DNA of 64,000 bases from an uncultured bacterium (GTDB taxonomy: Bacteria; Zixibacteria; MSB-5A5; CAIYYT01): assembly GCA_963726455.1 (NCBI GenBank), contig CAVSCK010000004.1, forward strand, positions 1,248,001-1,312,000, in the 5' to 3' direction. Shown piece after piece: positions 1 through 64,000 of the stretch (position 1 is the first letter of the stretch; each line of letters begins with the position of its first letter). Below the pieces are notes generated by a model, which was given only the letters and a program-made list of their open reading frames with translations, ran no database searches and was not told the DNA's origin. The position numbers and the translations under genes are program-made.

Positions 1-128
1 GCAGCAGATACCGGTGGCGGATCGCTGGGCCATCGTCGCATACTGTGCGGGCATTACAGCGTAGCCAGAATGCGAGCATTAACGACATTCCACCGGAGTT
101 GCGGAAATCGGTGAAGGAGGGGCAATAG
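1..128 (+). CDS. 3' end of ACIII cytochrome c subunit (ActE-like), partial, apparent +1 frameshift near 44
   Basis: Reads QQIPVADRWAIVAY, then after one extra base VRALQRSQNASINDIPPELRKSVKEGQ*. The WAIVAYVRALQ motif is typical of ActE, and the fragment lies directly upstream of the actF-like gene. Confidence 0.65.
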   Translation, partial: SRYRWRIAGPSSHTVRALQRSQNASINDIPPELRKSVKEGQ

Positions 129-136
129 TTAGCATC

Positions 137-1321
137 ATGAAGTTCGACAACCAGACATATCGAATCAGCGGCGGAGAAAAGCTCGGAAATCTCCTGTTGA
201 TAATTGGATTGGCAGGATTAGTACTCAGCGCAGTCGGTCTGGTGGTTGACAGCAGACAGTTTCTCTTCTCGTATCTGGTCAGCTTTGCGTTCTGGGTCAG
301 TATCGGATTGGGCGCCCTGTTCTTTGTCATGGTGCATCATCTGGCAGGGGCGGTCTGGAGTGTAATGCTGCGGCGGATTATGGAGAATGTGATGATCACC
401 CTGCCGATCCTATTCGTGTTCTTCATTCCCATCGCGTTGGGAATGGGCAGTCTGTATGAATGGACTGACGGAAACGTGGTAGCCACTGATGAAATACTGC
501 GCCAAAGGACGGCCTATCTCAATTCCGGGTTCTTTCTCGGAAGAACGACTATCTATTTCGCCGTCTGGTTTGTCCTGGCTATCTGCTGTATCGGTTTGAC
601 CATCAGGCAAGATGCGAGCCGCAGTGATGAAATGACCGCCAAATTCAGAAAGATTAGCGCGCCCGGTATTGTTCTCTTCGCGTTTACGTTGACGTTCGCG
701 GCGTGGGACTGGCTCATGTCGCTGGAGGCGCGGTGGTATTCGACGATCTACGGCGTTTACTTTTTCGCCGGATCGTCAATAGCAATTCTGGCGCTGATAA
801 TTTTGATTTCGCTATACCTGCGGCGGAAGCAGGTACTGACAACCCAAATCACGGCCGAACACTATCACGATTTATCCAAACTGATGTTCGCCTTCGTGAT
901 ATTCTGGGGATATATGGCGTTCGCGCAATACCTGCTGATATGGTACGCCAACGTCCCCGAGGAGACGATTTGGTTCCAGCATCGTTGGGTCGGATCGTGG
1001 AAGGCCATGACCTTGCTGCTGGTATTCGGGCAATTTGCACTGCCGTTCGCCTTCCTGATTCCGAGATTGTCGAAGCGGAGATTCTGGACTGTGGGAGTTG
1101 CGGCGGGCTGGTTGTTGCTGATGCACTGGGCGGACATGTATTGGCTGGTGATGCCGAGTTTGCACAAAGAAGGCGTCTCCCTGTCATGGATGGACTTGAC
1201 AACCTTGGCCGGAATTGGGGGCGTATATCTAGGGTTGACTTGGAAGCGTCTCTGTGCGCAACCGCTGGTTCCGGTGAATGATCCGCGGCTGCAAGATTCG
1301 ATTGAATTCGTCAACCGCTGA
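137..1321 (+). CDS. actF: Alternative complex III membrane subunit ActF (NrfD-like)
   Basis: 394-aa polytopic membrane protein; DWLMSLEARWYSTIYG and YLLIWYANVPEET motifs; followed by an oxidase cluster. Confidence 0.85.
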   Translation: MKFDNQTYRISGGEKLGNLLLIIGLAGLVLSAVGLVVDSRQFLFSYLVSFAFWVSIGLGALFFVMVHHLAGAVWSVMLRRIMENVMITLPILFVFFIPIALGMGSLYEWTDGNVVATDEILRQRTAYLNSGFFLGRTTIYFAVWFVLAICCIGLTIRQDASRSDEMTAKFRKISAPGIVLFAFTLTFAAWDWLMSLEARWYSTIYGVYFFAGSSIAILALIILISLYLRRKQVLTTQITAEHYHDLSKLMFAFVIFWGYMAFAQYLLIWYANVPEETIWFQHRWVGSWKAMTLLLVFGQFALPFAFLIPRLSKRRFWTVGVAAGWLLLMHWADMYWLVMPSLHKEGVSLSWMDLTTLAGIGGVYLGLTWKRLCAQPLVPVNDPRLQDSIEFVNR

Positions 1322-1326
1322 GAGGT

Positions 1327-1695
1327 ATGAGCTTGGACGACGAAGCACAGAGTCATACGGATATTCCGCCGACGCCGGGATACGAAAAACGCGACGTCAA
1401 TGTTCGTCTGGCGTTCGGTGTCGGAGCCGTGATAATACTGGTCATCGCGATCAGCGTGGTGATCTTGAACGACGTTTTTGTGCTGGACAAGGAAGAAATC
1501 ATGTTTAACGCGGCGCTGAAGCCGGAATCGATGGCGCTGCGCGAATTTCAAGATCGGGAAACGGAGACACTGACCACATACAAAACTTTGGACGGGACGA
1601 AAGGTGTCTACCGGATTCCCGTATCACGAGCAATGGAATTGATGGCAGATGAAGCATACCAGGCACGCGAAGCAAAGGCGGCAACCAAGCAGTGA
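1327..1695 (+). CDS. Single-TM ACIII/oxidase-associated small protein (ActG-like position)
   Basis: GYEKRDVN, one TM helix, C-terminal YRIPVSRAMEL; located between actF and SCO. Confidence 0.6.
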   Translation: MSLDDEAQSHTDIPPTPGYEKRDVNVRLAFGVGAVIILVIAISVVILNDVFVLDKEEIMFNAALKPESMALREFQDRETETLTTYKTLDGTKGVYRIPVSRAMELMADEAYQAREAKAATKQ

Positions 1696-1714
1696 TTTGT
1701 GAAGGCGCAAACTC

Positions 1715-2551
1715 ATGAAGAGCATAAATCCGAAATCGGTGGTCCTGGCCCTCCTCACTGCCTGCATGTGCCTGATATCGGAGTCTCGGGCGCAGGTGGT
1801 ACAGGACAGCGTCCCGGCTCTCAAGAGGATTGACGTCATCGAGCATCTCGGCGACACGATTCCGATGGGTCTGACATTCACCAATGATGCCGGGGAGACG
1901 GCCAATCTGGGGACTTATTTTCATCATGGCAAACCGGTAATTCTGGTGTTGGCCTATTACACGTGCCCGATGTTGTGTACGCTCGTCTTGAATGGGCTGA
2001 GTAATGCCGTGGCGGCGCTGGATTGGACTCCCGGCAAGGAATTTCAGATACTGACTATCAGCATTGATCCGTCGGAAACATTCGAGCTGGCTGCCGGCAA
2101 GAGGACGCGCTATCTGGACAACCTTGGCAGGCCGGGAATTGGCGACGGCTGGAGATTCTTCGTCGGCGCGGCCGATCAATCGCAGGCACTGGCGGACGCA
2201 GTCGGCTTCAAGTACTATTACGATACCGAGCAGAAAATGTACGCACATCCAGCCGTGGTCATGATTCTCACTGAGGACGGCAAGATTTCGCGGTATCTCT
2301 ACGGAATCGATTTCAAACCGCGCGATCTCAAGTTGGCGCTGGGGGAGGCATCACAGGGGAAAGTCGGCAACACAATCGATCGGATCATTTTGTACTGTTA
2401 TCATTACGATCCGGCGGCCAAGGGCTACGTCGCCGTCGCGGGAAGAATTATGCAGTTGGGCGGCCTGCTGACGCTGGGGATACTGATAGTGTTTCTGGGG
2501 ATTCTCTGGGGAAGAGAACGCAGGCGCAGGTCACAGGTAAGCAGTGCCTGA
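1715..2551 (+). CDS. SCO family copper chaperone
   Basis: Signal peptide, CPMLC (CxxxC), conserved His in YAHPA, C-terminal TM. Confidence 0.9.
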   Translation: MKSINPKSVVLALLTACMCLISESRAQVVQDSVPALKRIDVIEHLGDTIPMGLTFTNDAGETANLGTYFHHGKPVILVLAYYTCPMLCTLVLNGLSNAVAALDWTPGKEFQILTISIDPSETFELAAGKRTRYLDNLGRPGIGDGWRFFVGAADQSQALADAVGFKYYYDTEQKMYAHPAVVMILTEDGKISRYLYGIDFKPRDLKLALGEASQGKVGNTIDRIILYCYHYDPAAKGYVAVAGRIMQLGGLLTLGILIVFLGILWGRERRRRSQVSSA

Positions 2552-2585
2552 ACGACTGTTAACAGCAAGGAGCTAGCCGGACAAG

Positions 2586-3545
2586 ATGCAGGATAACGGC
2601 ACTTTGTTTCTACCATCGGGGCACTCGACTATTGCACCCGACACGGATGCGCTGTTCAATTTCATATACTACTTTTCAATAGTCTTTATGGCGATCGTTG
2701 TCGGTATGATCGCGCTCGCCGTCACTCGTTATCGGCGCAGAGGTGCAGCAACGGTTTCGACGGCGCCATCGCATAACCTCAAGCTGGAAATCATTTGGAC
2801 GACGATACCGATTATTCTGGTGCTGATCGTCTTTGCGTGGGGATTTCGTGTCTACCTGCGGCTGTTCATCGTTCCGAAGGATGCCATGGAGATCAAGGTG
2901 ACGGGACAGCGGTGGTTCTGGAGCTTCGACTACCCGAACGGAGCCAAGTCGGTGAATGACCTGGTCGTCCCGGTGAGCAAGCCGATCAAGTTGCTGATGT
3001 CATCGAAAGACGTGATCCACAGCTTCTTTGTGCCCAACTTTCGTATAAAACAGGATGTGCTGCCGAATCGGTACACGATAACCTGGTTTGAAGCGACTGA
3101 TACGGGAGCGTATGACCTGTTCTGCTCGGAGTATTGTGGCAGCAAGCATTCAGGGATGATCGGCAAGATACGAGTCGTCACCGATCGCGAATACGCCGAG
3201 TGGTTGGAGAAGAATTCACAAGAAGGCAAAGGAATGTCTTTGGCAGATTATGGGGCAAGTTTGTATGCGTCGAAGGCATGCATAACGTGCCATTCGATTG
3301 ATGGAAAGGCGGGCACCGGTCCGACATTTCTCGGATTGTATGGCAACCAGGTAAAATATCAGGACGGTAGCACGGCGACGGCGGATGAGAACTATCTGCG
3401 GGCCTGCATCCTGACGCCTAATCTGAAGGTGCTGGCGGGTTATCAGCCGGTGATGCCGACGTTTCAAGGCGTGCTCGACGACCGGCAGGTTGATGCGTTG
3501 ATTGCGTATATCAAGTCACTTAACAAGGGCGGTGCCAAGCAATGA
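2586..3545 (+). CDS. coxB: Cytochrome c oxidase subunit II with fused cytochrome c (caa3 type)
   Basis: DVIHSF, CuA motif [13 protein letters not shown]-terminal CITCH heme motif. Confidence 0.95.
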
Positions 3546-5146
3546 ACGAGATTCCTCAGTACAACTTCCTCACGACTCCCAAGGGAATCAAGTCCTGGTT
3601 GTTCACCCGGGACCACAAGCGCATCGGGCTGATGTATCTCTTTGCGATCATGTTCTTCTTTCTGATCGGAGGCATCTTTGCGCTGCTGATCAGGATTGAA
3701 TTGCTGACGCCGAATGAAGCGCTGGTCAAGCCCGACACCTACAATCAGCTCTTCACGCTGCATGGCGCAATCATGATCTTCCTGTTTATCATTCCGTCGA
3801 TACCGGCGTCTCTGGGTAATTTTGTACTGCCACAACTGCTCGGCGCCAAAGATGTCGCGTTTCCAAGATTGAACTTGGCGAGCTGGTATATCTATGTAGT
3901 CGGCGCCTGTTTTCTGATCTACTCGATGTTCGCAGGTGCAGCGGACACCGGTTGGACTTTCTATACACCCTATTCCACTCTGACAACGACATCAGTGATT
4001 TCCACCACCATGGGCGTGTTCATTCTGGGGTTCTCCTCGATCTTCACCGGCCTGAATTTCGTCGTCACTATTCACAAGCTGCGCCTGCCGGGTATGACCT
4101 GGTACGATATGCCGTTGTTCTGCTGGGGCATTTACGGCACAGCCATTCTGCAGATACTGGCGACCCCGGTGTTGGGAATTACGCTGGTTCTATTGATGTT
4201 GGAGCGCGCTTTCGGGATTGGCATATTCGACCCGGCGATGGGCGGCGATCCGGTATTGTATCAGCATTTCTTCTGGTTCTATTCGCATCCGGCGGTCTAT
4301 ATCATGATCCTGCCCGGAATGGCAATTATCAGCGAGACAATCAGTGTGTTTTCGCATAAGCGGATTTTCGGTTACAAGGCAATAGCATTTTCGAGTCTGG
4401 GAATCGCATTCGTCAGTTTCCTGGTCTGGGGACATCACATGTTCACCAGCGGCCAGTCGGAGCTGTCGGCGATGCTCTTTTCGTTTCTGACATTCATGGT
4501 GGCGATTCCATCGGGTATCAAAGTGTTCAACTGGCTGGCCACGTTGTACAAGGGCTCGATCAGCCTGGAAGCACCGATGATCTATACTTTGATGTTTCTG
4601 ATACTGTTCTCCATCGGCGGACTCACCGGAATCTTTCTCGGCGCGCTGGCAGTGGATGTGCAAGTTCATGGCACCTATTTTGTGGTGGCACATTTCCATT
4701 ACGTGATGATGGGCGGTACGGTCATGGCCTTTCTGGCCGGGCTGCACTATTGGTGGCCGAAGATTTGGGGGCGCATGTACAGTGAATTCTGGGCGCGCGT
4801 GGGAGCGCTCTTGATCTTCATCGGCTTCAACATGACGTTCTTTACGCAGTTCATTCTCGGCGCCAAAGGAATGCCGCGCCGTTATGCGACGTATTTGATT
4901 CAGTATCAACCATTACACGGATTTTCATCGGTGGGGTCGTTTATTCTCGGCGCCGGGTTTGTTGTGATGGCGGTCTACTTGATTGCCTCTATTTTCCGAG
5001 GGAAACCGGCGGGCAATAATCCTTGGGGCGGACTGACTTTGGAGTGGACGACGACTTCACCACCACCACCGGAGAATTTCTTGGAGACGCCCAAGCTGAC
5101 GCACGGGCCTTATGATTATGACAAGGTGCTACCGGAAAAAAGTTAA
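3542..5146 (+). CDS. coxA: Cytochrome c oxidase subunit I, A2 type
   Basis: [22 protein letters not shown] (YS motif marks A2), WGHHM, HFHY, GMPRRY. Confidence 0.97.
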
Positions 5147-5167
5147 GGTTAAGGAGACACCGGCACG

Positions 5168-5818
5168 ATGTCGGAAATGACCGGCGGTCATCCCGCGCAT
5201 TTGCAGCATCATTTTAGCGGCAGCGAACAGCAGGCAGCCGCTGCCAAGCTGGGCATGTGGATATTCCTGCTCACGGAGATTCTACTGTTCGGCGGGCTGT
5301 TCTGCGCTTACGCGATCTACCGCGCCTGGAATCCGCAGATGTTCTTCGAGGCCCACAAGCAACTGGATGTCCACCTGGGAATGACCAACACCATCGTGCT
5401 GATCATTTCGTCGGTGACGATGGCGCTGGCGATTCGCAGCATGCAACTCGGCAAGAAACAACTGACGATTCGATTCCTGATCGCGACCTTGCTCTGCGCG
5501 GCGGTATTCCTGTTCATTAAGTATCTCGAATACGAGCACAAATTCCATCTCGGACAATTGCCAGGCAGATATTACACGTTTACCGGCCTTAAGGGAGCGA
5601 ATCCGCATATCTTCTTCGGCATCTACTTCATGATGACCGGGCTGCACGGCATACACGTGATCGGCGGCATGGCAGTCATCAGCTGGATGTTGTTCCGCAC
5701 GGCGCGCAATCAGTTCTCGCCGGAATACTATACACCACTGGAAATGACGGGCCTGTATTGGCACTTGGTCGATATGATTTGGATCTTTCTGTTTCCGTTA
5801 CTCTACCTGATCGGATGA
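5168..5818 (+). CDS. coxC: Cytochrome c oxidase subunit III
   Basis: GMWIFLLTE, MTGLHGIHV, YWHLVD. Confidence 0.95.
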   Translation: MSEMTGGHPAHLQHHFSGSEQQAAAAKLGMWIFLLTEILLFGGLFCAYAIYRAWNPQMFFEAHKQLDVHLGMTNTIVLIISSVTMALAIRSMQLGKKQLTIRFLIATLLCAAVFLFIKYLEYEHKFHLGQLPGRYYTFTGLKGANPHIFFGIYFMMTGLHGIHVIGGMAVISWMLFRTARNQFSPEYYTPLEMTGLYWHLVDMIWIFLFPLLYLIG

Positions 5819-5822
5819 AACG

Positions 5823-6320
5823 ATGAGCAACCACGCCACCACATCGACGCCGCATGTACTTCCGCTCAAGATATACCTCGGAGTCGGCGCGATCCTATTG
5901 ACGTTGACGGTAACAACGGTGCTGGTATCGGAGATACAGTTGGGTGGTTGGAATCTGGTGGCGGCGTTGGCAATTGCGGCGACCAAAGCGCTGCTCGTGG
6001 CATTCTTCTTTATGCATCTCTATTATGATTACAAACTGTATTTCTTCATCTTCAGCATCGCGGTCTCGGTATTGGCGATCTTCATCGTCTTCACGATGTT
6101 TGACACGCTCGATCGCGGCGCGATATACGAAATCAAGGGCCAACCGATAAATCCGAAGGCGTCAATGTATTCCGAGCCGATTTTCCAGGGTCAGGGGGCG
6201 GCTGTTGATACTTCCAAAGCAAAAGCACCGGCCAAGACGGGCGACACGTCGGGAGTCAAGACAGATACCTCAACCGCCAGGAAGGACACAACTCAGCAAG
6301 CGAAGCCGCCTGGATACTAG
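5823..6320 (+). CDS. coxD: Cytochrome c oxidase subunit IV family protein
   Basis: IAATKALLVAFFFMHL motif; 3 TM helices; low-complexity tail. Confidence 0.85.
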   Translation: MSNHATTSTPHVLPLKIYLGVGAILLTLTVTTVLVSEIQLGGWNLVAALAIAATKALLVAFFFMHLYYDYKLYFFIFSIAVSVLAIFIVFTMFDTLDRGAIYEIKGQPINPKASMYSEPIFQGQGAAVDTSKAKAPAKTGDTSGVKTDTSTARKDTTQQAKPPGY

Positions 6321-6352
6321 AATGTTAGCGCTGACATAAACGGGGAATTATC

Positions 6353-7282
6353 ATGAAAGCTTTTAGAATTTTCGCGTTCATCTCGATGGTCGCCTCCTAC
6401 CTGCTCATTTTCACAGGCGGCCTCGTGAGAGTATCGGGTGCGGGACTTGGTTGTCCTGACTGGCCGAAGTGCTTCGGTCGCTGGTTGCCGCCATTCAGCG
6501 CGATGCAATTGCCTGCCGACATTGATCCGAACACGTTCAATTTTGCACTGGCGTGGATCGAGTATCTCAATCGAGTATTTGGTATGTTGCTGGGGCTGTT
6601 GGTTGTGGTGACGGCAATTCTCGCAATCGTGCACTATCGCAAGGTCACGCGAATATTATGGCCGACATTGCTGGCCGCACTGTTCGTGGCGTTTGCCGGC
6701 TGGCAGGGCGGCAAAGTGGTAACATCGCATCTGGAGCCGATTGCGGTGTCGATGCATCTATTCGTGGCATTGGCAATTGTGACCCTGCTCACCTATGTCA
6801 CGCAGCAAGCGTACTATCTGAGCCAGGGCATTGCGGAGCCGCCGGGCGTTGCGGGCAAGGCGCACGTCTGGATTGCGTTCCTCTGGGTCGTGGCAATCGT
6901 TCAGATTCTGCTGGGCACCCAAGTTCGAGAGTCGTTCGAGCGCATTGGAATTCAGAATCCGCTGGCAAGTGACCTTGAAGTCATCGCCGGCGCCGGCGCT
7001 ATGAAATACATTCACATGTTGTTCGGAATTCTCACCGCCATTGCGACGTTCCAGGTGGCGCATCAGGTGTTGCGCGCCGGCGGACGGACAGTGGCACTGA
7101 TGCGAGTTGCCGTCTGGTGGATGATGTCGCTGATGATTCTGCAGATTCTGTTGGGAACAGGTCTGTTGGTGATCGGAATTCCGCCACTATTGCAGGTGTT
7201 TCATCTGTGGGTTGCGGCGTTGCTGATCGGCACGATACTGTACTTGTATTCCGCAGTTCGAGTGGAGGTGCAGCCACAATGA
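6353..7282 (+). CDS. ctaA: Heme A synthase COX15/CtaA
   Basis: GAGLGCPDWPKCFG, WIEYLNR, His-containing TM helices. Confidence 0.9.
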   Translation: MKAFRIFAFISMVASYLLIFTGGLVRVSGAGLGCPDWPKCFGRWLPPFSAMQLPADIDPNTFNFALAWIEYLNRVFGMLLGLLVVVTAILAIVHYRKVTRILWPTLLAALFVAFAGWQGGKVVTSHLEPIAVSMHLFVALAIVTLLTYVTQQAYYLSQGIAEPPGVAGKAHVWIAFLWVVAIVQILLGTQVRESFERIGIQNPLASDLEVIAGAGAMKYIHMLFGILTAIATFQVAHQVLRAGGRTVALMRVAVWWMMSLMILQILLGTGLLVIGIPPLLQVFHLWVAALLIGTILYLYSAVRVEVQPQ

Positions 7283-7885
7283 CCAAGCAAACAGGGATTC
7301 CCAAATGGGTATTCTGGACGGTGCCGGTGATTGCTGTCATGGCCGTTGTCGCCGCAGTTGTGATTAACTGGGCGGAAAGCTCAATGGCGCAACTACCGTC
7401 GCTGGGACAAGTGCCGCAATTCAAACTGACCGAGCGCAACGGCCAGACAATTACGGCTAATGATCTCCAAGGACACCTGACTGTGGTCGATTTCATATTC
7501 ACCAGTTGTCGCACGATCTGTCCCGTCATGACCGGCAACATGAGTGACCTGTATCAGACCTACAAGGGTTCCGACAAGGTGCATTTTCTTTCCATATCCG
7601 TTGATCCCGATGTCGATTCACTTACCGGTGCTGCAACGCTACGCTGTCGATCATGGCGTGACCGACAATCGCTGGTTGTTCGCGCGCGGCGCATTGGTTG
7701 ATGTGGCGCATTTGATGGAAAAGGGATTCATGCTGGCGGCCGACGAATTGCCTGCGGGACATCCGTCACAATTCGTACTGGTCGACGACAAGGCGCAGAT
7801 TCGCGGCTACTACTCGAACGGCGAACCGTCGGAAATGCCGATTCTCAAGCGCGATATTCGTGAACTGGCGCGGCAGATCAAATGA
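7279..7885 (+). CDS. Second SCO family protein (frameshift near 7630)
   Basis: FIFTSCRTICP and SISVDPDVDS in one frame; HPSQFVLVDDKAQIRGYY in the next frame. Confidence 0.8.
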
Positions 7886-8295
7886 ACGTCTCCGCACTGC
7901 CGACCGTTGATGCCGTTCTCAACTTAACAAGTGCCCTACTGCTGTTCTTCGGGCGACGGCAGATCAAGGCCGGTCAGCGTGAGAAGCACAAGAAATTGAT
8001 GCTGTCGGCGCTGATGTCCTCTGCCTTATTCCTGATTTCATATTTGGTCTACCATGCGAATGTCGGTTCCGTCCCCTACGCACGACATGACTGGACGCGA
8101 ACCCTGTATTTCGCCATCCTGATCCCACATTCGTTCTTCGCCGCGGTGATGGTGCCTTTCATAATTGCGGCGGTGTGGTACGCATTGCATGAGAAATTCG
8201 AGCAGCATCGACGCATCGTGCGCTGGCTCTGGCCCGCGTGGATGTTCGTGTCGTTGAGCGGGATTGTGGTGTATGTGATGTTGTATCATTTGTAA
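7882..8295 (+). CDS. DUF420 family membrane protein (oxidase assembly associated)
   Basis: LPTVDAVLN, HKKLM, FLISYLVYH, HRRIVRW motifs; context. Confidence 0.85.
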   Translation: MNVSALPTVDAVLNLTSALLLFFGRRQIKAGQREKHKKLMLSALMSSALFLISYLVYHANVGSVPYARHDWTRTLYFAILIPHSFFAAVMVPFIIAAVWYALHEKFEQHRRIVRWLWPAWMFVSLSGIVVYVMLYHL

Positions 8296-8379
8296 ATCAG
8301 ACATGCCCCGGAAGATCGAGTGCGCGACAATCAATTACGCCGTCAGGAAAGAGTTCCTGACGGCGCTTCTATACGCTGT

Positions 8380-8461
8380 TGCGTCGGTTCCTGATTTCGC
8401 GCGGTCATTCACAAACCTCTGACACTATTGATCGCCCAGCGCGAAATTGTGAACCGACGCA
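8380..8461. repeat. Long imperfect hairpin repeat, copy A
   Basis: TGCGTCGGTTC-CT-GATTTCGCGC ... GCGCGAAATT-GT-GAACCGACGCA; homologous to 52177-52257. Confidence 0.75.
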
Positions 8462-8548
8462 TCCATAGAACTGAGCAAACGGAACTCTTGGGACACCCAA
8501 AGGGTTCCTGACGACGCTTCTATTGGTATCTAAAGTGTCGTCTGCTAT

Positions 8549-10350
8549 TTAAGCCGCTCCCACTGCTTCCTGCAATTCACTGCGGGAATAAAGTTCTTGA
8601 TAAGCGGCGGATCGCGCCATGAGTTCGTCATGCGTACCACGGTCGACCACCTTGCCTTCGTCGAACAGCAGAATCTTGTCCGCCAGCCGCAATGTCTTGG
8701 TGCGGTGCGTCACGACGAAACAGGTCATCTCCGGCATAACTGCGTGCAGCGCATCCCAGAGGCGTTCCTCGGTGCGGGCATCGAGTGCCGACGTGCAATC
8801 GTCCAGTATCAGTATCTGCGGATTGCGCGCCAATGCACGCGCGATGGCCACACGTTGTTTCTCGCCACCGGAAATCGTCAGACCGCGCGTCCCGATCATG
8901 GTCTTGAGCCCCTGTGGGAAACGCTCCATTTGCGAATCCAACTGCGCCAGCCGTATCGTTTCTGCAATCTTGCCGTCATCTATCGACTTGTCGCCGAAAC
9001 GAATGTTCCCCTCGATCGTGTCGGAGAACAGTATCGGCTCCTGCGGCACAAAGCCGATGATATCGCGGTACGAGTCGAGCGGCAGTTCCTTGAGCGGCGA
9101 GTCGTCGAGCGATATCGTTCCTTCCGACGGATCGGCTACCCGCGTGAGCAAATGGATGATCGTGCTCTTGCCCGAGCCAACCTTGCCGACGAGCGCCACC
9201 GTCTGGCCCTTGCGTACCGTGAACGTTACCTCGTCGAGCACTTTGCGACCGGTCGAATCATACGAGAAAGACACGCCTTCAAACTTGATCGCGTTGAATT
9301 TGACATCCACCCGTTGATGATTGCCGTTGCGCACCATCGGCGGATAATCGGCGATTTCAAGCAACCGCCCGATGCTTACTGCCGACTGGCGACCTCTCAC
9401 CAGAAACTGGCCGATATCGAACATGGAATAAACCATGGCCACGCTGTAACTGATAAACGCGACCATATCGCCTACCGATACGCCGCCGTTAATGGCCATC
9501 ATACCGCCGACGATCAGCACGGCGATCAGCCCGAATTGCCAGATATACATATAGAGCAATTCGATTCCGCCCTGAGCGCGCACGACGTTAATTTCGGAAG
9601 CTCGGCGCTCGCCGATGATACCCGCGAACTTCCTCGACCAGAGGGCGCGGCGATTGTAGGCCATGACTACCCGGATTCCCGAGAAGCAGGATTCCATGGT
9701 ACTGTTCAGATCGGAAATCCTCTTCTGAAGACGTTCATACCGTTTGTCAAGCAGGGTCGCAGTCTTCATGAAGATGATCACCAGAATCGGCAGCGGTCCG
9801 ATCGTGTACAAGGTCAGCTTCACATTGAGGCCGAACATCATTACCAGGCCGAACACCACCAAACAGAGCGCCTCATAAAAACGAAAGATGCCGGAACAGG
9901 CAAACCATGACATCTTGTCCGCCACGTCATCGGTCATGCGCGTGACCAGATCGCCGGTGCGGAAATGATTGAAAAAGTCGGGGCCCATCTGCGTGGTCGC
10001 ATCAAATCCACGTTGCCGGTAAATCCATTCCAGTTTCACGTTCATCCAGGCGCGACTGTTCTGCAGGATCAAATAGATCACCAGCGCCGCTGCGGCAAAG
10101 ACTGATCAGCATCACGCCCGCCTGCGCCATAGGCGTCGAGTCCATAGCCGGACACCAGCGTACGCAACGGTTCCAGCCATGCCGGGACTACGCCGGAGCC
10201 CTTGCTGATCACGTCGAACACATATTTGAGAATGAGCGGCTGAGCCATGACCAGCGCTGCGAATATCGGCGTGCCGATAATCAGCCACGCCAGCATCAGC
10301 TTGTAGTCGGAATATCCGCTCATCAACCATTTTATCTTACGCCACATCAT
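8549..10350 (-). CDS. ABC exporter TMD+NBD subunit (frameshift near 10085-10115)
   Basis: GKVGSGKS, ISGGEKQR, ILDDCTSALD (degenerate Walker B). N-terminus MMWRKIKW lies in a neighbouring frame. Confidence 0.85.
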
Positions 10351-12139
10351 GTACCTTCGCTTCCTGGTGCTCCTGGAACTGCAGCCGGAACAACTTCTCG
10401 AAATAGCCCTTCTGCGCAAGCAGTTCCCGATAGGTTCCGCGTTCGATAATCCGCCCTTCGCGGATGACCAGAATCAAGTCCGCATCCAGAATGGTCGTCA
10501 GGCGGTGCGCGATGATCAACGACGTGCGTCCCGTGAGCAACCGCTTGAGGGCAATCTGTATCCGCTTCTCCGTGTGCGGATCGACCGAGCTGGTGGCTTC
10601 GTCGAGCAACAACACTTGCGGATTGAACACCATCGCCCGCGCAAATGACAACAGTTGCCGTTCGCCACGACTCAGATTGCCTCCGCGCTCGGAGACTTCG
10701 GTTTCATACTTCTTCGGCATTTTCTCGATAAAGCGATCTGCCGACACGAGGCGCGCCGTACTGCGCAATGCTTCCTCGGAAACGCCTTCCTGTTCCAGCG
10801 TGATGTTCTGTTTGACATTGCCGGGGAACAGGAAAATGTCCTGCAACACCAGGCCGAATTTCGCGCGCAAATCCTCGGTCGCGATGTTTCGGACATCGAT
10901 TCCGTCAACCAGCACGCGGCCTTCCGTCGGATCGTAGAAACGAAGCAATAGACTTATCAACGTGCTTTTGCCGCCGCCGGTAACGCCGACCAGAGCCACT
11001 TTCTGACCCTTCTTGATCTCGAATGACATCTCCCGAATAGCGAAATTGCCGTCGTTGGTGTATGACAGTCCGACGTTCTCAAACGCAATCGACTTCTCGA
11101 TACCCTGCCATTTCACCGGCAGCGCAGCTTCCGGAATCGCCTCTTCATTCGACAGAAGCGCAAATATCCGTCGCGCACCGGAAATGGCGCGCTGTACGAC
11201 ATAAAGCTGTTCCGACGCGCGGTGAATCGGCATAAAGAAGTACTGGATATAGGTTATGAACATCATCAGTGTTCCCGCCGTGGCGGTACTGCCCGACACC
11301 AGGTAGGCGCCGGCAAGAATCACCGATGCGATCGACACGCGCTCGATGAAGAACACCAGGTTGAAGAACGTCGTGTTGGCGATGTTCACCGCCGCATCGG
11401 CTCTGTACTTCTGGCGATTGGCCTCGTTTACGCGATCCCGCGCCAGCTTCTGGCGATTGAAAATCTGTACGATGCTCATACCCTGCAGGTACTCGGTGAT
11501 CGTGGCGATGATGTCCGCCATGCGTCTGCGCACTTCCAGGAAACGCGGATTCGTGTAGCGCTGATATATGTACAGTAGCACTACCACGATGGGTGCATAT
11601 GCCAACACCACCAGCGTCAGTCTCCAGTCGAAATAGAACATGACGGTAAACATGGCGACGATCAAAATCACGTCGCCGACCAGCATGACTACGGTCGAGG
11701 TGAAAAGCTGGCGCAAAGATTCGCCGTCGGATTCGACCCGCGAAAGCAGGCGTCCCACCGGGTTCCGGTCAAAGAATGACACCGACCGGCCGATGATGTG
11801 ATCGAAGCAGCGCTGCTTGAGCTTCAGGATCGCGTCCTGCCCGATTATTTCGAGATGCACCCGCTGCCAGTAGCTAGCCACTACAAACACTAGTTGCAGG
11901 GCGGCATAAATCACCGCGGTTCGTATCAAACCTGAACTGTCTTTGCCCGGGATGTCAATGTCAAGGGCACGCTTAATCAGGAGCGGGCCGACAATCGACA
12001 TCGATGTCGAAGCGGCTAACAAGATCATGTTGAAGATCAGTCGGCGTCGGTACGGCTTCAGCAGCGGCAGCAGCGCCTTGAATGCCTGCGTCGAGCTAAA
12101 GCCTTTTTCCTGTTCCTGTTCGTAATATGATTGATCCAT
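10337..12139 (-). CDS. ABC exporter TMD+NBD subunit (heterodimer partner)
   Basis: GVTGGGKS, LSRGERQ, LLDEATSSVD, AHRL. Confidence 0.92.
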   Translation of the reverse strand: MDQSYYEQEQEKGFSSTQAFKALLPLLKPYRRRLIFNMILLAASTSMSIVGPLLIKRALDIDIPGKDSSGLIRTAVIYAALQLVFVVASYWQRVHLEIIGQDAILKLKQRCFDHIIGRSVSFFDRNPVGRLLSRVESDGESLRQLFTSTVVMLVGDVILIVAMFTVMFYFDWRLTLVVLAYAPIVVVLLYIYQRYTNPRFLEVRRRMADIIATITEYLQGMSIVQIFNRQKLARDRVNEANRQKYRADAAVNIANTTFFNLVFFIERVSIASVILAGAYLVSGSTATAGTLMMFITYIQYFFMPIHRASEQLYVVQRAISGARRIFALLSNEEAIPEAALPVKWQGIEKSIAFENVGLSYTNDGNFAIREMSFEIKKGQKVALVGVTGGGKSTLISLLLRFYDPTEGRVLVDGIDVRNIATEDLRAKFGLVLQDIFLFPGNVKQNITLEQEGVSEEALRSTARLVSADRFIEKMPKKYETEVSERGGNLSRGERQLLSFARAMVFNPQVLLLDEATSSVDPHTEKRIQIALKRLLTGRTSLIIAHRLTTILDADLILVIREGRIIERGTYRELLAQKGYFEKLFRLQFQEHQEAKVHDVA

Positions 12140-12196
12140 CTAAATCTCTTAATACTAATGTCTACGCTTAAACTCTGTCTTGTGCCGACCTTCTGG

Positions 12197-12232
12197 AAAA
12201 AAAAGAGCCGGACTTCATCAGGAGTCCGGCTC
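12197..12232 (-). terminator. Intrinsic terminator / attenuator upstream of the ABC exporter
   Basis: Minus strand GAGCCGGACT-cctgatga-AGTCCGGCTC followed by T8; about 58 nt before the ABC start codon. Confidence 0.85.
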
Positions 12233-12258
12233 GGTATGTCCAAATATAGCCCAATGGC

Positions 12259-12351
12259 TTAAATTGGCGGCCTACACCGAGGCGGAACCCCTGCCGAGAC
12301 AGTATCATAAGACACTGCCAGGGTTGTCAATCTCATAAGGAAATTGTTCAT
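12259..12351 (-). CDS. Putative 30-aa leader peptide MNNFLMRLTTLAVSYDTVSAGVPPRCRPPI
   Basis: Hand translation; AGAGGAGA SD upstream; lies between the promoter and the terminator. Confidence 0.65.
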   Translation of the reverse strand: MNNFLMRLTTLAVSYDTVSAGVPPRCRPPI

Positions 12352-12424
12352 CTAGGGTTCTCTCCTCTGCAAAAGCACCCGGATACACCCCGGCTGCTGA
12401 CAAATAGTAACTTGAACTACGCTG

Positions 12425-12452
12425 AGTATAGCCCAAGGTTTCGGCGTGTCAA
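12425..12452 (-). promoter_or_regulatory. Sigma70-type promoter for the leader/ABC operon
   Basis: TTGACA-16 nt-TATACT on the minus strand. Confidence 0.7.
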
Positions 12453-12493
12453 GAAAAAAATTCACTTTCTTCGACCGAACTTCGACAAGACGT

Positions 12494-13054
12494 CTAGGGC
12501 AGCTTGGATTTCACGGAAAGTGTAGCGACAACGGTTTTAGTGGTCTTGTCTTCGATTGTCACGAGCCACGTAGGTTCGGAATACTTCACGTCAAAGCTGT
12601 AGCGGTGTTTCGCCTTTACGGTAAGAGGCATCCGAAATGGTTCAGTTACGAAATCCCTTATTCCCTTCGGTCGCAGAAAACTTCCGGCACACCTCACTGT
12701 CAGTTCGTGAGGCCCGGGTGACAACATGACTCTCCGAAGTTGGTAAGACTCCGCGAATTCCGCACCTGCTTTGTCATAGCCCCAGCCAGTACTTGGATTA
12801 CCCGGCCGTTCGGCCTGGCTGTAGTCGTCCTTCACGCCATGAAGGATCATCGAGACAGACAACGTGTCAATCTTCACTGCGTAAACAAGCATGGTGCTGT
12901 CTGACGAAGTGCGCCCCTTTTGGGTACACAATTGGAATTCGGCAACGGAATCCTTGGGCATTTGTTTCCCGTCAAACGTTTTGGCTGTGCCTCCGCAAAT
13001 GCCGTATCCGTTCACAACGAGACTGATCGTAATTAACGCGAGAATCGTCCTCAT
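12494..13054 (-). CDS. Secreted hypothetical protein, tandem paralog 3
   Basis: Start MRTILAL with GAAAGGA SD; DGKQMPKDSVAEF ... AKHRYSF ... WLVTIEDKTTK. Confidence 0.7.
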   Translation of the reverse strand: MRTILALITISLVVNGYGICGGTAKTFDGKQMPKDSVAEFQLCTQKGRTSSDSTMLVYAVKIDTLSVSMILHGVKDDYSQAERPGNPSTGWGYDKAGAEFAESYQLRRVMLSPGPHELTVRCAGSFLRPKGIRDFVTEPFRMPLTVKAKHRYSFDVKYSEPTWLVTIEDKTTKTVVATLSVKSKLP

Positions 13055-13269
13055 AATGTGTCCTTTCCCGCAGGCGATATGGGGCCTGTTTACGTTCGGC
13101 GCAGTGACTCGCAAAACGCCCTCAAATGATTTCGGATAGAGTGAATTAAGAGCGCGACCCTGGGGCGAACAAGAAAAATCTTTTGCACTTACGTGGAGTG
13201 TAGACAAGGGCTAACTCGTCCCAAGGCAGGATCATGGAGTTTTCCGAAGCCCTCCATTGCCGATTCCCG

Positions 13270-13842
13270 TCACTCTACGATTGGTGACGTGCCCGCTACC
13301 CGTACCTTCGTGCCTCGATCTTCAATCCACACATCCCAATTGTTGCGAACGATCTTACCTCCGAGTCGATAGCGATGCCCGGCAACACAGTCAAACGCCA
13401 GAGGAATCGGCGATGAATACACAATCCGCCGTATAGACTTTTCGCTTCTCCGGCCGGTGCACTTGATCACGATAATATGGCGGCCTTGCGCCAGATAGAC
13501 TTTGCCGACTTTCTCCGCCAAGTCAAAGTCAACCAGGGCCGAGTCCAGTTGTTCGAGGGGGTTTGAAGCTGGAGCCACAGAGTCGGCCCCTTGATTCTTC
13601 CTTTGACCTCCGGAATGAAGTTGGGAAGTGGTGATCGTGTCAATTTGGCTGGCGTATACAAACAGGATCGTATCCAAAAAGCGATTGCCGACCTTTTGGA
13701 AGATGTCCAGTTCCGCCACCGAGTTCTTTGGCATCTTGCGTCCGTCGACTAGCTTAACATCACCGGCAGATACATGGGCTATCGCAGTTAGTAGACATGT
13801 GAACAAAAAAGCTGAGACAATCCTCATAGTGTGCTTCCTCAT
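13270..13842 (-). CDS. Secreted hypothetical protein, tandem paralog 2
   Basis: Signal peptide; DGRKMPKNSVAEL ... AGHRYRL ... WDVWIEDRGTK. Confidence 0.7.
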   Translation of the reverse strand: MRKHTMRIVSAFLFTCLLTAIAHVSAGDVKLVDGRKMPKNSVAELDIFQKVGNRFLDTILFVYASQIDTITTSQLHSGGQRKNQGADSVAPASNPLEQLDSALVDFDLAEKVGKVYLAQGRHIIVIKCTGRRSEKSIRRIVYSSPIPLAFDCVAGHRYRLGGKIVRNNWDVWIEDRGTKVRVAGTSPIVE

Positions 13843-14393
13843 TGCAAAACCTGTGCCGTTGTCGCAACGGTATCCTTAGTATCTTTATCCTCAATCCAGA
13901 CGTTCCACTTATCGACGACGATCGCCGCTCTCAGCCAGTAGCGGTGACCCGCCAGGCATTTCAGCGATAAAGGGATACGAGATGAAATTAAGCATGCGAG
14001 TCGACCTCTACCCTCAATCATACCATAGCAATTTGCTTTCACAATGTGCTTCCCAGGAGCTAGGTAGATTTTACCCGCGATGCCGATCCAATCACAATAC
14101 GCGCCTTCCGAAACTTGCACTTCCAGAAACACCGGGATATCGGAGAGAGTATCAACTTTTACCGGTTGGCGTTCGCTTCCATGAAACAGTTGGGGAGACG
14201 AAACACCATCCACCTCTGCTACCAGCACATCCCATGTGCTGTCCTGAGCCTGCCCTCCTTTGCCGGAAAGGTCGAATTCCGCAGTCAGTTCCTTCGACAT
14301 CTTCCTCCCGTCCAGAGTCCTGACTCTGCCCGTCGGCGCGCAGCCCAGAGCCAGCAACATCGATAGCATGATCGTCACGGCGCACGATTTCAT
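13839..14393 (-). CDS. Putative lipoprotein, tandem paralog 1
   Basis: MKSCAV...LALGC lipobox; DGRKMSKELTAEF ... AGHRYWL ... WNVWIEDKDTK. Confidence 0.7.
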   Translation of the reverse strand: MKSCAVTIMLSMLLALGCAPTGRVRTLDGRKMSKELTAEFDLSGKGGQAQDSTWDVLVAEVDGVSSPQLFHGSERQPVKVDTLSDIPVFLEVQVSEGAYCDWIGIAGKIYLAPGKHIVKANCYGMIEGRGRLACLISSRIPLSLKCLAGHRYWLRAAIVVDKWNVWIEDKDTKDTVATTAQVLQ

Positions 14394-14699
14394 CGAGGTA
14401 CTTTTCCTACTCCAGTATCTGGTAGCTGCTATGGTACACTGACGGATTACGGATGACAAACTCTTTTCTTTACTTTTTTGCCCGGAGGGAATCTTTTGCG
14501 CACTGCATAGTCCCGCATCAGCTTGAGGCAAAGAGTCCGAAATTTTCTAATGTAGCTTTCTGGGCGGTCAAATATAGGGCGTGGAGCATCAAGAATGAAC
14601 GAAAAGGCAGAAAATTCACATTTTGACCTCTACGCGCCGAAATTCTCTTGCCATTAGATATGGTTTCCGACATTATTAGACATATTAAGAGGTACTAAG

Positions 14700-15575
14700 A
14701 TGAAGATTGGTGAGATCGTCCGTAGATCGTTCATTCTTGCATGGGAACTCAAGAGTCTCTGGATCTTCGCGTTTTTCCTGACTCCCAATCTCATTGGAAT
14801 TCGATTGTATAACCCTCAGTACGATCCAGCGGGGGACTTTCCCTGGGAACAAATACTCCGCTTTATGATGATTGGCGGGATTGCTGCCGCGTTCTATATG
14901 TTTGTGACGCCGATGATTCAGGCAACGCTGATTATCATTGTCTTCCAACGGGAGCGGGGCACTCGCATGACCCTCAAGGATGGTATCAGTCGCTCCCTGG
15001 ATTACTACTGGCGATGTTTTCTGCTCAGTCTTTATTGGCTGTTCATCGCGCTCTTAATAGGAATTGCGGCGACGTTGATCCTGGTTCCGGCGTTCCTGGT
15101 CCATCTCGCTGTCGGACTACTTGTCTCGTTTGTCATGGTACCGGTCTTGCTTTTGCTGCTTCTCGCATATCTTGCCGTCACCGCCTACTCGTATCGCTTT
15201 GTCGTGATCGAAAATCAGAGCGTTCGTACCGCCATCAAAACCACCTACTCGTTCTTCAAGGAGCGTAAGGCGCAGTCGCTTATCGCGTCGGTAGCCAATT
15301 TTGCGATCGCATTCGGGATTAGCATGGTCACCGGCATCGTGGTGGTTATGGTTCAATTTCTGCTCGCGCTACCTGCGGTAGTGGCAGGAGAGTCTCTGCT
15401 GTCGGTTGGCTCTAATCTCCCATCCGTGGCGTTTTCGGTAGTAGTCTCGCTGGTGGTCATGGGATTCTGCAGTCTTTTCAATTCGGCGTTCTGGACAATA
15501 TTCATTGTGGGGTCATACAGCTGGCCGGCCGTGACAGTGGCAGACACGCCACCGTTGCCTTCATTTGAGGTCTGA
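14700..15575 (+). CDS. Polytopic membrane protein of unknown function
   Basis: 291 aa, about 6 TM; FVVIENQSVRTAIKTT resembles glycerophosphodiesterase-membrane-domain-like families; GAGG SD. Confidence 0.7.
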   Translation: MKIGEIVRRSFILAWELKSLWIFAFFLTPNLIGIRLYNPQYDPAGDFPWEQILRFMMIGGIAAAFYMFVTPMIQATLIIIVFQRERGTRMTLKDGISRSLDYYWRCFLLSLYWLFIALLIGIAATLILVPAFLVHLAVGLLVSFVMVPVLLLLLLAYLAVTAYSYRFVVIENQSVRTAIKTTYSFFKERKAQSLIASVANFAIAFGISMVTGIVVVMVQFLLALPAVVAGESLLSVGSNLPSVAFSVVVSLVVMGFCSLFNSAFWTIFIVGSYSWPAVTVADTPPLPSFEV

Positions 15576-15700
15576 ATCCAGCGTCAGCAGATTCATGTTA
15601 ATTTCGAGTGCCTCAATCTTGACAAAGTCATACTGCTATCGCTACTTTGAAGCTGTTAGATGAATCAATACAATCGAAAACGAACGGAGGCAATAGAGCC

Positions 15701-16018
15701 ATGTTGAAACCATCTTATAATCCTGACGACCCACTTGAAGTGTCGGAATTTCTGCGGGCACTAGTCACCACCTGGGCGGACAAGAACGAGGGACCATCGC
15801 GGGCCAGACGCGCGATCCAGGATATCGCGGGATCAGGCGACGACGGTATGCGGCTGCTGAGAGAATGCAGTGCTTTGATTGGCCGCTATCACGTAGGCGC
15901 CACCGATATGCGCCTATTCCCACTTAACGTGATTGCCGGACGACCGATCCCGGTTGCCGATATTTTGAGGTCAATGCAGCAGGAGCTGAACACCTACATC
16001 CGGCGTCTGATGGTCTAG
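15701..16018 (+). CDS. Hypothetical protein
   Basis: GGAGG SD before ATG 15701; 105 aa; no recognised motif. Confidence 0.55.
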   Translation: MLKPSYNPDDPLEVSEFLRALVTTWADKNEGPSRARRAIQDIAGSGDDGMRLLRECSALIGRYHVGATDMRLFPLNVIAGRPIPVADILRSMQQELNTYIRRLMV

Positions 16019-16070
16019 TTTGGGCCGAAATTTCTGTAGATCAGTTATCATGGCCCATCATTTTCGGAAC

Positions 16071-16097
16071 TTGACAAGCGAACGTACGATATATACT
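16071..16097 (+). promoter_or_regulatory. Candidate ssrA promoter
   Basis: TTGACA ... TATACT with a short 15-nt spacer, about 50 nt upstream of the tmRNA. Confidence 0.45.
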
Positions 16098-16148
16098 TAT
16101 GAGAGGTGCGCGGCGGGTTTCTGTCGCGTACATCAGACAAGTATCCTT

Positions 16149-16514
16149 GGGGGTGATTTGGTTTCGACGGGGTTACCGAGGATTGACTTGCGCGCCGAGT
16201 TTGCGCCAGACTCGTTAAACGGGTGCAAAACAATTAGCTGGCAACTATGCCATTGCTGCCTAACTAGCAAAAACTAGTTAAGCCGTCGGGCGCGAGGCCC
16301 GCCATCAGGCGTCGCGTTTCCGGCGTCGACAAATGATGGATAGCTTCAACGTTTGGCTTGGCGATGAAGAAGCGAAACTACAAGCGAAGCTGGTCTAACG
16401 CCAGCCTTAGTCTTTCGGCGGTGCGTTAGACGAGAAATAAATGAAAGAACACGCGCGTAGACGGTTAGTTGTCGGTTTCTTCGGACGGGGGTTCGATTCC
16501 CCCCACCTCCACCA
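16149..16514 (+). ncRNA. ssrA: tmRNA
   Basis: 5' GGGGGTGATTTGGTTTCGAC; 3' GGGGGTTCGATTCCCCCCACCTCCACCA; G3-U wobble in the acceptor stem; pk1; tag frame ending GNYAIAA*. Confidence 0.97.
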
Positions 16515-16583
16515 TTTTCAAGTGTCAAGGACGAGGCGGTTCTGATATTCGTTCCTGTAACCTGAGAAAAGGACTCAGCTAGG

Positions 16584-17351
16584 ATGCAGATCAAAGCGAA
16601 CTGTGATATCTACTACGATGACATCGTACGTGTGCTTTCTGGGCCCCTAGAAGGGCGAGTAGGAGTTGTGGATGACGAAGAATCGGGGAACGCCATTGTG
16701 CACTTTGGGGGATACTTTCTTACTCCGCAATATTACTTGATCGATCCGGATAACCTGAAACACTGCAGCGTCGATGATTATCTCAAACGGGAAGCGGAGA
16801 TCGTTACAGCACTTTTCACAAATCATGATCGTTCTTGGAAACATCGGTATGAGCTTCTTGCTGAACTCGAATTGATCAGAGGGGAGCTTGCCGCGGGCCT
16901 CAATCCAACTGACATGTGGTTTGACAAGAAGACGAGACGCAAGATCACAAAGGTATTCCTTGCGCACTCTGCAAATGACAAGCCCATCGCCAGGGCAATT
17001 CGTCTTGACCTCTTGAATAGAGGTTTCGATGTGTGGATAGACGAACAGGAAATCTTCGCCGGTGAGTCAATACCAGTCAAGATATCGAGAGCGATTGCAG
17101 AGTCGCACTTCATGGTTGTTCTTCTGTCTGGCGCTTCTGTTGCGTCAAAGTGGGTGGAAAAAGAATGGGCAACGAAGATTATCCAGGAAATTCCAGCGGG
17201 CAGAGTTTCCATTATTCCTGCCCTTTTGGAGCCCTGCGCCATACCAGCCGTATTGAGAGACAAGAGGTATGCGGACTTCACGGAGAGCTACGGGGACGGC
17301 CTAAGAGAGTTGGTCAAGGGGCTAGCCAGACCGAGGGCAACAAAGAGGTGA
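16584..17351 (+). CDS. KOW-like + TIR domain protein
   Basis: N-terminal IVRVLSGPLEGRVGVV (KOW-like); TIR motifs KVFLAHS.NDK, DVWIDE.EI..GE, SKWVEKEW, IIPALLE, YADF. Confidence 0.85.
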   Translation: MQIKANCDIYYDDIVRVLSGPLEGRVGVVDDEESGNAIVHFGGYFLTPQYYLIDPDNLKHCSVDDYLKREAEIVTALFTNHDRSWKHRYELLAELELIRGELAAGLNPTDMWFDKKTRRKITKVFLAHSANDKPIARAIRLDLLNRGFDVWIDEQEIFAGESIPVKISRAIAESHFMVVLLSGASVASKWVEKEWATKIIQEIPAGRVSIIPALLEPCAIPAVLRDKRYADFTESYGDGLRELVKGLARPRATKR

Positions 17352-17476
17352 AGGAGTGGTCATAATCATGAGGAGTCCTTGCTTCTGCTGATGGAGCTAC
17401 TTTCTGGAGTGTCAAGACCGAGGCGGTTCTGGCCTGCGCGATTGCGAGAAATTCGCTCCGTGAAGCGTTTGGCCAT

Positions 17477-18442
17477 ATGTTGAAAAGCGAAAATCGGTGG
17501 AGAGCCGTCCCGAGCGATAGTGGAACCATCTTTGAGCTTTTGAATAGGCAACTCATCGCGTTTTCGGAAGAGCATGAGGATGGCTTGCCCGAAATAGGCA
17601 CTGGGAAGAACGTCTTTGTAGGTAGCGACTACAGCGGCGAGCATCAGGAGGCCGACTACGAAGTGTATGCAATCCTAGTGGCACCCCTCGACAGTTGTAT
17701 GGAATGGGAATCGCGGCGAAGCGAAGTCAGAGAGAAATATCTTTCTGACGGTCGTAGAATGTCCTTCAAGGCCCTTCGCGATAAGAGGTGCCTCTCGGCC
17801 CTTCCGGAGTTCCTGGAAGCTGCTGATCATATTCCAGGACTCTGCGTGGCCTTTGCGGTACACAAGTCCGTGGGTTCACTTTTCGACAATCTAATATCAC
17901 CGAGATCTGAAGATCCCCTATTTCTGCCGTACCTGGGCTGGCCAAAGCATGTGCTCGAAAAGGCCGGTCGCCTCGCGCACTTCACGGGCTTTTTGCTGGG
18001 CGGGCTCTGCTCGTCAGGCCAGAACCTGCTTTGGATTACGGACGAAGATGCCGTGGCAGCTAACGTGGAACGCCTGAAGCAGTTCACCGATCTTTGTGGA
18101 TGGATCACAAGCCGCTATTTGAGTTTCGACATGGGACACATTAGGATCGGCACAACGGCTTCCGACAACGGCAGCAGATCTGTCGAGGATCTTGTTTCAG
18201 TTGCAGATATCGTTGCGGGAGCCATTTCTGAACAGCTCACCGCCCGGCGACGTTACGACTTCATCGACCCGACTAAAGTGTTCTGGCTCGCGAATCCAGA
18301 ATTCTCACATAAGACCAAGGACATAACATGGTGGTTTGCGTCTGTTCGTCAGCCGCTGAAGCGTCTTGTCTTCGTGATCGATGGAGAGGACAATTCCGTC
18401 AAAACCAAGGTGAGTTTCTTCCACTTCCACGATAGGTCGTAA
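17477..18442 (+). CDS. Hypothetical protein, possibly DUF3800 / RNase H-like fold
   Basis: VFVGSDYSG, WITDED and EDLVSVADIVAG give an acidic motif spacing resembling DUF3800; not confirmed. Confidence 0.5.
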   Translation: MLKSENRWRAVPSDSGTIFELLNRQLIAFSEEHEDGLPEIGTGKNVFVGSDYSGEHQEADYEVYAILVAPLDSCMEWESRRSEVREKYLSDGRRMSFKALRDKRCLSALPEFLEAADHIPGLCVAFAVHKSVGSLFDNLISPRSEDPLFLPYLGWPKHVLEKAGRLAHFTGFLLGGLCSSGQNLLWITDEDAVAANVERLKQFTDLCGWITSRYLSFDMGHIRIGTTASDNGSRSVEDLVSVADIVAGAISEQLTARRRYDFIDPTKVFWLANPEFSHKTKDITWWFASVRQPLKRLVFVIDGEDNSVKTKVSFFHFHDRS

Positions 18443-18559
18443 CGCATCATGGGTGGTGGCCCTTCGTGAAAGCAACAGGTAGGAGCGTTCTAGCTTGCCC
18501 AGTCGGCGTCTGTCTCGTGGCCGGAGATAAATGAACAGGTGAAGCGAAAGGAGCGGAGC

Positions 18560-19270
18560 ATGTTTAAATCCTTGAAACGGGCTTTTGCCCTAACAGATGG
18601 GTTAGAGGAACTGAAGAGGTTCAGTCCGATAACGTTTTTCGTAGAGAGAGTCTTCTTCTGCTTTCAGTACCTGTCGCCTGCGAATCTGCTATTCGGAACC
18701 CGCACGAGAGCCCACGAGATGGGCAAAGACGAAGAGAAATTCAGAGAAGTAACGGTAAAGAGGGGCCGCAAAATCGACGGCTACGTTCTGTGTTGGTTCG
18801 TTGTGTTGCTCCTCTGTGCTGTTGCCGCGGCGGACTCCCGAGAACCATTCAAGGCATTGATCATATTCCTGCCCGTACTCAGGATCTTCGACATTATGCA
18901 AGTTGCGATTAATATGGTAGTATTCGATCACTTGCGGACTACGCGAAAGCATTCCGTTTCTAGCGTTACCAGAACCCTTGTTATGGGGCTTTGGAACTTC
19001 GTCGAAATGGTGATCGCGTTCGGTATCCTATACTCCGCCATTATGCCGCAGATCGAAAATGCCAAGACTTGGTTCGACCCCTACTACTTCAGTGTCATAA
19101 CTCAATTGACCATCGGCTATGGTGATCTCACGCCGATCGGAGTGGCTCGAATGGTGACTGCTGTCCAAGGCATAGTAGGTGTTGTGTATGTGGTCATGAT
19201 GTTGTCAAGGTTCGTCTCTCTCATGCCCCGTATCGGCTCAGTCCAGACTAGCGAGAATCGCAAGGCATAG
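18560..19270 (+). CDS. Potassium-channel pore (Ion_trans_2) membrane protein
   Basis: YFSVITQLTIGYGDLTP selectivity filter flanked by TM helices; AGGAG SD. Confidence 0.85.
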   Translation: MFKSLKRAFALTDGLEELKRFSPITFFVERVFFCFQYLSPANLLFGTRTRAHEMGKDEEKFREVTVKRGRKIDGYVLCWFVVLLLCAVAAADSREPFKALIIFLPVLRIFDIMQVAINMVVFDHLRTTRKHSVSSVTRTLVMGLWNFVEMVIAFGILYSAIMPQIENAKTWFDPYYFSVITQLTIGYGDLTPIGVARMVTAVQGIVGVVYVVMMLSRFVSLMPRIGSVQTSENRKA

Positions 19271-19365
19271 GCTTGCCGTCCATGGCGGACACAAACTTGG
19301 GTGTCTGCCATTAGGCGACAGGGACCTGTGCCGCCAGCGGAAATCGAATTCAAGCTTCGACCAAA

Positions 19366-19684
19366 CGCCGAGTTTGCGCCAGACTCGTTAAACGGGTGCA
19401 AAACAATTAGCTGGCAACTATGCCATTGCTGCCTAACTAGCAAAAACTAGTTAAGCCGTCGGGCGCGAGGCCCGCCATCAGGCGTCGCGTTTCCGGCGTC
19501 GACAAATGATGGATAGCTTCAACGTTTGGCTTGGCGATGAAGAAGCGAAACTACAAGCGAAGCTGGTCTGACGCCAGCCTTAGTCTTTCGGCGGTGCGTC
19601 AGACGAGAAATAAATGAAAGAACACGCGCGTAGACGGTCAGTTGCCGGTTTCTTCGGACGGGGGTTCGATTCCCCCCACCTCCA
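19366..19684 (+). pseudogene. tmRNA copy 2, 5'-truncated (319 bp, equivalent to 16193-16511)
   Basis: Hand alignment shows 4 substitutions versus ssrA; lacks the first 44 nt and the encoded CCA. Confidence 0.95.
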
Positions 19685-19744
19685 ATAATTAAAGTGTAAA
19701 CCCTCAGGAAATCCTGACGTACACAACTATCAGTTGGTACGAAT

Positions 19745-20251
19745 ATGGATTTTGTGTCTCATGCACTGTGGGGCGGCGTAGCCCTTGGCCGATCGAGAAA
19801 AAGAGATTTCCTGCTGGCCGCCAGCATCTCAATCATGCCCGACCTTCTTACCGAAGGGCTTTTCATGCTTCTTTACTTGCTGGGAATTGGCGGAATGCCG
19901 GGATGGCAAAACGGACACCCCAATATCACCGACTACCCTCTGTTTGCCCAGACCCTCTATAACATCACGCACAGTTCAATCGTCTTTGCGGCCGTATTCG
20001 GGTTGTTGTGGGTAGTGATTGGCAGGCCCATGTGGGTTATCACGACCTGGGGTTTGCATATTCTAATCGACATACCCACGCATTCGCTGGCTCTCTTCCC
20101 CACACCATTTCTCTGGCCAATTTCCAACCTGAAATTCGACGGGATTGGTTGGGATCAACCTGTAGTTTGGGTCGTTGACATCTCTCTGTTGATAACCAGC
20201 TACGCACTATGGCTATACCCCGGACTTCGTAGGAGGATACAAGGCGGATAG
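19745..20251 (+). CDS. Metal-dependent hydrolase (YdjM-like) membrane protein
   Basis: MDFVSHALWG, PD, THS, HILIDIPTH, FLWP. Confidence 0.75.
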   Translation: MDFVSHALWGGVALGRSRKRDFLLAASISIMPDLLTEGLFMLLYLLGIGGMPGWQNGHPNITDYPLFAQTLYNITHSSIVFAAVFGLLWVVIGRPMWVITTWGLHILIDIPTHSLALFPTPFLWPISNLKFDGIGWDQPVVWVVDISLLITSYALWLYPGLRRRIQGG

Positions 20252-20279
20252 TTCAGTGATCTCACCCGGCGGTCTCAGG

Positions 20280-20339
20280 GCGAAACTTGATTGCGATGCT
20301 AGTCTGACGCCAGCTTAGTCTTTCGGCGGTGCGTCAGAC
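20280..20339 (+). pseudogene. tmRNA remnant 3 (internal 3'-pseudoknot region)
   Basis: GTCTGACGCCAGC-TTAGTCTTTCGGCGGTGCGTCAGAC matches 19566-19604. Confidence 0.85.
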
Positions 20340-20489
20340 TTTGAGTCCACAACAACTATGTTGCCGGACTTTGCTCCGTTTTCCCATCCCTCTACAAAAT
20401 TCTCTACCAGAATCCGGGACAGCTTCGTAATTTCAGATACTGACTTTCAATAAGAAGCTCTTGACAATGACTGAGAAGAGGAGCATTCA

Positions 20490-21005
20490 ATGCAAAGAAG
20501 AGCGTGGCTAATACTAGCGTTTGTGGTAACATTCGGACTTGGTTACGCGGTCAGCCAGGGGGTATCTGCAACCTCGGACGACACGCAAAAGCTGAAACGA
20601 GTTACCGGAATCGGGGGCATCTTTTTCAAGTGTAAAGACCCGGGCAAAATCAGAGAATGGTACCATGCGCATCTCGGTCTCGAAACTGACAAATACGGGA
20701 CCAGCTTCGTGTGGTGGCAGGGCGCAGACTCAACCAAGAAAGGGTTTACTCAGTGGAGTCCGTTTAATGACTCGACGAAGTACTTCCTGCCGTCAACCAA
20801 GGAGTTCATGATTAACTATCGGGTTGCCAACTTGACCGCCCTGGCTGATCAACTCCGGAAAGAAGGAGTAACAATTCTCGATACGATCGAGTCATACGAT
20901 TACGGAAAATTCGTTCACATCATGGATATCGACGGCAACAAGATCGAGCTCTGGGAACCCAACGATGATGAATATAACAAATTCGAAGGTGGGCGCACTA
21001 AATGA
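20490..21005 (+). CDS. VOC/glyoxalase family protein with signal peptide
   Basis: KRVTGIGGIFFK, FMINYRV, YGKF, DGNKIELWEP. Confidence 0.88.
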   Translation: MQRRAWLILAFVVTFGLGYAVSQGVSATSDDTQKLKRVTGIGGIFFKCKDPGKIREWYHAHLGLETDKYGTSFVWWQGADSTKKGFTQWSPFNDSTKYFLPSTKEFMINYRVANLTALADQLRKEGVTILDTIESYDYGKFVHIMDIDGNKIELWEPNDDEYNKFEGGRTK

Positions 21006-21772
21006 CGGAAACAGGTGACATCCCTATTCTAGAGTTCGATCCGACTCCACGGGCCGTACTCGAGCCGTCGGCGGTCGTTCCTCGGGTCGATAACGCAGAG
21101 CATTGTGTCATCTGCTTCTTTGACGATATCGTCCGGCAGGTTGCCGCGGCCACCGGGGCGAAAATAGTGTTTGAAGATAAGGGCTGCTACGGGACAAACC
21201 AATATTACCAGTTTGAGCACAACGGACGTCCGGTCGTCTTTTTCCAGCCGTTCGTCGGCGCGCCGCTGGCGGCGGCCTTTATGGAGATCGCCATCGGACT
21301 CGGATGCCGAAAATTCGTCGTTTGCGGCGGCTCCGGCGTGCTCGATAGGGATATTTCGGTCGGCGGCTTTATCGTACCGGACTCGGCTATTCGCGATGAA
21401 GGAACTTCCTATCACTACGTCGCTCCAAGTCGAACGATAGAAGTGGGTCAGAGGGCGAAAGATGCGATCATCTCGACACTGGACAGTCATCACCAGTCAT
21501 ACCGGGTAGGCAGGATCTGGACGACCGATGGCTTGTTTCGAGAAACACCGGCAAGAGTCGCCCGGAGAAAGTCGGAAGGTTGTGTGGCGGTCGACATGGA
21601 AGCGGCAGCCCTTCTCGCAGTGGCCCAATTTCGCAATGTCGAATTGGGTTACTTGCTGTTTGGGGACGACGATGTTTCGGGCGATGAGTGGGTTCAGAGA
21701 AGCAGTCTATCGAAACTGCCCGTCAAGGAAAGAGTTTTCTGGCTAAGCGTGGAATCGTGCTTGAAGCTCTGA
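21002..21772 (+). CDS. Nucleoside phosphorylase family protein
   Basis: VGAPLAA, AIRDEGTSYHY, WTTDGLFRET, VDMEAAAL. Confidence 0.9.
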   Translation: MTETGDIPILEFDPTPRAVLEPSAVVPRVDNAEHCVICFFDDIVRQVAAATGAKIVFEDKGCYGTNQYYQFEHNGRPVVFFQPFVGAPLAAAFMEIAIGLGCRKFVVCGGSGVLDRDISVGGFIVPDSAIRDEGTSYHYVAPSRTIEVGQRAKDAIISTLDSHHQSYRVGRIWTTDGLFRETPARVARRKSEGCVAVDMEAAALLAVAQFRNVELGYLLFGDDDVSGDEWVQRSSLSKLPVKERVFWLSVESCLKL

Positions 21773-21832
21773 TTCACGTTCCGATATTATCTTAACGCGT
21801 TTTGACACTTCTGACTTGGTCACAACGCGAGT

Positions 21833-21861
21833 CGGGGGTTCGTCCTCCCACATCCACATTT
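21833..21861 (+). pseudogene. tmRNA remnant 4 (degenerate T-arm/acceptor 3' end)
   Basis: CGGGGGTTCG-TCCTCCCACATCCAC-ATTT versus ssrA CGGGGGTTCGATTCCCCCCACCTCCACCATTT. Confidence 0.6.
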
Positions 21862-22099
21862 GTAAGTCAATATAGTTAAATCAATTGCCAGGGCAGCGAG
21901 GGCACCGTCCTACCGTCCCCTGCTACGTCCGACCCTATATCATTCAATTGCACTGAATATCATGCGGCGAGAAGTGTCACGTCTTGGTTACAAGGAATCG
22001 TCGCCTAACTACTCCTTCTCAATCTATGTTTTGATTCACTGCGTATTGATACATTGTTACATCTGTGGCAATTGTGTTAACCAGTGGAACTGATCTGGA

Positions 22100-22300
22100 A
22101 TGAAAAAGAAATCGAAGACAGAAACCAGGGATCGGATGGTTCATATTCGGGTGAATGTGAATATACATCGCGAATTGAAACTCCTTGCCGTCAGGAATGA
22201 CACCTCGATCCAAAGAATCGTTGAGGAATTGATTAGGCACAAAGTAGAAGAGATGCAAGCTGCTCTCGAACGATCTGGTAAGACAAAGGGACGAGAATGA
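22100..22300 (+). CDS. Ribbon-helix-helix DNA-binding protein
   Basis: MVHIRVNVNIHRELKLLAVRNDTSIQRIVEELI fits the RHH pattern; ATGA overlap with the kinase. Confidence 0.7.
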   Translation: MKKKSKTETRDRMVHIRVNVNIHRELKLLAVRNDTSIQRIVEELIRHKVEEMQAALERSGKTKGRE

Positions 22301-24982
22301 TATTGTCCAAAGGTCAAAGACTCGGTCCTTATGAGATCGAAGCGCCTGTTGGATCCGGTGCGATGGGCGAGGTATACCGGGCTAAGGATATCCGTCTCGA
22401 CCGAGTCGTGGCCATAAAGGTCTTGCCAGCCGCTCTGGCGCTCGACCGGGAGCTTCGTGATCGTTTCGTTCGCGAGGCCAAATTGATTTCGAGTCTGAAC
22501 CATCCGAATATCTGTACTCTTTTTGATGTAGGTCATCAGGAAGGGATCGATTTCCTGGTACTGGAATATGTGGAAGGTGAAACGATAGCGGATCGTCTAT
22601 GTAGAGGAACGCCATCACTCAAGGAAGTAATCAACATTGGAATTCAAATCGCAGACGCTCTCGAATCAGCTCATCGGCGTGGCATAGTGCACCGGGATCT
22701 AAAACCAGGCAATATTATGCTGACAAAGACCGGGGTCAAGCTCGTCGACTTCGGTCTGGCAAGATTGGTGCGGGAAGATGAGACAACGCGAGAGAGTGAT
22801 GAAGCGACTCGAAAGAATCCGTTGACTGGCAAAGGGGCTATCCTTGGAACCATCCAGTATATGGCTCCCGAACAGCTTGAGAAGCCAAGAAGTCGATCAT
22901 CGGGCGGATATCTTTGCCTGCGGCGCAGTCTTATACGAAATGGTAACGGGCAAGCGGGCCTTTCAGGGCGCCAGTCAGGCAAATCTCATTGCGAGCATAC
23001 TGAAGGAAGAGCCGCGGCCGATGAACGAACTGACGCCCTTGGCTCCGCCGGCATTGGAACGTGTAGTCAGGCAGTGTTTGTCGAAGAATCCTGACGAACG
23101 ATGGCAGAGTGCCGGTGATCTCAAGTGCGAGCTCAAATGGATACTCGAGCAGACTGGGTCTTCCTCAGGGACGAACATCAATTCATCTCCAGTTCGCTCG
23201 CGATGGCGCATGATGTGGACTGGTGGCTTGACCTTGGCACTTATCGCCGCTCTATCCGTGGCAGGCGTACTCTATTTCGGCAAAGGGAGCAAGACACTTT
23301 CACTTTCGAAGCGTTTTGTTATACCCACAGAAGACTTGAAAGCCGGCTTCGCGATTGCCCCCGTGATCTCGCCGAGTGGACGGTTCATTGTCTATCTGGC
23401 TAACAATCATCTCTGGTTGCGAGACCTTACCAAACTTGATGCCGAAATAATCGCAGAAATGTCATCGACTACCTCTTTCGAAAGTGGGGTTGCCGAGGGC
23501 TTCTTCTGGTCCCCTGATTCGCGTGCCATCGCCTTCTGTCAGAATAAGCGGATGTGGAAATATGATATCGAAACCGGGTCGAAAATACCGCTTTGCGACG
23601 TTCCCGAAACAGGCGACATCATAGCGGGCGCCTGGAACAAGGCCGGAGACCTCATCATCGCAGTTTGGAGAGGGGGGTTGTATCGAGTTTCCGATCGCGG
23701 AGGAGCACCAAATTTACTCATGGCGATAGATAGTCTCAAGTATCATGACTTTCACTCTCCCACCTTTCTTCCCGACGGCCAGACACTAGTACTCTTCGTC
23801 CACGCCTACAACCCGGAAGATGACTGCATCGCCATCCTCAAGAAAGGCGCCACGGCGCTAACAAGGTTGATGCTCGTCCCACGGGCAGGAGGCGTGACTT
23901 ACTCGCCAACCGGTCATCTCCTGTACACCTTCGTGGACGTCAATCCTTCAATTTGGGCGGTGCCGTTCTCAGCCGAAAAGTTGGAATTGACGGGCAAACC
24001 GTTCCTGGCGGTTCAGGGCGGACAGTTTCCGTCGCTGTCGGAAGACGGGGCGATGATATATTCAGTAGGAATGATAGAGCAGGAACTCCAGATGACGCGA
24101 TTGTCGCTCGACGGATCGTCAGTCACGCCTATCGGAAAGCCGATAGCCGGCTGGGCGGCGCCGGTATTCACTCCCGACGGTGAACACATCACTTTTACGG
24201 CGACTGACGACACGAGACGAAATCTCTGGCAGTATGATGTGAGACGAGGAACACTGACGCGACTGACATCTGATTCATCGGTGGACGTTCTGGCAACGTG
24301 GGTTCCATCGCGAAAGGAGTATGCGTTCAACAGGATCTTGAGTGTAGGAAAGGGATTTGTCCTGATGCTCGACCCGACGACCGGTAGGGTTACCGATACG
24401 CTGGTGGAAGGACTGGACCTGGCACTGTCTCCGGATGGGCACAATATGACATATAATACCGACGTACGGGGTAGGATAACTATTTGGCGCCTGGACCTGA
24501 ATGACCCGGCACATCCGGAGATATTGTTAAACGCCGAACAGGGTGTGGGCTTGGGGGGTGGAGTCTCGCCGGTAGCCCCGAACGGACGTTGGTTCGCTTA
24601 TGCATCATCGGAATCGGGGATACGGCAGGTCTATGTGAAACGCTTCTTGGAGCCGAGTGAAGCGATACAGGTGTCAATAGATGGAGGGAATCTTCCGTTC
24701 TGGCATCCTTCGGGAAAGTTTCTGTTCTATGTAACAGATACGGCATTGATGCAAGTCGACATTGTTTGGGACGACACACCCAAGCTAAGCCAGCCGAAGA
24801 TGCTCGTGAATACGTCAGACCATCACCTCGTGCTTACTAACCACCAACATCGGGATAATGCAGCGATATCAATCAGCCCTGACGGATCCTACTTCATCGT
24901 TGGTCGGGCCGTTGGCGAAATCAGCGGCCAGAGATTGTTCTACGTTGATCATTGGCTTTCCGAGACTACCCCAGAGCGATGA
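22297..24982 (+). CDS. Ser/Thr protein kinase + TM + TolB/PD40 beta-propeller (frameshift near 22880)
   Basis: GSGAMGEVY, VAIK, HRDLKPGN, DFG, YMAPE, then ADIFACG in the next frame; WSPD/SPDG repeats. Confidence 0.9.
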
Positions 24983-25094
24983 ACTTGTCGGAAAATACGA
25001 GTCTTCTACGATCCAAGAGAAGATCCCACAGCAAGCTGTGGGCTGCCAAATTTCGCCGACCTCAAACAAGCTTCTTAGTTGAGCGTATCTGTGC

Positions 25095-25685
25095 ATGAAT
25101 AGTATGAATCCTAAAGTTGATGCATATTTGGGCCGAGCCAAGAAGTGGCAGAGAGAACTGATGAAGCTAAGAATGATCGTTCTTGGCTGTCAGCTAACCG
25201 AAGAATTAAAGTGGGGTGTTCCCTGTTACACGTTTCAGAACAGCAACATTGTTCTAATACATGTGTTCAAAGAATACTGCGCGCTCCTATTCTTCAAAGG
25301 CGCTTTGTTAAAGGACGCCAAAGGCATTCTAATCCAACAAACCCAAAATACGCAGGCGGCGCGTCAGACTCGCTTCACCAATGTTCGAGAAATTGCTGAC
25401 ATGGAACCCGTCCTGAAGGCCTACATCAATGAAGCCATTGAACTGGAAAAGGCCGGCTTGAAGGTGAAGCTTAAGAAGACTACCGATTTCGCAATTCCTG
25501 AAGAATTTCAAAATAGATTAGACGAAATCCCCGCCTTGAAAACTGCCTTTGCTGCGTTAACGCCTGGACGGCAAAGAGCATACCTTCTCTATTTTTCTGC
25601 ACCAAAGCAATCCAAAACCCGGGAATCAAGGATTGAAAAATGTGTAGAGCAGATTCTCGATGGCAAGGGATTGAATGATCAGTAA
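25095..25685 (+). CDS. YdeI/OmpD-associated (DUF1801) protein
   Basis: EELKWGVPCY, FKGALL, LTPGRQRAY, AKQSKTR-like motif; visibly AT-richer than its neighbours. Confidence 0.9.
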   Translation: MNSMNPKVDAYLGRAKKWQRELMKLRMIVLGCQLTEELKWGVPCYTFQNSNIVLIHVFKEYCALLFFKGALLKDAKGILIQQTQNTQAARQTRFTNVREIADMEPVLKAYINEAIELEKAGLKVKLKKTTDFAIPEEFQNRLDEIPALKTAFAALTPGRQRAYLLYFSAPKQSKTRESRIEKCVEQILDGKGLNDQ

Positions 25686-25913
25686 ATTCGACAAGAATGT
25701 GACCTGGCCAGAATCCCACAGCTAGCCGTTTGTTACCGGCTTTACACACAATCGATCGGACCATGTGTCCTCTTCTCCCGAGGCAGACCCGACAGCTTCA
25801 CCTCCCAATAGTCCTCCTCAGTGAAACTCCTTGACCTCTAAACTCGTAGTGATTTGAAGCACTGATTCACGGTTAACCATAGTAGGTTTCGCTATCTGAG
25901 AGGAGGTTCTTCA

Positions 25914-26591
25914 TTGACACACTACGATTCTTCTATTCATCAACGATGGATCACCGTCGGCATCGTCTGCGGATTCGCAACTATGATCGTTTATCCAGCG
26001 ATCATATTCATCGATCTGCCGACGCCGCTGGGAATCTTTCTGGCTGCCTCATTCGGGTTCTTGTTCGCTTTGGCGAGCATCGGTCTCAAGACGATACTTG
26101 AACTTGATCGACCGTCCGTGGGAGCCCAAATCGGCGCCCTTGCCAACATCATCGGCGGAGCTGTGGTAGCCGCTATGATGCTTATACAAGTGGCGGTCAA
26201 TTCACACATGCACACTCTGATGGATGCTACCGCAGCCGGTATCACCAAAGACACCTACCGCCAGGTCTGGTTGGCAATCGACAAAATTCAGCTCGCTCTC
26301 GATGTTACCTGGGATTACTTCGGTGGTATCGGCACGGTGCTGCTCGCCTTTGCCGCGGCGAGGCATCCCCGATTCGGTTGGTGGTTTGCCGCCCCGGGAA
26401 TTATCCTCGGAGTAGCGCTCCTCATCCTCAATTGTTGGACTTTCCCAACACCTCCGGCCGAGGGCGGACTCTTTGATCTCGGTCCGTTCGTTGCCCTGTG
26501 GTACCTGGTGATGATGATTCGATCGGTTTTGTCACTTAAATGGATCCGGTTGAGATTGCAGGAAATGGCGAGCGCTTCAGATTCGAAATAG
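25914..26591 (+). CDS. Membrane protein of unknown function (about 6 TM)
   Basis: AGGAGG SD with TTG start; hydrophobic helices; DLGP motif. Confidence 0.7.
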   Translation: MTHYDSSIHQRWITVGIVCGFATMIVYPAIIFIDLPTPLGIFLAASFGFLFALASIGLKTILELDRPSVGAQIGALANIIGGAVVAAMMLIQVAVNSHMHTLMDATAAGITKDTYRQVWLAIDKIQLALDVTWDYFGGIGTVLLAFAAARHPRFGWWFAAPGIILGVALLILNCWTFPTPPAEGGLFDLGPFVALWYLVMMIRSVLSLKWIRLRLQEMASASDSK

Positions 26592-26668
26592 CGTGTAAGT
26601 CAAGACGCCTTGGGCTGGACGGTGCCAGTGCACGGTAGTCATCATTATCTGCTCGTGCCCAAATCCCC

Positions 26669-26812
26669 GAAAGTGATCTAGTTTCAGCGAGGTCCCGGGG
26701 ATTGACTTGCGCGCCGAGTTTGCTCCGGTTGAGAGATAAATAAACCAGCGCGCGTTTGGACAGTCAATCGGCCGTTTCTTCTTACCGGCGTTCGATTCCC
26801 CCACTTCCACCA
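26669..26812 (+). ncRNA. tmRNA-derived copy 5: 5' and 3' ends joined, tag and pseudoknots deleted
   Basis: GAAAGTGATCTAGTTTC...GATTGACTTGCGCGCCGAGTTTGC joined to GAGATAAATAAA...AGTCAATC...GTTCGATTCCCCCACTTCCACCA. Confidence 0.75.
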
Positions 26813-26821
26813 TTAACAAAG

Positions 26822-26848
26822 AGGTCAAAACCGAGACGGTCTTGACCT
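26822..26848. repeat. REP-like hairpin (related copies at 16522-16546 and 17409-17435)
   Basis: AGGTCAAAACCG-AGA-CGGTCTTGACCT; consensus GTCAAGACCGAGGCGGTTCTG. Confidence 0.65.
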
Positions 26849-26890
26849 ATACGACGCTAATTTACTACCCAATCTTCGCACGCTATCCGC

Positions 26891-27688
26891 CTAAAGATTA
26901 AATCCGAGAGTAAAAGCAAAGGTGTTTACTATAGAAAAATTATATTCGGCTGCCAGGTTGAGTTTCCAAATAGAATAGGCGACTCCGGCATAACCCTGCG
27001 TAACTGAAAGGTTCTCTCTATTCAGATTCACTTTGGAGGTTGTTTCTGTCCCGATAACCAGACTCTCTCTAAAACCAACATAGGGAGTCAGCAAAGTAAT
27101 CTTCTTACTTGCCATCACTTCAATGCTGTAGATGTTTAGATTAAAGTCGGGAACCCCGGTAAGCAATGTGGCACTCGCCCTTACGGCTGCCGCAGGAGAT
27201 TTCCCGGATTCTTGTAAGAACGAATATTTAATTTCTGCACCCACTACACCGTAGTTGGCTTCCGGTGCTGTGGTCCAATAACCGCCAATATCCATTCTAT
27301 CAGAAACTCCCATGCCAGCTCGAATTGTCGGAGTTGATACACGGTCGCCTAAAGGGCAGTCTGCATCAGGATGCGTGAAAGTATTGATCCAGGCAAGATC
27401 GTGCTGATCAACTGGAGTGAATGCATCACCGATCGCAATTTGGAAATTCATCTTGCCAAGAGTCTTTGCAGATGCCAGTGATTTGAAGGACATAAGCGCG
27501 CCGGTTTGTTCAGTGAATTTGTGCCATTGGGCCTGCGTTAGTGAAGGATCGATGACCATTGAACAGGACTTGACACTTGGATCGATATGCCAATAGACAT
27601 TGCTGCCGTCGCTCTGTGCGTGCGCCACAGATACGAGCGCGAATAGAACCAAAGAGGTCACTGCTACCATTAATGGTCTGCTTCTCAT
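26891..27688 (-). CDS. Putative outer-membrane beta-barrel protein
   Basis: Signal peptide, alternating beta strands, C-terminal FTLGFNL. Confidence 0.7.
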   Translation of the reverse strand: MRSRPLMVAVTSLVLFALVSVAHAQSDGSNVYWHIDPSVKSCSMVIDPSLTQAQWHKFTEQTGALMSFKSLASAKTLGKMNFQIAIGDAFTPVDQHDLAWINTFTHPDADCPLGDRVSTPTIRAGMGVSDRMDIGGYWTTAPEANYGVVGAEIKYSFLQESGKSPAAAVRASATLLTGVPDFNLNIYSIEVMASKKITLLTPYVGFRESLVIGTETTSKVNLNRENLSVTQGYAGVAYSIWKLNLAAEYNFSIVNTFAFTLGFNL

Positions 27689-27848
27689 GATGTTCTCCCC
27701 TGCAAATTGATATCCTGGAGATCAATTTGACTTGTCTTGATGTTTTGTTTTTGTGATTTCCACTTTCCTGTACGCCGTTGCGGCCAATACATGATTGCAG
27801 CAGTTTTGATTCAGTTGGTGTACCTCATGTTTCATCCTATCTTGGTTT

Positions 27849-28427
27849 CTAACCATTTGCATCGTTCTTTTGTCTTGCCAGCGTCGCACCGATAACATCG
27901 GTGCCAACATCCATGAGAGTCTTGATGATATAATCCTGATTGCAGTCCTTGATCAGGCCGACGCAGATCAGCGAGGCCAGGCCATGGGTGAATGTCCACA
28001 TTTTCCTCAGGAGCACGCGCCGCTCACTGTCCGACAGCGACGTGAATCTGCTATCCTTAATGATCTCGGATTCCAGTTTGTTGAGGAATTCATGGACGAC
28101 ATCGCCATAGCTGTCCCCTTCCAACATCAGCGCCCTATATAGCCGGCTGTGCTCACAGGCGAACATCGCGATGCCGGTTCCCATGTTCAGAAACACCCGA
28201 TCGGTGTAAGGTCGAGAGGCGTATTCCAACAATGCTCTCTGCGTTTCCCGGATCACACACAAAGCCAGTTCGTCCATTGCCGCAAAGTGATTGTAGACGG
28301 GCGCCGTTGAGGAACCCAGTCTGACAGCTACGTTTCGAGCAGTCAATGTATTCAGACCGTTTTCCTCAACCACACTCACGGCCGCCTTTATCACTTCATC
28401 CCTCGCATACTTAATCTTGGGTGGCAT
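27849..28427 (-). CDS. TetR/AcrR family regulator
   Basis: MPPK...LTARNVAVRLGSSTAPVYNHF; WTFTHG. Confidence 0.92.
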   Translation of the reverse strand: MPPKIKYARDEVIKAAVSVVEENGLNTLTARNVAVRLGSSTAPVYNHFAAMDELALCVIRETQRALLEYASRPYTDRVFLNMGTGIAMFACEHSRLYRALMLEGDSYGDVVHEFLNKLESEIIKDSRFTSLSDSERRVLLRKMWTFTHGLASLICVGLIKDCNQDYIIKTLMDVGTDVIGATLARQKNDANG

Positions 28428-28455
28428 ATCTCACCAATCCAATGCTAAAGTTACA

Positions 28456-28495
28456 TAACACATGTTAGCTTACGTCTGTTATATAACAGATGTTG
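28456..28495. promoter_or_regulatory. Tandem palindromic operators (likely TetR autoregulation)
   Basis: TAACACATGTTA, TTACGTCTGTTA and TAACAGATGTTG at a 14-bp period, just downstream of a minus-strand TTGACA (28502-28507). Confidence 0.6.
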
Positions 28496-29018
28496 CATTA
28501 TTGTCAAGAAGTCTTTGATTAGACTATTGCAAGGGAAATCGCCTCTCGGGAGTATCACGAACATGTTGAACAACATGAACATAGGTTGAATCAGGCCCCG
28601 CGGCAACTGGAGACCAACCCCCAAACGATCATGAAATCTATTTGCCGACAGTCACGTCGAGATTCGCCAGTCTTCTGCCCCTGGACTGCCGACACCGGTG
28701 GCTCTCTGGTATATAGGTCGTTGTCATTGGTGGTGGAGAGACTGCTGTTATGTATACTCAACAGACGAGGTCCTCAACCCGTCGTCTCATTAGCAACGGA
28801 CATGGCCTTCGATACCGTTTTCTTGAAACCGGATAATGGTAACCGCCGTAGATAGACCTTATATTCTACCTGAGGTCTCATTAACACTCGGGTAACTTGG
28901 GGCGATTACTTCCCTGAGAAGGTCTTTGACACAGAGCAAAAGAATGTGCCGGTACGCAATTCAGGAATCGGAACGGACGGATTAACACGCGCGATCTGGA
29001 CAGCAGCAAGGAGATTCA

Positions 29019-29855
29019 ATGTCAGAAGCACACGGCGAGATATCGTCACTGGGAACAGTGCGTACATTTTTCAAAGTCGGGTCATGTTCCGAAACGCTTT
29101 GTAACGTTCTTGACCGCGCTTTCGATTGTCCGCATAAACGCGAGGAGCACGCTTCAATGCTGCTGGCCGGCGGAATAATGCAGCATGGTTACCAGTGCGG
29201 CATACTCTGGGGCTCGACACTTGCCGCAGGAGCACAGGCATTCCGACTTCATGGTTCAGGTCCCCGGGCCGAGGCTGCAGCCATAGTCGCAGCGCAGAGA
29301 ATTGTGCAATCCTTCCGCGCTCGCTACAAGCACATTGATTGTCTCGAACTCACCGATGTTGACTGGCGGAGTACCATGCAGGGAGTGAAGTACTTCGTGA
29401 AAGGCGGACCGATACGCTGTTTTCGCATGGCTGCGAAATACGCTCCGGTGGCGTTCGACGAGATAAATACCGGTCTCTCCGACGGACCGGTTACTACTCC
29501 CTCTTCATCGGTAAGCTGCGCGAGCATGGTGGCACGGAAGCTGGGTGAACCAGACTTGCATACGGTAATGGCTTCAGGGCTGGCGGGGGGCATCGGCTTA
29601 AGCGGCGGCGCCTGCGGAGCACTGGGAGCCGCCGTCTGGATCATCGGGATGAACGACCAGAGTGACGGTAGTGGAAAAGCAGCTTTCAAGAGCCCTAAGG
29701 CAACAGAAACCATCGAGAAATTCCTGAAATGCACCGACTATGAATTCGAGTGCGCCAAGATTGTCGGCCGGACATTTGCGAATGTCGAGGAGCATGCCGA
29801 CCATGTCTGCAAAGGCGGCTGCTCAAAAATCATTGAGGCGCTGGCAGCCGGTTGA
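29019..29855 (+). CDS. C-GCAxxG-C-C family redox protein, tandem domains
   Basis: Two repeats: CSE..LAGGI..CG.L..IDC and CAS..LAGGIG..ACGAL..FEC. Confidence 0.85.
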   Translation: MSEAHGEISSLGTVRTFFKVGSCSETLCNVLDRAFDCPHKREEHASMLLAGGIMQHGYQCGILWGSTLAAGAQAFRLHGSGPRAEAAAIVAAQRIVQSFRARYKHIDCLELTDVDWRSTMQGVKYFVKGGPIRCFRMAAKYAPVAFDEINTGLSDGPVTTPSSSVSCASMVARKLGEPDLHTVMASGLAGGIGLSGGACGALGAAVWIIGMNDQSDGSGKAAFKSPKATETIEKFLKCTDYEFECAKIVGRTFANVEEHADHVCKGGCSKIIEALAAG

Positions 29856-30319
29856 GATCGCCTGTTGAGTTCTCACGAACGATCGAACGATTTCGGAATC
29901 GGACGGCATTTCCGCACTCGTCCACCCCCCAACACATTGAACCACAAAACGTTCCGGTGGCAGCTCGCCATTGGCAGTCAGATGATTCCTCCCTCGACCC
30001 CGTCTCTTAGTTGACCATCAACAGATCGCTCAATAACAACATCGTGATATTGCATTGTGCCCCGCATCAAACTGGATAATCTTGAGATCCCGCTTGCCCG
30101 TGGGTGACACAGACAGGCAGCAATGTCTTCAGTCCGGAATTCGACATTGGACGGTCGCGTACTAAAACAAATCTCAGATGCTTAGTACCGAACCGTTCGT
30201 ATTAGGTTCAATGAGGGGACATGGCGACCCCTGAACAGTAACGCAGTTGAGTAGGGCAAACTCGCATGCGGACAGATTAAACCTGAGCCTGCTCTTATCA
30301 GAAGAAAGTGCATGAGGCA

Positions 30320-32566
30320 ATGACAGCTCAGCCGGAAGACAATACTCATACTCTTGAGCCACTTACACAAAGTACGCTGGTGGACCATTACCGGATCATC
30401 GCGAAGATCGGCGTCGGTGGAATGGGTGAGGTTTATCTTGCCGAGGACACCAGACTCAATCGGCAAGTCGCGCTCAAGTTTCTACCGACACATTTTGCAC
30501 AGGATGCGGATTTGCGGGGCCGCTTCACTCGCGAAGCGCAAGCTGCCGCCAAGCTCGACCATCCCAATATTGTCACGATTCATGAGGTCAGCGAATACTA
30601 CGGCAGGCCGTTCTTCGCCATGCAGTACATCGACGGCAAGACGCTACGCGATTACTGTGATGAGGAGCCGCTGCCGGTCAGCAAGATTGTGAGCTTAATT
30701 GCGCAGGTCGCAGACGGCTTGGCAAGAGCCCACGCGGCCGGCGTTATCCATCGAGATATCAAATCGGCGAACATAATAGTCGACGGTGAGTTTCGTCCGA
30801 AGCTGCTGGATTTCGGGCTCGCTACCATTCAAGGCGGCGAAATGCTCACCAGGGCGGGATCTGCCCTCGGAACAGTCGCCTACATGTCGCCCGAGCAGGC
30901 ACAGGGACGCGAGGCCGACCAGCGGTCGGATCTCTTCTCCCTCGGTATCGTCCTGTATGAACTTATCGCCGGACGAACGCCGTTCAAGCGAAACAACGAT
31001 GCAGCGACCCTGCAGGCGATTGTCAGCGAATCTCCCGAGCCGTTAGCCCGCTATAAGTCAGACATATCTCCGGAATTGCAGCGCATCGTCTCCAAGGCAC
31101 TGGCCAAGAACCCCCTCGAGCGTTACCAATCGGCAGCAGACTTCGCGACCGACCTGCGCTCCATCGTGCGTTCTTCCGATTCAAGTGAACATATTTCCAG
31201 CGGTCGAGTCGGCGCATCACGTCCTTCCGTCGCCGTATTGCCTTTCACCAACATGAGCGCCGACGCGGAAAACGAATATTTCTCCGATGGCCTGACCGAG
31301 GAACTCCTCAACGTGTTGGCAAAGAACCCGGAGCTGAAAGTCACCGGCCGCACTTCGTCTTTTGCATTCAAAGGAAAGCAGGAGGACGTGCGGACGATTG
31401 GTCAGAAACTGGGAGTTGGAACTTTGCTGGAAGGCAGCGTTCGCAAGTCCGGTAATCGCGTTCGGATCACGGTTCAGTTGGTCAGTGTAGCTGATGGATT
31501 TCACCTCTGGTCGGAGACGTATGATCGCATCCTCGACGACATCTTTGCAGTACAGGATGACATCGCCAAAGAAGTTTCTACGGCGATGCGTGTCACGCTC
31601 GTCGGAGTGGCCGAGGAAAAAAAGAAGGTCGATCCCGAAAGCTATGCGCTTGTACTGCGTGCTCACCAATCGGCGCTGCTGATGACGAAAGAGAGTCTGA
31701 CGTCCGCTATTGAACTCTATCAGAAAGCCATTACTCTCGATCCCGATAATGCCCGGGCCTGGGCTGGACTCAGCTACGTATTCGGGCATCGAGTAGCTTA
31801 TGGCCACTCTGACTACCGGGACGAATATCCTAAGGCCAGGGACGCTGCCGAAAAGGCGCTTGCCCTTGATGACCTGCTCCCCGAGGCCCATCAAGCTATG
31901 AGCTTCGTAATGGTGGCCCTCGAAATGAAGTTTGCAGAAGGAGAGCGGGAAATCCGTCGCGCTTACGACCTCGCTCCGAACAACAGCAGCGTTGTCAGCC
32001 ACTTGTCTCGCATTTCCTGTATACATGGTCAATTCGACGAGGGATTGCGCCTTTCGAAACAGGCCGTCGGGCTTGATCCGCTGAATCCCTCGGCCCATAT
32101 GATTCGCGCGGCCGTTCTAGCTCTTGCCGGTCGCCTGGAGGAAGCTGAACAGGCATGCCTCAAGACATTGGAACTCAGCCCGGACATGACCAATGTGAGG
32201 GCAATCTACGGTTTGATTCTCATGCGGCAGAATCGCCTACAGGACGCACTGGAGATGGCGGAAAGGGAGAAGTCAACAGGGTACCGCGCGTGGGCATCGG
32301 CGACAATCTATCATGCCCTTGATATGCAGGCGGAATCCGAACGTGCCCTCTCAACACTCATTGGTGAGGGTATACAGTGGGCTGTTCAGATCGCGATGGT
32401 ATATGCCTGTCGCGGAGAATCAAACAAGGCCTTTGAGTGGCTGGAAAAATCGTACGAAATTCGCGATGCCGGACTCCCCCTTACGAAAGTGCAGCCCCTG
32501 TTGAATTCGCTGCACTCCGATCCTCGCTGGCTGCCGTTTCTCAAGAAGATTGGTCTGGCTGATTAG
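30320..32566 (+). CDS. Ser/Thr protein kinase + TolB-N-like domain + TPR repeats
   Basis: GVGGMGEVY, HRDIKSAN, DFG, YMSPE; SVAVLPF.N.S...EYFSDGLTEE; TPRs; terminal LHSDPRW. Confidence 0.93.
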   Translation: MTAQPEDNTHTLEPLTQSTLVDHYRIIAKIGVGGMGEVYLAEDTRLNRQVALKFLPTHFAQDADLRGRFTREAQAAAKLDHPNIVTIHEVSEYYGRPFFAMQYIDGKTLRDYCDEEPLPVSKIVSLIAQVADGLARAHAAGVIHRDIKSANIIVDGEFRPKLLDFGLATIQGGEMLTRAGSALGTVAYMSPEQAQGREADQRSDLFSLGIVLYELIAGRTPFKRNNDAATLQAIVSESPEPLARYKSDISPELQRIVSKALAKNPLERYQSAADFATDLRSIVRSSDSSEHISSGRVGASRPSVAVLPFTNMSADAENEYFSDGLTEELLNVLAKNPELKVTGRTSSFAFKGKQEDVRTIGQKLGVGTLLEGSVRKSGNRVRITVQLVSVADGFHLWSETYDRILDDIFAVQDDIAKEVSTAMRVTLVGVAEEKKKVDPESYALVLRAHQSALLMTKESLTSAIELYQKAITLDPDNARAWAGLSYVFGHRVAYGHSDYRDEYPKARDAAEKALALDDLLPEAHQAMSFVMVALEMKFAEGEREIRRAYDLAPNNSSVVSHLSRISCIHGQFDEGLRLSKQAVGLDPLNPSAHMIRAAVLALAGRLEEAEQACLKTLELSPDMTNVRAIYGLILMRQNRLQDALEMAEREKSTGYRAWASATIYHALDMQAESERALSTLIGEGIQWAVQIAMVYACRGESNKAFEWLEKSYEIRDAGLPLTKVQPLLNSLHSDPRWLPFLKKIGLAD

Positions 32567-32750
32567 GCAATGTGGGCAGGGTGATGATACGCAGAAGCAA
32601 TCTTCGAATCACCCGCACCGTAACGGATTTGACTTACAGAACTCCCGGCTATTAAAAGCTCCCCGTTTCGAACGGATATCCTCTCTCATAAACCAACTTT
32701 GCGAAACTATCGGACTTGACTACTTTTCTGGAACTGCTGACCGATAATTC

Positions 32751-32764
32751 CGTAAGTACTTACG
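32751..32764. promoter_or_regulatory. Perfect palindrome, candidate MarR operator
   Basis: CGTAAGTACTTACG, 4 nt before the ATG. Confidence 0.55.
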
Positions 32765-32768
32765 TAAA

Positions 32769-33773
32769 ATGTCGACACGTGCTAACACTCCCGACCTGCT
32801 GTCTCACCTGGGACCACTGGCATTTGCCACACGGCTCCGCCGTCTCGGCGAGTGGTTGCAGAGAGACGTCACACGCGTCTACGAGGAATTGGGAATCCCC
32901 TTTCAGGCACGCTGGTTTGCGGTGCTTTGGAGACTGAAGGATGGCAAAAGCCGATCTATTACGGAGCTGGCTTCAGATTTGAAGCTCTCTCACCCGGCCA
33001 TCAACCAAACGGCAGAGAGCATGTTCCGTCATGGTCTTCTCGAATCCCGCAAGGACCGTCAAGATGAGCGTCGTCGTCTGTTACGGCTGACCAAGAGCGG
33101 AAGAGATCTTTTCGCATTATTGAATCCCGTCCTGACAGCAGTCCGTCAGGAGACCGAGCTCCTGCTCGGCGCCGAGGCGCCTAAAATGCTGGTCGATCTG
33201 AATCGCATCGAAAAGTCACTAGTGAAGATTAATATGTATGCCCGCGTCCGGGAGCGGTTGAAACGGCAGCAGTTGGATAAAGTGAAAATACTCCCTTACC
33301 GACCCGAGTTCAAGCGCACATTCCGGAAACTCAACCTCGAATGGCTCAGGGAATACTTCACCGTGGAACCGGAGGACGAAAAAATATTGCGCGATCCGGA
33401 GCGCGCGATTATTCGCGCGGGTGGAGAGATAATTATGGCAGAGCTTGACGGCCGGATCGTCGGTACGACTGCCCTACTCCGACACACCGATGCGGTATTC
33501 GAAATCGCCAAAATGGCTGTGACCAAGTCTGTGCGCGGTCAACAGGCAGGTCGTAAACTCGCCGTTGCCGCACTCGCAATTGCAAGACAGAAGGGTGCTT
33601 CGCGAGTTATCCTGCACACCAGCCCGAAACTGACGGAGGCAGCCGCTCTATACAAGAGTCTCGGGTTCAAGGAAGAACCACTGGAACCGGAATTCCGGAA
33701 GTCTTTCCGCCGCGCCACGATCGCAATGGAGTTTGAACTAAAGCCAAATACGAGGAAGAAGACTAAACGATAG
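32769..33773 (+). CDS. MarR HTH-GNAT acetyltransferase fusion
   Basis: SITELA...SHPAI, DERRRLLRLT; LNLEW, EIAKMAV, RGQQAGR, LYKSLGF. Confidence 0.92.
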   Translation: MSTRANTPDLLSHLGPLAFATRLRRLGEWLQRDVTRVYEELGIPFQARWFAVLWRLKDGKSRSITELASDLKLSHPAINQTAESMFRHGLLESRKDRQDERRRLLRLTKSGRDLFALLNPVLTAVRQETELLLGAEAPKMLVDLNRIEKSLVKINMYARVRERLKRQQLDKVKILPYRPEFKRTFRKLNLEWLREYFTVEPEDEKILRDPERAIIRAGGEIIMAELDGRIVGTTALLRHTDAVFEIAKMAVTKSVRGQQAGRKLAVAALAIARQKGASRVILHTSPKLTEAAALYKSLGFKEEPLEPEFRKSFRRATIAMEFELKPNTRKKTKR

Positions 33774-33784
33774 GAGGAGCAGAT

Positions 33785-35167
33785 ATGAAGAGAATTACTA
33801 TCGGACAATCGGAATGGTCACGATGGGAACAGTTCCGGCTGAACCTGTGCCCCTGCGCCGCATTGGCGCTGATCATATCCTTGATACTGCCTCTGCCGGC
33901 GGCAGCTCAGCAAGTGCCGGACAAACCCGTGACGCCGCAGAAGCAGGCGGAGATTATTGACAGCGTTTGCAGCACGTTGAACGAAATCTACGTGTTTCCC
34001 GCCGTCGCCAAAGAGATGGAAAAGCATGTCCGCAAGCAGTACAAGGACAAGCGTTACGCCAACATGACCGGTTTGCGACAGTTCGCCGACGGTCTCACCG
34101 AAGACCTGCGCTCGGTCAGTCATGACAAACATCTCGGCGTGAGTTTCGTGTCCGATGAGTTGATTGCCGCATACTCTCGGGACACACTCACTGACGAAGG
34201 GCGCAAGAAAGAGCAAGAGATTGCGGAACGCGACAATTATGGTTTCCGAGAACTGAAGATTCTCAAGGGTAATGTCGGTTACCTGAAATTCCAGCAATTT
34301 GCCGACGCTGCCCAGGCGGGTCCCACCGCCATAGCCGCCATGAACTTTCTGGCTTACACTGATGCGATCATCATCGACCTGCGCGAGAACGGCGGCGGCT
34401 ATCCGTCGATGATCCAACTGATCACCAGCTTCTTCGTAAAAGGGCCAACCCATCTGAATGATTTCTATATTCGCCGCACGGATTCGACGGAGCAGTACTG
34501 GACTCAGGCGTGGGTGCCCGGACCGCGCATGGTTGATACCAAACTGTATGTGTTAACGAGCAATTACACGTTTTCTGGCGCTGAGGAGTTCTCGTACAAT
34601 TTGAAGAACTTGAAGCGGGCGACCATCATCGGCGAGACCACCGGCGGGGGAGCCCATCCCGTCGATCGCCATCTATATACCAATCTCAACTTCGGCATCC
34701 AGATTCCTTTCGGCAGGGCTGTCAACCCGATTACCGGCACAAATTGGGAAGGCACCGGAGTCAAGCCCGACGTCGACGTCCCGCAGGCGCAGGCATTTGA
34801 CGTCGCCTATGCTCGGGCATTGGAGGATTTGATCAAGGAAGAAAAGGACGAGGGAAGGCAGAAGATGCTGAATTGGGCTGCCGATGGCCTGAAGGCGAAA
34901 TTGAATCCCCCGGTATTGGGCGAGGAAGTCTTGCGCCTGTATGCGGGCAGCTACGGTCCCCGCATAATAACTCTTGAGAATGGCTCCCTGTATTACCAGC
35001 GAGCGGGCCGGCCGAAATTCAAAATGACTCCGCTGGGCGCCGACACTTTTGCCGTCGAGGAACTCGACTACTTCCGACTGAAATTCGAGAAGGATCAGAC
35101 AGGACAATACGGGACCCTGATCGGCATGTACGATGACGGGCGCACCGACTCGAACCGTCGAGACTAG
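33785..35167 (+). CDS. S41 family peptidase (IRBP-like)
   Basis: NVGYL, IIDLRENGGG, TFSGAEEF, IGETTGGGAHP, WEGTGVKPD. Confidence 0.92.
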   Translation: MKRITIGQSEWSRWEQFRLNLCPCAALALIISLILPLPAAAQQVPDKPVTPQKQAEIIDSVCSTLNEIYVFPAVAKEMEKHVRKQYKDKRYANMTGLRQFADGLTEDLRSVSHDKHLGVSFVSDELIAAYSRDTLTDEGRKKEQEIAERDNYGFRELKILKGNVGYLKFQQFADAAQAGPTAIAAMNFLAYTDAIIIDLRENGGGYPSMIQLITSFFVKGPTHLNDFYIRRTDSTEQYWTQAWVPGPRMVDTKLYVLTSNYTFSGAEEFSYNLKNLKRATIIGETTGGGAHPVDRHLYTNLNFGIQIPFGRAVNPITGTNWEGTGVKPDVDVPQAQAFDVAYARALEDLIKEEKDEGRQKMLNWAADGLKAKLNPPVLGEEVLRLYAGSYGPRIITLENGSLYYQRAGRPKFKMTPLGADTFAVEELDYFRLKFEKDQTGQYGTLIGMYDDGRTDSNRRD

Positions 35168-35177
35168 CCGAAAGCTC

Positions 35178-35206
35178 TGTCTTGCCGGACATTCGCCGGC
35201 AAGACA
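35178..35206. terminator. Hairpin between convergent genes
   Basis: TGTCTTGCCGG-acattcg-CCGGCAAGACA. Confidence 0.6.
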
Positions 35207-35229
35207 ACAAACTGAGACTTCCGCCAAGT

Positions 35230-36045
35230 TTATGCGGGTGATGCAACCTGATGTGCTTCCCGGTGGCCTGTCTTTCGCCGCATCAGAAAACGTGACACCG
35301 CCGCCGTCGCAAATCGTGGTGAGAAACGGTAGCTCTGGCTAAGAACTTTGTTCAACAGGCCCGGAATCACAACCGCTTTACCGCGCATCATGGCACGGTA
35401 TCCGATTGCAGCTACCTGGCTGCTCGACATCACGCCGGCGCCTCTGAATAGAGCACTTCCCTCCATGTCGGCTGCTTCCTGAAAACCAGACCGCGTCGGC
35501 CCCGGACAAAGAGCGGTTGCTGTCACGCCGCTGCCACGAAGCTCGTTATGCAGCGCCTCAGTGAACGAAAGCACGTATGCCTTCGTCGCGGCATAGACCG
35601 CCGTCGTCGGACAAGGTTGAAACGCTGCGATTGAAGCAACGTTCAGAATTCGGCCGCTCTTGCGGCGAACCATGTCCCTGACAACTAGATGCGTCAACTG
35701 CGTGAGCGCGACGGAATTCAGTTTCATCATATCTTCCGTTCGGGACCATTCCCGTTCGTGAAACAGACCGTAATCACCAAAGCCGGCGTTGTTGACCAGA
35801 TAATCAATGTCGAGGCCCAACTTGTTCACCTGGTCGTACAGGGATCGAGAGGAATCGTCTTGAGATAGATCTATCTGAATCACGTCTACTCGAACGTGAT
35901 ATTGCTCGCGGAGCGTTTCGGCCAATTCGTTCAACCGGTCGACACGGCGGGCTGCCAAAACCAGTCCGATGTGATCCGCCGCGAATAGTTTGGCGAACTC
36001 ATATCCAATCCCGCTGGATGCCCCGGTTACTAATGCTGTTGTCAT
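35230..36045 (-). CDS. SDR oxidoreductase
   Basis: TGASSGIG, NNAG, YAATK. Confidence 0.95.
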   Translation of the reverse strand: MTTALVTGASSGIGYEFAKLFAADHIGLVLAARRVDRLNELAETLREQYHVRVDVIQIDLSQDDSSRSLYDQVNKLGLDIDYLVNNAGFGDYGLFHEREWSRTEDMMKLNSVALTQLTHLVVRDMVRRKSGRILNVASIAAFQPCPTTAVYAATKAYVLSFTEALHNELRGSGVTATALCPGPTRSGFQEAADMEGSALFRGAGVMSSSQVAAIGYRAMMRGKAVVIPGLLNKVLSQSYRFSPRFATAAVSRFLMRRKTGHREAHQVASPA

Positions 36046-36059
36046 ATAAACCTCCTAAA

Positions 36060-39000
36060 CTAACTGATTGGGTCAGCCACTGCGTTCTGAATCTCTGCTG
36101 TCATTTCCGGGGCAATGGACTTCGGAGCCAGCAATTTGTACATCACGGGCGTCACCAGCCGGGCAAGAAACGTCGAGCTGATAAGGCCACCAATAATGAC
36201 CAACGCCAGTGGCGCATACAAAGGTGCACCTTCGATAACCAACGGCAACAATCCGCCGATGGCAGTCAGGGTCGTCAATAGAATCGGCACAAAGCGGATT
36301 TCACCGGCTTTTTGGATGGCGTCGTCAATGCTCAATCCCTTCTGTCGAAGTTGGTTTGTGAAATCCACGAGCAGGATCGAGTTCTTGACCTCAATACCCA
36401 TCAGCGCAATGAATCCGATCATTGAGACAAATGAGAGAGTCTCCCCCGCCAGCAGCAATGCCACGATGCCGCCAATGATGCCCAGCGGTATCACCGAGGC
36501 GACAATAAGCGTCCCCCTGAACGTCTTGAATTCGAGAACCAGCACCACCAGCATTCCGAAAGCGGCGATGAGAATTGCAGTCCCGAATCCGCCGAAACTC
36601 TTCTGACGCGATTCAATTTCGCCCGACGGAATCAACTGGTACCCGGTCGGCATCGGCATGGTGCCCAAGGTCGCAAGAATTTGTTTGGTCAGTTTGTCGG
36701 TATTGTAGCCGGTTCTCACGTCGCTGCTCACCGTGACCGATCTTTTCAGCTTGTAGTGGTCGATTCGTATCGGCGAGGTCTGAAATTCTACCGCAGCCAC
36801 TTGCCGCAGCGGCACATAGCCACTCATCGACGATCCGACATACATCTTATCAAGTGCTTCGATGGTCGGGCGCTTGTCACGCGGCAGGCCCAGGACAATA
36901 TCGTAATCGTCGCCGTCGTTCTCCCGGTATTGCCCGACGGACAGACCAGCCACGCCCAGGCGAACCTGTCTTTGAATATCAATCAGCGGCAGCCCCAGCA
37001 GACCGGCTTTATCGCGATCGACGACGACTTTCAGATCAGTTCGGGGCGAGCGCATGGGATTGTTCACCGACATCGTTCCGTCAGTGGCCGCTATCACCTT
37101 TTCCACTCGTGCCGCGAGCGACTTCAGGGTATCGAGGTCATCGCCCGTGATCCGCAAAGCAATGGGCGCTTCGACAGCCATACCGTTGGCGAATTCCTTG
37201 ACTTCAATCTTGGCATCGGGATACGCGGAGAATATCCGGCGCAGACTGTCAAGATAGATCGGCGTCTTCTTGCCGTTATACTCATCCATCGTTACGAACA
37301 ACTCACCGGTATTGGCCTTTTCGCCAAGACTGACACGATTGTAATAAACCTGCGGGTTTGCCTTGCCGATGTTGGTGAATACTTCTCGGACACCCGGTTT
37401 GCCGATCAGTTGGCTCTCGGCAAAATGTGCCGCCTTGTCGACCTCTACGACGGAACTTCCCTCCGGCGCCTCAATCGTGACGACAAACTGCGGAATGCCG
37501 GCTTTCGGAAACAGACTGAATCCCACGACCGGAATCAATGACAAACTGGATACGAAGAGAACTGCTGCCGCAACTACTGTATATACCGGATGGCTGAGTG
37601 ACCAGTGCAGCAAACGGCGATATGAGCGCTCAAGTACCCAATTCAATCCTCGCAGAACTTTGTTCCCTTCCTTTGCCTCCCCCTTCTTCAAAAGGAAGCT
37701 GGCCAGGAATGGTACGATTGTAAGCGAGATGAGCAGCGAGGCGCCGATCGTGAAGAGTACCGATGCCGGAAGACTTCTGATGTAGTTGCCGGCGGCGCCC
37801 GGGAGCAGCAGTAGCGGGAAGAAAGCAAACAGCAATGTCGCCGTGCATCCTATGACGGCGACTCCAATCTGGCGGACTGCCAGTACGGCTGCCTCCCGGC
37901 GGCTATACCCCGAGCGGATGAATCGGGAGATGTTCTCCACGACGACGATTGAATCATCGACCAGCAATCCGAGTGCCACTACGAAACCAACGATGCTCAG
38001 TTGATTGAGACTGAATCCTGTCACGTACAGCAAGGTTGTGCCGATGGCGAATGACAGCGGAATCGAAATCATGACGATCAGTGAGGCCCGCGGTCCCAGC
38101 GGCAGGAGTGTGAACAGAGACCAGAAAGATGGCGATAAGGAAATCGACAAGCAGATGGTCCAGCCGGCGGGCAACGTTGCGAGACTGATCGAACCCCGGT
38201 TCGAGCGTCACTCCCGGCGGCAGACTCTTGGCAAAGTCATTCATTTCCGAGTAGACTTTGTCGCGCACCTCAAAAATGTTTCTTCCGCCTTGCAGGGTTG
38301 CGGTGACGTAGATGGCGCGACGACCGTTGTATCGGGCGGTGTAAGTCTCATCCTCGTGATTCCAGGAGACGTCAGCCACATCACGAACGCGTACGACCGC
38401 TCCGCCGGAAGTCCCGATTATCGTGGCGCCGATCTGGTCCAGCGACTCATACTTGCCGGTCATTTCCAGATTAAACCGCCGACGGCCTGATTCCACGGAG
38501 CCACCGGGAATGTTGGCGTTGTCGCTTTGTACGGCAGCAATTATTTGTCCGAGCGGAATATGCAACGCGGCAATGCGTTCGAGATCAAGCGAGATACGGA
38601 CCTCTGTCTCCGGGCAGGCGACCACTTTGGAATTCTTGATGCCGCTGATGGCATCGATGCGGTCTTTCAGATTCTTCCCCTGCTTCTGAAGTATCTTGTA
38701 GTCGACCGAGTCAGACACGAGTGCGGCCTGAATGATATTGACATTGGTCGTGCTGAACTTGATCACCTCCAGACTCTGAAGCTCAGCCGGAAGCGTACTG
38801 CGAATTTCGTTGATTTGCCGCAGAACCGCGTCATGCTTCTGCTCGGCGTCCGAATTGGCGGTGAATTCAATATTCACGATGGCCACCTGGTCGCCGGAGA
38901 CTGAGTTGATCTGCTCGATGTCCTCGAGTTCCTTGAGACTTTTTTCAATCGGATTGATCACCAATTGCTCAACGTCGTATGGATTTCCGCCGGGGAGCAC

Positions 39001-39147
39001 GGCGACGACAGCAAACGAGGGAATCGGAAATACCGGATCTTCAGATCGGGGAATATTGAGAAACGATGTCAACCCCAGCCCGATCATCATGATGAACACG
39101 ACAATCGTCAGTTGGTAATTCTTTACTGAGAATTCTGAGAGTTTCAT
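36060..39147 (-). CDS. RND efflux permease, AcrB family (frameshift near 38110)
   Basis: IPRSEDP N-terminus; GLLVDDSIVVVENI; KNSILLVD; RFVPILLT. Confidence 0.92.
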
Positions 39148-39186
39148 GGTAATGCTCCTGGCTGCTTTCAGTTCTGCCTGACTGCG

Positions 39187-40251
39187 TTACTTCACTACCG
39201 AAATGATCGCGCCGTCAGTCAGCTTATCAGCTCCTGCGGTGATGACTTCGTTGATTCCCGGGAGATCACCCGAGATACCGACTTTGCCTTCATGCACATA
39301 AGAAACCGTGACCGGCACCTTGCGGGCTGTTGACTCATCGGAGCCGGGCGCAAACACGAATCCGCGGGTGCCGTCGGCCTCGACCAGCGCCTCAACGGGA
39401 ATGACCGACATCGGCTCCTTCGCATCCGGTGTGATCGTGATCTTTCCAATAAGGCCGGTCACCAGTCTTTCCGATGACGCGCCCACCCGGATTTCAATTT
39501 CGTAGGTTCCGTTCATCGGATTGGGTGCGGCTCCCATTTCCGATATGACACCGGTGATTGCTTCGCCCGGAAGCGCGTCGAATTCGATACTGGCGGTGTC
39601 GCCCGTCTTCACGCGCATGATGTCCCTGTCAACCAGGCCGGCTCTCACAACCCAACCCTTTTCGAACCCAGCCATCACCAGAATTGGAGTTCCCGATGAT
39701 ACCTGCTCATGATCATCCGCCATCCGGCGCAATATCCTGCCGTTACAAGGAGCGTAGATTTGAGCGTACTTGCGATTGAAAGCCGCGGCATCAAGACCCG
39801 CCTTGGCGACTTCCCAAGCCGTCTTGGCATTCTGTAGCTGCTCCAGAGTGGCGACCGTATCGGCGAACAGATTCTTTACTCGCTGCAGGTCGCGATCGGC
39901 TTTGTCGAAACCGTTCTGTGCCTGATTCAGTTGAGCGTCAATTTCCGTCAGACTGAGACTGGCGAGTAATTGACCCTTCTCAACGTTCTCTCCCTCATCG
40001 ACTGAAATCTTGTCGATGATCCCGCCGATCTTGAACGACAGCCGCAGTTCTTCCTTGGCCTCCAGTTTGCCGACCGTCTTCACGGGAAGATCGGCGTTGG
40101 TGTGTTCAACCGGAACCGTGCGCACAAGCACCGGCTCAGACTTCGGGGACACTTTACGGGCATCCGCTCGCGATTCGGGACCGCAGCCATTCACAGTCAA
40201 CAGGCCGATTGCGAGGACCGCAACCAAAACCAACAGCATGATGTTTCGCAT
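39187..40251 (-). CDS. RND membrane fusion protein
   Basis: Lipobox-like NGC; LSFKIGG; VEKGQLLA; IYAPCNG. Confidence 0.92.
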   Translation of the reverse strand: MRNIMLLVLVAVLAIGLLTVNGCGPESRADARKVSPKSEPVLVRTVPVEHTNADLPVKTVGKLEAKEELRLSFKIGGIIDKISVDEGENVEKGQLLASLSLTEIDAQLNQAQNGFDKADRDLQRVKNLFADTVATLEQLQNAKTAWEVAKAGLDAAAFNRKYAQIYAPCNGRILRRMADDHEQVSSGTPILVMAGFEKGWVVRAGLVDRDIMRVKTGDTASIEFDALPGEAITGVISEMGAAPNPMNGTYEIEIRVGASSERLVTGLIGKITITPDAKEPMSVIPVEALVEADGTRGFVFAPGSDESTARKVPVTVSYVHEGKVGISGDLPGINEVITAGADKLTDGAIISVVK

Positions 40252-40264
40252 TTTCTATCACTCC

Positions 40265-41668
40265 TTATTTATCAGTACTTGCGAATTTCGATGGTATAGA
40301 GAACAGCGCGCCGGCACGTTCGAGTTGAACGTACTTCTGCGCAAAATCATAATTGGTCAGAATTTCATTGATAGCTGACGAAGTCAAAGTGGTGCGAGCG
40401 TCGAGAAATTCAACCTGAGACGCCATGCCTTCGGCAAACTTGCGCGACACGAGATCGAACGATTTCTGGGCGCTTTGCAGCCGGTCACTCGCAGTTGTCT
40501 GTGCCTGCTGCGCGACTATGACGGCATTGTATGCCTGCCGGATTTGCAGCTCGACTTTGCGCTCCAGCTCATCTTTCTGCACGGACAGTCGCTTTACGTC
40601 CAGCTCTGCCTGCGAGCGACGTGCCGCATCCTGGCCGCCACTGAATAGATTCCACTGCGCAACGACCGATATGGTGGTTACGTCATTCTTGCCGGTCAGG
40701 CGGTAATCCGAACCCTGGAATCCGTAATCCGCGACCAGCGAAACATTGGGCAGGAATGCCGACGAATTAAGCTTGACGTTGTTGGAAGACGCCTTGATGC
40801 CTTGATCGACCTGGCGGAACTCTTCGCGCTGTGCCAATCCCGAATGAATGACATCGTCCACCTGCGGCACAGTCACCTCGCTGATCACGGAATCAGGATC
40901 AAGCTCGATTGGCTCGTCGAATGGCCGATTTAGCAGGAGGTTAAAGTATCTGGCGACGTCGGAGCGCTGGCGCTCGGCATCGGCCAACTCCTGCTGGACG
41001 CTGCTCAGCTCGGCCTTGGCGCGATAGACGACATCCAGTGTGGCCTGCTGATTATCCACCAGCTTCTTGCTGACTCGCAGATTCTCGTCGAGGAGTTGCA
41101 GTGTCTGCGTGTAAAGCTCGACCACTCGGACTGACTTGGCATAATTCAGGTAAGTGGTCTTGATTTCTGCGACGAGATCGCGCGAGGACGCCGATAGGCG
41201 CGCTTGTTCAGCGTTTCTCAGACTTGATCGCAGCCGCAGATTGTAATAGGCCTTCGGTTGAAAAATTGGCTGAATCAGGCGCAGCTTCGTTTCCTGCTGA
41301 TTCGGAAGCTTCAAACTGAAGTTGGTGGGAAAGCGATTCTGTCCCGTAATCTGATTCAATGTTGAGTAAACCGGGTTAATCAGTTCGCCGAAATCAAGCG
41401 GATTGCCGCTGAAATTGGAGTAGCGAGTATCGATTGTCAGAGACGGCAATAAATAACCACGCGCTTCCGTGGTGGCCTCACCGGCTTGCTGAACGGTTAA
41501 TTCCTGTTGATGCAGCGAAAGATTCTGATTGAGACCCATCTGCACGTACCTGTCCAAATGAGTGGGCGCTTGCGCATAAGTACCTGTGCTGATAACGAAC
41601 CGCAGTACAGCGCTCGCAATTGTCGCTCGACTAACGAGTCTCCTGTGGAATATGTTTAAACACCGCAT
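40265..41668 (-). CDS. TolC family outer membrane protein
   Basis: Two OEP repeats; WNLFSGG; EFLDAR; start position uncertain. Confidence 0.9.
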   Translation of the reverse strand: MRCLNIFHRRLVSRATIASAVLRFVISTGTYAQAPTHLDRYVQMGLNQNLSLHQQELTVQQAGEATTEARGYLLPSLTIDTRYSNFSGNPLDFGELINPVYSTLNQITGQNRFPTNFSLKLPNQQETKLRLIQPIFQPKAYYNLRLRSSLRNAEQARLSASSRDLVAEIKTTYLNYAKSVRVVELYTQTLQLLDENLRVSKKLVDNQQATLDVVYRAKAELSSVQQELADAERQRSDVARYFNLLLNRPFDEPIELDPDSVISEVTVPQVDDVIHSGLAQREEFRQVDQGIKASSNNVKLNSSAFLPNVSLVADYGFQGSDYRLTGKNDVTTISVVAQWNLFSGGQDAARRSQAELDVKRLSVQKDELERKVELQIRQAYNAVIVAQQAQTTASDRLQSAQKSFDLVSRKFAEGMASQVEFLDARTTLTSSAINEILTNYDFAQKYVQLERAGALFSIPSKFASTDK

Positions 41669-41687
41669 AATTGTTAAACACCGTTTA
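41657..41687. promoter_or_regulatory. Paired operators TAAACACCG(C/T)(A/T)TA; related pair at 42383-42413
   Basis: Imperfect palindromes at 18-bp spacing, both before tolC and before tetR. Confidence 0.55.
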
Positions 41688-41709
41688 CCTTATGGTTAAA
41701 AAAAAGACG

Positions 41710-42333
41710 TTACTTCCTATTTCTTACTGCCGCCCACATGAAATCGTAGGCGCGCTGCACCATGTCGCCCGCTTGCTCCGGCGGACACATCAGGCACCGG
41801 TCACGAATCACCAGAGCCACCATTCCATGAACCAACGACCAGAACGCATATGATGCCGCGTGCGGATCCTCTAGCGGCAGCAACTTCGCGCTGATGCACT
41901 CCAACATCTCCTGATAAAGCACGTTGTAGGCCCTGGCGCCGCAGGCCCATTCCTTCTTCTCGTGAATCGACTTGGGAATACTGCGACTGATGAACATCAG
42001 GTCGTAATACTCGGGATTCTCGAGGGCGAACTTGATGTACAGTTGGCCTGACTTGTACAGCTTGTCCAGAGGATCAGTCTCTTCGAGCGACACTTTGAGA
42101 GTCTCAAACAGCTTGTCGAATCCACGCAGATGCAGCTCGAAAACAATCTCATCCTTATCTTTGAAGTAGGAATAGATGGCGCCCGGAGTGTATTCGATCT
42201 TCTCCGCGATGTTGCGGATGGAGATGCTCTCGTATCCTTCCGACATGTAGAGTTCAGCGGCAGCATCTACGATAGCTTTCCGCATCTCTTCTCGTTCTCG
42301 TTCACGTCTCTCGGTGGTACCCATGATCTTCAT
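41710..42333 (-). CDS. TetR family regulator (WHG-type C-terminal domain)
   Basis: SIRNIAEKIEYTPGAIYSYFKDK; WSLVHG. Confidence 0.93.
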   Translation of the reverse strand: MKIMGTTERREREREEMRKAIVDAAAELYMSEGYESISIRNIAEKIEYTPGAIYSYFKDKDEIVFELHLRGFDKLFETLKVSLEETDPLDKLYKSGQLYIKFALENPEYYDLMFISRSIPKSIHEKKEWACGARAYNVLYQEMLECISAKLLPLEDPHAASYAFWSLVHGMVALVIRDRCLMCPPEQAGDMVQRAYDFMWAAVRNRK

Positions 42334-42632
42334 TACCTCTATTCTGGACTGTGTCTTGACATTGCCAATATCGGCAACTCATTGAACACTGTCAAGTAAT
42401 TAAACGGCATTTAACAATAAATGTTTCAATAAATCTTAATAAAGTTTATATCTCATTAGTATCCAAGTATTTACCCAGACTAATATCACCGATTCCAGCT
42501 TCGAACTGCTCAAATGAGGTCCGAAACGGTTCCAATGCCAAAAAAAAGTGTAACGTTTCGTATTACATAACGTATATTATGTCCAGCATAAAAGATTTGT
42601 TGTTTCATCTATACGAACGTGGCTGAGGGAGT

Positions 42633-42845
42633 ATGGCAATTCAAGTTAATCTGGATATGATGCTGGTTCGAAGGAAGATGTCATTGACGGAGCTGGCATC
42701 GCGAATTGATATTTCGGTAACCAACCTCTCGCTTCTAAAGACCGGGAAAGTAAAAGGCATGCGATTCAGCACGCTGGAAGCAATCTGCCGCGAACTGAAT
42801 TGTCAGCCGGGAGATATTCTGGAATATGCACCGGATTTCGTCTAG
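42633..42845 (+). CDS. XRE/Cro HTH regulator (YozG-like)
   Basis: NLSLLKTGK..RFSTLEAIC..LNCQPGDILEY. Confidence 0.92.
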   Translation: MAIQVNLDMMLVRRKMSLTELASRIDISVTNLSLLKTGKVKGMRFSTLEAICRELNCQPGDILEYAPDFV

Positions 42846-42892
42846 CCGAACCAATAATGGACTTGGATAATTATGTTACAAGGAGCATAGAT

Positions 42893-43496
42893 ATGGATGA
42901 GAACAAGTACAAAATCGCGGGTTGGTTGGCCCTCGCACAGGCGATTCTGTTCCCGATCGCATTTGTAATCGGAATCGTGGAAGCTATCGTGGCGGGCAAG
43001 CTTCTCGAAGTCAAGCGGCCGTTTATCGGACCATCCGATTTCCTGATGATCGTGTTCACGGCTATCAGCGTCTACACTTTTCTGATGTTTCGTCGGTTGC
43101 TGCACGAGACGATACAACTACCACGAACTGGATCTGCTGATCATGATCTCAATCTGGTGGGTCATCGTGTTTCAAGTCATTGAGCTTGGGATCAACGTGC
43201 TGGCGATGATCTTCTGGCCGGTCAACACAATCCTGCTGACGGTCACATTTCTGGTATTCTTCACCGGTGCGATGGTCTCCATCGGCATCGTGGATATCTT
43301 GATCGCAACGAAGCTGCTGAAGATCAAAGAGACTTTGAGCGAGTACGTTCGCGGTTTCGCCTACGTTACGATGGTGGCCGGAATCTGCGAGGTGACCGTG
43401 TTGTTTGCACCGTTCAGTTTGCTTCTCTTCCCTGTGTCAGCCATTATCCTCGCTCTGGTGTTCTTCCGCGACAAACAGGAAACGGAATTTGTCTAA
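42893..43496 (+). CDS. Membrane protein (frameshift near 43110)
   Basis: AAGGAG SD; hydrophobic ORF continues in the 43143 frame. Confidence 0.65.
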
Positions 43497-43681
43497 CGCG
43501 CTGTCCAAAACTCGCTGATACGAACCGTGAGTGATTCACCAGGCATTTGTCGTGAGCATCACAAGGTCGCTCGACATATCGTCCGCAAAAATCGCAGCGG
43601 GGTTGCTTCAAAGCCCCTTCCCCTGTAAATTGCCAATGGTTCCGAATTCCCGGTACCCTCGTAGGTGATGGAGAACTAGAA

Positions 43682-44596
43682 ATGTCGAGCAAGTTTGGAA
43701 TAGTGATACACGGAGGAGCGGGGGCAATTTCCAAAGACAAGATGACCCCGGAATTGGAACAGCAATTTCGTGACGGATTGGTGACGTCGCTGGTTGGCGG
43801 ATACGACATTCTCAATTCGGGTGGAAGCAGTCTGGATGCCGTGCAAACAGCCGTCAATCTGATGGAAGACAATCCGCTGTTCAATGCCGGTAAAGGCGCC
43901 GTGTTCACCAGCGAAGGCAGAAATGAGCTGGACGCTGCCATCATGGATGGCCGCACACTGAAAGCCGGCGCGGTCGCCGGGGTGCGGCATATCAAAAATC
44001 CTATTACGCTTGCCCGGCTGATTATGGATCGACTCCCGCATGTTCTTCTGGCAGGCGAAGGCGCGGAAGAGTTCGCGCGATCACAGGGAATGGAAATGAT
44101 GCCGGAGGAATATTTCTTCACGGAGCGACGCTGGAAAATGCTGGAGGAAACCAGGGCCAAAGAGACGGCAAGCAGCCGCGGCATGGGTACCGTTGGCGCT
44201 GTGGCTCTTGATCAGGACGGCAACCTCGCGGCGGCGACATCGACCGGCGGCATGACCAACAGTCGCTACGGCCGGATTGGCGACTCCCCCATTATCGGTG
44301 CCGGCACTTACGCCAATAATCTCACTTGTGCCATCTCGACTACCGGACAGGGAGAGTTCTTCATGCGCGGAGTCACGGCCTACGATATTTCCGCGATGAT
44401 GGAATACCGTGGCCTGAGTCTGAAAGATGCCTCCGAGTTGGCAATCTTTACGAAACTTGCCTCGCTCGGAGGATCCGGCGGGCTGGTCGCCATTGACGCA
44501 AGTGGCTCGATTGCCCTGCCGTTCAACTCACTGGGCATGTACCGGGGATTCTATCTGGCAGACGGCGCGCTCGAAACAGCGATCTACCGAGAGTAA
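43682..44596 (+). CDS. iaaA: Isoaspartyl peptidase / L-asparaginase (Ntn hydrolase)
   Basis: IHGGAG, FNAGKG, GTVGAVA, STGG, GRIGDSP. Confidence 0.95.
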   Translation: MSSKFGIVIHGGAGAISKDKMTPELEQQFRDGLVTSLVGGYDILNSGGSSLDAVQTAVNLMEDNPLFNAGKGAVFTSEGRNELDAAIMDGRTLKAGAVAGVRHIKNPITLARLIMDRLPHVLLAGEGAEEFARSQGMEMMPEEYFFTERRWKMLEETRAKETASSRGMGTVGAVALDQDGNLAAATSTGGMTNSRYGRIGDSPIIGAGTYANNLTCAISTTGQGEFFMRGVTAYDISAMMEYRGLSLKDASELAIFTKLASLGGSGGLVAIDASGSIALPFNSLGMYRGFYLADGALETAIYRE

Positions 44597-44688
44597 TGGA
44601 CTACGGTCGCATCCGCAGTTTACATGTCAATGTGATTGACCTCCTTTCCATGGTGGCATAAAGTGACAGAATACAAAGGAGCCTTCTG

Positions 44689-45219
44689 ATGGATAATCAC
44701 TGGAAAACGATCATCTGGCAGCAAATGGGAGCTGCGATCGATGCACTGGAAAACGCCATGCAGGCCTGTCCGGAAAACGTCTGGAGCGACCCGGCGAAGC
44801 ATGAGAAGACGCTGCACGGACAACCGATGGAATTCTGGTACCTGGCATTTCACACGTTGTTCTGGCTGGACTACTATCTCGCGGAAACGCCGAAAGAATT
44901 CCGGCCCCAGGCGCCATTCGGACTCGAGGAAATGGATCCGGCGGGATTATTGCCGGAACGCGCTTATACCAAGGATGAATTGCAGGTCTATCTGGAGCAT
45001 TGTCGTCAGAAGTGTCGCGGGGCAATCGCCGGCCTGAGTGATGAACGTCCGCGCCCACCATATAATTTCCGTAAAGTCAGTCTCAGCTTCGATGAGTTGC
45101 TGCTCTATGTAATGCGCCATATACAGCATCATGCGGCACAACTGAATTTGATGTTACGGCAGACGATTGGCTCCGCGCCCGGTTGGACTTTCGTGGCAAA
45201 ACAGAAGTTGAGCGACTAA
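44689..45219 (+). CDS. DinB family protein
   Basis: FHTLFWLD; RHIQHHAAQL His triad. Confidence 0.9.
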   Translation: MDNHWKTIIWQQMGAAIDALENAMQACPENVWSDPAKHEKTLHGQPMEFWYLAFHTLFWLDYYLAETPKEFRPQAPFGLEEMDPAGLLPERAYTKDELQVYLEHCRQKCRGAIAGLSDERPRPPYNFRKVSLSFDELLLYVMRHIQHHAAQLNLMLRQTIGSAPGWTFVAKQKLSD

Positions 45220-45402
45220 CTTCACCCTATGGAATCACAATCTCATTGGGCGACGTTCAACAAATACAGGGCTGGCTGCGTTCAAGAGAAGAGGCGGTCG
45301 CGTCGGCGGCGAACCAGTACGGATGGTGGAGAAAATTGGCTGTGCGATTACGTTCTTTCGGGATCGCCTGCCGATAAAATATGAAAGCGAACAAGGAGAT
45401 TC

Positions 45403-45876
45403 ATGCAAGTTCCGATTCTGCGAAGTACTTATAAGACGCTGGCCGAAAAGATCGGCACACTGAAAAAAGACATCGATGGCAATTCGAAAGAGATCGGACG
45501 GGCCGCTGCGCTCGGTGACCTCAAAGAGAACTCGGCATATCACAGCGCCCGCGAGCGACAGGTGTTGTTGCTGGAACGCATGCAGAGATTTCAGGAATAT
45601 ATGCGCGGCAGAGTTGTCGACCTGACCAATGGCAAGCCGGACAAAGTGTCATTCGGTACGTCGGTGACGGTCGTCGACTCCCAATCGGGCCAGCCGCGCG
45701 TGTTCAACATTGTCGGGCCGGTGGAATACGAGCTTGACCTGCTCCCGAATATTGTGACCTTCTCCGCCCCGATGGCGAAGCTGCTGCTCGGCAAACAAGT
45801 CGGCGACTCAGTCGAAAGTCGATTCAGCGCCGCCGAGTGGACGGGAGTAATCTCGGATATTCGCGCGATCGAATAG
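45403..45876 (+). CDS. GreA/GreB family elongation factor
   Basis: GDLKENSAYH; VSFGTSV; SAPMAKLLLGKQVGD. Confidence 0.88.
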   Translation: MQVPILRSTYKTLAEKIGTLKKDIDGNSKEIGRAAALGDLKENSAYHSARERQVLLLERMQRFQEYMRGRVVDLTNGKPDKVSFGTSVTVVDSQSGQPRVFNIVGPVEYELDLLPNIVTFSAPMAKLLLGKQVGDSVESRFSAAEWTGVISDIRAIE

Positions 45877-45919
45877 CGGCAACAACTCCTCACTCCTGTG
45901 TGAGCAACGCAGCAGTCGC

Positions 45920-47816
45920 CTATCTGTCAATCCCGACACCTATTTCGTACGGTCCCGGCTTGGTGGAATCGGGCTTCGGACTGATCCAACGGCTTCCGTT
46001 TTTCGCCCAGGCCGCGTTGTATGTGTCATTGCCCCCGCCATCAACGAACACCCCGAAAGTATTTAGATAGGTTCGCGCACCCTGTTCAAGTCCTCGCGCA
46101 CCGCCGAGATTGAATTGCCCGGTGGTATGGTAGGTGTCGTCGCCCTCCCAGTCATGGAAGATTCCGATTCCCTGGAAATTGCCGCCACCGAGTGACAGGC
46201 CGGGTGCATAGTAGGTGTCGTTGCCGGCGCGCTCATTGAAATATCCGATCGTGAAGTCATGCCCCGATCCGATTGACATGTTCATGGTGGCGTTGTACAC
46301 ATCGTTGCCGGCGAAATCGTCGAAATAGCCGATGGCAAAATGCGCGCCCGAGCCCAGCGTGTACCAGACGCTGCGATAATTATCATCGCCGGCGCCGTCG
46401 AGCAGCATCCCGAGCGCGAACCAATATCCACAGCCCTGTGCGAATAGCCCGGCGGAGTATTTGTCGTTTCCTAGGATGTCGCACAAAATGCCGACTCCCC
46501 CCGCCCAACTGTGTCCGTCGATGTAATCAGCGCGCTTGCCGAAACCAACACCCTGGGCCAGTGACGAATTATGCTCTTGCGTCTGCTGGCCGGGGCTGAA
46601 CAGGATGCTGTCCTCGGCGACATAAACATCATCCCCTGAGTAATTGATACAGAGGCCGCAGCCCCTGGTGTAGCCGTATCCCTGAGAAGTAGCCCAACAA
46701 TACAGTGAGTCATTGCCGGTGCTGTCGGACAGAACGCCCACACCAAACGCGGCAGAACCCTGTGAATAGGTCTTGCTGCGGTATCTGTCGTTGCCGTTGT
46801 TATCCATCACGGCCCCAACGCCGAAGATGCCGCATCCCTGCGCGACGTTGATACCGTCATAGTAATCGTCCCCGGACTTATCAATGACGACTGACATGCC
46901 GAGCACGGCGCCACCGATGCCGGGCGTGGTTGAATCAGCGGAGATGTAGCGGTCGTGCCCCGCCACGTCTATAATTGCTGTCAGAGGATATCCGGACGGA
47001 TACCCCGAAATACGATAGGTGTCATCACCACCAGGATCGAGAATGAGAAGTGGCGGCGTAGTGAAGGAATACTCGTCTTTACCGGCTGCGCCAATAACGA
47101 TCAGGCCCAGAGGAGTCTTTATTTCCTGCCGCGAGTCGGGGAACTTGCAGAATTCTAGCGAGTCGGCTGTGCGCCTGAGAATTTCCGTGAGGTCTTCGGC
47201 ACCGCCAATCATGCGATTCAGATCAACCGTGGTTGCCAACTCCTCCACCAGATCGTTGTATTTCTGGTTGTCGGCCACGAAGTATTGAAAAACCTGTTTG
47301 CGAGTCTTGTCAGGGCTGATCCGCACATAGGCCTGTGTGAAATTAAAGTCTGTGTCGTTGATAACCGCGTAGAAGAGATCAATTTTCGCGCGCAGCTTGG
47401 CAAACTGTGGGCCCGCAAGCCCGGTGAGATTTCTTGTTATCGACGGCAGACGCAGTGAATCGAGGGCTTTAGTGTATTTCTCGAATTGATCGCTCACCAG
47501 GCCGCGACGAACCGGGCAGTCAATTCTGCGTCCGGCGCTCGGCAACCAAAGATGTGATATTGCCGCAATCGGCGGTGAATGCTTCAAGATTCAAGCGGCC
47601 ATACTTGGGCAACTTGAATGGGTTCTTGTGGAACATTGTGAAATACGACAACCGCCACATGTCACCTCCCCAGGTTGCCATTTCATCCTGATCAAAGCGA
47701 ACATCCTCACGAGTCATATGTACCTGCGCCAGTGCCGAATCGAACAAGCTCAAGTCCTGGGCAGCGGCAACAGCAGGTGTGAACATGAGCAGCAAAAGCC
47801 AATATAGACGTGTCAT
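45920..47816 (-). CDS. Secreted Gly/Asp-repeat protein (frameshift near 47545)
   Basis: Signal peptide in the 47520-47816 frame; many D..G(N/D)D.Y and QG.G..G.G repeats. Confidence 0.7.
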
Positions 47817-48001
47817 GGTACTCTCCGAATATTTGTGGTCGCAATATAGGTGCGAGTCCCGGGCAGGCCAACTTCAAAGTATCCGGAAACTTACTGAGCG
47901 AGTCCATCATCAGGCCGTGGATCAGCGTAGGCATTCAGGATGCATGACGCTTTCGGAGCTGCGGCTGAAATGGCCGCCAAAGAGGGATTGAGATTTCGCC
48001 T

Positions 48002-48577
48002 ATGAGCAGCGCACGACTGGAGGCCTTCAGCGATGCCGTGATTGCGGTGATTATTACGATTATGGTGCTGGCTCTGAAAGTCCCGACGAGCGCAGAGATA
48101 GCAGCGCTACGCCCGGTATTGCCCGTGTTCCTGACTTATATTCTCAGTTTCGTGGTGGTCGGCATTTACTGGAATAACCACCATCACCTCATCAGGGCAA
48201 CCAAAGACGTCACGACAGGTGTTATGTGGGCGAATTTGCACCTGTTGTTCTGGCTGTCGTTAATCCCGTTCTTCACCGGCTGGCTCGGGGAAAATCATGG
48301 CGGCTCGTGGCCTACCGCCTTTTACGGAGCAGTTCTCCTGATGTCGGCGATTGCCTACACGATTTTGCAGAGAGCGATTGTCTGTCAGCACGGAAGAGAT
48401 TCGAAACTGGCGGCTGCCGTCGGAAGTGACTTGAAAGGCAAACTGTCGATCGCCTGTTATGCTCTGGCTATCGCTGTCTCGCCATTCTACACGTGGATTT
48501 CAGATTCGCTCTTCATTCTGGTGGCGATCATGTGGGTAGTGCCCGACCCGCGCACGAAGGCGGGGATACGAGACTGA
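48002..48577 (+). CDS. TMEM175 family potassium channel
   Basis: RLEAFSDAVIAVIITIMVL; YWNNHHH. Confidence 0.93.
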   Translation: MSSARLEAFSDAVIAVIITIMVLALKVPTSAEIAALRPVLPVFLTYILSFVVVGIYWNNHHHLIRATKDVTTGVMWANLHLLFWLSLIPFFTGWLGENHGGSWPTAFYGAVLLMSAIAYTILQRAIVCQHGRDSKLAAAVGSDLKGKLSIACYALAIAVSPFYTWISDSLFILVAIMWVVPDPRTKAGIRD

Positions 48578-48701
48578 CGCAAGATTTCGGCAATCATCGC
48601 GACCACAGTGAACCTGCGAGACCGTTACCGGCCTCGCAGTTGTTCATCGGAAATGTCGCCGGTCTTCGCAACGCGCTCGCGAGATCAATTCGACTGTCAC
48701 A

Positions 48702-49475
48702 TCAGCGAGAAGCGTGACTTGCTTGCCGGAGTTGCAGATTGTTCACCACGCTGAGGGCATCAGTGTTCATCAGGATGGTGTTCATGGCCCAATTGCGGTC
48801 ATGCTTGGTATCGACGGTACCTTCCAGAGTGACGACACCTTCGTTCACGATCAGGTGCACTGCCGGCGCTGAGATTTCCGTCACGGGCGCGAAAAACCGA
48901 TCGTTATAGATGAGCCGGGCCGCGCGATAGCGAATTTCGTCGTCGAAAAGCGATTGGGATTCAACCTTGATATCATTATTGATTCTGCTGACGCCGGGCA
49001 CGCGCTCCACCACATGTTCAAAAAGCCGCTTGTGCCAGGGTTCATAAACCCACCCTTTGAGCGTTACGGTGCCGCCTTTTACATCGAAATTCACCCAGTC
49101 ATAAACGCTGTACTGGACGTTGTGCTGAAGCTGCTTGTTGACGTTTTCCTGAAGTTGCTGGTCCGGCACGCCAAGCGGCTTGACCGCAAGATCGTTGACC
49201 AGGCGATGATCGTCGGCGGTCTTTTCGACAACCTGTGCAACCTGCCGCGCCTGATAAAGCGTGGCGACGGTACCGCTGATAGTGACAACGCTTTCATTGG
49301 CGCTGACATCGATGGCATTACCTCGCAGCAGATCATGGTTGCTGAGTTGTTCTTCAATTCGTGACTGCAGGGAGTTGTCGCTCTTCTGTTGACTCTTTGC
49401 GAAGACGTTCACGGGCAGAGTCAGCAGCAATAGAGAGAACACCATTGCAATCATGGCTAAGTTTCGGTTTTTCAT
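48702..49475 (-). CDS. Periplasmic BON-domain protein (3 BON domains)
   Basis: Signal peptide; VVTISG, TVTLKG, VVTLEG; VVNNL. Confidence 0.88.
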   Translation of the reverse strand: MKNRNLAMIAMVFSLLLLTLPVNVFAKSQQKSDNSLQSRIEEQLSNHDLLRGNAIDVSANESVVTISGTVATLYQARQVAQVVEKTADDHRLVNDLAVKPLGVPDQQLQENVNKQLQHNVQYSVYDWVNFDVKGGTVTLKGWVYEPWHKRLFEHVVERVPGVSRINNDIKVESQSLFDDEIRYRAARLIYNDRFFAPVTEISAPAVHLIVNEGVVTLEGTVDTKHDRNWAMNTILMNTDALSVVNNLQLRQASHASR

Positions 49476-49894
49476 ATTTATCCTCACTTTCCAAGTGTTC
49501 ATCTCCACCTCGGAGGTAATACGCGTCCGAAACAGCAACCGGTAATGTGTTATGATACGGAAAAGCCGATCGCGGGCGGTTGCGGGATCGTCCCTAAGCG
49601 CTTATGCGTCAACGTCCTACATAAGTGGCGGACACTTTCTGAGGCGCCGAGCCGTGCAGTGCCTGAGAGACTCTCCGACATATTGTGATTTGCTGCGTCG
49701 CAAGTTTTAGCGGACGTTGCTGGATTTCCGGGAATGATTCACAACGGAGCGCCGACAAGTTGCGACGGCCTGCCGAATTTTGCGCAGTCGGTAATAACTT
49801 GCGCCAGCCAAACCGAATTACTTGTATGGAACCGTTCTTGAACGTAATATTGTTTTGACTTTGAGACTGCGTACCCTTCACCGCGGGGAGTAAC

Positions 49895-51259
49895 TTGCCA
49901 TTTGACCGCCTGATGAAAAGATTGCGTGACCGGATCGCATGTTACCTTCCTCTTCCCGCTTACTACGGCAAGGACTTTCGGCGCATCTACGCCTTTCTCC
50001 TGAAGAGTCGGTATTGGAGCCGCGAGGAAATTCTGGCCTACAAACTGGAACGAATCCAGGCGCTGTTGCAGCATGCACAGGCGCATGTGCCATATTACCG
50101 CGACTTGTTTCAGCGGCTTGGAATTGATAGCACTGAAATCAAGACTTACGAAGATTTTTCCAAGTTTCCGGTCCTCAGCAAAGATACGGTCAGGAACTGC
50201 CTTCATCTTCTGAAGTCAGACACTTTCGATTCGTTCAAACCGGTGCGCACGCAAACTTCGGGCACGACCTCCTCGATGACGCTGGTTTATCGCAGTGCCT
50301 ATCAGGAGGCCTTCCGCCGGGCGCAGTTGTGGCGATTCTACAATGAACATGGTCATCATTTCCGCGATCGCTGGGTGAATATCGTCTGCAATAGTTTTGA
50401 CCCGAATTCACCCGTTATCGAGCACAATCGCCTGGAAAACTGTCTGATCATCAACACGTATCAAATTATCCGCGGCAAGCGTGATGAGATTCTCGACGCC
50501 ATCGAGGAATTTCGCCCGAACCTGATCTGGGCTCACCCCAGTCCGCTGGCAATTCTGGCTGAGCATCTGCTTTCCAACGGCAGGAAATCGATCAAGGTGC
50601 CATTGGTGGCGACATTCGCGGAAAAGATTTACCCCCATGTGCGGCGGGTTCTGGAGGAAGCATTTCCGGGGCAATATATCGACTATCTCGGCAATCGGGA
50701 AAACAGCGTAGCCGCCTGGGGGCATTCGAACGACCAGTTCTACGAAGTCTCCGAATACTGTCACATCGAAGTCGACAATCATGGACCGGACGGCGTGACC
50801 GGCGATCTGATCAGCACCAGCCTGCACAATTATGCTTGTCCATTGATACGATATGACTCCGGGGACGTGATTCGCTGGCTGGGATATACTGACCCGAAAT
50901 CACCCTATCCGATGTTTGAACTTCTCGGTGGCCGCGGCAAAGATGTGTTGGTAACTCGTAACGGCCTGACAGTTCCCTATTTCCTGGCCTACATCGAAAA
51001 GAAGAACTTCGACAAGCTTGCCAAGTACCAGATGGAACAGGTAGACCTGGATGAAATAATCCTGCGAATCGTCCCCAGGGCGAATTTCGTTCGCGAGACC
51101 GACGAGCCGTTGCTGCTGGAATATGCTTCCAAGTCGCTGGCAGACCAGTTCAAGATTCGTCTCGAATACGTGGATGATATACCGTTGACCGACGGTGGCA
51201 AGTATCGTCCGGTCATTTCAAAACCCGCACTGGAATACTTCGACAAGAAATATCGCTAG
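49895..51259 (+). CDS. Phenylacetate-CoA ligase / CapK-like adenylate-forming protein
   Basis: HVPYYR, TSGTT, PLIRYDSGD, GRGKD, GGKYR. Confidence 0.85.
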   Translation: MPFDRLMKRLRDRIACYLPLPAYYGKDFRRIYAFLLKSRYWSREEILAYKLERIQALLQHAQAHVPYYRDLFQRLGIDSTEIKTYEDFSKFPVLSKDTVRNCLHLLKSDTFDSFKPVRTQTSGTTSSMTLVYRSAYQEAFRRAQLWRFYNEHGHHFRDRWVNIVCNSFDPNSPVIEHNRLENCLIINTYQIIRGKRDEILDAIEEFRPNLIWAHPSPLAILAEHLLSNGRKSIKVPLVATFAEKIYPHVRRVLEEAFPGQYIDYLGNRENSVAAWGHSNDQFYEVSEYCHIEVDNHGPDGVTGDLISTSLHNYACPLIRYDSGDVIRWLGYTDPKSPYPMFELLGGRGKDVLVTRNGLTVPYFLAYIEKKNFDKLAKYQMEQVDLDEIILRIVPRANFVRETDEPLLLEYASKSLADQFKIRLEYVDDIPLTDGGKYRPVISKPALEYFDKKYR

Positions 51260-51363
51260 AGTCCTTCCCGCACACTCACAGACTTGTTGATTGCTTCAAG
51301 ATCGGCCCCTACGTTTCGTATCAATTTGTTGTAATCAGTTTGGGGCTTGGTAGAGGATAACTC

Positions 51364-52137
51364 ATGAAAGCAAGGACAATCGTCATTACCGGCGCCAGCA
51401 GCGGTATCGGCGCGGCACTGGCACAATCACTGGGAAATCAGGGACACAGACTCGTACTGGCGGCAAGACGAGAAAAGGAATTACAGCAGGTAGCGCTGGC
51501 AGCAGGCAACGGGGCGATCGCCGTGGTCACTGATGTAACGCAACGTGCCGAAGTGGAGCGGCTGCGTGATAAGGCCATCGAGCAATGCGGCCACGTAGAT
51601 GTCTGGATCAACAATGCGGGCCGGGGAATCAGCCGCAAAGTAATGGATCTTACAGACGACGACGTTGACCAAATCCTTGCCGTCAACTTCAAGTCGGCGC
51701 TGTATGGTATGCAGGCCATCGTACCACATTTCCAACAGCGCGGCGAAGGGCACCTCATTAACGTATCGTCGTTTCTAGGCAGAGTCCCGTTGGTAGCATT
51801 CCGTTCGGCATACAGCGCGGCGAAGGCGGCGCTCAATGTGATTACCGCCAACCTGCGCATCGACCTGCGAGAACAGTTTCCCAACATTCACGTATCGCTC
51901 GTGATGCCGGGCGTAGTAACCACGGATTTCGGCAGGAACGCACTGGGCGGAAGTCCGGGAAGCATACCTACCGGATCGGCGGCAGGACACCAGACCGCCG
52001 AGGAAGTAGCCGCCGTGATCGCTTCCTTAATCGAGGAACCGAAGGCAGAGGTCTACACCAATCCGGCTCTGTCTCAGGATGCAGTCCGGTATTACACTGA
52101 CGTCGCCGCTTTCGAATCGAATTCCGTCAGGAGATGA
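51364..52137 (+). CDS. SDR oxidoreductase
   Basis: TGASSGIG, NNAG, YSAAK. Confidence 0.95.
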   Translation: MKARTIVITGASSGIGAALAQSLGNQGHRLVLAARREKELQQVALAAGNGAIAVVTDVTQRAEVERLRDKAIEQCGHVDVWINNAGRGISRKVMDLTDDDVDQILAVNFKSALYGMQAIVPHFQQRGEGHLINVSSFLGRVPLVAFRSAYSAAKAALNVITANLRIDLREQFPNIHVSLVMPGVVTTDFGRNALGGSPGSIPTGSAAGHQTAEEVAAVIASLIEEPKAEVYTNPALSQDAVRYYTDVAAFESNSVRR

Positions 52138-52176
52138 ACGTGGAGAGGCCGTCCCATGAGTAACACTAACGTTGTT

Positions 52177-52257
52177 GCGCCGGTTCCTGATTTCGCGCAG
52201 TATCTACGCAAACAATTGATTTCACTGGTCTCTCAGCGCGAAATTGTGAACCGGCGC
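52177..52257. repeat. Long imperfect hairpin repeat, copy B
   Basis: GCGCCGGTTC-CT-GATTTCGCGC ... GCGCGAAATT-GT-GAACCGGCGC. Confidence 0.75.
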
Positions 52258-52512
52258 CATCTCCAGACTGAATGTAAGAGACTCTTTGGACAACCTCTGG
52301 AAAGCTATTCAACTTCACCGCCTGGCTCACTTTCCTGATATGTTCTCTTTCAAAACGAGTGTTTCAAGGTGTCAACCTGCCCGTTCCCACCGGCCACCAT
52401 CGTCACTGCACCGCTCAGTTAATAGTGTCGCAGCAGCCATAGCTTCGGTTTAATAAGATTGATGTGGTCAGGTTTCATACAGCCGTAACATCTCTTTTTT
52501 AGTCCTTGTCAA

Positions 52513-52539
52513 TTAACCACTCTGAATCGGCTCCGATAA
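52513..52539 (+). promoter_or_regulatory. Sigma28-like promoter for the MCP
   Basis: TTAA-N15-TCCGATAA versus the FliA consensus TAAA-N15-GCCGATAA. Confidence 0.5.
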
Positions 52540-52601
52540 ATCTCGAAGAGGCACGAAATCACAATCACATGCCGGATGCGGCTATCTCGGAGGGTATTGC
52601 G

Positions 52602-54314
52602 ATGCAGCTATCTGTAAAGGGCAAAGTCATTGTTCTCATGTGCTCGATTCTGGTTGTCATCTTTGGGGCGCTCGCTCTCGTTAATAGCTACCTGCAGTCG
52701 AACTCAATGACTGAGCTGTATGGTACGAATGCGACGGCGTTGAATTGGACCTTGTCGCATCAGGTAGAAGAATTCATGGTCAACGGTGATAACGAGAAGC
52801 TGCAACCGCTCACCGAAGAGCTGGTAGCCAAGGGTCTGGTAAAGGAGTTGACGATTATCGACGCCGAGAAGAAGATAGCGCGATCATCCCGCAAAGAACT
52901 GTTGAATACAACCGCCTCCGATCCGGAATGGCGATCGCTATTTGCCACCCAAAAAGACAGCATCGACTCCCGCACTGTGGACGGCGAACCGGTGATGGTC
53001 AGCTTCAAGGTCATCGAGCGAAAAGAGGTCTGCGAACAGTGCCACGACAAGGCAGGGTCGCCGGTGCTCGGAGGACTGAAGATCGTTTCATCGGAAGCGG
53101 CGATGGCGAATGCCATTCACAAGGGATTTCTGGCGAGCATAATCATGTCTGTCCTGGGAGCGCTGGCGTTGGTCGGGGTCATGACCTGGACGCTCACCAG
53201 AAACGTATTTACGCCACTGCGTAGCGTCAAGGCCAAGCTGGAACGAGCCACCGAGGGAGATATCGATCAGCAATTGAAGATTCGTTCACAGGACGAAATC
53301 GGAAGTTTTCTGAAGGTAACGCAGAAGCTGATCGATTACATCAAGGGATTTGCCGGCGCCTCAACCGAAATAGCCGACGGCAATCTTCAGGTTACGGTGG
53401 AGCCACGATCGAGCCAGGATCAACTCGGACACGCGTATCGAAAGATGATTTCCAACCTCGAAGGCATCGTCGGACAATTAAGCGCGATTGCCGAACGGCT
53501 GGTGTCGGCCTCGCACAGAATATCCAACACGTCGGAAAAGCTGAATTCCAGTGCCCAGGTACAGGTCGACAGCGTCCAACAGGTTTCGAGCGCCGTCGAA
53601 GAAATGGCGGCGACCTCGATTGAGACCACGCACAACACTTCTCATGCAACTGAGCTTTCGCAGACGGCATCACAGACGGCAGTCCAGGGAGCGGCGATTG
53701 TCGAAGAGGCAATATCCGGAATGCACCGGATCGCCGCGCAAGTTGAAGAATCAGCGCAGTCAATGTCGCAGCTTTCGTCGTCCGCCAGCCAGATTACCGA
53801 TATCGTCGAAGTCATAAGCGATATAGCCGACCAAACGAATCTGCTGGCTCTCAATGCCGCCATCGAGGCAGCTCGTGCCGGCGAGCAAGGGCGTGGTTTT
53901 GCAGTCGTGGCCGACGAGGTCAGAAAGCTGGCCGAGAAGACGGTGCGGGCGACGGCGCAAATCGGCGAAATGGTCAAACAGATTCAGCAACAAACCGGTG
54001 CGGCCTCGACTTCCATGGAAAGTTGCGTAGTGCTAGTACAAACCGGAACCTCCGCGGCAGACAAAGCCGGACGCAGTTTGAAAGAGATAGTCGCCCTGGT
54101 CGAACAGGTATCGCGCATGATTCAGCAAATTGCCAGGGCATCATCGGAACAATCGACCACTGCCGAAGACATCACCAAGAACATCGCCCAGTTTTCGGCG
54201 TTGACACACGATACCGCCAACAGCGCCCAGGAATCCCAGGAGGCCTCCGATCAATTAAAAGAGCAGGCCGAAGGATTGCTCGGAATTGTCAGGAGATTCA
54301 AGGTCAAGCAGTAG
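52602..54314 (+). CDS. Methyl-accepting chemotaxis protein with periplasmic c-type heme
   Basis: 2 TM, CEQCH, HAMPs, [34 protein letters not shown]. Confidence 0.95.
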
Positions 54315-54368
54315 TCATTGACTTGTGCCCTTGTGGTCCGAATTGGCTCTGTCACGAAACGAATGGAT

Positions 54369-54402
54369 GGCGCGCCGGATGATCCCGGCGCGCCTTCATT
54401 TT
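54369..54402 (+). terminator. Terminator after the MCP
   Basis: GGCGCGCCGG-atgatc-CCGGCGCGCC-TTCATTTT. Confidence 0.6.
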
Positions 54403-54651
54403 GCCAACATCGCGTGGCGTGGTGCTCTGGCGAGTTGCACGTCAGCGTTCACACATCACTAAACACGTCGCCAATCCTCCGCAATTCCATTCCGATTTGC
54501 TCTTGCCCGCCATTCGAAGAATTTGTATAATTGGGCGGAGACTTTGGGCGCGTGGCTCCGAGTCATAGTTTGTGGCGGCTTCATGTCAATTGGCCGATAT
54601 ATTCGCGACCTGTTATTGAGCTGCAATTCCCCACAATCTCCAGGCGTATAG

Positions 54652-56448
54652 ATGCACGCTACAACACTGATAATCATCGCTCTACTGGTTTTCGCACTGG
54701 CGTACAGGTTTTACGCCAAGTTCATAATTACTAAAGCCCTCGTTTTCGACAAATCAGTCCCGACCCCGGCCCACACGTTGCGCGATGGCAAGGACTACCA
54801 CCCCACCAACAGATATGTACTCTTTGGACACCACTTTGCGGCGATTTCCGGAGCCGGCCCGCTGGTCGGCCCGGTACTTGCCGCTCAGTTCGGATACTTG
54901 CCGGGCTACTTGTGGATTCTGATCGGCGCCGTTCTGGGCGGAGCCGTGCACGATATGGTCATCCTGTTTGCGTCAGTCAAGATGCAGGGACGATCATTGA
55001 CGCACCTGGCGCGGGAACATGTCAGCCCAGTCGCCGGCGTCGCCACCGCGCTGGCTATTCTGTTTATCATCATCACCGCCCTGGCCGGTCTGGCGCTGGT
55101 CGTCGTAAACGCCCTCAATGAAAGCGCGTGGGCGACGTTCACAATTGCGGTAACGGTACCGGCCGCCTTGATGGTCGGATTGTACATGTACAAAATCCGG
55201 CCGGGCAAGTTGATTGAGGCCTCTCTCGTTGGCGTGGTGATTGTCGTACTGGGTGTCGTATTCGGAGAGCCGTTGTCGCGAACAGCTTTCGGTTCGGTGT
55301 TTCTGCTGTCGAAACCGGCGCTGTCGATCATACTTCCCCTCTACGGCCTGATCGCTTCGACGCTTCCCGTTTGGCTACTGCTCTGCCCCAGAGATTATCT
55401 CAGTTCGTACATGAAAATCGGCACCATCGTGCTGCTGGCGGCGGGAATCTTTATCGTCAATCCACTCATTCACATGCCCGCGGTCACTCAATTTATCCAT
55501 GGTGGTGGACCGATTATTCCCGGCAAGGTGTGGCCTTTCGTCTGCATCACTATTGCCTGTGGCGCCATCAGCGGCTTTCATGCTCTGATCAGCTCCGGCA
55601 CCACTCCCAAGATGATCAACAGCGAAGCCGACATCCGATTCATTAGCTTCGGGGCGATGTTGGCAGAGGCCGTTGTTTCCATCATGGCGTTGATCGCCGC
55701 CACGACAATGCTTCCCGGCGATTATTTTGCTATCAACCTTACGCCTGAGGCCTTCAGCAAACTCGGGATGCAGACGGGGCAGCTTCAGGAAATCGAACGC
55801 ATGACCGGCGAAACCTTGGTTGGTCGTACCGGCGGCGCCGTGTCGCTGGCAGCGGGAATGTCCGTGATCCTTTCCGGCATTCAAGGCATGAAGCACCTGA
55901 TGGGCTACTGGTATCACTTCGCCATCATGTTTGAAGCGCTGTTTATCCTGACTACCGTCGATACCGGCACGCGCGTGGCGCGGTATATTATGCAGGAAAT
56001 CTTGAAGCCGATTCATCCCAAACTGGGGAGTTCCACTTGGCTGCCGGGGGTGATCCTAAGCGGCGGAATGATCAGTTTTCTGTGGGGCTGGCTGGTGTAC
56101 AACGGCGACATCTCCACTATCTGGCCTATGTTCGGTGTGGCGAACCAACTCCTTGCGACGCTCGCCTTGTCTATCGGAACGATTTACATACTCGAACGAT
56201 CGGGCAAGTGGTATTATGGCCTGATCACCTTTCTTCCATCGCTGTTTATGTTTGCCACGACATTTGTCGCCGGCATACAGAACATCACGGACAATTACCT
56301 GCCGAAGCAAACATTTCAGGGAAATCTCAATGCCGTACTGACGATCGTGATGCTGATTCTTGTCGTAATCATCTTCTTCGAATCTCTCAGAAAATGTTCG
56401 CAGTTCCTGTGGAGAATTCGCGCCGTGCCGGAAGGCATTGGCAAATAG
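54652..56448 (+). CDS. cstA: Carbon starvation protein CstA transporter
   Basis: FGHHFAAISGAGPLVGP; PRDYLS; IACGAISGFH; WPMFGVANQLLA. Confidence 0.95.
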   Translation: MHATTLIIIALLVFALAYRFYAKFIITKALVFDKSVPTPAHTLRDGKDYHPTNRYVLFGHHFAAISGAGPLVGPVLAAQFGYLPGYLWILIGAVLGGAVHDMVILFASVKMQGRSLTHLAREHVSPVAGVATALAILFIIITALAGLALVVVNALNESAWATFTIAVTVPAALMVGLYMYKIRPGKLIEASLVGVVIVVLGVVFGEPLSRTAFGSVFLLSKPALSIILPLYGLIASTLPVWLLLCPRDYLSSYMKIGTIVLLAAGIFIVNPLIHMPAVTQFIHGGGPIIPGKVWPFVCITIACGAISGFHALISSGTTPKMINSEADIRFISFGAMLAEAVVSIMALIAATTMLPGDYFAINLTPEAFSKLGMQTGQLQEIERMTGETLVGRTGGAVSLAAGMSVILSGIQGMKHLMGYWYHFAIMFEALFILTTVDTGTRVARYIMQEILKPIHPKLGSSTWLPGVILSGGMISFLWGWLVYNGDISTIWPMFGVANQLLATLALSIGTIYILERSGKWYYGLITFLPSLFMFATTFVAGIQNITDNYLPKQTFQGNLNAVLTIVMLILVVIIFFESLRKCSQFLWRIRAVPEGIGK

Positions 56449-56629
56449 ACTTGCCCCTGCTCGTCCCTGCCCAGCTTCATCTTCCCGTTCCTTGCCGTTG
56501 TTGACAATTGCTCCTTTAGTCTTCGCGGATTTATCACTTTCAATGTGGGACATTACGCGGAATCCGTTTGAGTTAGTCGGCAACGACGCACCGACTTCCC
56601 TTGTTGTCCGGCCAGACAAGCATCGCAAT

Positions 56630-56656
56630 TAAGAATGCCCTGAAACAGGCCGACAT
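56630..56656 (+). promoter_or_regulatory. Sigma28-like promoter candidate
   Basis: TAAG-N15-GCCGACAT upstream of the PAS kinase. Confidence 0.4.
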
Positions 56657-56739
56657 ACTATAAGGTAGGGGCGCTGACCTGCTTTACTAGCATGGTTAAA
56701 CTTCCGATTGCTTATTAACAGGCGAAAGGCCAGGAGCGG

Positions 56740-59700
56740 TTGAAAGACTTCAGGAGCATTCCCAGTTCTCAGGGCCGGCAGATTGCTGTTGCTATTGCTC
56801 TGGTCGCTATTTTTCTCGGCGAGCGAGCTTTGACCTCCTATCTGGGAAATGCCTTGAACGCGCCGTGGCTATGGTTTCTTGATGCTCTATTCTTGTGCGT
56901 ACTTATCGGGGTGCCGGCATACTTGGTTTTCGTTCGCCCGCTTCGTCGCAAGCTCCAGGACCACGAATTCACGCTACACGAACTGCGGGAAAACGGGCAG
57001 CGATTTTCCAACCTGATCAACAATTTCCGGGACATATTCTGGTCGCGCGATAGTGAGGGCTTGGTGACATTCCTGAGCCCGACTGTCGAGGCCGTACTCG
57101 GCTACCCGGCGGAATTATTCCATCGCTCAGACATTCCGGCATGGATTTCGAAGATTCACGTCGAGGATCGCGACCTGGTCCAGAACGCTTATGTTGGCTT
57201 GATGCAAACGGGACAATCATACGACCTCGAATATCGGTTTCAGAGCGAGACCGGCGAGTGGGTATGGCTGCACGACCGTGGCTGGCGGACGCATGACGAA
57301 AAGGGCCATGCCAGATTCGAAGGCGCCATTTCAGACATTTCGCGGCTAAAGCACAACGAGTTGAAGCTGGCAGAACAATCGCAACTGGTTGATGCAATTT
57401 TCGAGAATAGTCAGTCGTGCAACGTTATTCTGGATCGAGACTTCAATTTCATCCGTGTGAATGCAGCGTATGCCAGTGCTGACAACAGAAAGCCGGAGGA
57501 CTTCCCGGGGCGCAATCATTTCGAGTTCTATCCGTCCGAAGCCAGGGAGATTTTCGAGCAGGTTGTCAGGTCAAAGCAGCCGGTTGAAGTAACAGCCCGA
57601 CCTTTCAGATACGCCGACCACCCCGAACGCGGCGTTACCTATTGGGATTGGAAGCTATTGCCTATGCTCGACTCTCAAGGCGATGTCGACAAATTGGTCT
57701 TCACGCTCAGCAACGTGACCGAACGTTATCGGGCTGAGGAACAACTCCGGCGCGTCAACGCCTACCATCGCAGCTTGATAGAGGCCAGCGTTGACCCGTT
57801 CCTTACCATCGACTTGGACGGTAAAGTCACCGACGTCAATTGTGCAGCCGAGGTGGTGACGGGCTATGGCCGGGACAAGTTGATAGGCACCGATTGCTGG
57901 GTTTACGTCACGGAACCGGAAAAGGCCAAAGAAGGTTATCTGCGCACCTTCCGCGAGGGAAAGTTGCACGAATTCCCGTTGGAAATTCGCCATCGCGATG
58001 GCCACACCACACCCGTACTGTTCAATGCCGCAGTATACAGGGATCACGAAGGCAAAGTCGCAGGCATCTTTGCCGTCGCGAGAGACATTACCGAACTAAA
58101 GCAGGTGGGTGAACTGCACGCTCGTTTAGCAGCCATAGTAGAGTTTTCCGACGAGGCCATTGCCGGAGGCGAACTCGATGGAACCATCACCAGTTGGAAT
58201 AGGGGCGCCGAAAAGATATACGGTTATTCACCCGATGAAATCCTTCACCGATCGGCACTGATTCTAATTCCCAATGGCGTCCGCGAGGAATTTCGCACCG
58301 CCATCGAAAAAGTTCGGAAGGGCGAATCGGTATTTCTGACCGATACCAAGCGGCTCAGGAAGGACGGAAGCACTGTCAGCGTGTCGGTCGTCTTGTCTCC
58401 GATCCGGGACGCAGAACGGAACCGTCACGGGAATCTCGACGATCGGTCGTGACATTACCGCACAGAAGCTGGCCGAAGAGACCATTCGCTCCGCCGGCGC
58501 CTACAACCGCAGCTTGATTGACGCAAGCTTGGATCCATTTGCTACTATTAGCCCTCAGGGTAAGATCACCGACGTGAACAAGGCCACCGAGGAGATCGTC
58601 GGCTACTCACGTGAGGAACTCATTGGAACGGATTTCACCGACTACTTCGTACAACCCGAAAAGGCACAGAAGGGATATCAGCAAGTTCTCTATACTGGAT
58701 TTGTTCGCGATTATCCGCTCGAGATCAGGCACCGTGACGGCCACGTGACTCCGGTGCTCTATAATGCCAGTGTCTATAAGGATCAATCCGGACGGATTAT
58801 CGGCGTTTTTGCCGCAGCCCGGGACGTCACGGAGCGCAGAAACTTCGAAAAGGAGCTCTTGGAAAGCGAAGAACGCTATCGATCCTTGTTTGAATGCTCT
58901 CCCGATGCCATCTTCCTGGCAGATCCCGAAACGGGCAGAATTCTCGACGTGAATCCGGCGGCCTGCCAGCTTCTGGCCAGACCGCGGCGGGAAATCATCG
59001 GAATGCATCAGACTCAGTTGCACCCGACCAACTTGGGCTCACAGTGTCGTCAACACTTTGCCAAGCAAGTCCGAGATTCGGCTGCCTCGGGGAACGCGCA
59101 CTCCCTCGACTCAGTGGTCGTGCGGCCGGACGGCACGGAAATTCCGACTGAGATCAGATCGCAATTGATCACTCTAAACGGACGGAAAGTATTTCAGGGC
59201 GTATTTCGGGATATTACCGAACGGAAATTGGCCGAGGCAATTGTCAAAGAGAGCGAGGAGAAGTTCCGGTTGCTGGCGGAAAATGGATCGGATACGGTCT
59301 GGACTATGAAGATGGACGGTACTTTCACATATATTAGTCCCGCGGTGGCGAGACTTCGCGGATACACATCGGAAGAAGCGGTCCGCATTCCGCTCGATCA
59401 GACGATGACCCCGGCGACTCTTGAACATGTCAGGAAATTATTCGCCGAGGAAGAAAAGAAGCCCGAGTCAGAGCGTTGGAGCGACCGGATACTCGAACTC
59501 GAACAAATTCGCAAGGACGGGTCTGCCGTTTGGACGGAAGTCTCGATTCGCGCCATCCGCAATGCCGACGGCAATGTCATCGGCCTCCAGGGAAGTACAC
59601 GCGACATATCCATACGCAAGCAAGCTCTCGATGCCTTACGAAAGAGTGAGGAGCGTTATCGTGCCGTGGTCGAGGATCAGACTGAAGTCATCTGCCGATT

Positions 59701-61963
59701 CAAAGCTGACGGTACGTTTACGTTTGTAAACGACCTCTATTGCCGCTTCTTTGGAAAATCCCGCGATGAATTGTTGGGCACCAGTTGGCAGCCAGTAGTT
59801 GTTCCAGAGCACCTTCCGGAAGTTGAAAGGAAACTCGCCGAATTGTCGGTGACCAACCCGGTGGCAGTAGTCGAAAACTGCGTCAATTCCGGAGATGGCC
59901 GGATTCACTGGATGCAGTTCGTCAATCGGGGATTCTTTGATGAACAGGGACAATTGATCGAGATTCAGTCCGTTGGCCGTGATATCACCGAGCGCAAACG
60001 GGCGGAAGAGGCGTTACAGGATAGCGAAAGACGTTACCGTCTGTTGTATGAAACCATGAGAGACGCCTTCGTGCATACCGACATGGACGGCCGTATACTT
60101 GACTCCAACACTGCGTATCAAACCATGCTCGGATATACTCCTGACGAATTGGCGACGATGAGATACGTCGACCTAACGCCGTCGCGGTGGCACGAGATCG
60201 AAGACGGGATCGTCAAACAGCAAATCATCCCTCGCGGTTACTCCGACGTCTACGAAAAAGAGTACCGGCGCAAAGATGGCACGGTCTATCCGGTGGAGTT
60301 GCGCACGTTCCTCCTTCATGACACATCGGGACAGCCATGTGGAATGTGGGCGATTGTCCGTGACGTCACTTCTCGCAAACTCATGGAAGAAGAACTGCGG
60401 GCGACATCAATTTATGCGCGCAGTCTTATTGAAGCCAGTCTTGACCCTTTGGTTACGATAAGCATCGAAGGTAAGATCACGGACGTCAATCAGGCCACGG
60501 AACTGGTGACGGGAGTTCCGCGCACGGAGTTAATTGGCAGCGATTTTTCAGACTACTGCACCGAGCCGGAGTTGGCGCGACAAGGTTACCAACAAGTGAT
60601 CTCTCAGGGCTTCCTGATGGATTACGCGTTGACAATCCGCCATCGATCGGGAAGCACAACTGATGTGCTCTACAATGCCACCGTACACCGTGATGAGCTG
60701 GGGCAGGTGCTGGGAGTATTCGCCTCAGCCAGAGACATAACGGAACGGAAACGCGCCGAACGGGATCGTGAGGAATTAGCCAGCCAACTGGCGCAAGCAC
60801 AGAAGATGGAATCGATTGGTCGATTGGCCGGCGGAGTGGCGCATGATTTCAACAATATTCTGACCGCTATCCTCGGGCATGCTGAACTGGCGCTCGTTGA
60901 CATGGCGTCCGATAACCCGATCCGCGAGGAAATCGAAAACATTCACGATAGTGCCGAGCGGGCGGCCACCCTCACACAGCAACTTCTGGCATTTGCGCGC
61001 CGACAGGTGATTCAGCCAAAGTTGCTGAATGTGAACGAGCTGTTGGGAAATCTCACCAAGATGCTGAAGCGGATGATTGGCGAGGATATTGAACTCATCA
61101 CTCGCACAGGTTCCGATGTGGGCGGGATTATCGCCGATACCAGCCAATTCGAGCAGGTCCTGCTTAATCTGGCTGTCAACGCGAGAGACGCCATGCCGGA
61201 AGGCGGAACTCTCACGATTGCTACCGACAACTTGACCGTGAGCGAACCTACGCCGGAACAGCACGACTCGCTGCCTCCCGGTGAGTTCGTCATCGTTAGC
61301 ATCAGCGATACCGGAATGGGCATTCCCGAAGAAATTCGGCAACATCTATTCGAACCATTCTTCACTACAAAAGAACTGGGAAAGGGTACCGGACTGGGGC
61401 TCGCGGTTGTATTGGGCATAGTTCAAAGCCACAAAGGATATGTCAGGGTGGAGAGCTCTGTCGGTCAAGGTGCCTGTTTCCGGCTCTATTTCCCACGGGT
61501 TTCGGGAGCTGAGGGCAAATCGGCCGAGACGAACGCCGACTGCAGCTACAGCACCGGTAGCGAAACAATTCTCGTGGTCGAGGATGACAATACGGTACGT
61601 ACTCTGATTTGCTCTACCCTGCAGCGCGCCGGCTACACGGTGTTATCCGCCGGCAGCCCCGACGAGTGCTTTGGGCTGATTTCGGAAAGAGGCAAGGACG
61701 TCAATCTCCTGGTTACTGACATAATCATGCCATCGCTGAACGGCCGACAGCTTTACGACAAACTTGCCGCCAACTTCCCGGGGCTAAGAGTGTTGTTCAT
61801 CTCCGGGTATTCGGGCGAGGCGGTCAGCAATCACGGCATTCTCGATGGCAACCTCCAGTTTCTACAAAAGCCATTTTCGATTTCGGGACTCTTGAGAAAA
61901 GTTCGTGAGGTGCTCGACAGCCCGTTCAGCCCCGCGGACTCGCAGTCGAGCATGAGTCAATAA
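56740..61963 (+). CDS. Hybrid histidine kinase: 2 TM, about 10 PAS, HisKA, HATPase, REC (frameshift near 58417)
   Basis: Repeated RDIT PAC motifs; GGVAHDFNN; NARDAM; GTGLGL; receiver TDIIMP. Confidence 0.9.
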
Positions 61964-62166
61964 CCCAAAAGATTTCCAACACATTCCTACTGACAGTAGC
62001 CACACAAAACCCCGTCGTGAATCGTTTGGGTATGTGCCTCTGCCGATCGGGCGTTTTGGCCGGTGCTGGATTTTCGTTTTGAATTTTGATTACACGTAGA
62101 TGAATAGTCTTGGCCGTGATGAGCGCAGCATGTCGCCTGATCAGCGGGCGCCAGTCATTAGAGTCA

Positions 62167-64000
62167 TCAACTGATGCGGACTCTCTGCCTGCCTAGCTCC
62201 GTTCTGACTGCGCGTCCAAGAGCTTCACGCGTATACGGTTTCTTCAGGTATTCGCCGGCGCCAAGCTGCTGCATGGCTGCCACGCGATCGGTCGCCGAGA
62301 AACCGCTGGCAATTATCGCCTTCTGATCGGGATGCCGTTCCAGGATCATCCGGTATGTATCAAGTCCGTCAAAATCTTTTTCCATTATCATGTCAAGAAC
62401 GACGAGATGGACATCACTCTGCCGCAGGTAATTGACCGCTTCGTGGCCGTTTGCGGCGGTGACAACCTCGTAGCCAAGACTTGACAGCATCTCCTGAGCC
62501 ATCTCCAACTGTTCCGATGAATCATCGACCAACAGGACCTTTTCGCGACCGCGAATTTCCGTACGAGTCTCTGTGTCTGCCGACTCTGAAATCCTGGTAA
62601 CGGGAAAATAAAGGTAGAATTCAGAGCCCTGTCCCTCACTGGAAATGACGTCATAATATCCCTTGTGGTCTTTTACGACACCATACACAACTGACAATCC
62701 GAGTCCTGAACCGCTGCGGCCGATTTTCTTTTTCGAGAAATACGGTTCGAAAATTTTGTCAATATCGTCGGCAGAAATTCCCACGCCGGTATCTTGAACC
62801 TTGACCATGATATAGTTGCCGTGTCTGATGTTGTCAAAACCGCGTGGCAAACGCTCAAGGGTTTGTTCAGCCGTTTCGAGGACAATCGTCCCCTGCTCTC
62901 CCACGGCGTCGAATGCGTTGACCACCAGGTTCATAATCACCTTCCCGAGGTGGGCCGGCGATCCGAGAATCGGTGCAATTCCGCGGTTGAGATGATGCCG
63001 GACAACAACACCGGGATGGTTTTCCGTAAGCTTCTGGAAACCCGGAGAGTCGAGATAGGTGTCGATGACCTCATTCATATCTGTGGGCGCCATCTCGTAA
63101 CGCCCTCGCCGCGCCAGCGTCAGCAGATCCTGAATTACATCGGCGGCCTCTTGCGCGGCATTGCCGATACGCATGACCTGTTTGCGGATTGGGCTGTCAT
63201 CGGGAAGCCGCGACAGAATCAATTCCGGATACCCGACCAGGGGCCCGAGCGTATTGTTCAAATCGTGCGCTACGCCACCCGCCAGCAGTCCGAGCGCTTC
63301 CATTCTTTGAGCGCGTTCCAGGCGCTCCTGGAGCTCGATATTCTTCCGCTCGGCTTCTTTGCGCTGCGTGACATCCCTTAGAATGCACTGCGTGATCCGT
63401 CGCCCGCGCATTTCCGAGCCGCTGATGCTGACCTCGGCAATGATCTCCTTGCCGTCACGGCGCCGTAAGGACAGTTCGCCGGGATTCCGTGCGCCCACCC
63501 TGGACTCATCGAAGATCGCCAATTCCTGTTCCATCGTCGTGTTCCGTGGAACGAGAACCGCCTCCAGCTTTTGATTTATGATTTCCGTCGCTTTCAGGCC
63601 GAGCAATTCCTCCACCTTGCGGTTGACAAGGAAAATGCGCCGGGTGTCGTTCGAAATTACAAAGACAGCGTCGTTTGAAGTATCAATCAATATGCGATAC
63701 GTTTCTTCCGAATCGCGTAACGCCTTTTCCGACCGTTGAATCATCCTGATTGGCAGTACACGCAACACCAGAAATACTCCCGATCCCGCGGCAGTCATCA
63801 ATACGAGTAACCAAACACTCTTGGCCACCAGCGGCCGTACCGAGCGTGAGATTTCGATTCGTCCGACAGGTGTTCCCGAATCATAAAGCTCCAGCGACCG
63901 ACTCATGGTCGGAGCATCCAGTTTGTCGACACTCTCAACAATGAGACTGCCCTGCACATCGAACAGACGTCGTGATTCAGGATACTGGGTTCGCGGACGC
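62167..64000 (-). CDS. Hybrid histidine kinase (TM-PAS-HisKA-HATPase-REC), probably 5'-truncated by the window edge
   Basis: GGVAHDLNN; NAFDA; GSGLGL; LDMIM; KPY. Confidence 0.92.
   Translation of the reverse strand, partial: RPRTQYPESRRLFDVQGSLIVESVDKLDAPTMSRSLELYDSGTPVGRIEISRSVRPLVAKSVWLLVLMTAAGSGVFLVLRVLPIRMIQRSEKALRDSEETYRILIDTSNDAVFVISNDTRRIFLVNRKVEELLGLKATEIINQKLEAVLVPRNTTMEQELAIFDESRVGARNPGELSLRRRDGKEIIAEVSISGSEMRGRRITQCILRDVTQRKEAERKNIELQERLERAQRMEALGLLAGGVAHDLNNTLGPLVGYPELILSRLPDDSPIRKQVMRIGNAAQEAADVIQDLLTLARRGRYEMAPTDMNEVIDTYLDSPGFQKLTENHPGVVVRHHLNRGIAPILGSPAHLGKVIMNLVVNAFDAVGEQGTIVLETAEQTLERLPRGFDNIRHGNYIMVKVQDTGVGISADDIDKIFEPYFSKKKIGRSGSGLGLSVVYGVVKDHKGYYDVISSEGQGSEFYLYFPVTRISESADTETRTEIRGREKVLLVDDSSEQLEMAQEMLSSLGYEVVTAANGHEAVNYLRQSDVHLVVLDMIMEKDFDGLDTYRMILERHPDQKAIIASGFSATDRVAAMQQLGAGEYLKKPYTREALGRAVRTELGRQRVRIS

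Follow-up and report, generated by a model that had tools for sequence, protein, structure and literature searches.

Introduction

CIMEs are att-flanked elements that encode neither integrase nor transfer functions, and they lie in tandem with integrase-bearing elements or derive from them by deletion. Integrons comprise IntI, attI and attC cassettes and form polarized, co-oriented arrays beside a fixed anchor. Islands at tRNA and tmRNA genes and the principle of Islander are reportedly the subject of Williams' 'Traffic at the tmRNA gene' of 2003.

In the Islander study of Hudson, Lau and Williams (2015, PMC4383910), an island is described as restoring the gene that it splits and as leaving the displaced fragment as a marker of its far end. 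The most enriched target there is given as the tmRNA gene, and tandems among the 3919 islands as 125 of at least two and 4 of at least three members. For Dehalococcoides, McMurdie et al. (2011, PMC3146451) describe tandem ssrA-specific islands (ssrA-GIs), and the report cites CIMEs as well as accretion at one att site. In Prochlorococcus, tycheposons arriving at tRNA and tmRNA genes are described as shifting older elements deeper into the island, and the islands as containing scattered degraded remnants and partial tRNA genes (bioRxiv 10.1101/2020.12.28.424599). According to these accounts (PMC3146451, PMC4383910, bioRxiv 10.1101/2020.12.28.424599), a polarized chronological array with ssrA as its target is the standard model of serial integration.

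The locus described here belongs to the genome G000 and was analyzed within a window of 64,000 nt. The Dehalococcoides islands, as described in PMC3146451, resemble it in several respects: behind an intact ssrA there are direct repeats of its 3′ end on the same strand, separated by cargo (strain-specific in Dehalococcoides), a short conserved motif stands immediately upstream of every repeat, comparable to the arm reported below, and older islands lie further from ssrA, as is proposed here. Some of these islands are reported to carry no integration module and are discussed as cis-mobilizable or fixed (PMC3146451). The two systems differ in the enzyme, which is a CcrB-like serine recombinase in Dehalococcoides and a tyrosine integrase in the relatives of G000, and in the repeat, which is a uniform 20 bp versus a canonical 26 nt (PMC3146451). 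Unlike the islands described in that report, G000 lacks an integration module altogether, and its ssrA pieces include long or internal ones (319 nt, 60 nt and a full copy with a deletion). Displaced fragments in Islander are normally short 3′ ends, in contrast to these long pieces, and its arrays need an integrase for each member, so that an array of the G000 type would be filtered out (PMC4383910). Tycheposon remnants are reported to include fragmented integrases (bioRxiv 10.1101/2020.12.28.424599), whereas none was detectable in the G000 array.

CIMEs keep a functional attL and attR, whereas G000 has one degenerate arm-bearing site and no helper element. Integrons share with G000 the co-oriented units of unrelated small genes, the repeated sites, the fixed anchor and the polarity. 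However, IntI is absent here (with the integron-integrase model, the Xer-like recombinases of the genome reach 31.9–136 bits, where the cut-off is 265), the G000 junctions have no attC-like sites, and the repeats derive from a structural-RNA gene, as pieces of unequal extents.

Organization of the ssrA Array

One tmRNA gene was called in the window by ARAGORN (16149–16514, +; copy 1 below), and its derivatives were sought by BLASTN of this gene against the window and with RF00023 (gathering score 47). A preliminary description had claimed a ladder of five ssrA copies on one strand, separating unrelated co-oriented genes and decaying broadly with distance from ssrA. The ladder and the groups of foreign genes that it separates are real (Table 1). 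All derivative pieces share the strand of the intact gene; RF00023 and BLASTN recover the ladder, complemented by a profile, shuffling and alignment with G003 for the piece at 21833–21861. The order of decay is a rough one: 98.7%, then 85%, 85% (22/26) and 84%/75% identity.

Table 1. Features of the ssrA array in G000 (tm n, position n of ssrA).
Feature	Position	Strand	Evidence
Intact tmRNA gene ssrA, CCA encoded	16149–16514	+	ARAGORN; RF00023 195.6 bits, full model
3′ trailer hairpin module behind ssrA, GTCAAGGAC..GGTTCTGAT	16519–16547	+	
TIR-domain protein, 255 aa, defense-like	16584–17351	+	Pfam TIR_2 4.6e-26; PADLOC TIR models
Second trailer hairpin, without tmRNA piece	17406–17435	+	Repeat D7, 24 nt, 92% identity
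321-aa protein, family not recognized	17477–18442	+	Found in 4/285 class genomes including G000
Ion-channel protein, 243 aa	18539–19270	+	Pfam Ion_trans_2 8.4e-15; four hydrophobic segments
5′-truncated ssrA copy (copy 2), tm 45–363	19366–19684	+	BLASTN 315/319 identical
Decayed resident-type 3′ flank, without encoded CCA	19685–19727	+	Resembles flank behind G001 ssrA
168-aa membrane protein, weakly YdjM-like	19745–20251	+	Pfam YdjM E=0.059; three hydrophobic segments
Internal ssrA piece, tm 224–283 (PK4 hairpin)	20280–20339	+	BLASTN 85% to ssrA
VOC/glyoxalase-family protein, 171 aa	20490–21005	+	Pfam Glyoxalase 1.6e-5
PNP_UDP_1 nucleoside phosphorylase/nucleosidase-like protein, 256 aa	21002–21772	+	Pfam 1.9e-29
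Island right-arm remnant (..GGTCACAACGCGAGT), then degenerate tm 338–363 repeat	21820–21861	+	nhmmer arm+att profile
Possible ribbon-helix-helix protein, 66 aa	22100–22300	+	Pfam Antitox_RHH E=0.0014, below family cut-off
Ser/Thr protein kinase with PD40 beta-propeller repeats, frameshifted into two ORFs	22297–24982	+	Pfam
DUF1801 + OmdA (YdeI-like) protein	25095–25685	+	Pfam 3.5e-20, 4.3e-20
Multi-pass membrane protein, 225 aa	25914–26591	+	Five hydrophobic 19-mers
Decayed ssrA copy with internal deletion, tm 1/5–59 joined to tm 284–366	26669–26812	+	
Trailer hairpin behind decayed copy, GGTCAAAACC..GGTCTTGACC	26822–26846	+	

The unusual members of the array are the 319-nt displaced copy 2 and the deletion derivative at its far end. 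Copy 2 matches RF00023 at 19337–19681 with 103.9 bits, and a partial second tmRNA match above the threshold was found only in G000 among 151 class genomes. It differs from ssrA at four positions (G249, C279, C318 and C324), where all seven other tmRNAs of the genus have the copy-1 states. The changes at 249 and 279 affect pairing partners in the PK4 helix. The compensatory pair G249:C279 is common to copy 2 and the third piece (20280–20339) and occurs in none of the seven other tmRNAs, which indicates that both pieces come from a once-functional allele; the third piece is also closer to copy 2 (88.5%) than to copy 1 (85.2%). Copies 1 and 2 share G316, found elsewhere in the genus in one of seven tmRNAs (L027), and G327, found in none. 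The alignment of copy 2 with G001 extends to 19706, and the likeness of its flank to that behind the G001 ssrA fits the expectation for a resident end that was displaced. Copy 1, by contrast, is followed by a flank similar to the element-side flank in G003.

In the copy at 26669–26812, tm 5–59 (26673–26726, 84%) and tm 284–366 (26731–26812, 75%) were aligned by BLASTN, with 4 nt separating the halves. It is nearest to G000's own ssrA, keeps the CCA and aligns with ssrA to 31 nt beyond it. This copy is a pseudogene: RF00023 gave no match to it at E≤1, its fold z-score is −0.34, and its sequence shows a replaced G3:U pair and a broken T stem. By BLAST, the genome holds no further long ssrA copy, the only other match being 21 nt inside a tRNA-Leu gene.

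The trailer module behind ssrA can be aligned with the modules behind ssrA ends and repeats of relatives, and the consensus stem has 10 predicted pairs. Trailer hairpins (16521–16544 and 17406–17435) bracket the TIR gene.

All ten accessory genes between the ssrA pieces lie on the strand of ssrA. They are missing at the DNA level from all three congeners, and synteny with G003 picks up again only near 44.7 kb. Pfam bears out the earlier labels for the TIR, channel, VOC, phosphorylase, kinase and YdeI genes, and hydrophobic segments that for the membrane protein at 25914–26591, which has no Pfam family match. The ribbon-helix-helix label has the Antitox_RHH match as its sole backing. Two labels are not borne out: 'DUF3800-like' for the 321-aa protein, which has no Pfam support at E≤1 and no Pfam, NCBIfam or PADLOC match, and 'hydrolase' for the 168-aa protein, whose sole Pfam match is YdjM. 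The kinase is frameshifted near 22870–22880, where tblastn with a paralogue switches frame; Pkinase positions 1–171 fall in ORF 22297–23094 and positions 166–253 in ORF 22844–24982. In G011, a full-length VOC homologue adjoins a PNP homologue. The nearest PNP homologues (58–67% identity) are scattered among other families of the class, and two congeners have a match at 35–38% identity.

Recombinases and ssrA Islands in Related Genomes

No PF00589 or PF00239 match was found in the window, and no DDE transposase among the 34 of its ORFs scanned with Pfam (12.5–47.6 kb), in agreement with the preliminary description. Nor were integrase remnants detected at the junctions: tblastn of the relatives' ssrA integrase against the window yielded no integrase fragment (best E=1.2), and the gaps between ORFs, at most about 240 nt, leave no room for a recombinase remnant. 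The genome encodes four tyrosine recombinases, three of them XerC/XerD-type by score and the fourth only weakly so (98.5 bits). A search elsewhere for a trans-acting integrase had been suggested; no close relative of the kin's ssrA integrase is present in the genome, where nothing matches the G014 integrase at more than 26% identity by best hit.

Among 21 family genomes searched with the 24-nt ssrA end, nine had at least two matches, and six (G000, G003, G004, G014, G016 and G017) had extra matches downstream of ssrA, on its contig and strand. In G014, a stop-to-stop open frame of 381 aa at a distance of 1.9 kb from ssrA holds a tyrosine-integrase domain (PF00589, 100.9 bits), and in G007 a tyrosine integrase 55% identical to it starts 177 nt behind ssrA. 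A conserved arm of ~50 nt (GGTCACAAT twice ... CCACAACGCGAGT) stands immediately 5′ of the 26-nt repeat at all eight repeats examined (G002b, G003, G004, G014 and the metagenomic contigs L026 and L027). Six integrase-less islets of 1.1–4.9 kb were found in relatives through arm and repeat, a way of finding them that favors islets retaining both. As for content downstream of ssrA, their interiors are unrelated (MIP, glucose dehydrogenase, GH15, DUF4153, DUF7670), and the common part is only the 74–90-nt right end of arm plus repeat, with 78–93% identity. This end is conserved also between the genera g1 and g2, whereas the left ends are not conserved. Islets directly adjoin ssrA in G004, G003, L026 and L027, and they occur in either orientation, unlike the co-oriented G000 array. 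The apparent second ssrA of G005 repeats 119 nt exactly where a contig ends and is likely an assembly artefact.

A profile of arm plus repeat built from relatives matches G000 at 21820–21856 (profile positions 73–111, E=1.2e-5), which corresponds to the inner part of the arm and the repeat. BLAST with the tmRNA gene as query did not find the piece at 21833–21861; its repeat is nevertheless 22/26 identical, and its local alignment with tm 338–369 scores 20 against a shuffle maximum of 11 (n=500). The piece also aligns with the G003 repeat and 12 nt of its upstream flank. The junction at 21820–21861 resembles the attR regions found in G003, L026 and G002b and is a classical attR scar.

Origin of the Array

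Based on the above results, we suggest that the array is probably a worn scar field of serial mobile-island insertions at ssrA, the integrases of which have since been deleted. The arm in relatives and the partial arm at one junction here point to an ordinary integrase-dependent island family that lost its integrases. The integron-like, integrase-free mechanism first put forward is not supported, given that a tyrosine integrase persists beside ssrA in G014 and G007 and that one junction has part of the arm. The polarized chronological array with ssrA as landing pad does fit, but it is already the standard model of serial integration at this gene.

Foreign DNA would have been acquired at the tmRNA gene at least four times in succession. 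Each incoming element would have supplied a replacement 3′ part of ssrA with its trailer hairpin, so that ssrA stayed functional while the earlier resident piece and its cargo were displaced downstream; the oldest scars would consequently lie furthest from ssrA. The scar at 21820–21861 records an insertion by an ssrA-specific tyrosine-integrase island family still intact in relatives, and the conserved arm, present at one of four scars, shows integrase-mediated entry for that one event only. The integrase genes and left ends would have been deleted later, by deletions barred from the essential ssrA yet able to remove everything behind it up to the right-end cargo. As no integrase fragment is left, this deletion is assumed rather than seen.

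None of the three long scars (tm 45–363, tm 224–283 and the full-length copy with its deletion) carries the arm motif, and all three are putative displaced resident copies. They may be products of the Campbell-type integration of a circle with a long stretch of ssrA, or of one-sided homologous replacement by DNA of a close relative. The 319-nt scar is much longer than the family's 26-nt repeat, and no recognized meaning attaches to a 5′ boundary at tm 45. With a long partial tmRNA copy in only one of 151 class genomes, the ordinary model does not predict it.

Such long, arm-less scars would be accounted for by integrase-independent homologous recombination, an unlikely alternative, in which long ssrA repeats act as portable homology. 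RecA might loop out a circle of cargo and one hybrid ssrA segment, and a single crossover would insert this circle, after transfer, into any ssrA; alternatively, linear DNA might be joined by homology on one side and illegitimately on the other. Copy 2 has the appropriate length and identity and lacks an arm, and the topology fits a single crossover with a tm 45–363 circle exactly, with a complete copy upstream and a 5′-truncated copy and resident flank downstream. G327 and G316 in both alleles point to a closely related donor, and among congeners ssrA is 97% conserved versus about 75% for neighboring genes. However, an integrase crossover near tm 45 yields the identical product, direct evidence of a recombination tract is lacking, and the clustering of the four differences within 76 nt is weak (estimated p about 0.04, ignoring site heterogeneity). 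The rarity of long partial copies in the class also argues against a recurrent mechanism in the group. It is improbable that the array is an active cassette platform, whether integron-like or CIME/accretion-like, in which integrase-less, cis-mobilizable intervals between ssrA-derived sites would be captured, excised and reshuffled by a trans-acting integrase from a visiting ssrA island. The integrase-less islets of relatives, with one conserved end, unrelated cargo and in some cases a position beside ssrA, are in its favor, and cis-mobilization of comparable islands is raised in PMC3146451. Yet these islets have variable left ends and were detected with the bias noted above, the genome has no cognate integrase, the single arm-bearing junction of G000 is truncated and degenerate, and the others are non-canonical, the tm 224–283 piece being without the crossover region.

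Misassembly or collapsed strain variants as the source of the tmRNA pieces can be regarded as highly improbable. The array is known from an assembled contig alone, two genes in the window are frameshifted, and G005 offers a precedent; the pieces nevertheless lie inside a 1.9-Mb contig of a five-contig genome, every piece is bordered by unique sequence on either side, substitutions, indels and differing extents set the pieces apart from ssrA, and one agrees with scars of independent genomes.

Decay of serial insertions by itself leaves the shared orientation of the ten genes and ssrA unexplained. In the scar field that we favor, with no cognate integrase in the genome, the array would now be immobile cargo: a defense-like TIR gene, a channel, the VOC and nucleosidase genes, a broken kinase, a YdeI-like gene and membrane proteins.

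The tmRNA gene and its derivatives

ARAGORN made a single tmRNA call in the window, ssrA at 16149–16514 (+ strand), which is a full-length RF00023 match (195.6 bits); the target gene is intact at one end of the array. A second RF00023 match, at 19337–19681, scored 103.9 bits (gathering score 47). BLASTN against the window placed all tmRNA pieces on the strand of ssrA (table; tm n denotes position n of the intact gene, which is copy 1). The 3′ end of ssrA is included in the downstream, same-strand pieces at 19366–19684 (copy 2), 21833–21861 and 26731–26812. Genome-wide, BLAST found no other copy, the sole further match being 21 nt in a tRNA-Leu gene.

The piece at 21833–21861 is short and decayed and had no BLAST match. 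A profile of the equivalent sites of relatives matched 21820–21856 (E = 1.2e-5), the local alignment of the piece with tm 338–369 scored 20, whereas 500 shuffles reached 11 at most, and the alignment of the piece with the corresponding scar in G003, a congener, takes in 12 nt of flank outside the tmRNA sequence. We therefore regard it as real. Thus, the preliminary description of a same-strand ladder of five tmRNA pieces is confirmed by ARAGORN, RF00023, BLASTN, the profile from relatives and the shuffles.

Two further candidates were rejected. A possible extra junction at 20618–20637 (17/20 identical to the ssrA end and flank) lies inside the VOC ORF, and the homologue of this ORF in the related genome G011 aligns over residues 1–165. 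A T-arm-like stretch at 20364–20401, 24 nt behind the third piece, gave a shuffle p of 0.02–0.06, and 71 of 822 window segments scored equally. It should also be noted that adjacent EcoRI and HindIII sites (GAATTCAAGCTT) occur at 19346–19357, 8 nt upstream of the start of copy 2, and only once in the 3.64-Mb genome. Their position is probably a coincidence, with about 0.4 occurrences expected per genome.

Features of the array and arm-bearing sites of relatives
Feature	Position	Strand	Basis and remarks
tm 45–363 (copy 2)	19366–19684	+	BLASTN against the window, 315/319 identical
tm 224–283 (third piece)	20280–20339	+	BLASTN, 85%; internal piece only
tm 5–59 (last copy)	26673–26726	+	BLASTN, 84%
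tm 284–366 (last copy)	26731–26812	+	BLASTN, 75%; 4 nt after the tm 5–59 piece
Trailer hairpin	16524		Behind ssrA
Trailer hairpin	17411		Without any tmRNA piece
Trailer hairpin	26824		Behind the decayed last copy
TIR-domain protein		+	Pfam
321-aa protein		+	No family match
Ion_trans_2 channel		+	Pfam
168-aa membrane protein		+	YdjM-like at E = 0.059 only
VOC/glyoxalase protein		+	Pfam
PNP_UDP_1 nucleosidase-like protein		+	Pfam
Possible RHH protein		+	Pfam, E = 0.0014
Ser/Thr kinase with PD40 repeats	22297–24982	+	Pfam; two overlapping ORFs
DUF1801/OmdA protein		+	Pfam
Five-segment membrane protein		+	Hydropathy scan
Arm and repeat, G003	L001 10010–11290
Arm and repeat, G004	L006 about 7290–7380
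Arm and repeat, G014	L009
Arm and repeat, metagenomic contig	L026 3746–3831
Arm and repeat, metagenomic contig	L027 173–253

Cargo genes and the variable zone

The array holds ten genes, all of them on the + strand. The earlier label "DUF3800-like" finds no support for the 321-aa protein, which is present in four of 285 genomes of the class, the genome studied here (G000) counted. The cargo homologues are patchily distributed. The closest homologues of the PNP gene product (58–67% identity) occur in other families of the class, and the two matching congeners share 35–38%; PNP homologues in other genomes do not adjoin ssrA pieces, the arm profile described below having no match within 1.5 kb at nine loci. 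At the DNA level, 16.5–27 kb had no match in three congeners except for ssrA and its copies. The kinase/PD40 gene carries a frameshift near 22870–22880, just past the APE motif and away from any long homopolymer, and probably represents a genuine pseudogene within the array.

The array interval breaks synteny with G003, which is regained only near 44.7 kb, so the variable zone behind ssrA extends over about 28 kb. The tmRNA scars span its first 10.3 kb. The rest encodes a DUF6588 protein, TetR regulators, another kinase, a GNAT/MarR protein, an S41 peptidase, a dehydrogenase and an RND efflux operon, and no mobility genes were found in it. The efflux operon, which also holds HlyD, OEP and TetR genes, contains the second frameshifted gene of the window, an AcrB-type RND transporter at 36060–39147 (− strand) split into two overlapping ORFs (36060–38174, ACR_tran positions 356–1020; 37954–39147, ACR_tran positions 2–346). 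Upstream of ssrA, three tandem paralogues (237, 190 and 230 aa; 28–35% mutual identity) lie at 12494–14531 (− strand), with one copy in G003, and in the related genome G001 only 24 bp separate a conserved 600-aa gene from the ssrA upstream region. Hence, variability in the genus extends to the upstream side of ssrA as well.

Recombinases

As had been noted from the sequence, no integrase is visible in the window: PF00589 (tyrosine recombinase) and PF00239 (serine recombinase) had no match there, and tblastn with the integrase of the relative G014 gave a best E of 1.2. Gaps between ORFs in the array do not exceed about 240 nt and are too short to accommodate a recombinase remnant. The G000 genome encodes four tyrosine recombinases, three of them of XerC/XerD type by score and one weakly Xer-like near a tRNA-Thr island, as well as two large CcrB/XisF-like serine recombinases. 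None is near ssrA, and the best match to the G014 integrase is 26% identical. The array has no cognate enzyme, either in cis or in trans.

A probable island family at ssrA in related genomes

In a family sample of 21 genomes (G000 and 20 others), the 24-nt ssrA end is present at least twice in nine. In six of the 21 (G000, G003, G004, G014, G016 and G017), the additional copies share contig and strand with ssrA and are 1–78 kb downstream of it. G014 has a 381-codon open frame (stop to stop) with a tyrosine-integrase domain 1.9 kb from ssrA, and in G007 an integrase 55% identical to it starts 177 nt behind ssrA.

The canonical repeat in relatives is tm 338–363, and every one is directly preceded by an arm, roughly GGTCACAATTTGGTCACAATG ... 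CCACAACGCGAGT. The arm is about 50 nt long, adjoins the 26-nt ssrA repeat on its 5′ side and contains the direct repeat GGTCACAAT. It occurred at 8 of 8 sites inspected in G002b, G003, G004 and G014, and both sites of the metagenomic contigs L026 and L027 also had it. From its position and conservation, we infer that it is the attP arm of one island family. Six integrase-less islets in relatives (1.1–4.9 kb) have only a right end of 74–90 nt in common (78–93% identity); their interiors are unrelated and hold no integrase fragments, and their cargo is ordinary (in G004, for example, an aquaporin, a glucose dehydrogenase and a GH15 enzyme). The likeness of the arms also holds across two genera, between which tmRNA identity is about 76%. 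Conservation of the arm across genera, with unrelated cargo, suggests a recently spreading family of ssrA-specific elements in this bacterial family.

In the array of G000, one junction only shows the arm of this integrase family. The scar at 21820–21861 retains the inner 13 nt of the arm (21820–21832) and 22/26 of the repeat, so it probably represents a classical attR of the island family of the relatives. No arm precedes 19366, 20280 or 26669. Weak arm-profile matches elsewhere in the G000 genome were traced to the T arms of tRNA-Leu and tRNA-Thr genes. In a search for conspecific metagenome contigs, none carried the exact 35-nt pattern specific to the G000 ssrA allele; a 40-nt genus-level pattern retrieved four, all of other species-level variants, and none of these four contained array genes.

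Long pieces without an arm

Copy 2, the third piece and the last copy are unlike the canonical 26-nt type. The flank of copy 2, without an encoded CCA, matches the flank behind ssrA in G001, and behind copy 1 lie CCA and a flank resembling the element side in G003; copy 2 is thus the displaced resident end. The two copies differ at four positions, all transitions, and the other seven genus-level tmRNAs all have the copy-1 states there. Two of the changes in copy 2, A249G and T279C, affect bases that pair with each other in the PK4 helix, and both changes are also present in the third piece. The third piece extends over exactly the PK4 hairpin and resembles copy 2 (88.5%) more than copy 1 (85.2%). 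The shared compensatory pair indicates that both scars descended from a once-functional allele, and the 319-nt displaced copy offers a rare glimpse of this earlier state of the tmRNA. Copies 1 and 2 share G327, which is found in none of the seven other genus tmRNAs, and G316, found in one of them (L027). Based on this distribution, the donor of the present ssrA 3′ part was probably a close relative.

Copy 2 lacks tm 1–44, and its upstream sequence has no similarity to tm 1–44 or to the ssrA promoter region (p 0.4–0.66). A complete tRNA-like domain (acceptor stem, G3:U pair and T arm) is absent from both copy 2 and the last copy. The latter keeps both gene ends and a trailer hairpin, lacks tm 60–283 and has the ssrA of G000 itself as its nearest match. 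It was considered as a functional mini-tmRNA (26669–26812), which was rejected: it has no RF00023 match at E ≤ 1, an A at position 3 removes the G3:U pair, the T stem is broken, and its fold is no better than that of shuffles (z-score −0.34). It is an old pseudogene.

Long partial copies like copy 2 are rare. Among 151 genomes sampled from the class, a partial second RF00023 match over the cut-off occurs in G000 only, and two full-length matches occur in four (G002, G016, G245 and G246); for three of these genomes the two matches are on different contigs of a draft assembly. An apparent tandem ssrA in G005 (G005:C151, L007 3352–3470) was discarded; it is an exact 119-nt copy of the genome's own ssrA start at a contig end, likely an assembly-graph artefact.

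The trailer hairpin

Behind ssrA and each canonical repeat, a short A/T-rich linker is followed by a hairpin, GTCAARACC-loop-GGTYTTGAC, with 10 predicted pairs in the consensus. The tolerance of G-U pairs suggests that the hairpin acts at the RNA level, as part of the ssrA transcript. Insertion at the ssrA 3′ end would part the gene from its native trailer, so a replacement brought by the elements makes sense. The hairpin 9-mer is not a genome-wide repeat (15 window matches versus about 8 expected; 0.10–0.18 per kb on all contigs). The hairpins at 16524 and 17411 thus bracket the TIR gene with a 24-nt direct repeat (92% identity), probably marking one more junction; four acquisitions are therefore a minimum count.

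Origin of the array

We consider it fairly probable that the array is what remains of serial acquisitions at ssrA, a fossil record in which every new arrival would have restored the ssrA 3′ part and the trailer and driven older material away from the gene; integrases and left ends would have been deleted afterwards. Deletions reaching from behind the essential ssrA into an island would leave right-end cargo and a right-end scar, and this matches exactly what is seen in G000 and in relatives. Such a history is the known behaviour of ssrA hotspots. In the ssrA islands of Dehalococcoides (PMC3146451), a conserved 15-bp motif lies just upstream of each repeat, in parallel with the arm of the relatives, and some islands without an integration module are discussed as cis-mobilisable or fixed. 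Tandem arrays at target genes are also part of the principle of Islander (PMC4383910), and older elements pushed on with partial tRNA scars left behind are described for Prochlorococcus in a preprint (bioRxiv 10.1101/2020.12.28.424599). G000 shares with tandem ssrA island arrays the intact target gene, the same-strand 3′ fragments and the accessory, synteny-breaking DNA, but the integrase per island is missing; it is present in the relatives G014 and G007. The array resembles a CIME in structure alone, in that ssrA-derived pieces flank the intervals and no recombinase is encoded within them; the sole arm-bearing site is degenerate (22/26, arm truncated), and a helper integrase is absent from the genome.

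The polarity and the role of ssrA as landing pad, both proposed in the preliminary description, thus stand, but as ordinary features; the integron-like, integrase-free mechanism proposed with them finds no support. An IntI-type integrase is not found at the array, no tyrosine recombinase is present in the window, and the recombinases of the genome fall below the integron-integrase cut-off. There are no attC-type palindromes; the junctions are tmRNA pieces of unequal extent, and the sole hairpin recurring at them is the ssrA trailer hairpin, at three of about seven junction-like sites.

Simple decay predicts neither the long arm-less pieces nor the uniform gene orientation. A homology-driven, integrase-free exchange via the highly conserved ssrA sequence is an alternative that we regard as unlikely. 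In its stronger form, the long pieces would be working parts: cargo bounded by long tmRNA stretches would move without a dedicated recombinase, leaving by RecA loop-out and re-entering by Campbell-type crossover or homology-anchored uptake from relatives, with the tmRNA gene as a universal homology pad. Exchange of this kind would add a new way for gene cassettes to travel, and we hold it to be distinctly improbable. The long duplication itself could have arisen by a single crossover with a circle carrying tm 45–363, by an integrase acting near tm 45, or by homologous replacement on one side combined with illegitimate joining at tm 45; the observed topology fits all three. Overall, the evidence favours ordinary decay over integrase-free exchange. 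Read as a decayed hotspot, the region shows ssrA after the loss of all mobility genes, with compact, co-oriented accessory and defence-like genes between tmRNA fossils, an array that integrase-dependent island finders such as Islander would miss. Comparison with relatives reveals an ssrA-targeting element family with a conserved arm and a tyrosine integrase.

Other loci

In G246, which belongs to another family of the class, two full-length tmRNA matches (151 and 152 bits) lie inverted and 17.5 kb apart on one contig (G246:C6 155–511, +, and 18056–18413, −). Outside the window in G000, a 581-aa CcrB/XisF-like serine recombinase ORF (G000:C4:1052627–1054372) overlaps with its 3′ end a tRNA-Thr gene on the opposite strand (C4:1054245–1054319), and a weak Xer-like tyrosine recombinase lies 10 kb away. 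The tRNA-Thr locus is probably a separate island, and the overlap is reminiscent of Dehalococcoides dsiB, which overlaps attL.
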